In this document: one piece after another, positions 1 through 32,027 of the stretch
How the letters are laid out: every line of letters starts with the position of its first letter
Numbering within the stretch: position 1 is the stretch's first letter
IMG/VR virus record: IMGVR_UViG_3300036786_000192
Location: 1-32,027 of that record
From: a virus
Taxonomy: Duplodnaviria > Caudoviricetes
DNA length: 32,027 nucleotides
Strand: one strand, 5' to 3'
Notes under the pieces: model-generated
Seen by the model: only the letters and a program-made list of their open reading frames with translations
Database searches by the model: none
Told to the model about the DNA's origin: nothing
Program-made: the position numbers and the translations under genes

Positions 1-351
1 ATGAGGGGGGATTCGGGGGGTGCATGTCGGATCGATCCGGCGGGAAAAGTGGGCTCGGCGGTGCCGCGCGCCGGCCTCTGGCCGGCACCCCCACCCCTTC
101 CCCTCCCCACAAGGGGGAGGGGTTTGGAAAGTTGGAATCACGCGTCTGCCAATTCCGCGATCTATGTCCACGGCGGCGGCGCTTGTCCGGTCGATCCCGA
201 CTCCGCTGTCCGCGTCACCTTTCGAAATGGGGTGAGCGCGCGTCATGCCTCCCCGGCGCGGCAGCTTCATTGGGGGCATCGGGGGCGGGACGATGTGTGG
301 GACATCGTGGCTTATGAGAGTCTCGCCGGCGCGGGGCGGGGGCGGCGATGA
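1..351 (+). CDS. Small phage-type hypothetical protein (true start probably downstream, e.g. TTG at 124)
   Basis: C-terminal HGGGACPVDPDSAVRVTFRNG...W...DIVAYE resembles a recurrent small phage protein pattern. Stop overlaps the next start (ATGA 348-351). The 5' part runs through a REP-like hairpin, so the start is uncertain. Confidence 0.5.
   Translation: MRGDSGGACRIDPAGKVGSAVPRAGLWPAPPPLPLPTRGRGLESWNHASANSAIYVHGGGACPVDPDSAVRVTFRNGVSARHASPARQLHWGHRGRDDVWDIVAYESLAGAGRGRR
88..124. repeat. REP-like palindromic element
   Basis: cccccacccct-tcccctccccacaagggggaggggt; the cccctcccc/ggggagggg stem matches other intergenic repeats in the window. Confidence 0.6.
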
Positions 352-1313
352 GCTTGGCGGGGGGGTATGTCCGCGTCCATCGCAGCCTGATCGGGCATCC
401 GGCGTTTCGCAACGACGCGGAAGCGATGGCGTTCGCCTGGCTGGTCTGCCGCGCGGCCTGGCAGCCGGTGGAGCTTCGCTACAAGGGGCGGCTGGTGCGG
501 CTGGGGCGGGGGCAGCTTGCGCTGTCGGTGCGCGATTTCGCCGCCGCCATGGACCGCGACAAGGGCTGGGCCGAGAGGCTGCTTCGGCGACTCCGCGCGC
601 GGGCCATGGTCGAGACGGAGAAGGGGGCCGGCTCGCTCATCATAAGCATCTGCAATTACGGGCGATTCCAGGCGGATGAGGCGGCGGCCAAGGCGCCGCG
701 CAAGACGGCGGCCAAGACGGCGGCGGGACGCGGGCGCGACACGGAACAAGGAATCGAAGAAGGGGAAGAGATTCCCCCTCCGCCCCCGGCGAAGGGGCCG
801 GCGCGGGCTTCGGGCAAGCGGGCCCTTCCGGCCGACTGGCAATTGCCGGCGGTCGAGAGCCTGACCGACAAGGCGCGCGCCTGCGCCGCCTTGTGGTCGC
901 GGGCGAGCTATGAGGCGGTGGGGGAGGCCTTCGTCTGCTATTGGCGGCGGACCGGGCGGCGCAATGTCGACTGGCGGCTGACCTTCTGCGGCTGGGTGCT
1001 GCGCGAGCATGAAAAGGTGATGCGGAGCGAGCGCTTCGGTGCCGCGCCGCCCGCCGCCGCCGCCGCGCCGCGGGCGATGGACGCGGAAGAGCGCGCGTCG
1101 CTCGCCGCCCTCCACCAGGCGCGCGAGACCATGGCATTCGACGATTGGCACAGGCTGCGCCAGGCGCATTTTCGGCGCTGGCCGGGCGACGCGGTGCGGC
1201 GCGACGCGGGCGGGCGCGCGCGGGCGCTTGCCGACGCGCTGCCGCCGGCGCTGCGGCGCAAGCGGGCCGGCGGGGCATCCAAAGACGGGCAATCGACGGG
1301 GCAGGAGGACTGA
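348..1313 (+). CDS. Phage replication initiator / replisome organiser (N-terminal winged helix, C-terminal DnaT-like motif)
   Basis: GYVRVHRSL..HP, L.RGQL..S.R..A, ISICNYGRFQ N-terminal pattern; LPADW and F..YW...DW..TF..WV C-terminal pattern typical of phage initiators. Confidence 0.75.
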   Translation: MSLAGGYVRVHRSLIGHPAFRNDAEAMAFAWLVCRAAWQPVELRYKGRLVRLGRGQLALSVRDFAAAMDRDKGWAERLLRRLRARAMVETEKGAGSLIISICNYGRFQADEAAAKAPRKTAAKTAAGRGRDTEQGIEEGEEIPPPPPAKGPARASGKRALPADWQLPAVESLTDKARACAALWSRASYEAVGEAFVCYWRRTGRRNVDWRLTFCGWVLREHEKVMRSERFGAAPPAAAAAPRAMDAEERASLAALHQARETMAFDDWHRLRQAHFRRWPGDAVRRDAGGRARALADALPPALRRKRAGGASKDGQSTGQED

Positions 1314-1317
1314 AGAC

Positions 1318-1917
1318 GTGGCGAAACGGACCAAGCGCAAGGTCAAGACGGCGACGCAGCTCCAGGCGGAGGCCGAGCAGAGGCTGCGCATCCGCGCAGT
1401 CGATTCCGGCATTCCCGAGCATCGCGTCGCCGGCGAGCGCATCCGCGATTATGCGCCCGACCAGGTGATCGATTTGAGCGGCGAGCTCGGCGGCGGGCGC
1501 AACCGGCAATATCAGGTGCTGCGATTGCTCTATCCGACGGTGGTCGACCGCTGGCTGGCCGAGGGCGGGCCGGGCTTCGAGGAGCCGCAGCGGCGCGCGA
1601 TCGAGCATTGCCGGGCGCTGTGGACCCGGCTCGGCACGCAGGGGCGGCTGACCGCGCGCTGGGACGGCGTCGGCGGCGGCCGCGGCGACCGCAACCGCGT
1701 GCTCGAGCAGGCCGAGGCCCATGCCGAGATCAGGGGCTATGAGGCGCGGCTGGGCATGCCCTGGGTGTGGGAGGTGTTCGAGCTGGTCGTCCGCCACGAC
1801 GAGCCCGCCGGCGCCGCCGCGAGCAAGCTCGCCAGCAACAGCGCCCAGCGGCAGGCGCACGCCAAGGCCTGCGTGGGGTTCGTGGCGAGCGCGATCGCGA
1901 TGTGGCGGGGCTATTAG
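1318..1917 (+). CDS. Putative late-gene regulator (Q-like / DUF6456-like antiterminator)
   Basis: GTG start at 1318 after AGGAGG; basic N-terminus and helical C-terminal domain (VFELVVRHDEPAGAAASKL...AKACVGFVASAIA); last gene of the replication operon. Function is inferred from position. Confidence 0.5.
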   Translation: MAKRTKRKVKTATQLQAEAEQRLRIRAVDSGIPEHRVAGERIRDYAPDQVIDLSGELGGGRNRQYQVLRLLYPTVVDRWLAEGGPGFEEPQRRAIEHCRALWTRLGTQGRLTARWDGVGGGRGDRNRVLEQAEAHAEIRGYEARLGMPWVWEVFELVVRHDEPAGAAASKLASNSAQRQAHAKACVGFVASAIAMWRGY

Positions 1918-1978
1918 GGCAGATTGGCAAGTACTTGCCAATCGTCATTGGAATTGGTTCTCCCGATGCTGGGAGCGG

Positions 1979-3124
1979 CTAGGCCGGCTCGGCGGAGATT
2001 CCCGCTTCCGGAACAGGCTCGGCCGGCGTTGGCGCAGGCACATTTTCGATAAAGAGGGCTGCGAGCGGATCATTGATGTAATAATTGCTTCGGCCCGCCC
2101 GGTGCTTGGACAACAGCCCCCCGGCGGTGAGCTGGTCAAGGTAGCGGGCGGCCGTCTGCCGGCTGATGTCCAGTTCCCGCTGCAGGAATTCGATGCGGGT
2201 GTAAGGGAATCGGAAGAGGGTGTTGAGCAGATCCTGGGAATAGATCTTCTTGTGGTTCGTGCGCAGATTGTTCTTATAGTCCCGCATCAGCTCCTTGATG
2301 TCGCCGATGAGGCGCAGCGTGTCGATGGAGGTGCTGGTGACGGCCTGGAGCATGTACAGGATCCAGCTCTCCCAGTCTCCGGTCTCCCGCACCGCCTGAA
2401 GCAGCCGGTAATATTCGCCCTTGTTCGCGGTGATGTAGCGGCTGAGATAGAGGATCGGAATCTCTAGCAGCTTCTCGCGCACGAGATAGAGGACGTTGAT
2501 GATGCGTCCGATCCGACCGTTGCCGTCGGGGAACGGGTGAATGCTCTCGAACTGGTGGTGAATGACGGCCATCTTGACGAGGGGATCGAGGTCGCAAAGC
2601 GCATCGTCGTTGATGAACCGCTCCAATTTCCCCATCAGGTCCTGGATCGCGTTGGCGTCCTGCGGCGGGATATAGACGAGCTTGCCGCTGGCTTCGTTCT
2701 TCAAGGCGGTTCCCGGCGTCGCGCGATATCCGCCCGTCGTCCGCTTCAGCACCTGGAACATCCGGGTGATGGTGTTGTTGGTGAGCAGTCCCTCCTGAGC
2801 GCACAAGGCGTCGTGGCCGACCTGGAGCGCGTCCCGGTAAAGCGCCACTTCCTTGGCGGCCGGCGAGGCGGGGTTTTCGGGGAACAGGCTGACCTGGAAC
2901 ACCTCATCCTGCGTCGTGACGATATTCTCGATCTCCGAGCTCGCCTTCGCTTCCTGGAGGGCGAGCGTGTCGATGAGGATGCCTTGGTTGGGGATGCCGC
3001 CGGCACGGCCCTTCAACTCGGCGAGGTGACGGTGCGCGCGCGCGGCGGCGCGCAGCACGGAAGGGTTTTCGAGCGCCGCGTTCGGCGGGAGCTCAGGGAT
3101 CGTATAAGTCGGCTTGAGAGTCAT
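1979..3124 (-). CDS. fic: Fic family protein (Fic_N + Fic + C-terminal winged HTH, SoFic-like AMPylase)
   Basis: Canonical HPFPDGNGRIGR motif, inhibitory helix ASSEIEN, C-terminal HTH (ELDISRQTAARYLDQL). Confidence 0.92.
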   Translation of the reverse strand: MTLKPTYTIPELPPNAALENPSVLRAAARAHRHLAELKGRAGGIPNQGILIDTLALQEAKASSEIENIVTTQDEVFQVSLFPENPASPAAKEVALYRDALQVGHDALCAQEGLLTNNTITRMFQVLKRTTGGYRATPGTALKNEASGKLVYIPPQDANAIQDLMGKLERFINDDALCDLDPLVKMAVIHHQFESIHPFPDGNGRIGRIINVLYLVREKLLEIPILYLSRYITANKGEYYRLLQAVRETGDWESWILYMLQAVTSTSIDTLRLIGDIKELMRDYKNNLRTNHKKIYSQDLLNTLFRFPYTRIEFLQRELDISRQTAARYLDQLTAGGLLSKHRAGRSNYYINDPLAALFIENVPAPTPAEPVPEAGISAEPA

Positions 3125-3132
3125 TGCGGCTC

Positions 3133-3205
3133 ATGTTCGCGGAACTGGTTTTTGCGAACATATCATGCATGACGTGTTACAAAAAGTGAAAAATGTTAAC
3201 ACGTC
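3133..3205. promoter_or_regulatory. Two operator-like inverted repeats upstream of fic
   Basis: ATGTTCGC(3133-3140)-N13-GCGAACAT(3154-3161) and GACGTGTTA(3171-3179)-N17-TAACACGTC(3197-3205), in an AT-rich spacer. Confidence 0.55.
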
Positions 3206-3321
3206 TGGCCGCATATGCTATGCAGGGTGACGCATCTCGAGACCGACTCTCGCAAGCCGTCATGCTCGCCCTCGTCGAAAGCTTGCGCTACGCTCCGCTA
3301 GCACACAGGGGGAATAGACGC

Positions 3322-4263
3322 ATGAAATCATGGATTTTCGCGCTCGCGGCGGTCGCCGCGTGGGGATCGGCCGCTTCGGCGCGGACTGGGGCGGCGCCGG
3401 CGGTCGCCTATCGGCCGCTGGGGGTGGACGATCTCGGCATCCAGTTCGTCGACGACGGCTCGGTCCGGAAGGACGGGACGAGCCGGGATTTTTCGATGCT
3501 GGTGGTGTTCGCGCACCCGATAGCCGACGATAACGGGGCCGAATTTCTCTATGCGACGCTCCGGTCGCGGGTCGATTGCGCCGCCGGGACCGAGCAGGAC
3601 CTCTTCGCAATCTTCCACGCGAAGGACGGCACCGACCAAAGGCCGACCGTCCACCATCCGGCCGCTTCCCTCCAGCCCGGATCGGTGATGGCGGACGCCG
3701 CGGATTATGTGTGCACGGGGAGGCGCAAGGCCGCCGCCGCGGAGGGGCGGGCGATGAGCGAGGCGGAGGCGGTGCGCGTCGCGACGGGCGCCTTCGCGGT
3801 TTCGGCCCCGGCGGCCGGCGCGTCCCAACCCGTCTATCGGTTGCTGGGCGTGACCGATGAGGATGCCGAGTTTCTCGACCAGGGCTCGATCGCGAAGGAC
3901 GGAGCGCTCCGGGACTACCGGCTGCTGGTGGTGTGGGCGACGCCCAAGCTCGGGAGCGACGGCAGGACCGAGCATCCCTTTGCCAAATACCAGGCCCGGA
4001 TCGACTGCGCCGCGTGGATGTCGAGCCTGCTTTCCATCACCATCTACAGCAGGAGCGGCCCGGAAAAGCCGATCATCCTTGGCCGGGGCCCGGATCGTCT
4101 TGAGCCGGGCTCGGTCGCAGAGACCGGCGCCGACTATCTCTGCAAGGGTAAATTGGCTGCGCAGATCGCGGGCGCGCCCCTGATCACGGTGGAGGAAGCG
4201 GTCCGCTCCGCGACCATGCTTTTCGCGGGACGCAAGGACCGGCGCGGCGCGGGAGGACAGTGA
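3322..4263 (+). CDS. Secreted protein with 2 tandem surface-adhesin-E-like domains
   Basis: ATG 3322 after GGGGGA; signal peptide MKSWIFALAAVAAWGSAASA; two units with F.D..S, R(V/I)DCAA, PGSV...ADY.C. Confidence 0.7.
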   Translation: MKSWIFALAAVAAWGSAASARTGAAPAVAYRPLGVDDLGIQFVDDGSVRKDGTSRDFSMLVVFAHPIADDNGAEFLYATLRSRVDCAAGTEQDLFAIFHAKDGTDQRPTVHHPAASLQPGSVMADAADYVCTGRRKAAAAEGRAMSEAEAVRVATGAFAVSAPAAGASQPVYRLLGVTDEDAEFLDQGSIAKDGALRDYRLLVVWATPKLGSDGRTEHPFAKYQARIDCAAWMSSLLSITIYSRSGPEKPIILGRGPDRLEPGSVAETGADYLCKGKLAAQIAGAPLITVEEAVRSATMLFAGRKDRRGAGGQ

Positions 4264-4366
4264 GCGGCGCGGGGGCTGCGCCGGCTCCGGCGTTTCGCCG
4301 TCGACGCGATGCTCGCGCTCTTCGCCGACTTGCGCTAGGCTTCATCGCAAAACGGGGGGCAGGCGC

Positions 4367-5725
4367 ATGAAAGCGTGGTTTTTGGCGTTCATGGTGTTGG
4401 GGGCTTCGGCGGCTGCTGCTGCGGCGCAGTCGAGCGCCTTGCCGGAGGCGCGCTATCGGTTGATGGGCTACAGGGGCGATGAGGTTCAGTTCCTCGACGA
4501 GGGATCCGTCGACACGGACGGGACCAGGCGGGACTTTTCCTCCCTGACGGTGGACTCGGCGCCCCGGGCCGGCCCGCACGGCCGGCCGGAAGACAGCTAT
4601 GGCGTGATTCGAAGCCGGATCGATTGCGCCGCGTGGACGGTGCAGCCGCTCTCCGCGCGGGTCCATTGGCAGAGCGGCCTGGGCGAACGCGTGGCCGCCA
4701 ATCGAGCGCCCGTGGCCATCCCGGTGAATTCGTTCGCGGAGCTTTTCGCCGATTTTCTCTGCAAGGGCCGGACGGATTGGCTGATCAGGCGGTCGCATCT
4801 GGTCCGCGAAGCGGATGCGGTTCGCTCCGCGCGGCGCTTTTTCTCCGTCCCGACGGCGACGGACGCGTCGGGAGATTCGCGCTACCGCCTGCTGGATCTC
4901 GAGGACGCCGACGCCCAGCTCATCGACGAAAAGTCCATCAAGGAAGACGGCCCGCGCCGGAAATTCTCGCTGCTGATCATTTGGCCTCAACCCCGGTCCG
5001 GGGGAGGGGAAAGCGAGCCCGCCTCTCTCCACGACGAAATCCCGATGCGGGTCGATTGCGCCGCATGGACGATGCAGACCCTCTCGGGGAGGCCGAATGC
5101 GGGAAGCGGCACCGGAACGCCGCTTGTTCATGCCATCCTGCCGGGCTCGGTCGCGGAGACGGCGGCCGATTATGTCTGCAAGGGCAAGCTGGACCCCGAC
5201 ATCTCGCCGGCGAACGCCGCGAACGAAGCGCAGGCGGTGCGCGGCGCGATGCGTTTCCTCGCCGTGACGGGTTGGGGAAGCGCGCCGCCGGATCCCGCCT
5301 ACCGTCTCATCGCCGCGGACGGCGATGCGGCCAATTATCTCGACGAAAGCGCGATCGCGCGGGCCGGCGCGACCCGGGAATATTGGATTCTGGGGCTGCG
5401 GGCAAAGCCCGAACGCGACAGGTACGGCGCCGAACATCCCTATGCGAGGTACCAGCTCCGCATCGATTGCGCCGCGTGGACTACGCAGGCGCTCAAGGTG
5501 ATTCCCTATACGAAGCGCGGGCCGGACCAGCTTGTTTCGCTTGCCGCCGAGCCGCAGCGCATCGACCCGGATTCGGCGACGGAGGCCACCGCCAATTTCC
5601 TGTGCAAGGGCGAACTCGATCCGGCGATCGCGGCGAGGCACCTGGTCTCGCAGGACGAAGCGGTGCGCGAGGCGCTGAGCAATTTCGTGGCGGCCGGCCG
5701 GCCGCGCGATGCGCGCGGGAGGTGA
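4367..5725 (+). CDS. Secreted protein with 3 tandem surface-adhesin-E-like domains (paralog of upstream gene)
   Basis: Signal peptide MKAWFLAFMVLGASAAAAA; three units each with YRL, DE.S, R(I/V)DCAAWT.Q, A(D/N)(F/Y).CKG. Confidence 0.75.
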   Translation: MKAWFLAFMVLGASAAAAAAQSSALPEARYRLMGYRGDEVQFLDEGSVDTDGTRRDFSSLTVDSAPRAGPHGRPEDSYGVIRSRIDCAAWTVQPLSARVHWQSGLGERVAANRAPVAIPVNSFAELFADFLCKGRTDWLIRRSHLVREADAVRSARRFFSVPTATDASGDSRYRLLDLEDADAQLIDEKSIKEDGPRRKFSLLIIWPQPRSGGGESEPASLHDEIPMRVDCAAWTMQTLSGRPNAGSGTGTPLVHAILPGSVAETAADYVCKGKLDPDISPANAANEAQAVRGAMRFLAVTGWGSAPPDPAYRLIAADGDAANYLDESAIARAGATREYWILGLRAKPERDRYGAEHPYARYQLRIDCAAWTTQALKVIPYTKRGPDQLVSLAAEPQRIDPDSATEATANFLCKGELDPAIAARHLVSQDEAVREALSNFVAAGRPRDARGR

Positions 5726-5782
5726 ACGGGGCGGCCACCGGAACAACCCAGGTTGCCGCCGCGACCCTTCGCGAAAAGGCGG

Positions 5783-5811
5783 TTGACAACGTAATGCCGA
5801 CCTGCTAGGAA
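5783..5811 (+). promoter_or_regulatory. Sigma70-type promoter, candidate late promoter
   Basis: TTGACA(5783-5788)-N17-TAGGAA(5806-5811), pointing into the structural operon. Confidence 0.55.
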
Positions 5812-6083
5812 GGTCATACTCGCTAGAGTTGCGCCTGACGGGCAGAGGGGAAATCCCCCGGGCAGCCGCGGCGCCGGCTCCGGCCTCTTTCATCCCTACG
5901 ATGATCTTCCTATGCCGTGCCGCGCGTTCCTTCCCTGCGCGCGTGCGCGGTGCCGCCCGCACCCCCGACGCACCTTCCGAACGCCAAGAGCGCTTGTCAC
6001 CGCTGAGGCGAGGTTTGCGGGCGGCATAAAATCCCGGCCCCTGTCACGTCCGGCCGAAATCCAGCCAGCCCAGGAGAGTCCCG

Positions 6084-6278
6084 ATGAGCGACGACGGCCT
6101 CTGCGGCTTCGGCGAGCCGGCGTTGGCGCCCGCGCTCGCCGCGCCCGAGCCGGTCGGCATGGTCGACGGGCGTTCGATCGCCGGCTTCTGGATGCCTTAT
6201 TGGGCATCGCGTTCCTATCCCATGGCTGCCCATCCCGTGCCGGGCCGCTGCATTCTCGGGCGGGGCTGTCGTGGATGA
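6084..6278 (+). CDS. Small hypothetical protein
   Basis: AGGAGAG upstream of ATG; overlaps next ORF by 8 nt; no recognisable motif. Confidence 0.35.
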   Translation: MSDDGLCGFGEPALAPALAAPEPVGMVDGRSIAGFWMPYWASRSYPMAAHPVPGRCILGRGCRG

Positions 6279-6474
6279 TCCGATCGCGCCCGATATCGAG
6301 GCCATCTACCGCATGGTCGCGCTCGCCTGCGCCGCCTTCGTCACCGACGAGGCGAAGGATCATACCGCTGTGCTCGCCGTGGCGGACAGCTTCCTCGAAT
6401 ATATCGATCCTTTGATCGCGGCCGACCAGGGCGTGCGGTTTACGTGCGACAAGGCGGTGCAGCCGAAGAGGTGA
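6271..6474 (+). CDS. Small hypothetical protein
   Basis: GTG start, host-like codon usage, helical 67-aa product (VLAVADSFLEYI). Confidence 0.55.
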   Translation: MDDPIAPDIEAIYRMVALACAAFVTDEAKDHTAVLAVADSFLEYIDPLIAADQGVRFTCDKAVQPKR

Positions 6475-6500
6475 GAGCGGAGAGGGGGCTTCGTGCGGGC

Positions 6501-6556
6501 CTCAGGCCCCCCTCCACCGCCGTTCCGGCGGTCCCCCTCCCCGTCCCGGGGAGGAT
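6501..6556 (+). repeat. REP-like element (two hairpins)
   Basis: ctcaggcccccctcc-ACCGCCGttcCGGCGGT-ccccctccccgtcccggggaggat; near copy at 8508-8563. Confidence 0.8.
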
Positions 6557-6652
6557 TTGAGCAGCCGTCTTGTCAGGTCGCGCGGGGCCTTTCGCTGAAC
6601 CGCGCATTCGCCGCCGCCATTCCCGGCCCATGGCCAAACTTAGGAGAAGCAC

Positions 6653-8488
6653 ATGACCCTCAATCCCACCAATGCCGGCCTGTTCGTCGACCTCGCCAGC
6701 GTCTCGATCGACGCCGGGATCGATATGATCGAGCTCGAGGGCTATCGCGAGGCAGGCAAGGGGGCGGGGCGTTATTTCCGGTGGACCGACGATCTGCCGG
6801 CGCTGCCGGCGGTCGGCACCGGCGAGAATGCCTGGTGGGCGACCGATGCCGACGGCGGCACTTGGTATCCCGACGAGACCCAGCTCAACCTCTATCATTT
6901 CGGCGCCTATTGGGACGTTGAGACCGCCACCAATCCCTGGACCGGGACCGACGATTATCCCGCCTTCCTCGCCTTCAAATCTTATTGCATCTGGGTGCGC
7001 AAGAGCGACGGCTTCGCCGCCGACTATCTGTGCCTGCCCAAGCTGAGCCTGCCGTTCGGCGCCGGCTATACGTCGGCGACCTGGGAGTTCAATTTCGGCA
7101 CGCCCCATCTCGTCGGCGTCGGATCGGGCGGACGCAACGGCGGCTATCCGACCATCCTCGTCGCGGCGCCGGGCGTCGACGGCATCGCCACCGAAACCAC
7201 CAATACGACCGGCAACACGACCCGCACCCCCGGCGTCGGCGCGACCGACGCCTTGTTCGAGCATATCCAGCTCCGCACCTTCGGCGACGGCGGCGGCACG
7301 ACCGCGGACGGCTGGCGGATCCGCTGCCAGACGCGGCTGATCGAATGCTCCGCGCGCGATTTCATCCGTTACGGCGTCAACATCACCGGAACGATCGGCG
7401 GCGGCGGATCGGCGGAAGGCAATGACAATCTCTGCGAGATTATCGGCGGCACCTATAGCTATAACGGCGCCGCCGGCATTTTCCTGGATGGCGGCGATTC
7501 CAACCAGAGCACGATCACCGGCCCCGTCGACGTCTCGTCGAACGGCGGGTGGGGCGTGTGGGACAGCTCGTTCCTCGGCAATCTGTGGTCGGGAACGCAC
7601 ACCAACGGCAATGGCGTCGCGACCTCCGGGCCGCTTTATGCCACCAACGTCAATGGCAATTGCTGCAATTATAGCGGCAACCGCTATTCGGTGCAGCCGG
7701 GCCAGGCGGCCGGCGCCTCGACCAATGCGCCGAGCGGCACGACCGCGGCCAACACATGGTGGCATTGGATCCAGGCCGGCGGCGTGCACGTCGAATATCC
7801 CACCTGGGTTTCGGGCATGACCTGGACCGAGGGGGGGCCGTTCTTCACAGATAATCTCAATTCGACCTCCGTCTTCCTCCATTGCTATTCGGAGGAGCTT
7901 GGCGGCCCGTCGCGCTTCTCCAACCAGACGCTCATCATCGGCGGCCTCCATGCCGCGGGCGTCATCGGCGGGACCTTCATCCGCGCCGATCTCGGCAGTC
8001 TCAAGAATACGGGCGGCGGATTCTGGTCGATCCAGGACGATGGCACCGGCAACAATGTGTCATCGATGATCGGTGGCGCCGCATTGAGCCGTGATTTCCG
8101 GACCTTCTCTTATGGGACGCTGCAGCCCTGGACCGAGCATTACAATACGAGCACCGGCAACATCCACTTTCTTTACTCGCATTTCGACGGTTGGTGCGCC
8201 TACACGATCACCGGGCCGAGCACGACCTACCAGTTCGGCCGCGGAGCGGGCGTGCCGCATCGGCTGCAGGTTCCCGAGATCTTCGTCGGCAGTACGTCCA
8301 ACGCGCGGAGCATCAGCTCGGCCTCGGCGATGCCGTCGAGCGGGACCTATGGCGAGGGCGATTTCGTGCACAATACGCTGCCGAGCGTCTCGTCCGGCAA
8401 GGTGCTGACCGGCTGGATCCGGCTGACCAGCGGGAGTGGCAACGTGCTCAATACCGATTGGGCGGCCTGCTACGCGACGACGAGCTGA
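6653..8488 (+). CDS. Tailspike / beta-helix polysaccharide-binding protein
   Basis: AGGAGA RBS; GYREAGKGAGRY head motif; LYHFGA...TDDYPAF pectate-lyase-3-like cap; G/N/T-rich beta-helix-like body; PSSGTY..GDFV.N..P...GW C-terminal motif. Confidence 0.7.
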   Translation: MTLNPTNAGLFVDLASVSIDAGIDMIELEGYREAGKGAGRYFRWTDDLPALPAVGTGENAWWATDADGGTWYPDETQLNLYHFGAYWDVETATNPWTGTDDYPAFLAFKSYCIWVRKSDGFAADYLCLPKLSLPFGAGYTSATWEFNFGTPHLVGVGSGGRNGGYPTILVAAPGVDGIATETTNTTGNTTRTPGVGATDALFEHIQLRTFGDGGGTTADGWRIRCQTRLIECSARDFIRYGVNITGTIGGGGSAEGNDNLCEIIGGTYSYNGAAGIFLDGGDSNQSTITGPVDVSSNGGWGVWDSSFLGNLWSGTHTNGNGVATSGPLYATNVNGNCCNYSGNRYSVQPGQAAGASTNAPSGTTAANTWWHWIQAGGVHVEYPTWVSGMTWTEGGPFFTDNLNSTSVFLHCYSEELGGPSRFSNQTLIIGGLHAAGVIGGTFIRADLGSLKNTGGGFWSIQDDGTGNNVSSMIGGAALSRDFRTFSYGTLQPWTEHYNTSTGNIHFLYSHFDGWCAYTITGPSTTYQFGRGAGVPHRLQVPEIFVGSTSNARSISSASAMPSSGTYGEGDFVHNTLPSVSSGKVLTGWIRLTSGSGNVLNTDWAACYATTS

Positions 8489-8507
8489 GGAGTCGCCGCG
8501 GGCGGGG

Positions 8508-8563
8508 CTCAGGCCCCCCTCCACCATGCTCCGCATGGTCCCCCTCCCCGTTCCGGGGAGGAT
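8508..8563 (+). repeat. REP-like element (two hairpins)
   Basis: ctcaggcccccctcc-ACCATGCtccGCATGGT-ccccctccccgttccggggaggat; direct repeat of 6501-6556 with compensatory stem changes. Confidence 0.8.
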
Positions 8564-8592
8564 GAAGGCCGACCAGCCCGAAAGGGAGCCGG

Positions 8593-8880
8593 ATGACGAA
8601 GACCATGGAGGACGCGCCGGCAGCCGTGGGGCGGGCGCGTCCTGGGCGCAGGGCGGCGCGGGCGAAAGCCGCAGCGCCGGGGCTGCGGGCGGCGAAGGAG
8701 GCGATCGCGCTGGCGGCCGACGCGCTCGGGGGGCATGAACGGCTCGTCGAATGGGCGCGGGAGGACGCGAAGAACGAAAGCGTCTTCTGGTCGAGCATCT
8801 ATCCCAAATTGATTCCGATCCAGCTTTCCGGCGACGGCGGGGGGGCGGTGGAACATGGGGTGACGGTGAAGTTCGTTTGA
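8593..8880 (+). CDS. Putative terminase small subunit
   Basis: KEAIALAADALGG.ERL.EWA...FW..IYPKLIP.Q.SG pattern; immediately upstream of TerL; GGGAG RBS. Confidence 0.6.
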   Translation: MTKTMEDAPAAVGRARPGRRAARAKAAAPGLRAAKEAIALAADALGGHERLVEWAREDAKNESVFWSSIYPKLIPIQLSGDGGGAVEHGVTVKFV

Positions 8881-8929
8881 ATTCGGTTTTGGTGGGGGTC
8901 GGGGGTTGGGGATAGTTCTCAGACGCCGA

Positions 8930-9010
8930 ACCCCCTCACCATGTGCCGCCGCTAAGGTTCGTCTGGGGGACGAACCAGGCGGCACATCCTCTCCCCACTT
9001 GGGAGAGGGA
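8930..9010 (+). repeat. REP-like element with extended internal hairpin
   Basis: ccccctcacc-atgtgccgcc...ggttcgtc/gacgaacc...ggcggcacat-cctctccccacttgggagaggg. Confidence 0.65.
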
Positions 9011-9024
9011 GTCTGGAGGCTCCC

Positions 9025-10293
9025 TTGCATGAGGTCGAGATTCCGGGCGCCTTTCGGGGGTTGTTCGAGGCGCATCGCTACAAGGCCTTTTACGGCGGGC
9101 GGGGATCGGCCAAGTCGCATAGCTTTGCGACGGCTTTGGTCATCCTGGCGGCCGCGCGGCCTTTGCGGATCGTTTGCGCGCGGGAGATCCAGAACAGCTT
9201 GCGCGATTCGGTCAAGCAGCTGATCGAGGACAAGATCGCGGCGCTCGGGCTCGACGCGCATTTCGATTGCCAGAGCAAGGTGACCAGGGGCCGCAACGGC
9301 TCGCATTTTTCCTATATCGGCCTGTGGCGGAACCCGGACGCGATCAAGTCGATGGAGGGGGCCGATATCTTCTGGGGGGAGGAGGCTTCGGCTTTCTCCG
9401 AACGCTCGCTTCGGATCGTGCGGCCGACCATGCGCAAGCCGGGATCGGAATTGTGGTTCTCGTGGAACCCGGAGTTCGAGCACGATCCGGTCGACCGCTT
9501 CTTCCGCGGCGGGGCGCCGCCGCCCGACGCTTTGGTGCGCGAGGTGAGCTGGCGCGACAATCCCTGGTTCGCCGGCACGCCGCTCCAGGCCGAGATGGAC
9601 TATGATTATTCCGCCGATCCGGCGCGCGCCGCCCATGTCTGGGGCGGGTCCTATGTCAGCGCGGTCGACGGGGCTTATTATGCCGCGGCGCTCGGCGAGG
9701 CACGGGCGGCGGGGCGGATCGGCCAGGTCGCGCCCGATCCCCTGATGGCCAAGCGCGCCTTCTGGGACTTGGGGGTGAGCGATTCGACCTCGGTCTGGGT
9801 GGCGCAGTTCGTCGGGCGCGAGATCCGGGTCCTGGATTATTGCGAGGGGCAGGGGCAGCCGCTTTCTTATTATTGCGACTGGCTGCGGGCGCGCGGCCAT
9901 GGGTCGGCGCTCTGCGTGCTTCCGCATGACGGGGCGCGGCGGGACAATGTGACCGCTCTGCGCTTCGAGGACCATCTGCGCGAGGCCGGCTTCGCGGTCG
10001 AGACCGTGCCCAACCAGGGCAAGGGCGCTGCGATGCGGCGGATCGAGGCGGCGCGGCGGCTGTTCCCGGCGATCTGGTTCCACGAGGAGACGTGTCGCGA
10101 AGGGCTGAAGGCTTTGGCGGCTTATGCCGAGAAGCGGGACGACAAGAGGAATGTGGGGCTGGGGCCGGACCATAATTGGGCCTCGCATGCGGCCGATGCC
10201 TTCGGGCTGATGTGCATCGCTTATGAGGCGCCGCGGGAGCGGCGGAAGGCGGTGGAGCGGGCGGATTTCGGGGCTGGGGGGTGGATGGGGTGA
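9025..10293 (+). CDS. terL: Terminase large subunit (PBSX family-like)
   Basis: Walker A YGGRGSAKS, CAREIQNS, IKSMEG..IFWGEEA, PTMRKPGSELWFSWNP, nuclease WDLG..D and SHAADAF. TTG start after GGAGG. Confidence 0.93.
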   Translation: MHEVEIPGAFRGLFEAHRYKAFYGGRGSAKSHSFATALVILAAARPLRIVCAREIQNSLRDSVKQLIEDKIAALGLDAHFDCQSKVTRGRNGSHFSYIGLWRNPDAIKSMEGADIFWGEEASAFSERSLRIVRPTMRKPGSELWFSWNPEFEHDPVDRFFRGGAPPPDALVREVSWRDNPWFAGTPLQAEMDYDYSADPARAAHVWGGSYVSAVDGAYYAAALGEARAAGRIGQVAPDPLMAKRAFWDLGVSDSTSVWVAQFVGREIRVLDYCEGQGQPLSYYCDWLRARGHGSALCVLPHDGARRDNVTALRFEDHLREAGFAVETVPNQGKGAAMRRIEAARRLFPAIWFHEETCREGLKALAAYAEKRDDKRNVGLGPDHNWASHAADAFGLMCIAYEAPRERRKAVERADFGAGGWMG

Positions 10294-10301
10294 CCTTCTT
10301 C

Positions 10302-10509
10302 ATTCTCCCTGCGATTTCGCGGGGAGGGGGACCATGCGAAGCATGGTGGAGGGGCCTTGGCACGGCGCATGAAGGGGGCCCCTCCACCACCCTGCGGGTG
10401 GTCCCCCTCCCCTCAGAATCGAGGGGAGGATTTAAGGGCGCCCGCCTCCGCCACCCTGCGGGTGGTCCCCCTCCCCTCGGAATCGAGGGGAGGATTTAAG
10501 GGCGCCCCG
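10302..10509. repeat. REPIN-like cluster: one inverted REP plus two tandem 64-bp REP units
   Basis: Minus-orientation copy about 10302-10356; tandem units 10381-10444 and 10445-10509 differing at very few positions. Confidence 0.85.
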
Positions 10510-10533
10510 CCTTTGAAATGATGGGAGATTGGG

Positions 10534-12609
10534 ATGGGTGAGATTGCTCCTGGCGACGGTTACGACGCCGATGCCGACGACGCGGCCGAAACGCCCGACA
10601 AGATCCTTGCCGCGGCGCGGGAGGATTATCGGCGGGCGCGGGAATATTGGCAGGACAATCAGCGCGAGGCGCAGGCGGACCTGGAATTCGCGCGGCTGGG
10701 ACGGCAATGGCCGGCAGCGGTCGAGGAGCAGCGGCGGCGCGAGCATCGGCCGTGCCTCACCTTCAACAAGATGCCCTCCTTCATCCGCCAGGTCGTCAAC
10801 GATAGCCGGCAGAACAAGCCTTCGATCAAGGTCCACCCGCAGGATTCGGGCGCCGATCCGCAGGTCGCGACCATCTATGACGGGCTGATCCGCAACATCG
10901 AGGCGACCTCCGACGCCGACGTCGCCTACGACACCGCGATCGAGCATGCGGTGGGGCAGGGCTTCGGCTTCTGGCGGGTCAACACCGCTTATGCCTGCGA
11001 CGACGCTTTCGACCAGGATATCGTGATCGAGCGGATCGCCAATCCGTTCACGGTGTACGGCGATCCGCGATCGACGGCGGCGGATTCGTCGGACTGGAAC
11101 ATCGCCTTCGTCATCACGACGATGCCGAAGGACGAGTTCGAGCGGCAGTACCCGGACGCCGAATGCACGAGCTGGGAGTTCGATTTCGCCGACTGCCCGG
11201 ACTGGCTCGACGGCGACGACGTCGTCCTCGCCGAATATTGGACGCGGGAGAAGGCGGCGCACGACATCGTCGCGCTTTCGGACGGATCGATCATCGCGCT
11301 CGAGGAATTGGAGGCCGATCCGCGCCAGTTCGAGGGCGTCGAGGTCGTCGGGCGGCCGCGTACGGTCGAGACGTACAAGGTGACGCAGCGGCTGATGACC
11401 GGCGCCGAGATACTGAAGACGGTCGACTGGGCGGGCAAATATATCCCGATCGTCCCCGTTTATGGCGACGAGGTGATCGACGAGCATGGCAAGCGCCATT
11501 TCCGGTCTTTGATCCGCGACGCCAAGTCGGCGCAGGAGATGCTCAATTACTGGCGGACGACGACGACCGAGCTTGCCGCGCTCGCGCCCAAGGCGCCCTG
11601 GGTGGGCGAGCAGGGGGCGTTCGACGTCGATCCCAATTGGGACGTCGCGAACAGCGCGAGCCTTTCGAAGCTCGAATATCGCAAGGGCTCGCCGATGCCG
11701 CAGCGCCAGCCTTTCGCCGGCGTGCCGGCGGGGGCGCTGCAGGAGGCGCTGAACGCCAATGACGACATGAAGGCGATCATCGGCATTTACGATGCGTCCT
11801 TGGGCGCGCGCAGCAACGAGACGTCGGGCAAGGCGATCATGGCGCGGCAGCGGGAAGGGGACGTTTCGACCTTCCACTTCATCGACAATCTGTCGCGGGC
11901 GATCCGCCATTCGGGGCGGATCCTCCTCGACCTCATTCCCAAGGTCTATTCGACCCAGCGGATGATCCGCGTGCTCGGCGACGATCTGGCGCCGGCCAAT
12001 GCCCAGGTCGCGCCGACCGGGCAGGCGGTGACTCCGGTGGTCGGGCCGCCGCGGGCCGATCCCGCCAATCCGATGCAGCTGATGCCGCCGGCGGTGGTCG
12101 GGCATGTCTACGATCTCGCCGCGGGCAAATACGACCTCACCGTGTCGGCGGGGCCGAGCTACACGTCGCGGCGCGAGGAGGCGAACGACCTCATGATGCA
12201 GATGATGCAGGCGGCGCCGCAGGTCATTCCTTTGATCGCCGACATCTGGGTCGAGCAGCAGGACATGCCGCTTGCCGACCAGCTCGCCGATCGGCTGCGG
12301 CTGATGTTGCCGCCCCAGGCGCAGCAGGGGCCGGGCGGGGCGGGGGGCGGTGTGCCGCCGCAGGTGGCGGCGCAGATGAGCCAGCAGCAGCAGGTCATCC
12401 AGCAGGGCGCCGCGAAGCTCCAGCAGCAGGCGCAGGAGAACCAGGCGATGCAATTGCGGATCGCCCTGCTCGAGACCGAGCTCGCCAACCGCCAGAACGA
12501 GCAGGGCCTCAAGAGCCAGGAGCTGCAGGTCAAGAGCTACGACGCCGAGACGCGGCGGATCGAGGCGATGCGGCCGCAGGTGGTCGGGATGGGGGCGCAG
12601 GCGGGGTAG
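10534..12609 (+). CDS. Portal protein, P22-like
   Basis: ADLEFA..G.QW, RPCLTFNK...IRQVVN..RQN, YIPIVP.YG, N.TSGKAI.ARQ..G, F.DNL, GKYD..V..GPSY.SRR, Q-rich C-terminal coiled coil. Confidence 0.93.
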   Translation: MGEIAPGDGYDADADDAAETPDKILAAAREDYRRAREYWQDNQREAQADLEFARLGRQWPAAVEEQRRREHRPCLTFNKMPSFIRQVVNDSRQNKPSIKVHPQDSGADPQVATIYDGLIRNIEATSDADVAYDTAIEHAVGQGFGFWRVNTAYACDDAFDQDIVIERIANPFTVYGDPRSTAADSSDWNIAFVITTMPKDEFERQYPDAECTSWEFDFADCPDWLDGDDVVLAEYWTREKAAHDIVALSDGSIIALEELEADPRQFEGVEVVGRPRTVETYKVTQRLMTGAEILKTVDWAGKYIPIVPVYGDEVIDEHGKRHFRSLIRDAKSAQEMLNYWRTTTTELAALAPKAPWVGEQGAFDVDPNWDVANSASLSKLEYRKGSPMPQRQPFAGVPAGALQEALNANDDMKAIIGIYDASLGARSNETSGKAIMARQREGDVSTFHFIDNLSRAIRHSGRILLDLIPKVYSTQRMIRVLGDDLAPANAQVAPTGQAVTPVVGPPRADPANPMQLMPPAVVGHVYDLAAGKYDLTVSAGPSYTSRREEANDLMMQMMQAAPQVIPLIADIWVEQQDMPLADQLADRLRLMLPPQAQQGPGGAGGGVPPQVAAQMSQQQQVIQQGAAKLQQQAQENQAMQLRIALLETELANRQNEQGLKSQELQVKSYDAETRRIEAMRPQVVGMGAQAG

Positions 12610-12653
12610 GGGTGGCGACCGGTGTCGCCGCATGTTGTAGCGTCTAAGAAGCG

Positions 12654-12878
12654 CTAGCGGTGGCCCCGCCCGAAGCTGGGCTGTGAATGCCTCACGCCGC
12701 TAGTGACAACGTCATAGCCGCATGGGTGGCAAACCAGGGTATTGGCCCGTCCCACCGGGAGGCTTTCATGCTTCATGATCGATTTCTTGCCGTGCTGATA
12801 GCAATGGGGACATATCCAATGGGGTGGCTCCGACGGCTCCACGCCTTCCTTCAAACGGTAGGCGACAGAGCCTTGCCT
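12654..12878 (-). pseudogene. 5'-truncated Zn-ribbon protein remnant
   Basis: GSVAYRLK....EPPHWICPHCY..GKKSI...LVCHPC (two CxxC pairs); upstream sequence is replaced by the orphan lysozyme-tip fragment on the other strand. Confidence 0.55.
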
Positions 12879-13096
12879 GGGATGCGCTAAACTCCGATCA
12901 GGATGCCGGGTCCATGGCCAGGACGTTCGCCCTGAATTATGAGGGGATGGCCAACAAAACAGACGATCCAAAGCAGCGGGCAGCGCTCGCGGACGTGCTC
13001 AGCACAATTCCCCTCGATCCTACCAAGTCCCCGCGGCGGCCCACTAGCCCGCCACCTGAAATCCAGGCCTATCTCCGGCGACGAGCGGGCCGCTAA
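12875..13096 (+). pseudogene. Orphan C-terminal fragment of the tail-lysozyme protein (paralog of 31000-31239)
   Basis: AWDALNSDQDAGSMARTFALNYEGMANKTDDPKQRAA... aligns without gaps to AWAALHSNQSAGQMAAKVAMDYEGMANKTGDPEKRAA...; 43/71 identities by hand count; catalytic N-terminal part is absent. Confidence 0.85.
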
Positions 13097-13123
13097 ACCG
13101 ACAGTCGGAGAGGGCCCAAAGAC

Positions 13124-13435
13124 TCAGTTGCGGTTCTTCCGGCATGGCAGCCAATAGAACATCGACCTGGGTGCTTCGAATTCATGCGAGCCCCAGCACC
13201 AGCCCATCCGCTCCACGCGTTCGATTAGTCGGTCACGGCGCGCGCAGGTGCGTTTCTTGACCGCAATGTCGTAGGTTCCGCTGCAGATCGGGTCCAGGAC
13301 GGTAATCCGGCGGATGAGGCTTTCAAGCGGCTGCGTGCGCGGCGCTTTGTATTCCGAGATGCAGCATGCGCTCGCCGACGTCGTGATCAGTGTTGCCGCC
13401 AGGAACGCTGCCGCGATCGTTGTCGAAGGGCGCAT
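13124..13435 (-). CDS. Small secreted 6-Cys protein, candidate lysozyme inhibitor/immunity (orphan copy)
   Basis: Signal peptide ending ASA; CCISE..APR, C..TYD.AV.KRTCARRDRL, GWCWGS, YWLPCR shared with 31225-31575; GGGAG RBS. Confidence 0.8.
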   Translation of the reverse strand: MRPSTTIAAAFLAATLITTSASACCISEYKAPRTQPLESLIRRITVLDPICSGTYDIAVKKRTCARRDRLIERVERMGWCWGSHEFEAPRSMFYWLPCRKNRN

Positions 13436-13476
13436 GGACCGTCTCCCAGCCCATTCATACCGGAACGCGATTTTCG

Positions 13477-13491
13477 GAACAAGTGAAGAAC
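13477..13491 (-). promoter_or_regulatory. Alphaproteobacterial LexA (SOS) box overlapping a -35 element
   Basis: GAAC-AAGTGAA-GAAC (GTTC-N7-GTTC on minus); minus strand reads TTGTTC-N17-TATGAA toward the 6-Cys gene. Confidence 0.75.
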
Positions 13492-13509
13492 AGAGTGCTT
13501 ACGCCAAAT

Positions 13510-13615
13510 CGCTCATCCTAACCCAGGGTCGGATCCGGGCGAAGGGTCGTTCACCGCTTTCATCCATCCTTCGATACGCCGTTTCGACAAGCTCAACAGC
13601 TACTCAGGATGAGCG
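13510..13615. repeat. MITE/REP-like palindromic element of a second family
   Basis: Terminal inverted repeats CGCTCATCCT(13510-13519)/AGGATGAGCG(13606-13615) with internal ccttcgata...ttcgacaagctc...ctcaggatg motif. Confidence 0.65.
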
Positions 13616-13719
13616 GGCAGGGGGGCACGGCGAGATCATGAGTTTGCCGCCAACCCCTGCGGGGGAGCGGCTTTACCTGGCCCGTCGTGAGACGCGCCTT
13701 TTCCTGAAAGAGGAGCCCC

Positions 13720-14586
13720 ATGGAGAACGAGACCGCGACCAACCCAAGCGGCGGCGAGGATACGGATTTTTCCACCCTCGCCGGCGATGCGGGAGTCGAG
13801 ACCGAGACGCTCGAACCGACCCTCGATGATTACGGCAATCCGGTCGAACCGGACGACAGCGAGGAAGTCGAGCAGGATGGGCAGAAATTCCGCGTGCCCA
13901 AGGCGCTCAAGGATTCGTTCCTGAGGCAGGCGGACTATACCCGCAAGACGCAGGAAGTGGCGGACATGCGCCGGGCCGTCGAGGCCGAGCGGCAGGTCCT
14001 CCACCAGGCCAGCGACGCGGAGATCGGGACGCTCGCCCAGGTGCGGGCGCTCGACCAGCAGCTTGGCTATTATAACCGCATCGACTGGGACCGCTGGGAG
14101 CAGCAGGATCCGTTCGAGGCCCAGAAGGGCTGGCGGCAGTTCCAGCAGCTCCAGCAGGCGCGGCAGCAGACCGCGGGACATTTTTCGCAGCTCGTACAGC
14201 ACCGGAATTTCGTTGCGCAGCAGGACACTGCCAGGCGCATCGAGGAAGGCCGGGCAGTGCTCGCCCGCGACATCAAGGGATGGGGCCCCGAGCTGGCATC
14301 GGGCCTGCTCGAGACGGGCGCGAGGCAATACGGCCTGCACAGAGCGGAGATCGAGGAGGCTTTCACCGATCCCCGCCTGGTCAAGGTCCTGCACGACGCG
14401 CACCAATATCGCCTCATCCATGGCAAGCAGCAGCAGGCGCAGCGTCATCTCGCCGCGCAGCAGGCCGAACCAGCAGCCCGCCCCGCCGCCTCGCGCGCGC
14501 CCGGCCAGGGACTGGACGATCGGCTGAGCGCGGAGGAATGGGCGCGGCGCCGCGACGAGCAGGTGCGCAAGCGCCGGGCTCGATAA
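13720..14586 (+). CDS. Capsid scaffolding protein
   Basis: Acidic N-terminus, LRQADYTRKTQE.A motif, coiled-coil body; between portal and coat; GAGGAG RBS. Confidence 0.82.
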   Translation: MENETATNPSGGEDTDFSTLAGDAGVETETLEPTLDDYGNPVEPDDSEEVEQDGQKFRVPKALKDSFLRQADYTRKTQEVADMRRAVEAERQVLHQASDAEIGTLAQVRALDQQLGYYNRIDWDRWEQQDPFEAQKGWRQFQQLQQARQQTAGHFSQLVQHRNFVAQQDTARRIEEGRAVLARDIKGWGPELASGLLETGARQYGLHRAEIEEAFTDPRLVKVLHDAHQYRLIHGKQQQAQRHLAAQQAEPAARPAASRAPGQGLDDRLSAEEWARRRDEQVRKRRAR

Positions 14587-14687
14587 CAGGCAGGACATCC
14601 GACCGTCGCGCCTCGACTCCTGCCCCTGGTGGGCAGGGGCTGAGGTGGGATGCCGGACCTGGTCCGGCGCGCGGCTTTGCCGCGCTA

Positions 14688-14735
14688 CCCCTCATCCGGC
14701 TCTTCGAGCCACCTTCTCCCACAAGGGGAGAAGGG
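14688..14735 (+). repeat. REP-like element
   Basis: ccctcatcc-GGCTCttcGAGCC-accttctcccacaaggggagaaggg. Confidence 0.7.
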
Positions 14736-14834
14736 AGATTGAAGCCGAACGGGCCACGGAACGTCCTTCCTTCCTTTCTTCAACCCACACCCGCGCCGTG
14801 AGGCGCCGGCCTTCCCACAGATGGATTTTTCACC

Positions 14835-16031
14835 ATGGCAAACAGCATTCTCACGCCCACCGCAGTGACCCGCGAGGCGCTGCGCATCCTCCACCAGAAG
14901 CTCAATTTCGTGGGCAATATCGTCCGCGAATATGATGACAGCTTCGCCAAGAAGGGCGCCCGGATCGGCGACACGCTCAAGATCCGGCTGCCCAACCAAT
15001 ATGTCGTGCGCACCGGCGCGGTGCTGGCGACGCAGGATACGAACGAGACCAGCGTGTCGCTGACCGTCGGCACCCAGAAGGGCGTCGACCTCAACTTCAC
15101 CTCGGTCGACCTCACCTTGTCGCTGGACGATTTCTCCGACCGCATCCTGCAGCCGGCGATGACCGTCCTCGCCGCGAACATCGAGGCCGACGCGCTTTCG
15201 ATGTACAAGGACGTCGCCAACAGCGTGTGGAACGGCGGATCGGCGGCGACGCTCGCCAAGGTGCTGCAGGGGCGCAAGCTCCTCCAGGATCATTTGACGC
15301 CGCTCAACGAGCGCACGGCCTTGCTCAACACGCAGGACAATGTCGACATCGTCACCGACGTCAAAGGGCTGTTCAACGCGCAGGACACGATCTCGAAGCA
15401 ATATAAGGAAGGCTATGTCGGCCGGACCGCGGGCTTCGATTTCGCGGAGAATACGTTGATCCCGGCCCATGCCCGCGGCGCCGGCAACACCGCCTATACG
15501 ACCAACACCACCGGCCTTGCGACCGACGGCACCGAATATGCCGCCATCACCGTCGCGACCGGCACCGGCACGCTGAAGAAGGGCGACGTCATCACCATCG
15601 CCGGCATCGACCGCGCGCATCCGGAATCGAAGGCGGACCAGGGCGCTTTGCGCCAGTTCGTCGTCGCCGCCGATTATGCGGGCGGGGCCGGTTCGGTTTC
15701 GATCTCGCCGAGCATCTTCCTCGGCGGGCCGAAGCAGAATTGCGTCGCCGCGACGACCTCGGCGACGGCGGCGGTGGCAATCGCCGGCACCGCCTCGACC
15801 GCGGTCGGCACCTCGCTCATGTTCCAGAAGGAAGCGTTCGCCTTCGCGACCGCCGACCTGGTCATGCCGCAGGGCGTGGACTTCGCGTCGCGCCAGGTGC
15901 TCGACGGGGTGTCGATGCGGATCGTCCGCGCATACGACATCAACAACGACAAGTTCCCGTGCCGGATCGACGTCCTCTACGGGTACAAGACGCTGCGGGC
16001 CTCTCTGGCCTGCCGGCTGCACAACAACTGA
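14835..16031 (+). CDS. Major capsid protein, P22 coat family
   Basis: MANSILTP..VTREAL..L...L.F, IGDTLKIRLP, R.L.PA...LA..I, CRIDVLYG C-terminal motif. Confidence 0.93.
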   Translation: MANSILTPTAVTREALRILHQKLNFVGNIVREYDDSFAKKGARIGDTLKIRLPNQYVVRTGAVLATQDTNETSVSLTVGTQKGVDLNFTSVDLTLSLDDFSDRILQPAMTVLAANIEADALSMYKDVANSVWNGGSAATLAKVLQGRKLLQDHLTPLNERTALLNTQDNVDIVTDVKGLFNAQDTISKQYKEGYVGRTAGFDFAENTLIPAHARGAGNTAYTTNTTGLATDGTEYAAITVATGTGTLKKGDVITIAGIDRAHPESKADQGALRQFVVAADYAGGAGSVSISPSIFLGGPKQNCVAATTSATAAVAIAGTASTAVGTSLMFQKEAFAFATADLVMPQGVDFASRQVLDGVSMRIVRAYDINNDKFPCRIDVLYGYKTLRASLACRLHNN

Positions 16032-16036
16032 CCCTG

Positions 16037-16072
16037 AAGGGGAGGGGGCGTTCGCGCTTCCTCCCCTTTCTT
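16037..16072 (+). terminator. Rho-independent terminator after coat gene
   Basis: aaggggagggggcg-TTCG-cgcttcctcccctt stem-loop followed by a pyrimidine tail. Confidence 0.65.
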
Positions 16073-16093
16073 CCTGCGAATTGGAGGGCGGAC

Positions 16094-16735
16094 ATGGCGA
16101 CCCTGACCCAGCTTTATGCCCGCATCATCCTCGACACGAACCGCGACGACCTGAATGCGGGCGGCGAGCTCGAGCAGGCCAAGATCGATGCGGTGGCCGA
16201 CGCGATCGAGACCTGGGCCGACGAGCTTTTCTGGTTCAACCGCACCACCGGTGTCGTCACCACCGTGCCGAACATCGCCACCGCGGCGATACCGGCGGGG
16301 ATGCGATCGGCGACGATAATCTCCTACCACGCCGCCGCCCTGCGCAAGGTGCCGGTCGAGAATCTGGAGCGAAGCTTCGATCCGGCCAATATCGTCAAGG
16401 GCCAGCCGACCGAGTGGGCGGCCTATCTTGACGAGCTTTCCTTCTATCCGACGCCGGACGCGGCCTATGCGCTCGTCGTCTACGGCACCGCCGATCTTGG
16501 CGTTCCCGCGACGTCCAACGCCTGGACCGTCGAGGGCTATCGCCTGATCCTCGCCACCGCCAAGAAGATCCTGTGCCGCGGCTCGCTGCGCGATCCCGAC
16601 GGCCTCGCCCTCGCCCGCGACGAGGAGCAGGAGGCGCTCGACAAATTGCGGCGCGAGACCCGCCGACGCGCCGGCGCGCCGCGGTCGATCGAGCTGCCGG
16701 TGAATCCGCCGGCGTTCAACATCGTGACCGGGTGA
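16094..16735 (+). CDS. Head-tail adaptor / tail accessory protein
   Basis: ATG 16094 after GGAGGG; FWFN, G.P..W, L.FYPTPD.AY, SNAWT.EG..LI motifs; position after coat. Confidence 0.7.
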   Translation: MATLTQLYARIILDTNRDDLNAGGELEQAKIDAVADAIETWADELFWFNRTTGVVTTVPNIATAAIPAGMRSATIISYHAAALRKVPVENLERSFDPANIVKGQPTEWAAYLDELSFYPTPDAAYALVVYGTADLGVPATSNAWTVEGYRLILATAKKILCRGSLRDPDGLALARDEEQEALDKLRRETRRRAGAPRSIELPVNPPAFNIVTG

Positions 16736-16745
16736 GGCGCGGGCG

Positions 16746-17615
16746 ATGAAGCTGTTTCGCCCGTCCGAGGGCCCGGTCTGGCTGCCGCGCTTCGGGGATT
16801 CGATCCTTTCCGGCTTCAAGTCGGTGATGAGCGCGCCCTTCCGTCCGTGGCGGGCGGCGACGGCCGACCTTCCCGCCGCTTCGGATTATGAAGGCGGGAT
16901 CGTCTGGAATACCGACGATAAGCAGATCGGCTATTCGGACGGCACGGCCTGGCGGGAGCTGGTGCGGGCGGGGGCGGACACTGCTTACGCCTTGCGGGCG
17001 GACAATCTGTCGGACCTGGCCTCTGCTTCGACGGCGCGGACCAATCTCGGCCTCGGTACCGCCGCGACGCAGAATACAGGCACGTCGGGGGCGACATTGC
17101 CCTTGCTCAGCACCGCCAATGCCTGGACGACCGACCAGAATTTCGCCGGCCTGGTCAAGGCCAATGGCGGCGGGATCGCCTTTCCCGCGACGCAGGTCGC
17201 CTCTTCGGATCCGAACACGCTCGACGATTATGAAGAAGGCGTCTGGACGCCGGGCGTGGCGTTTGGAGGGGTTTCGACTGGAATCACCTATAGCGTTCAA
17301 GCCGGCAAATATACGAAGATCGGCAGGCTGGTCTTCATCGATATCAGCGTCATTCTGACCTCGAAGGGAAGCGCGACTGGATCGGCTCAAATCACGGGCC
17401 TTCCTTTCCCGATCGGATCGAGCACGGCGTTCAGCAATATGCCGGCCTATGGCACCAGCCTCGCCTCCACGGTGACGAATCTGTTCTTTTTCGCCTCTCC
17501 CGGAGCCTCCGCTTTGACCGCGCTCAATTTCTCGTCGGGTGCATTGGCCGCGCTGACCGACGCCAGCTTTACCAACACCACCGTCGTACGCGTCAACGGC
17601 GCCTATTCCGCCTGA
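16746..17615 (+). CDS. Tail fibre-like virion protein
   Basis: NLSDLASASTARTNLGLG repeat motif, NTLDDYEEG.WTP and G.YTKIGRLV fibre-tip motifs. Confidence 0.72.
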   Translation: MKLFRPSEGPVWLPRFGDSILSGFKSVMSAPFRPWRAATADLPAASDYEGGIVWNTDDKQIGYSDGTAWRELVRAGADTAYALRADNLSDLASASTARTNLGLGTAATQNTGTSGATLPLLSTANAWTTDQNFAGLVKANGGGIAFPATQVASSDPNTLDDYEEGVWTPGVAFGGVSTGITYSVQAGKYTKIGRLVFIDISVILTSKGSATGSAQITGLPFPIGSSTAFSNMPAYGTSLASTVTNLFFFASPGASALTALNFSSGALAALTDASFTNTTVVRVNGAYSA

Positions 17616-17642
17616 CGATGCCGTGAAGAGAGAGGAACCAGC

Positions 17643-18008
17643 ATGCAGCGTTACGATCCCAATGCCGCCCATGGCGCGGTGTTCAGCCTGTGCCCGGGCA
17701 CCGAATATGCGACGATCGCGGCCGCGCAGACCGACCAGGTGCTTGCGGGCTCGGAGAGCGGCGACGGCGTCGGCGCGGTCGGCGACTATCTTTCGCACCT
17801 CGTCATCGTGCCGGCGGCCGCGGCGTGCGGCGCGGTTTCGGTCAAGGACGGGAGCAATGCGATCACAATCTTCGCCGGCGGCGGCACCGTCGCCTTGCCG
17901 ACGCTCGCGCCGATCACGATCTTCCTCGGCCTTCGCAGCAAGTCCGGCTCCTGGAAGGTGACGACCGGCGCCAGCGTCTCCGTGATCGCCGCCGGGGCGT
18001 TCAGCTGA
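17643..18008 (+). CDS. Small beta-rich virion protein (possible spike base)
   Basis: GAGG RBS; 121 aa, alternating beta pattern; stop overlaps next start (TGATG). Confidence 0.6.
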   Translation: MQRYDPNAAHGAVFSLCPGTEYATIAAAQTDQVLAGSESGDGVGAVGDYLSHLVIVPAAAACGAVSVKDGSNAITIFAGGGTVALPTLAPITIFLGLRSKSGSWKVTTGASVSVIAAGAFS

Positions 18009-18868
18009 TGTACCCCGCCGTCGCCGCCGCGATGAGCGGTGCCCAGGCCCCCGTCATTGCGGCGGCGGCGGCGAGCGGCTTCACCTTCGCGAACGCCGAG
18101 GCGGCGGCGGTCGTGGTCGCGATGACCAGCCCGCCGGACGATGCCCGCAAGCAGCTGATCGACGATCTGGTCGGCGCGCTGAAGAACGGCGCGACCAGCG
18201 GCTCCGACATCTGGGCGAAGCTCGACTTGCTCTACATCCTCGCCGCCGCCGACCGGCAGGCCGCCTTGCTGAACTGGAAGGGTGGGGGCTTCGACGGCAC
18301 GATCGCCGGTACCGGGACCTTCACGTCCGATCGCGGCTGGCAGGGCGACGGATCGACCGGCTATATCGATACCGGCTTCGACCCGACGATGGCGACGGCG
18401 CCGAATTACGCGCTGAACAGCGGGCATCTCGGCTTCTGGTCGCGGACGCCGGATGCGGCGGCCAGCACGGTGTCGCGGGACATCGGCTCGAACGGCAGCG
18501 GCAACGGAGCCGTCGCGCGGGACTCGAACGACAATGCATCCTGCGCGATCAATACGATTATCAACCTCCAAAACGGCCCGACCTTCGGTCCGAACAGCGA
18601 CGGCAGCGGTCATTTTTCCTTCAATCGCTCGGCGAGCGACGCGGAGCAGGTCTACCGGAACGGTGTCGACATCGCCACGGTGAACAGGAACAAGGCGTCG
18701 CGAATACTTGTCGACGCGAACATCTTCGTCGGTGCGACGGGTAGCCCGCTCGCCCTTTCCTCGCGCGAGTTCGCAGCCGCGCACATTGGCGCAAGCCTGA
18801 ATGCCCCGGAAACCGCAGATCTCTCCAATGCGCTCCAGACTTATCTTCACCAGGTAGGGGCCGCCTGA
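18008..18868 (+). CDS. Putative spike/receptor-binding virion protein, copy 1 (lectin-like beta C-terminus)
   Basis: ATG at 18008 coupled to upstream stop; IWAKLD.LY.LAA, FTSDRGW.GDG..GYIDTGF, YRNG motifs; paralog at 19874. Confidence 0.65.
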   Translation: MYPAVAAAMSGAQAPVIAAAAASGFTFANAEAAAVVVAMTSPPDDARKQLIDDLVGALKNGATSGSDIWAKLDLLYILAAADRQAALLNWKGGGFDGTIAGTGTFTSDRGWQGDGSTGYIDTGFDPTMATAPNYALNSGHLGFWSRTPDAAASTVSRDIGSNGSGNGAVARDSNDNASCAINTIINLQNGPTFGPNSDGSGHFSFNRSASDAEQVYRNGVDIATVNRNKASRILVDANIFVGATGSPLALSSREFAAAHIGASLNAPETADLSNALQTYLHQVGAA

Positions 18869-18926
18869 CGTCGACCGCCACTCGACTACCCGGCAAATTC
18901 GGGAACCGTTTTCCCGTTGAGCGAGA

Positions 18927-19541
18927 TCAGGTGGTCCCTTTCGTTCCTGCGTTGGTGAGGATGGTTTGCGAAATATGGCCGACCGACCATGAAAGCTGGT
19001 GATCTACGAAGATTTTGACCCCGGCCGCGCCGAGCTTGCGGAAAAGGTAATAATCCTCGCCAACGAAGTTCTCGCCATCCTCGCTCGGTTCGTTCAGGAA
19101 ATAAGGCTTCTCGATTTTGCTGAAAACCGAGGTCTTCATCAGGCATAAGCCGAGTCCCATGGCGTCGACCTCCGTCAGCGCCCCTTTTTCGGCCAATTCC
19201 CTTGTTGTGGCAAACCATAAGCCGGGCCCGAGCGATGCCGTCGGCTGCTCCGGCATAAGCCGTTTGGCATAGTTCGCCCCCACAACGTCGAGATCGTGAG
19301 AGAGGAGCCTGGCAAGCGCGTCCGGTGGGAATGTGTGATCGGCGTCGAGCCACAGAATATAGTCTGCCCCACCCGTGATCGCCGCCTTGACCAATGACTG
19401 CCGAATGCCGGGAAGAGTGGCGGAGCTGCCTGCGATAAGCCCAATCTGCGCCTTGACCGTATGCAGAAGAAGCTGACCCAGGCTGACCATGAACGCCAGC
19501 TTCGGATCGCCATGGCAGGGGATGCAGACCGCGACTTTCAT
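18927..19541 (-). CDS. GT-A fold glycosyltransferase, copy 1
   Basis: MKVAVCIP, ADYILWLDAD (DxD), VVGANY, GLGLCL, GEDYYL, VGHI; start set by alignment with paralog. Confidence 0.82.
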   Translation of the reverse strand: MKVAVCIPCHGDPKLAFMVSLGQLLLHTVKAQIGLIAGSSATLPGIRQSLVKAAITGGADYILWLDADHTFPPDALARLLSHDLDVVGANYAKRLMPEQPTASLGPGLWFATTRELAEKGALTEVDAMGLGLCLMKTSVFSKIEKPYFLNEPSEDGENFVGEDYYLFRKLGAAGVKIFVDHQLSWSVGHISQTILTNAGTKGTT

Positions 19542-19873
19542 TCGGGCGGCGGCATAGCAGAAGGCATGGTTTGCCACATCGGATAAAATTGCGGGACTTC
19601 ATCCTGATTCCCGCTCGCAACCGAAGCGTATCAGCGTCGCCGCCAAGCCATGTCCGCAAGGCCATCTGGAATGGACTTTTGTTTTACCGTTCTTTTCGGC
19701 CTGCTCATTCCACCTGACTGAAAACCACTCTAGCGAACGCCACGCACAATCCGGCAGGACCGCCGTCATCGTCGCTCCTTGGCGCGAAAGGGAGGAATTG
19801 TGATCGACCTCATCGCCTGCCTGCCTCCGCTTGGCTTCGGCTCGGATCGTATCGCTGTCGGGACTTTCGGCAG

Positions 19874-20689
19874 ATGAACCCTGCCGTCCTCGCCGCTTTG
19901 TGCGGCGCCCATGTCTCCGTCATGGCCGCGGCGGCCGAAGGCTTCGTCTTCGCGAACGTCGAGGCGGCGGTTGTCGTTGCCGCCATGACGAGCCCGCCCG
20001 ACGATGCCCGCAAGCAGCTGATCGACGATCTCGTCGGATCGCTGAAGAACGGCGTGACCAGCGGCTCCGACATCTGGGCGAAGCTCGATTTCCTGTGGGT
20101 GCTGGCGGCGGCGGACAGCCAGGCTTCACTGATCGACTGGAAGGGAAGCTACGACCTCACCGCCAATGACGCGCCGACCTTCACCGCAGACCGGGGCTGG
20201 AACGGCGACGGGGCTACGGCGGGGATGAACCTGTCGAGCGCGTTCACGCCGTCGACGGCGGGAGGCCAGTGGGGAACGAACAGCGCGCATATCGGCGCGT
20301 TTAATCTTACCGCAGCCAGCTCAAGCGCCATTTCGGCTGGCGCGAGCACTGCCGTCGTTAGCGGCGGCACCGGTTCACCGGGCGGCTGGATTGGAACCAA
20401 CTTCTTTGGCGAAACCCCCGCGCCGGCGGGCTCGGCGCCTCACCACATCTGCATCAGCCGAACCGGCAACACGACCCAAGTCGCGTACCGAAACGGCGTC
20501 GGCGGATCGACGCAAACTTCGTCCGCAAGCGCCGTCGTCACTCCGATCTTCGTGCTTTCCGACAGCGCGGGAGGCCCAGCAACAGACGCAAACATCTCTC
20601 TCGTTCATGGCGGCGCCGGGCTGAGCGCGGCCGAAGTGCTCGACCTCTACAACGCCGTCGCGACCTATTTGGCCGGGGTTGGCGCCTGA
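19874..20689 (+). CDS. Putative spike/receptor-binding virion protein, copy 2
   Basis: 34/36 identical residues to copy 1 over AMTSPPDD...IWAKLD; divergent beta-rich C-terminal half. Confidence 0.65.
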   Translation: MNPAVLAALCGAHVSVMAAAAEGFVFANVEAAVVVAAMTSPPDDARKQLIDDLVGSLKNGVTSGSDIWAKLDFLWVLAAADSQASLIDWKGSYDLTANDAPTFTADRGWNGDGATAGMNLSSAFTPSTAGGQWGTNSAHIGAFNLTAASSSAISAGASTAVVSGGTGSPGGWIGTNFFGETPAPAGSAPHHICISRTGNTTQVAYRNGVGGSTQTSSASAVVTPIFVLSDSAGGPATDANISLVHGGAGLSAAEVLDLYNAVATYLAGVGA

Positions 20690-21279
20690 TGCTTCAGCAC
20701 GGTCTCCGCGATATGCCCGATCTCCCAGGAAACGGCATGATCGACGTAGACCGGTATCTTGGCGGCAAGTAGATTGCCGAAAAGGAAACTGTCCTCCCCT
20801 ATCGCAATCTTGCGGTCGCGGTCATAGCCGAAGAGAAACCACGGTTCGGGAAGCCGCTCGAAAATCGAGGTGTTGGTGAGGCACAGGCCCAGACCCAGAG
20901 CGGACACCTGCTCCACGCTTCCGGACCTGACCTTCTCTTCCGTCGTGGCGACAGGCGTTTGACCGATATAGGCGGTTGAGGGTTGTCCGGTTTGGCGCCT
21001 CACGCAATTGGCGCCGACCACGGGTACGTTGCGGGCGAGAAGTCGGCTCAGCGTGTCCGGTGGAAAGGTCATGTCCGCGTCGATCCAGAGGATCCAGTCG
21101 GCGCCCCATTCCCGGGCCTGGGCGACGAGCACGTTCCTGGCCTGTGGAAGGATCGCGGAGCTCACGACGAACAGGCGCACGTCGACATTTTCAATTCGAT
21201 GGTTCGTCAGCCCCACCATGCTCAATAGGAAGCCGAGCTTCGGATCGCCGTGACAGGGTGTGCAGATCGCGACCTTCAT
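20665..21279 (-). CDS. GT-A fold glycosyltransferase, copy 2
   Basis: MKVAICTP, ADWILWIDAD, VVGANC, GLGLCL, GEDSFL, IGHI; 3' end overlaps convergent gene by 25 nt. Confidence 0.82.
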   Translation of the reverse strand: MKVAICTPCHGDPKLGFLLSMVGLTNHRIENVDVRLFVVSSAILPQARNVLVAQAREWGADWILWIDADMTFPPDTLSRLLARNVPVVGANCVRRQTGQPSTAYIGQTPVATTEEKVRSGSVEQVSALGLGLCLTNTSIFERLPEPWFLFGYDRDRKIAIGEDSFLFGNLLAAKIPVYVDHAVSWEIGHIAETVLKHQAPTPAK

Positions 21280-21338
21280 TTGACGGACCATAACATGCCG
21301 ATGCTCTTCGCACAGCATCGCAACCACACGGAGGAATC

Positions 21339-22802
21339 GTGGCCGATCTCATCACCTTTCTTCCACCGCCGGGGCTCAGCTCGGACGACACGACCTTCGA
21401 GGATGAGGGGAAGTGGGCGGACGGCTCGAACGTGCGCTTCCGGCAGGGCAAGCCGGAATGCATCGGCGGCTGGTCTTTGCTGATCTCCGGCCTCGCCGCG
21501 TCGATCACCGACATGCTCGGCTATATTTACGATTCCATCCCGCACGCCGTTTATGCGGGCGGGTGGAAGCTCTATGTCGCCAACGAGCTCGACACGACGC
21601 CGACGGACGTCACCCCGACCGGCCTCACCAGCGACGACACCTCCGCCAATTGGGCGCTCGCCGCCTTCGGATCGACGCTGCTTGCCTCGCAACGCCTCGG
21701 CAAGCTCTACGCCATGCCGGTGCCGGGAACGCCCGCGGCGCCGGTGGCCACCGCGCCGGCGCAGATCATGTCGATGCTGGTGACGCAGGAACGCCAGGTG
21801 CTCGCCTTCGGCTGCAACGAGGAGGTGTCGGGCATCTTCAACCCGGCCTGCATCCGCGGCAGCGACCTCGAAGACTATACGGTCTGGACGACGCTCCCGA
21901 CCAACAATTGCTTCGAGCATGTCCTCGACGACGGCGGCATGATCTTCGCCGCGGCTTTGGTCGGCGCCTATGTCGGGGTGTGGACGACGAGCGGCCTGTG
22001 GATGGGCCAGTTCATCGGCGATCCGAGCCAGACCTACCGCTTCGACCGGGTCGATACCGGCGTCGGCATCGTCGCCACCGGCGCGGTCGCGATCGACAAG
22101 GGCATCGCTTACTGGGTCGGCATCGACCTCAATTTCTACCGCTGGGAGCCGGGCGCGGCGCCCGAGATGCTCGCCTGCCCGATTTCCAAGGATTTCAAGG
22201 AGAACGTCGTCTCGGGGGCCTCGATCCGGGTCGAGGTCAATCCCTCGTTCAACGAGATCTGGATCCTCTATCCCGACAATCGCGACACGCCGGGCGTCAA
22301 TTGCAGCCGCTACGTCGCTTATTGCGTCGACGAATCGGCGGCGGCCGCGGCGGCGGGCGGCATGGCGGTCTGGTATCGGGGCCAGCTCGCGCGGGATTCG
22401 ATGCTGCCGCCGGGGCCGCTCTCGCAGGTGCTCGGCGCCCAGACCTTGATGGGCGACGTCGCCGGCAACATCTACACGCACGAAATCCCGACCGTCGCCC
22501 CGGATGCCTGGTTCATCCAGTCGGCGGACCAGTATCTCGGCAACAGCCGGACGCGGATGATGGTGCGCGGGTTCGTTCCGGATTTCGATTATCAGTCGGG
22601 CGACGTCACGCTCACCCTGCTGATGCGCGACCGGCCGCGGTCGACGCCGGTGACCAAGGGCCCCTACACGATTCCCAACACCGCGGCGAAGCTGGATTTC
22701 CGCGCCTCGGGCCAGATCGCCGCGGTCCGGCTCGACGGCACCGCCACCTATATGCGGCTCGGCAAGCCCCTGTTCGACACGGCTCCGCTCGGCGAGCGGT
22801 GA
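21339..22802 (+). CDS. Tail nozzle / DNA-stabilisation protein (gp10 / tubular protein B-like beta-propeller)
   Basis: GTG after GGAGGA; PPG...D.T....G.W.D..NVRFR.G.PE.IGGW start; FNEIW..YP; FR.SG....VR C-terminal motif. Confidence 0.72.
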   Translation: MADLITFLPPPGLSSDDTTFEDEGKWADGSNVRFRQGKPECIGGWSLLISGLAASITDMLGYIYDSIPHAVYAGGWKLYVANELDTTPTDVTPTGLTSDDTSANWALAAFGSTLLASQRLGKLYAMPVPGTPAAPVATAPAQIMSMLVTQERQVLAFGCNEEVSGIFNPACIRGSDLEDYTVWTTLPTNNCFEHVLDDGGMIFAAALVGAYVGVWTTSGLWMGQFIGDPSQTYRFDRVDTGVGIVATGAVAIDKGIAYWVGIDLNFYRWEPGAAPEMLACPISKDFKENVVSGASIRVEVNPSFNEIWILYPDNRDTPGVNCSRYVAYCVDESAAAAAAGGMAVWYRGQLARDSMLPPGPLSQVLGAQTLMGDVAGNIYTHEIPTVAPDAWFIQSADQYLGNSRTRMMVRGFVPDFDYQSGDVTLTLLMRDRPRSTPVTKGPYTIPNTAAKLDFRASGQIAAVRLDGTATYMRLGKPLFDTAPLGER

Positions 22803-22955
22803 GCCCGCGCCTGCTTGCGGCGGAAGGATCGGGCTCATGGGACCGGTGACGATCGCGGCGATGGCCGGATGCCAGCATGCGGTCCACGCCGCCGGCCCGG
22901 CGGTCCCGGGGCCCTATGCGCCGTGGCGGCCTGATCCGCTTCGGGGAGATGCACG

Positions 22956-23327
22956 ATGATCCCCGTCATGTGGTGCGACTATCTGCCGTGGCGGGCGTCG
23001 TTCGAGCGGGCGCTCGATCCGCGTTTCTTCACGATCGACTATCTCGATCGCCGCATCAATGACGGGAGCGTCAAGCTGTTCGTCTGCCGCGCGGCGGCTC
23101 TGGTCGTCGAGCTCAAAGCCTATCCGACCGGAAATTTCGACGGCCATGTGCTGATCGCGGCGGGCGATCCGGCGGCGATCGTCGGCACCTTGCGGCCCGA
23201 GGCGGAGGCCTGGCTGAAGGGCATCGGCGCGCTCGGCGCCCTGGTCGAGAGCCGGCCGGGCTGGGCGCGGCTGCTTCGCGAACATGGCTATCGCACCCAC
23301 CAGCAGGTGGTGAGGAAGGATCTGTAG
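22956..23327 (+). CDS. Small GNAT-like tail-region protein
   Basis: SRPGWARLL...GY...VRKDL motif typical of small proteins between nozzle and ejection genes; GGGGAG RBS. Confidence 0.6.
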   Translation: MIPVMWCDYLPWRASFERALDPRFFTIDYLDRRINDGSVKLFVCRAAALVVELKAYPTGNFDGHVLIAAGDPAAIVGTLRPEAEAWLKGIGALGALVESRPGWARLLREHGYRTHQQVVRKDL

Positions 23328-25073
23328 ATGGACCAATGGACCCAGCGTTTCGCCGACATCAAGGACCAACTCTCCCAGTCCGGCCTCAACGCCGCCCAGC
23401 AAGGCCAGGCGCTGAGCGGCTGGGTGGCGGCCAATCCGCGGCCGGCCAATGCGGCGCCGCCGCCGATGCTTTCGGGCGATGCCCTTGCCGGCGCGCCGGC
23501 CGGCCCGATGAGCGCGGCGACCGCTTCCGCACCGCCGCCCTTGTTGCCCCAAATGGCGGCGAGTCCCGCGGCGAAGCCCGCGCCGGCGCTTGCGCCCAAT
23601 GTCGCGCCGGTGCCTTTGCCCAGGCCGCCGGCCAACGCGCCGGTTCTGCCGCCGGCCCTTGCCCCGGCCGCGCCGGGCCTTGGCGCGTCACTGGCCATGC
23701 CGCCGCTCGGCGGGCCGAACCTGGCGCGGGCGCCGATCGTCTCGGCCGACGCGCCGATCGCCGCGTCGCCCTTGCTGTCGCCGACGCCGATCCTGCCGCG
23801 GGCACCGCTTATTCCGCAGGTGCCGCCCCCGACCGCGCCGGCCGTGCCGGCGGCGCCTTCCGTGGCGAACATGCGCGTCGGCGCGCCGGTCCAGGCTTCG
23901 TCGCCCGCGCCGGTCGTGCCCGCGCCGAAGCCCGCCGCCATCCCCGCCGCGCCGCTCCCGTCGCCCGCGCTTATTCGTCCGGCCGCCTCGCCGGCGCCGG
24001 CGCCGCTGCCGGTGCAGCCGAGCCCGGCGCCGGCGCCGCCCATGCCCAGGCCAATTTTGTCGCCGACGCCGGCGCCGCTGCCGGCCCCGCTGCCGGCGGG
24101 CGGGCCGAACGCGGCGAACCAGAACGAGAGCTCGAACATCGACGCGCGCGTCAACGCGATCCTGGCCCGCAACAACGCGCCTTCTCCGCCATCGCCAACG
24201 CTCCCTCCGCCTCCGCCGCCGCGGCCGGCCCCGGCGCCCCCGCCGGTCCCGGTCGTGCCGCCGCTTCCGAAGCCGGTTCCTGCTCCGGTGGCTCCGGTGG
24301 CGCCCGCGCCGCCGCCGGCCGCAATGCCCATGCCGCCGGCGCCGCCTCTTGTGGCCCCGCCGGCTCCGGTCGTCGCGCATCCGGTTCCGGCGCCGCCCGT
24401 GCCTGTGCCCGCGCCCGCTCCGGTGCCGAAGCCGGTGCTTCCGCCGGCGCCGCCGCCGATGCTGCCTTCGGCGCCGATCGTGAGCGTGCCGCCGCCGCCT
24501 CTGCCCAGGCCGCCGGTGAGCGCGCCGGTGCTTCCGCCCGCGCCGCCGCCGCCTCCGCCGCCCCGGCCGGCGCCGATGCCCCCGCCGATGCCGGCCGTGC
24601 CGCCACCGCCCGGAACGCCGTCGACGCCGGCGACGATCGCGCCGTTGCCGACCCAGATGCCGACCGTGTCGACGATGTCGCCGGCGCCCAAGGCTCCCGC
24701 CACCGCGAACATCGACACCCATGTCAATGCGCCGACCCAGGTTTCGCTGCCCGTCTATCAGCCGCCGGCTCTGCCCTCCTTCCTCGACGGCGGGCTGATC
24801 CCGAGCTTCACCGGCTACACGCCGGCGCCGTCGATGCCGGGCTATGCGATGCCGCGCACCGGCCACCCGTTCGCGCCGACGCCCGCCGCCCAGAATGCGC
24901 CGCTGCTGCCGGGCTTCAACAACCCGTTCGTCGGGGCGGCCGGGGGCGGCGGCGGGATCGCTTATGGGGTTGGGGGCGCGATCGCCGGCACCGGCTACGA
25001 TCCGAGCGATCCGACGGGGCTGGGGGCGCTTTACGGCCAGCTGCTGGTGCCGAAGATCACGCCGCAGGTTTAG
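23328..25073 (+). CDS. Extremely proline-rich low-complexity protein
   Basis: ATG directly follows upstream stop, with AGGAAGGA RBS; CCG/GCG codon bias in this frame; non-repetitive termini. Confidence 0.65.
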   Translation: MDQWTQRFADIKDQLSQSGLNAAQQGQALSGWVAANPRPANAAPPPMLSGDALAGAPAGPMSAATASAPPPLLPQMAASPAAKPAPALAPNVAPVPLPRPPANAPVLPPALAPAAPGLGASLAMPPLGGPNLARAPIVSADAPIAASPLLSPTPILPRAPLIPQVPPPTAPAVPAAPSVANMRVGAPVQASSPAPVVPAPKPAAIPAAPLPSPALIRPAASPAPAPLPVQPSPAPAPPMPRPILSPTPAPLPAPLPAGGPNAANQNESSNIDARVNAILARNNAPSPPSPTLPPPPPPRPAPAPPPVPVVPPLPKPVPAPVAPVAPAPPPAAMPMPPAPPLVAPPAPVVAHPVPAPPVPVPAPAPVPKPVLPPAPPPMLPSAPIVSVPPPPLPRPPVSAPVLPPAPPPPPPPRPAPMPPPMPAVPPPPGTPSTPATIAPLPTQMPTVSTMSPAPKAPATANIDTHVNAPTQVSLPVYQPPALPSFLDGGLIPSFTGYTPAPSMPGYAMPRTGHPFAPTPAAQNAPLLPGFNNPFVGAAGGGGGIAYGVGGAIAGTGYDPSDPTGLGALYGQLLVPKITPQV

Positions 25074-25111
25074 GGGGCGGCGCCGTCAGCGGGTTTGCTT
25101 CCACCTCCCGT

Positions 25112-25186
25112 CACCCTCACCCAACTTCGCCTAGGCTCCTTCGTCGCCAAGGCTTCGTATCCCTCTCCCCTCAAGGGAGAGGGGGG
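25112..25186 (+). repeat. REP-like element
   Basis: caccctcacccaacttcgcctaggct...aaggcttcgtatccctctcccctcaagggagagggg. Confidence 0.65.
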
Positions 25187-25226
25187 TTTCACCCGCCTTC
25201 ACGCAATCCTTTGACCGGAGGACCCG

Positions 25227-28200
25227 ATGGGCCTTTCTTCTTCTTCGTCCAACTCGACGAGCAACCAGCAGACCAATCAGACCGCCACGACCACCCCGGT
25301 CGCGCCGTCCTGGCTGACCCAGGGGCTGCAAAATTATGTCGGGTCGATCGGCAGCTTCGCCGATTCCGATCCGAACAGCTTCGTCGCCGGCGCCTCGCCG
25401 CTCGAGCAGCAGGCGTATAACAATGCCGACGAGCTTGGCGGGCTCAACAACAATTTCAGCACCGCGTCCAAGATCGCGCTCGGCGTCGCCAACGCGCCGG
25501 CGAGCACGGTCCCGTCCGCCTCCGGCTACGGCGCCGCGCAGGGGGGGGTGTCGACCTATAATCCGGCGACCTTGTCCAACCCGTTCGCGGCGGGCGCCAG
25601 CGGCTATAATGCCGCCCAGACGACCGGCACCTCTTATTCGGCGCCGACCTTCACGCCGGTCAATGTCGGGGCGGGGCTGGATCTCAATGGATTTTCGCCA
25701 TCCTCATCGTCCTCGTCCGGATCCTCGCCGTTCACGATCACGCCTTTCTCCTCGACCTCGCCGCAATCGATCACCGCCGGCGGTTCCATTCCGCAGCCGC
25801 TGACCGCCAATCCGAACGCCGCGCAGGGCGGCTCCTTCACCCTCTCGCCCTTCTCGGCGACGTCGCCACAGGCGGATTTCAACGCGGCTTCGTCCTCGGC
25901 CATTCCCTATGCTTTGACCTCGGCCTCGGGCTACAATTCAGCCAATGCCGCGGCGACCGGCTATGCCGCGCCCAATCTCGGCGCGGCGAGCCAGGCGGCC
26001 GGCGCCGGCTACAATGCCGCCACCGCCAATTCCTCGGGCTATGCGGTGCCGTCGCTCGCCAATGCGGCGCTTGCCACCGGCACCGGCTTCAACGCCGCGC
26101 TCGCCAATGCATCGGGCTATGCCGCGCCCAATCTCGGCGCGGCGAGCCAGGCGACCGGCGCCGGCTACAATGCCGCCAATGCCGCCGCCGCCGGCTATGC
26201 GGTGCCGTCGCTCGGCGCCGCGAGCCAGGCGACCGGCGCCGGCTACAATGCCGCCAACGCGGCCGCGAACGGCTATTCGGTGGCGTCGCTCGGCAATGCC
26301 GCGCTCGCTTCGGGCCAGGGCTATAATGCCGCGCAGGCGGGGCCGGTGACGATCGCGCCGGCCGCCAATGCGGCCGCGTCCAACGCCCAGGCGGCGAGCC
26401 TGCTCACCAACCTCAATGGCTACATGAACCCCTATCTCGGCCAGGTCGTCAACGCGAGCATGGCCGATTTCGACCAGAATGCCGCCGTGCAGCAGGCCCA
26501 GCTCAAGGCGCAGGGCGCGGCCGCCGGCGCCTTCGGAGGATCGCGCTTCGGAGTCGCCCAGGCGAGCCTGGACGACGATCTCGCCCGCGCCCGCGCCACC
26601 ACCGAATCCGGCCTCCTCTCCAACGCCTTCAACACTGCGGCCGGCCTTTCCCAGTCGGACGCCGCCAACCGCCAGCAGGCGAGCCTGTTCAACGCCCAGA
26701 ACCAGACCGGCGTATCGCAGGCCAATGCCGCCGCCGCCAACCAGCGCGCGCTCAGCCAGGCGCAGCTCAGCGCCCAGCTCGGCCTCGCCAACCAGTCCGC
26801 GACCAACCAGGCGTCGGAGTTCGGTGCCAATGCGCAGAACGCGGCGAGCCTCGCCAACCAGTCGGCGAACAACCAGTTCGCGCTCACCCGCGCCGGCATG
26901 CAGAATGACGAATCCCAGTTCGCCGCCTCCGCGCAGAACCAGGCCTCGCTCGCCAATGCCGCCGCCGCCAACCAGGCCGGCCAGTTCGGCGCCAATGCGC
27001 AGAATGCGGCGAGCCTCGCCAACCAGTCGGCGAACAACCAGTTCGCCTTGACCCGTGCGGGCATGCAGAATGACGAGGCGCAATTCGCCGCCGGCGCGCA
27101 GAACCAGGCCTCGCTCGCCAATGCCGCCGCCGCCAACCAGGCCGGCCAGTTCGGCGCCTTGGCGAGGAACAATGCCAGCCTCGCCAACCAATCGGCCAAC
27201 AACCAGTTCGCCCTGACCCGCGCCCAGCAGCAGGCCGACGCCTCGCAATTCGGGGCGGCGGCGCAGAACCAGGCGGCGCTCGCCAACGCCTCGGCGCGCA
27301 ACCAGGCGAGCCTGTTCAACGCCCAGGCGACCAATGCCGCCGGCCTTTCCAACCAGAGCGCGCTCAACCAGTTCGCCCTGACCCGCACCGGCATGCAGAA
27401 CGACCAGGCGCAATTCGCGGCTTCGGCGGCGAACCAGGCCGCGCTCGCCAATGCGGCGTCGCGTAACCAGGCAGCGCAGTTCGGCGCGACGGCCCAGAAT
27501 AATGCCAGCCTCGCCAACCAGTCCGCCAACAACCAGTTCGCGCTGACCCGGGCCCAGCAGCAGGCCGACGCCTCGCAATTCGGGGCGTCGGCGGCGAACC
27601 AGGCGGCGCTCGCCAATGCGGCGGCGGCCAACCAGGCGGGCCAGTTCGGCGCGGCGGCGCGCAACACCGCCAGCCTCGCCAACCAGGGCGCCGTCAACCA
27701 GATCGGGCTCGCCCAGGCGCAGATGCAGAACGACGCCGCCAAATATGGGGCGGATACGGCGAACCAGATGGCGCTCGCCAATGCCGCCGCGCAGAACCAG
27801 GCGGCGCAGTTCGGCGCGACGGCGCTGAACAATGCCGGCCTCGCCAACCAGAGCGCCGGCAACCAGTTCGCGCTCGCCCAGGCGCAGATGCAGAACGACG
27901 CCTCGCAGTACAATGCGACCGCCAACAATGCGTCGATGCAGGCCTATCTCGCCGCGCTCAACCAGTCGGCGCAGTTCAACGCGGGCGCGCAGAACCAGGC
28001 GAGCCTGTTCAACGCCCAGCAGAATGAGGCCGGGCTCGCCCGCCAGCTCCAGGCGGCCAATGCGCTCAGCCAATATGGCAGCGATTACGGCACCAACACC
28101 CGCGCGGATCTGGGCGCGATGTCGCAGCTCGGCGCCCAGCAGCAGCAGATCGAGCAGGCTTATGCCCTGGCGCCGCTCGCCCAGCTCCAGGCGGTCGGCC

Positions 28201-28361
28201 AATTGTTCGGCGCGACGCCCTACCAGGCGCTGATCGGGCAGACGATCAACACCAACGGCACCAGCAGCGGGACGAGCTCGACTACCACGACACCGAGCCT
28301 GTTCTCGATGCTCATGCAGGCGGGCCAGAACGCGGCTAATGCCTATGCGGCGGGGGCTTGA
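25227..28361 (+). CDS. DNA ejection / pilot protein with expanded repeats
   Basis: GGAGG RBS; S/T/Q-rich start then P.W; core YMNPY..QVV and AGAFGGSR..VA; A/N/Q-rich 11-residue repeats. Confidence 0.75.
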   Translation: MGLSSSSSNSTSNQQTNQTATTTPVAPSWLTQGLQNYVGSIGSFADSDPNSFVAGASPLEQQAYNNADELGGLNNNFSTASKIALGVANAPASTVPSASGYGAAQGGVSTYNPATLSNPFAAGASGYNAAQTTGTSYSAPTFTPVNVGAGLDLNGFSPSSSSSSGSSPFTITPFSSTSPQSITAGGSIPQPLTANPNAAQGGSFTLSPFSATSPQADFNAASSSAIPYALTSASGYNSANAAATGYAAPNLGAASQAAGAGYNAATANSSGYAVPSLANAALATGTGFNAALANASGYAAPNLGAASQATGAGYNAANAAAAGYAVPSLGAASQATGAGYNAANAAANGYSVASLGNAALASGQGYNAAQAGPVTIAPAANAAASNAQAASLLTNLNGYMNPYLGQVVNASMADFDQNAAVQQAQLKAQGAAAGAFGGSRFGVAQASLDDDLARARATTESGLLSNAFNTAAGLSQSDAANRQQASLFNAQNQTGVSQANAAAANQRALSQAQLSAQLGLANQSATNQASEFGANAQNAASLANQSANNQFALTRAGMQNDESQFAASAQNQASLANAAAANQAGQFGANAQNAASLANQSANNQFALTRAGMQNDEAQFAAGAQNQASLANAAAANQAGQFGALARNNASLANQSANNQFALTRAQQQADASQFGAAAQNQAALANASARNQASLFNAQATNAAGLSNQSALNQFALTRTGMQNDQAQFAASAANQAALANAASRNQAAQFGATAQNNASLANQSANNQFALTRAQQQADASQFGASAANQAALANAAAANQAGQFGAAARNTASLANQGAVNQIGLAQAQMQNDAAKYGADTANQMALANAAAQNQAAQFGATALNNAGLANQSAGNQFALAQAQMQNDASQYNATANNASMQAYLAALNQSAQFNAGAQNQASLFNAQQNEAGLARQLQAANALSQYGSDYGTNTRADLGAMSQLGAQQQQIEQAYALAPLAQLQAVGQLFGATPYQALIGQTINTNGTSSGTSSTTTTPSLFSMLMQAGQNAANAYAAGA
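25929..26318 (+). repeat. Intragenic tandem repeat, 5 x 78 bp (26 aa)
   Basis: Units start at 25929, 26007, 26085, 26163, 26241; two more diverged units at 25524 and 25602. Confidence 0.9.
26805..27959 (+). repeat. Intragenic tandem repeat, 7 x 165 bp (55 aa = 5 hendecads)
   Basis: AACCAG unit starts at 26805, 26970, 27135, 27300, 27465, 27630, 27795 (partial at 27960). Confidence 0.9.
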
Positions 28362-28362
28362 A

Positions 28363-28956
28363 ATGGCAGGATTGTTCGACACATCATCGCCGCAACAGCA
28401 GCACGGCTTCGACTGGGGCTCGGCCGCGCTCGGCTTCTTCGGCGTGCCGGCGAGCCTCATCCAGGCGCACAAGAAGCGCAAGGCGGAGCAGCAGCAACAG
28501 CAATTGATCTTCAACGCGATCGACAATGATCCGAACCTCAGCGACGGCCAGCGCGCCATCGCCAAGCTCTATCCGGGCGCCTACGCCCAGAGCCAGCTGC
28601 AGAATCTCGGCCCCGCAATGCCGGCGGCGAGCGGCGGCTACGCCGTCGCCAATGCGAATCCTTCGACCGCCAATTACCTGCCCGCGGGCCCGCCGGCGAT
28701 GGCGATGGGCGCCATCGATCCGACGATGGGCCAGCCGCTCGGCGCGGCCACCGATTCGTCCTCGATCCCGTTCGGCTGGGGCGATGGGACGGCGATCGGC
28801 GGCGCGACCGCTTCGGTCGTGCCGCTGACCGACCAGGATGTTTCGGGCATGGATCAGACCGGCGGCTACGATCCCTATGGCGGCTATGGCAGCAGCTACG
28901 GTTTCGACAGCGATTACGGCAACGGCAGCAGCGACGGCGGCTTTGCCGATTTCTAG
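28363..28956 (+). CDS. Putative second ejection protein
   Basis: ATG 1 nt after upstream stop; MAGLFD start, hydrophobic/Gly segment then K/Q-rich helix; low-complexity tail. Confidence 0.6.
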   Translation: MAGLFDTSSPQQQHGFDWGSAALGFFGVPASLIQAHKKRKAEQQQQQLIFNAIDNDPNLSDGQRAIAKLYPGAYAQSQLQNLGPAMPAASGGYAVANANPSTANYLPAGPPAMAMGAIDPTMGQPLGAATDSSSIPFGWGDGTAIGGATASVVPLTDQDVSGMDQTGGYDPYGGYGSSYGFDSDYGNGSSDGGFADF

Positions 28957-29070
28957 TCGGTAAGTCGCACCCGCCCAAGGCAGGCCTGCGGCCCTTTTCA
29001 CGACCATCATCAAGCTTCGCAGCCGGGCCGTCCCGCCCGCCATGCGGATCAATCCCCAGGAGGACGATCA

Positions 29071-31239
29071 ATGGCCTATCAGGACGGCGATTCCAGGACC
29101 TATGGCGGCGTCACCTATCTGCGCCAGGACGGCCTCTGGTATCCGCAGCCCGATCCCGTGCTCGCGGCCGCCCAAGGCGGCGATGGCGGCGCGCCCGGCG
29201 ATGGCAGCCAGGGCAACGCGCCCGATGCGTCGGCGCAGGCCGATCCCGACCAGCTCACCGGTCAGATCGCCCAGGTCAAGGACCAGTTCGTCAACGCGAC
29301 CGATCCCGGCCAGAAGGTCAACGCGCTGTGGCAACTCGGCTCACTGATCATGGCGGCGAGCCAGCAGCCGCAGCAGGGCGGGGGAAGCGACGGCAGCGGC
29401 GGTTCAACCGGCAATCCGCCACAGCCGGCCGCGCTTTTCCAGCCGGGGCAGAACCAGCAGAATCCGCCGCCCTTCATTGCCGGGCTGTCCGGCGCGCCCG
29501 ACGACCCGGCCGGCGCGCTCCAGCAGCTCGGCGCGCCGCAGGGATCGGATGACGGCGGCAACGGCACTGCGCAGCCGCCGCTGCCCCCGCCGCTCCTCGG
29601 CCAAGGTTCCGACAATGACGGCAACGACGGATCGGGCATTCCCCTCCTACCGTCCGATCAGCAGGGTCCGCCGCCGTTCATAGCGGGGCTTCCGGGCGCG
29701 CCCGGCGATGTGGCCAGCGCCCTGCAGCAGCTCACCACCCAGCAGGGCGCGACGGCTCCGGGTCTCGGCGGCGGCAACGGTCCGCAGCCACCCGCCTCCT
29801 TGTTCGCTGCCGGCGGGCCAGGCGGCACGAGCGGCGGAGCGCAGTCCGGCGGTCTGTTCGGCGCGCCAAGCCAGTCCGCCGGGCCGCCGCTGCCGCCGGA
29901 CCAGCAGAACCCGCCGCCCTTCGTCGCGGGACTTCCCGGCGCACCCGGCGACGTAGCCAGCATCCTCCAGCAGCTCGGTACGCCGCAAGGGGCAGGGGCT
30001 TCCGGCGACGGGCCGGACGCGCCGCAGCCGCCGGGCTCGTTGCCCGTCACCAATGCACCCGGCACCGGGAGCGACGATCAGCAGCAGCCCGGCGGCTTGC
30101 TTGGCATGCCGGGCCAGCCCGTCGTACCGCAGGCGCCCGCGCCGGGAGGGCCGGGCCCCCAGGGAAGGCCGCCTTTCATCCTGGCCTCCGCGCAGCAGCC
30201 CTTCCAGCCGAATGGCTTGCCGCCCGGTGGCGCTTTTCCAGGGCAGGGTGCCCGCGGTTCCCAACCCCCTTTTGGCGGCGCACCTGCCGGATTCCGTCTG
30301 GCTTCGCTGGATTCGCCGTCGGACGGACAGGCGGTCCTGCGGACCTACGGCTCTCCATTGGATCCGGTTCTTGGGCCGCCGGCCAGCATCGCCCGCGCGC
30401 CGATCAAGGGTGCGCCGGCAGCAACTGCGACGCGGCAACCGACAGCCGCGCCAGGAGCGGCCACCCCCCAGCCGGCACAGGACCCGTTGCATGCCGAGTA
30501 TAATTTTCAAGCCAACACCAACCTGGCGGTGGGGAGCAGTAAACTCACTCCAGATCAGAAAGCCGACCGCATCTATCAGATTGCGAAGCAACGCGGCCGC
30601 CCACTCGATCCGCACATGCGGCCGTGGCTCAAGGGCCACGCAAACGCGCCGATGATCGGGAACATGCACATCGGGGAAGTCATCTCGCTCGCCCAGCGGG
30701 GCACCAGATTACGCAACCGGCTGATGCAGTTCGGATTCACTCCCGCCGCCGCGGCAGCGATGGCGGCCAACGCGATGGTGGAAAGCTATGGCTATTATCG
30801 GTCTCCACAGCTGAGTGGCGGACCCGGCTATGGCCTCTGGCAATGGTCGCCTTATCGGCGGGGCTTATACGAAACGCTGAAGAAAAAGCAGAACAAAACG
30901 CTAAAGCAAAATCAGGACGTAAGCTTCTCAGCTGCTAATGAGGATGACCAGATCCGGTTCATGATCTGGGAAATGCAGAATCAGCACCCCTACCATGATG
31001 CGTGGGCGGCGCTGCACTCCAATCAGAGTGCGGGGCAGATGGCGGCCAAGGTCGCAATGGATTACGAAGGAATGGCGAACAAGACGGGAGATCCCGAAAA
31101 ACGGGCCGCAATCGCGGATCTGCTGAGCAGCATTCCCGTCGATCCTCGGATGAATCTGGCCGCGCCGTCGAGTCCGCCACCGGAGGTCGACGCCTTTCTG
31201 CGGCGCAAGGCTGCCAGTGCGCGGTCAGTCGGGCGCTGA
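29071..31239 (+). CDS. Ejection-type virion protein: P/Q/G-rich repeats plus C-terminal phage tail lysozyme (Phage_lysozyme2-like) domain
   Basis: AGGAGG RBS; GF...AAAA..AN...ES, GYGLWQW...R, Q..F...E, YE motifs of the tail-lysozyme family. Confidence 0.8.
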   Translation: MAYQDGDSRTYGGVTYLRQDGLWYPQPDPVLAAAQGGDGGAPGDGSQGNAPDASAQADPDQLTGQIAQVKDQFVNATDPGQKVNALWQLGSLIMAASQQPQQGGGSDGSGGSTGNPPQPAALFQPGQNQQNPPPFIAGLSGAPDDPAGALQQLGAPQGSDDGGNGTAQPPLPPPLLGQGSDNDGNDGSGIPLLPSDQQGPPPFIAGLPGAPGDVASALQQLTTQQGATAPGLGGGNGPQPPASLFAAGGPGGTSGGAQSGGLFGAPSQSAGPPLPPDQQNPPPFVAGLPGAPGDVASILQQLGTPQGAGASGDGPDAPQPPGSLPVTNAPGTGSDDQQQPGGLLGMPGQPVVPQAPAPGGPGPQGRPPFILASAQQPFQPNGLPPGGAFPGQGARGSQPPFGGAPAGFRLASLDSPSDGQAVLRTYGSPLDPVLGPPASIARAPIKGAPAATATRQPTAAPGAATPQPAQDPLHAEYNFQANTNLAVGSSKLTPDQKADRIYQIAKQRGRPLDPHMRPWLKGHANAPMIGNMHIGEVISLAQRGTRLRNRLMQFGFTPAAAAAMAANAMVESYGYYRSPQLSGGPGYGLWQWSPYRRGLYETLKKKQNKTLKQNQDVSFSAANEDDQIRFMIWEMQNQHPYHDAWAALHSNQSAGQMAAKVAMDYEGMANKTGDPEKRAAIADLLSSIPVDPRMNLAAPSSPPPEVDAFLRRKAASARSVGR

Positions 31240-31575
31240 ATACCATGCCCAATTGTGGTTCCTCCGGCACGGAAGCCAATAGAGTTCGAGCTCCAGTGCG
31301 CGGTCGTCACGCGAGCCCCAGCACCAGCCTAATCGGTGCGCCTCGTGCAGCAGGCGATCTCGGCGTGCGCAGGTGCGTTTGATGACAGCCTCGTCGTAGG
31401 TTGAACCACATTGCAGGGCTGCGACTGCAACCCGATGGATGATGACATGCGCCCGCCCGGAGCGTGGCGCTCCAGTTTCCGAAATGCAGCACGCCGCCGC
31501 CGGCGCGGCAAGCAAAGTTGTGGCTGCGAGGAACAGGAAAAACCGCGTCGCCCTTTGTGACAATGCAATCCTCAT
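31225..31575 (-). CDS. Small secreted 6-Cys protein, candidate cognate lysozyme inhibitor/immunity
   Basis: ATG 31575 after GAAGGGA; signal peptide; six Cys conserved with 13124-13435; overlaps lysozyme gene 3' end by 15 nt. Confidence 0.8.
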   Translation of the reverse strand: MRIALSQRATRFFLFLAATTLLAAPAAACCISETGAPRSGRAHVIIHRVAVAALQCGSTYDEAVIKRTCARRDRLLHEAHRLGWCWGSRDDRALELELYWLPCRRNHNWAWYSAPD

Positions 31576-31649
31576 AACCACTATCCCTTCTTGCCGGCCC
31601 GTCATCTGTCGCCGAACCGACGTACTTTATTATCAGGGACCTGCTTCTG

Positions 31650-31664
31650 GAACAATAGAAGAAC
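31650..31664 (-). promoter_or_regulatory. Alphaproteobacterial LexA (SOS) box
   Basis: GAAC-AATAGAA-GAAC; minus strand TTGTTC followed by an AT-rich -10-like GATAATAA toward the 6-Cys gene. Confidence 0.75.
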
Positions 31665-31714
31665 AACACCATATTCCAGGGACACAATACCTAATTGACA
31701 GAGGCGGGACGGGC

Positions 31715-32027
31715 TGGACCGCACCCTATCGATGAGACACGTTAATTAGGGACAGCTCGGTGTCTCCATCACCATGGGCTGCTGCGCAGCAGCCCATGGC
31801 TCGGTTTGTTCATACTCCTCCGGCGACAGGTAGGCCAAGGCGGAGTGCAGCCGTTGCCGGTTGTAGACCTGCTCGATGAACGTGCCGATCTCGGCCCGGG
31901 CGTGCGCCAGGTCGCGATAGGCGGTGCCGTTCACCTCTTCCTGCTTCAAGGTCTTCATGAAGCTCTCGGCCATGGCATTGTCATAAGGACAGGCGACCCG
32001 GCTCATGCTCGGCAGGATGCCGGCCGC
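31715..32027 (-). mobile_element. IS3-family insertion sequence, right end (partial)
   Basis: Terminal sequence TGGACCGCACCCTATCGATGAGACA from 31715 (TG...CA-type end) just downstream of the transposase stop. Confidence 0.8.
31746..32027 (-). CDS. IS3-family transposase, C-terminal part (truncated by window edge)
   Basis: SMSR..CPYDNA.AESF.KTLK.E and YN..RLHSAL.Y.SP..YE integrase-core motifs. Confidence 0.92.
   Translation of the reverse strand, partial: AAGILPSMSRVACPYDNAMAESFMKTLKQEEVNGTAYRDLAHARAEIGTFIEQVYNRQRLHSALAYLSPEEYEQTEPWAAAQQPMVMETPSCP

Follow-up and report, generated by a model that had tools for sequence, protein, structure and literature searches.

The 1044-amino-acid product of one gene in the analyzed virus DNA (a single stretch of 32,027 nucleotides, here called the window) carries two unrelated repeat arms on either side of a conserved core, and comparison of its relatives indicates that whenever one arm gains or loses units the other does so too, one unit matching one, with the order of units mirrored about the core. 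Length, order and covariation strongly imply that one of the arms, in extended form, lies bound along the other, which is helical, and we consider the predicted fold-back pairing of the two arms very probable. The elementary pair is about 5 N-terminal residues per 11 C-terminal residues (one hendecad), and the window protein has 42 such pairs.

Results

Genomic context and family

The window includes a podovirus-type head-tail module, which also contains scaffold, SU10-type adaptor and fibre-like genes. The genes considered here were as follows:

9025-10293: terminase, in the podovirus-type head-tail module
10534-12609: P22-like portal, in the same module
14835-16031: P22-like coat, in the same module
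21339-22802, plus strand: tail hub (nozzle) gene, Pa223 gp59 homologue, from a phmmer match to 9nwi_Y
22956-23327, plus strand: small gene where P22 has gp14/acetyltransferase, assigned by position and size only
25227-28361, plus strand: hairpin-protein gene, predicted first ejection protein, an ORF of 1044 amino acids
28363-28956, plus strand: likely second ejection protein, 197 amino acids, from ORF and position
29071-31239, plus strand: likely ejection protein with a phage tail lysozyme domain (PF18013), 722 amino acids

A GGAGG motif lies directly 5' of the start of the hairpin-protein gene. An opposite-strand ORF of 875 amino acids was rejected, with homologues, the ribosome-binding site and a GC3 of 0.88 favoring the plus frame. 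The hub gene matched 9nwi_Y, of a 513-amino-acid, six-chain PDB entry, with an E value of 3e-13. The Pa223 paper deposits 9NWI and models the hub gp59 there as residues 1-513; because the length and this deposit list agree, 9nwi_Y was taken to be the Pa223 tail hub. The hub gene was matched in 99 loci, and the small gene, which weakly matched phrog_25629, had counterparts in 24. The hairpin-protein gene is the third gene 3' of the hub, with a Pro-rich ORF interposed at the window locus, and its slot, downstream of the hub and the small gene and before other internal virion genes, is that of the phrog_4287/gp56-like genes. The 197-amino-acid product had no family match in Pfam, PHROG or NCBIfam, while the 722-amino-acid product matched PF18013 with an E value of 1.5e-20.

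No integrase was found on the contig, which stops 242 bases beyond the window. Matches were present in 10 of 156 genomes of the genus, as expected for a prophage, and so few matching genomes make a domesticated, GTA-like element unlikely. Since close relatives bear Sphingomonadales names, an alphaproteobacterium is the probable host. In the best public run, which may be the source sample, all contig pieces among the matches listed (eight) were identical to the window, with zero differences; each of these pieces is too short to cover an array from end to end, and the number of units in the window therefore rests on the assembly. Sequence and gene order make it likely that the window protein serves a short-tailed prophage as its first ejection protein.

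On its own, the window protein had no match in Pfam, PHROG or NCBIfam, phrog_4287 included. The link to phrog_4287 passes through shorter homologues; the relatives P0140 and P0177, both free of the S74 domain, do match this profile. Family HMMs built from the relatives matched gp27 of the Sinorhizobium phage phiM5 (E=3e-24) and gp81 of the Pelagibacter phage HTVC023P (E=5e-13), and HHalign to gp56 of the Bruynoghevirus Pa223 and to LUZ24 gp53 gave 93% (E=3e-7), with 0.1% for the reversed control. The core is also homologous to Ochrobactrum phage OH p40, Caulobacter phage GB2A gp64 and an Octadecabacter phage gp18. These profile alignments identify the window protein as a remote homologue of Pa223 gp56 and LUZ24 gp53. 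Together with gene position, homology to Pa223 gp56 and phiM5 gp27 supports the label of ejection protein that the gene had been given in the original prediction. Annotation of phiM5 gp27 records its detection in particles. The available parts of the Pa223 account place gp56 in virions by mass spectrometry and propose an outer-membrane channel, with a hollow nonamer in AF3; they do not mention paired arms. The phrog_4287 proteins, annotated "DNA ejection protein", share the core and the slot downstream of the hub, but Pa223 gp56, LUZ24 gp53, phiM5 gp27 and HTVC023P gp81 are only 278-468 amino acids long, with arms short or absent. No sequence homology to P22 gp7 (phrog_598) was detected: HHalign against a single gp7 sequence gave 0.1-0.2% and neither family HMM matched, so that any homology would be very remote.

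Foldseek against the PDB gave no match at an E value of 0.001 or below, and its viral matches were uncharacterised phage proteins only. The best VIA-align hits (Z=9.2) were generic hairpins, and the core of an orthologue model aligned to residues 38-139 of a T7 tail-complex chain with Z=8.4, tied with unrelated helical hairpins. ESM Atlas returned viral clusters at 0.93-0.94. A PDB sequence search yielded low-complexity matches only and none to phiX174 H. Given its tailed-phage context with P22-like portal and coat, the window protein appears to lie outside the microvirus H pilot proteins.

Architecture of the window protein

The protein was divided into the following parts:

25227-25496, plus strand: N-terminal domain (residues 1-90), with a Ser/Thr-rich start and three or four helices
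25524-25679, plus strand: outer N units N7 and N6 (residues 100-151), divergent 26-residue units
25680-25928, plus strand: 83-residue Ser/Pro/Thr-rich insert (residues 152-234), a predicted loop-out without a C partner
25929-26396, plus strand: inner N-arm (residues 235-390), five 26-residue units and near-core segments, predicted extended chain
26397-26651, plus strand: conserved core (residues 391-475, YMNPY...AFGGSR), helical hairpin with its turn at residues 433-438
26652-28037, plus strand: C-arm (residues 476-937), 42 in-register hendecads, predicted continuous helix of about 69 nm
28038-28361, plus strand: C-terminal domain (residues 938-1044), with a Thr-rich linker and then a mildly hydrophobic helix at its end

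The seven 26-residue N units (five contiguous and two outer) and seven 55-residue C units of the original prediction were found at the coordinates it had given. The five inner N units occupy residues 235-364 (25929-26318), each built as 5+5+5+5+6, and the C units, inside the C-arm, occupy residues 531-915 (26817-27971). TRF reported the corresponding gene as containing 78/156-bp and 165/330-bp arrays. The 11-residue register is unbroken across all 42 hendecads (residues 476-937), far beyond the seven 55-residue units. The C-arm has zero Pro and 32% Asn plus Gln, with L/Q, A, G/A and N at hendecad positions a, d, e and h, while the extended N-arm is rich in Ala, Gly and Tyr and contains 4% Pro. 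The spacing from NPY to FGG in the core was constant in 156/156 motif-matched proteins and in 86/89 new ones. Orthologues of 473 amino acids retain one outer-type N unit and one C unit.

The 83-residue insert, which was absent from the earlier description, splits the inner from the outer N units and is composed of 28% Ser and 12% Pro.

AF2 monomers of the window protein and of one orthologue had a helical C-arm, a helical hairpin in the core and a nonhelical N-arm. In both, most of the N-arm had a pLDDT below 50, and the arm is hence not placed. Helices in the N-terminal domain were modelled at residues 28-45, 58-72 and 74-88. The sole two strands in the window model, residues 18-22 and 1005-1009, fit with termini that meet. 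A hydrophobicity scan found no strong transmembrane segment in the protein; the best 15-residue mean at the C terminus was a modest 1.1.

The geometry agrees with an extended chain lying on a helix, as originally proposed: with standard rise values, 217 paired N residues along 693 Å of helix correspond to 3.19 Å per residue. This value falls in the polyproline-II to beta range. With 42 hendecads, the modelled stalk is about 69 nm long, and the earlier estimate of a conduit of about 58 nm is revised accordingly.

Mirror order and the pairing code

Counted outward from the core, the N units read V.SL, VPSL, APNL, VPSL, APNL and the C units GMQND, GMQND, QQQAD, GMQND, QQQAD, just as first described. 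The motif xAN(A/S)S is likewise confined to N3 and N4, C3 and C4 end in Arg, and the outermost two units are the most divergent on both sides. For the inner five units, mirror order gave r=0.45 at the protein level, with 12/120 permutations equally good, and 24/120 at the DNA level; with the phase shifted one hendecad earlier it ranked at 4/120. Parallel order was the worst possible (r=-0.82, 120/120), and the silent sites of the units were not mirrored (27/120). This within-window Mantel test depends on phase and was not relied on. The window gene alone is thus suggestive of mirror order, and the relatives settle it.

We trained an unsupervised model in which each hendecad is given one N segment of 5 or 6 residues, counted outward from the core. 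The learned code paired QFG- and RYG-type hendecads with segments ending in GY, and LAQAG-type hendecads with APxL. It was cross-validated sixfold by core-sequence groups on the 83 proteins that keep the register and have 10 hendecads or more, leaving out two N-short group C proteins and one group A protein without a valid path. Held-out proteins scored higher in mirror than in reversed order in 49/57, 18/18 and 8/8 cases (75/83 together), where the group A training sets include relatives up to 70% core-identical to the held-out proteins and, group B being strongly periodic, its reversed control mainly tests phase. Mirror order exceeded all 60 shuffles in 34/57, 14/18 and 0/8 cases. It failed to beat the reversed order in 8/57, and the code fails on several divergent proteins. 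However, the code transferred from group A to group B, which share at most 52% core identity. The window protein scored 57.3, versus 6.3±8.4 when shuffled, 44.1 when reversed and 7.4 when shifted by one. Without any instruction, the model skipped the 83-residue insert and assigned the outer units N7 and N6 to hendecads 33-41. The cross-validated code supports the mirror pairing of N and C units that had been predicted.

A model-free mapping of 55 insert-free proteins gave a similar picture: an aromatic residue at hendecad position b faced an N aromatic at a frequency of 0.77, versus 0.43±0.03 in shuffled arms, and 0/300 shuffles were as high. Per protein, the aromatic densities of the two arms were not significantly correlated (r=0.18, p=0.18). 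An early hypothesis, in which large residues of the N-arm would sit opposite small ones of the C-arm, was abandoned, with N aromatics mapping onto aromatic-bearing hendecads. These mappings point to a 5:11 pairing whose exact register is approximate.

Mutual information was calculated over 214 proteins (effective number, 173). At the core turn, all 13 of the top covarying pairs fell on the antiparallel diagonal (i+j 866-874). Between the N- and C-terminal domains 15/16 top pairs were antiparallel (i+j 1027-1041), and in the near-core arms 15/16 lay along a line of slope 2.1; these last two bands were picked after the data had been viewed and cover 21% and 27% of possible pairs. Control blocks were without a diagonal, and columns 996-997 rank high there too, so that edge artefacts are possible. 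The pattern indicates antiparallel contact in three places: the turn of the core, the arm segments next to the core, and the two termini. The N-terminal domain is predicted to form an antiparallel pair with its C-terminal counterpart. Sequence covariation and structure models, both computational, thus point to a fold-back hairpin with a central turn, as in the gp14/gp7 class.

Covariation at the far end also bears on the possibility that the N-arm is a built-in chaperone, which would cover the helix in the head and peel off at ejection, leaving a final tube of helices only. Such an arm would give identical length and order coupling, it was not placed by AF2, and ejection proteins refold strongly between states according to the available parts of the published accounts. 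However, the antiparallel covariation of the terminal domains fits a lasting hairpin, and P22 gp7* is still folded back after ejection in the accessible part of its description (bioRxiv 10.64898/2026.09.03.749273). We therefore give this reading a low probability and retain the lasting hairpin.

Arm lengths among relatives

Core relatives numbered 2130 at 50% clustering (E≤0.001). The original prediction had named equal numbers of N and C units in orthologues as its test, and when lengths were counted, the arms co-varied in three groups (A, the marine group B, and C); the outcome that would have refuted it, uncorrelated unit numbers, was clearly not observed. Lengths were measured between HMM or regex anchors flanking each arm. 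Only first-round or regex anchors were used; iterated C-domain HMMs were excluded because they had drifted into the repeats, with some anchors off by 34 residues. Both anchors were found in 123/219 first-round proteins, and among these 123 the C-arm length modulo 11 fell in one class in 94 and in the +4 class in 17.

In group A, the two arm lengths were strongly correlated (rho=0.96, n=121). A line, N=52+0.47(C-93), was drawn from the first-round data of this group, with a tolerance of 8 residues. Among the 104 group A proteins with a C-arm of at least 93 residues, none fell below the line, 65 were within 8 residues of it and 39 were above. A fresh set of 127 later-arriving proteins, 89 of which had both anchors and 73 a C-arm of at least 93 residues, behaved in the same way: 0 of the 73 were below, 49 within and 24 above, while at least 14 fell below the line in all 5000 permutations. 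The slope of this envelope is 5.3-5.4 N residues per hendecad. The window protein itself lies about 80 residues above the N:C line, an excess explained by the 83-residue insert; with the insert subtracted, it falls on the line.

The other groups were more exact. Group B gave r=0.9999 and 5.01 residues per hendecad in 28 proteins, some of them near-identical and with one group A protein taken out by hand, and follows N=21+10n and C=65+22n over C-arms of 65 to 483 residues. Anchors were found for 21 of 24 group C proteins, and 18 of the 21 lay exactly on a 21:44 line; two of the exceptions were one N unit short and one had two extra, which may reflect mistakes in assembly or arms that truly lack a match. 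On a tree of 149 tips built from the core only, the arms changed in the same direction in 123/130 informative contrasts and in 34/34 sister pairs that differ in C length, and the slope was matched within 4 residues in 20 of these 34.

Higher-order units differ across relatives (26:55, 10:22, 21:44 and 16:33). Thus, the 26:55 unit pair on which the original prediction was based is real in the window but is one of several such units built on the elementary pair of about 5:11, with 42 pairs instead of 7. Its further claim that the arms must expand in paired steps did not hold, as N excess was tolerated in 39/104 and 24/73 proteins. Surplus sequence is common in the N-arm but rare in the C-arm, so expansion need not be simultaneous.

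These comparisons largely refute the explanation that the arms do not interact and that unstable repeats expand in the same lineages through shared mutation pressure or drift, which we consider extremely improbable. In its favor, both arrays are tandem repeats, and the silent-site histories of the window units are unmirrored. However, the exact slopes in separate groups, the one-sided envelope and the agreement of sister pairs all speak against it, as do the transfer of the code from group A to group B and the antiparallel covariation.

Discussion

The explanation that we favor, and hold to be probable, is that the window protein is a first ejection protein whose fold-back hairpin would assemble in several copies into a DNA-conducting tube with a length set by matched units; the conduit is the part that we infer, by analogy with other phages. 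The protein would leave the head first at infection. Its core turn, predicted by analogy to dock in the tail hub, would stay there while both arms run together toward the cell, the extended N strand lying antiparallel along the hendecad helix. By comparison with P22 gp7*, T7 gp14 and phiKMV-like gp41, several copies (6-12) may form the tube wall, in which the N strands would brace the grooves between thin Ala/Asn/Gln helices. Both termini would face the cell and be paired at the outer membrane, which the C terminus would enter. The main task of the stalk, about 69 nm long, would be to span a thick layer on the outer surface.

Several known systems share parts of this arrangement. In the available part of its description, the P22 gp7* monomer folds back, with a central fingertip (residues 90-126) docked in the hub and the C terminus in the outer membrane, and the extracellular channel is made of 12 such monomers (bioRxiv 10.64898/2026.09.03.749273). 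By inference the window protein resembles it as a fold-back first ejection protein with a hub-docked turn, but gp7* has 229 amino acids, both of its arms are helical, and it belongs to a separate PHROG (598). The accessible parts of other reports describe T7 gp14 and phiKMV-like gp41 as helical hairpins, which form a lining of the nozzle and make the tail longer. The gp14/gp7 class has hydrophobic membrane helices; the C-terminal helices seen here are only mildly hydrophobic, which counts against the favored explanation. Sizes differ as well: the sections available of a review give 181-240 amino acids for the T7 gp14 class, with size variation below 30%, whereas the family of the window protein spans about 270-1100. 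A stalk of two different repeats is known from the streptococcal antigen I/II proteins (SpaP, SspB and AspA), in which, in the portion of the source available, two different repeat regions surround a central domain and an alpha-helix is paired with a polyproline helix (PMC3178794). However, antigen I/II is an adhesin of the cell wall, and its helix precedes its extended chain, the reverse of the order in the window protein; it forms no tube, and no homology is implied.

The original prediction had instead pointed to the phiX174 H tube. The likeness in amide-rich hendecad helices stands, and the H tube carries DNA, but the analogy is loose: H belongs to an ssDNA phage, and the available text describes a decamer of single helices, 17 nm long, with 3 hendecads and 11 heptads and without a partner strand. 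P22 gp7*, T7 gp14 and the antigen I/II stalk are closer analogues. A related proposal is that the protein forms an H-like tube crossing the outer membrane, periplasm and inner membrane and takes over the work of later ejection proteins. The Asn/Gln-rich hendecad helix resembles that of H, as far as the published description available goes, and in group A the downstream genes are short (the next gene encodes 106-206 amino acids). In group B, however, the next three genes encode about 130, 390 and 650 amino acids while the arm grows sevenfold, from 65 to 483 residues, and they do not shrink with arm growth (rho=-0.28, p=0.23, n=20). Because these genes keep their size, the arm does not seem to replace later tunnel proteins, which points to extracellular stand-off and not to a substitute periplasmic tunnel. 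In addition, 69 nm exceeds the 50 nm of the whole P22 channel, and a strong transmembrane segment is absent. An H-like tube through all the layers is accordingly very improbable.

The main rival, because of the S74 domain, accepts the hairpin but makes it a solid trimeric rod, a coiled coil whose grooves hold the N strands like leashes, which would act as a needle, probe or ruler and carry no DNA. An S74-like motif was found at the C-terminal end in 51/304 and 21/127 homologues (72/431 together, about one sixth), and this domain explains why cultured soil and marine members are often annotated as tailspikes or tail fibres. S74 chaperone domains assemble trimers, and their presence hints at trimers and not at 6- to 12-mers. 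Positions a, d, e and h are by convention the core positions of hendecads, and here their residues could pack as a small core. In addition, no needle gene was identified in the head-tail module. Against a rod, S74 (PF13884) is absent from the window copy and from most homologues. Pa223 has a separate needle, gp58, beside its homologous gp56, which models as a channel, and in P22, T7 and phiKMV-like phages the protein ejected first is a hairpin docked in the hub, 6 or 12 copies of which make a tube, all according to the parts of these reports that are available. Overall, we regard the trimeric rod as unlikely and the DNA-conducting tube as the better account.

The one-sided envelope suggests how two arms coded far apart might grow: N-arm slack would arise first, a C duplication would then use the slack, and selection would remove C excess. 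The unmirrored silent sites argue against single coupled expansion events. However, the inserts inspected in group A are mostly unrelated low-complexity sequence and not spare units, and group B shows no N slack, both of which speak against such a step model.

The class of first ejection proteins that form hub-docked hairpins was already known, as was a stalk made of a helix and an extended repeat arm, in antigen I/II. What we did not find in the literature, searched mostly as open papers and in their main text, is any account of paired or matched arms in phage ejection proteins, and thus an ejection hairpin with a modular stalk length and matched arms appears to be new. The available part of a podovirus phylogeny paper largely passes over these genes.

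Short-tailed phages must bridge the gap between tail and membrane, and the first ejection protein has been thought, in the accessible part of the review, to be near-constant in size. The family described here is large (2130 clusters), and cultured phages from soil and sea are among its members. In its broadest form, which we put at about even odds of being right, our proposal is that a strand-on-helix zipper builds the DNA-delivery extension across a very large podovirus family, with a length that can be set anywhere between near zero and about 70 nm in increments of 1.65 nm: a tape measure in which the ruler would itself be the tube, adjusted to how thick the host surface is. The length rule sets the arm over a roughly tenfold range, and ejection reach would be readable from sequence. 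It becomes testable whether this reach tracks the thickness of the capsule, S-layer or lipopolysaccharide. N slack arising first would show a way for a fold-back protein to grow even though its halves are coded far apart, and the 5:11 code might serve as a rule in designing long rods or tubes of protein.

Other features of the window

Outside the hairpin gene, the window carries the following features:

Window 3193-5725 (+) and 1979-3124 (-): two genes that encode adhesin-E-like domains and a third with a Fic domain, in the interval from the replication gene to the terminase
Window 10381-10512 and 25160-25185: mutually similar GC-rich palindromes of the CCCTCTCCCC...GGGGAG type, in intergenic gaps
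Window 23328-25073 (+): a very Pro-rich open reading frame of 581 aa, flanked by the small gene and the hairpin gene

The adhesin-E-like and Fic-domain genes are probably accessory cargo. The palindrome at 10381-10512 is a 64-bp tandem pair, and these elements are similar to small repeats of alphaproteobacteria. The Pro-rich frame may encode an extra virion protein. Its residues 440 to 534 were 54 to 57% conserved in three close loci only (L015, L002, and L020, the last two likely being one and the same contig), and the frame was missing from loci L009 and L021.

Variation among hairpin-protein homologues

About one sixth of the homologues carried an S74 self-cleaving chaperone domain fused at the C terminus, with a patchy distribution across the sequence groups (for example, proteins P0017 and P0176, locus L009, and phiM5 gp27). 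It is because of this fused domain that homologues in cultured phages are often annotated as "tailspike" or "tail fibre." One genome (G015) had two near-identical copies of the hairpin gene; in one of them (L007, G015:C2:2236-5631), the open frame spans the core onward only, and thus the N-arm of this copy is frameshifted or misassembled.

On the N-terminal side, separate upstream genes were found in the marine group (group B):

L143:11162-11815: gene with an N-terminal-domain-like start
L014:3040-3855: gene with an N-terminal-domain-like start

Since the start of such a gene gives a weak HMM match (domain E=0.0025) to the window protein's N-terminal domain, the hairpin gene may be split in this group. 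Pfam family PF25296 ("Decapeptide repeat region") matched residues 128 to 196 of the group B protein P0048 below the Pfam cutoff, and, because this match falls on the N-arm, the family may represent the N-arm of the hairpin-protein system.

The 83-aa insert of the window protein (window 25680-25928) has its own motif in two copies, aromatic-T-x-x-P-F-S-x-T-S-P-Q, unrelated to the N segment/hendecad pairing pattern. Large extra sequences of 150 to 500 aa were present in or before the N-arm of many homologues (P0025, P0031, P0041, P0045, and the P0049-P0083 group), some with acidic D-x-N/D-x-D-G motifs. These extra sequences could be cargo domains displayed on the stalk.
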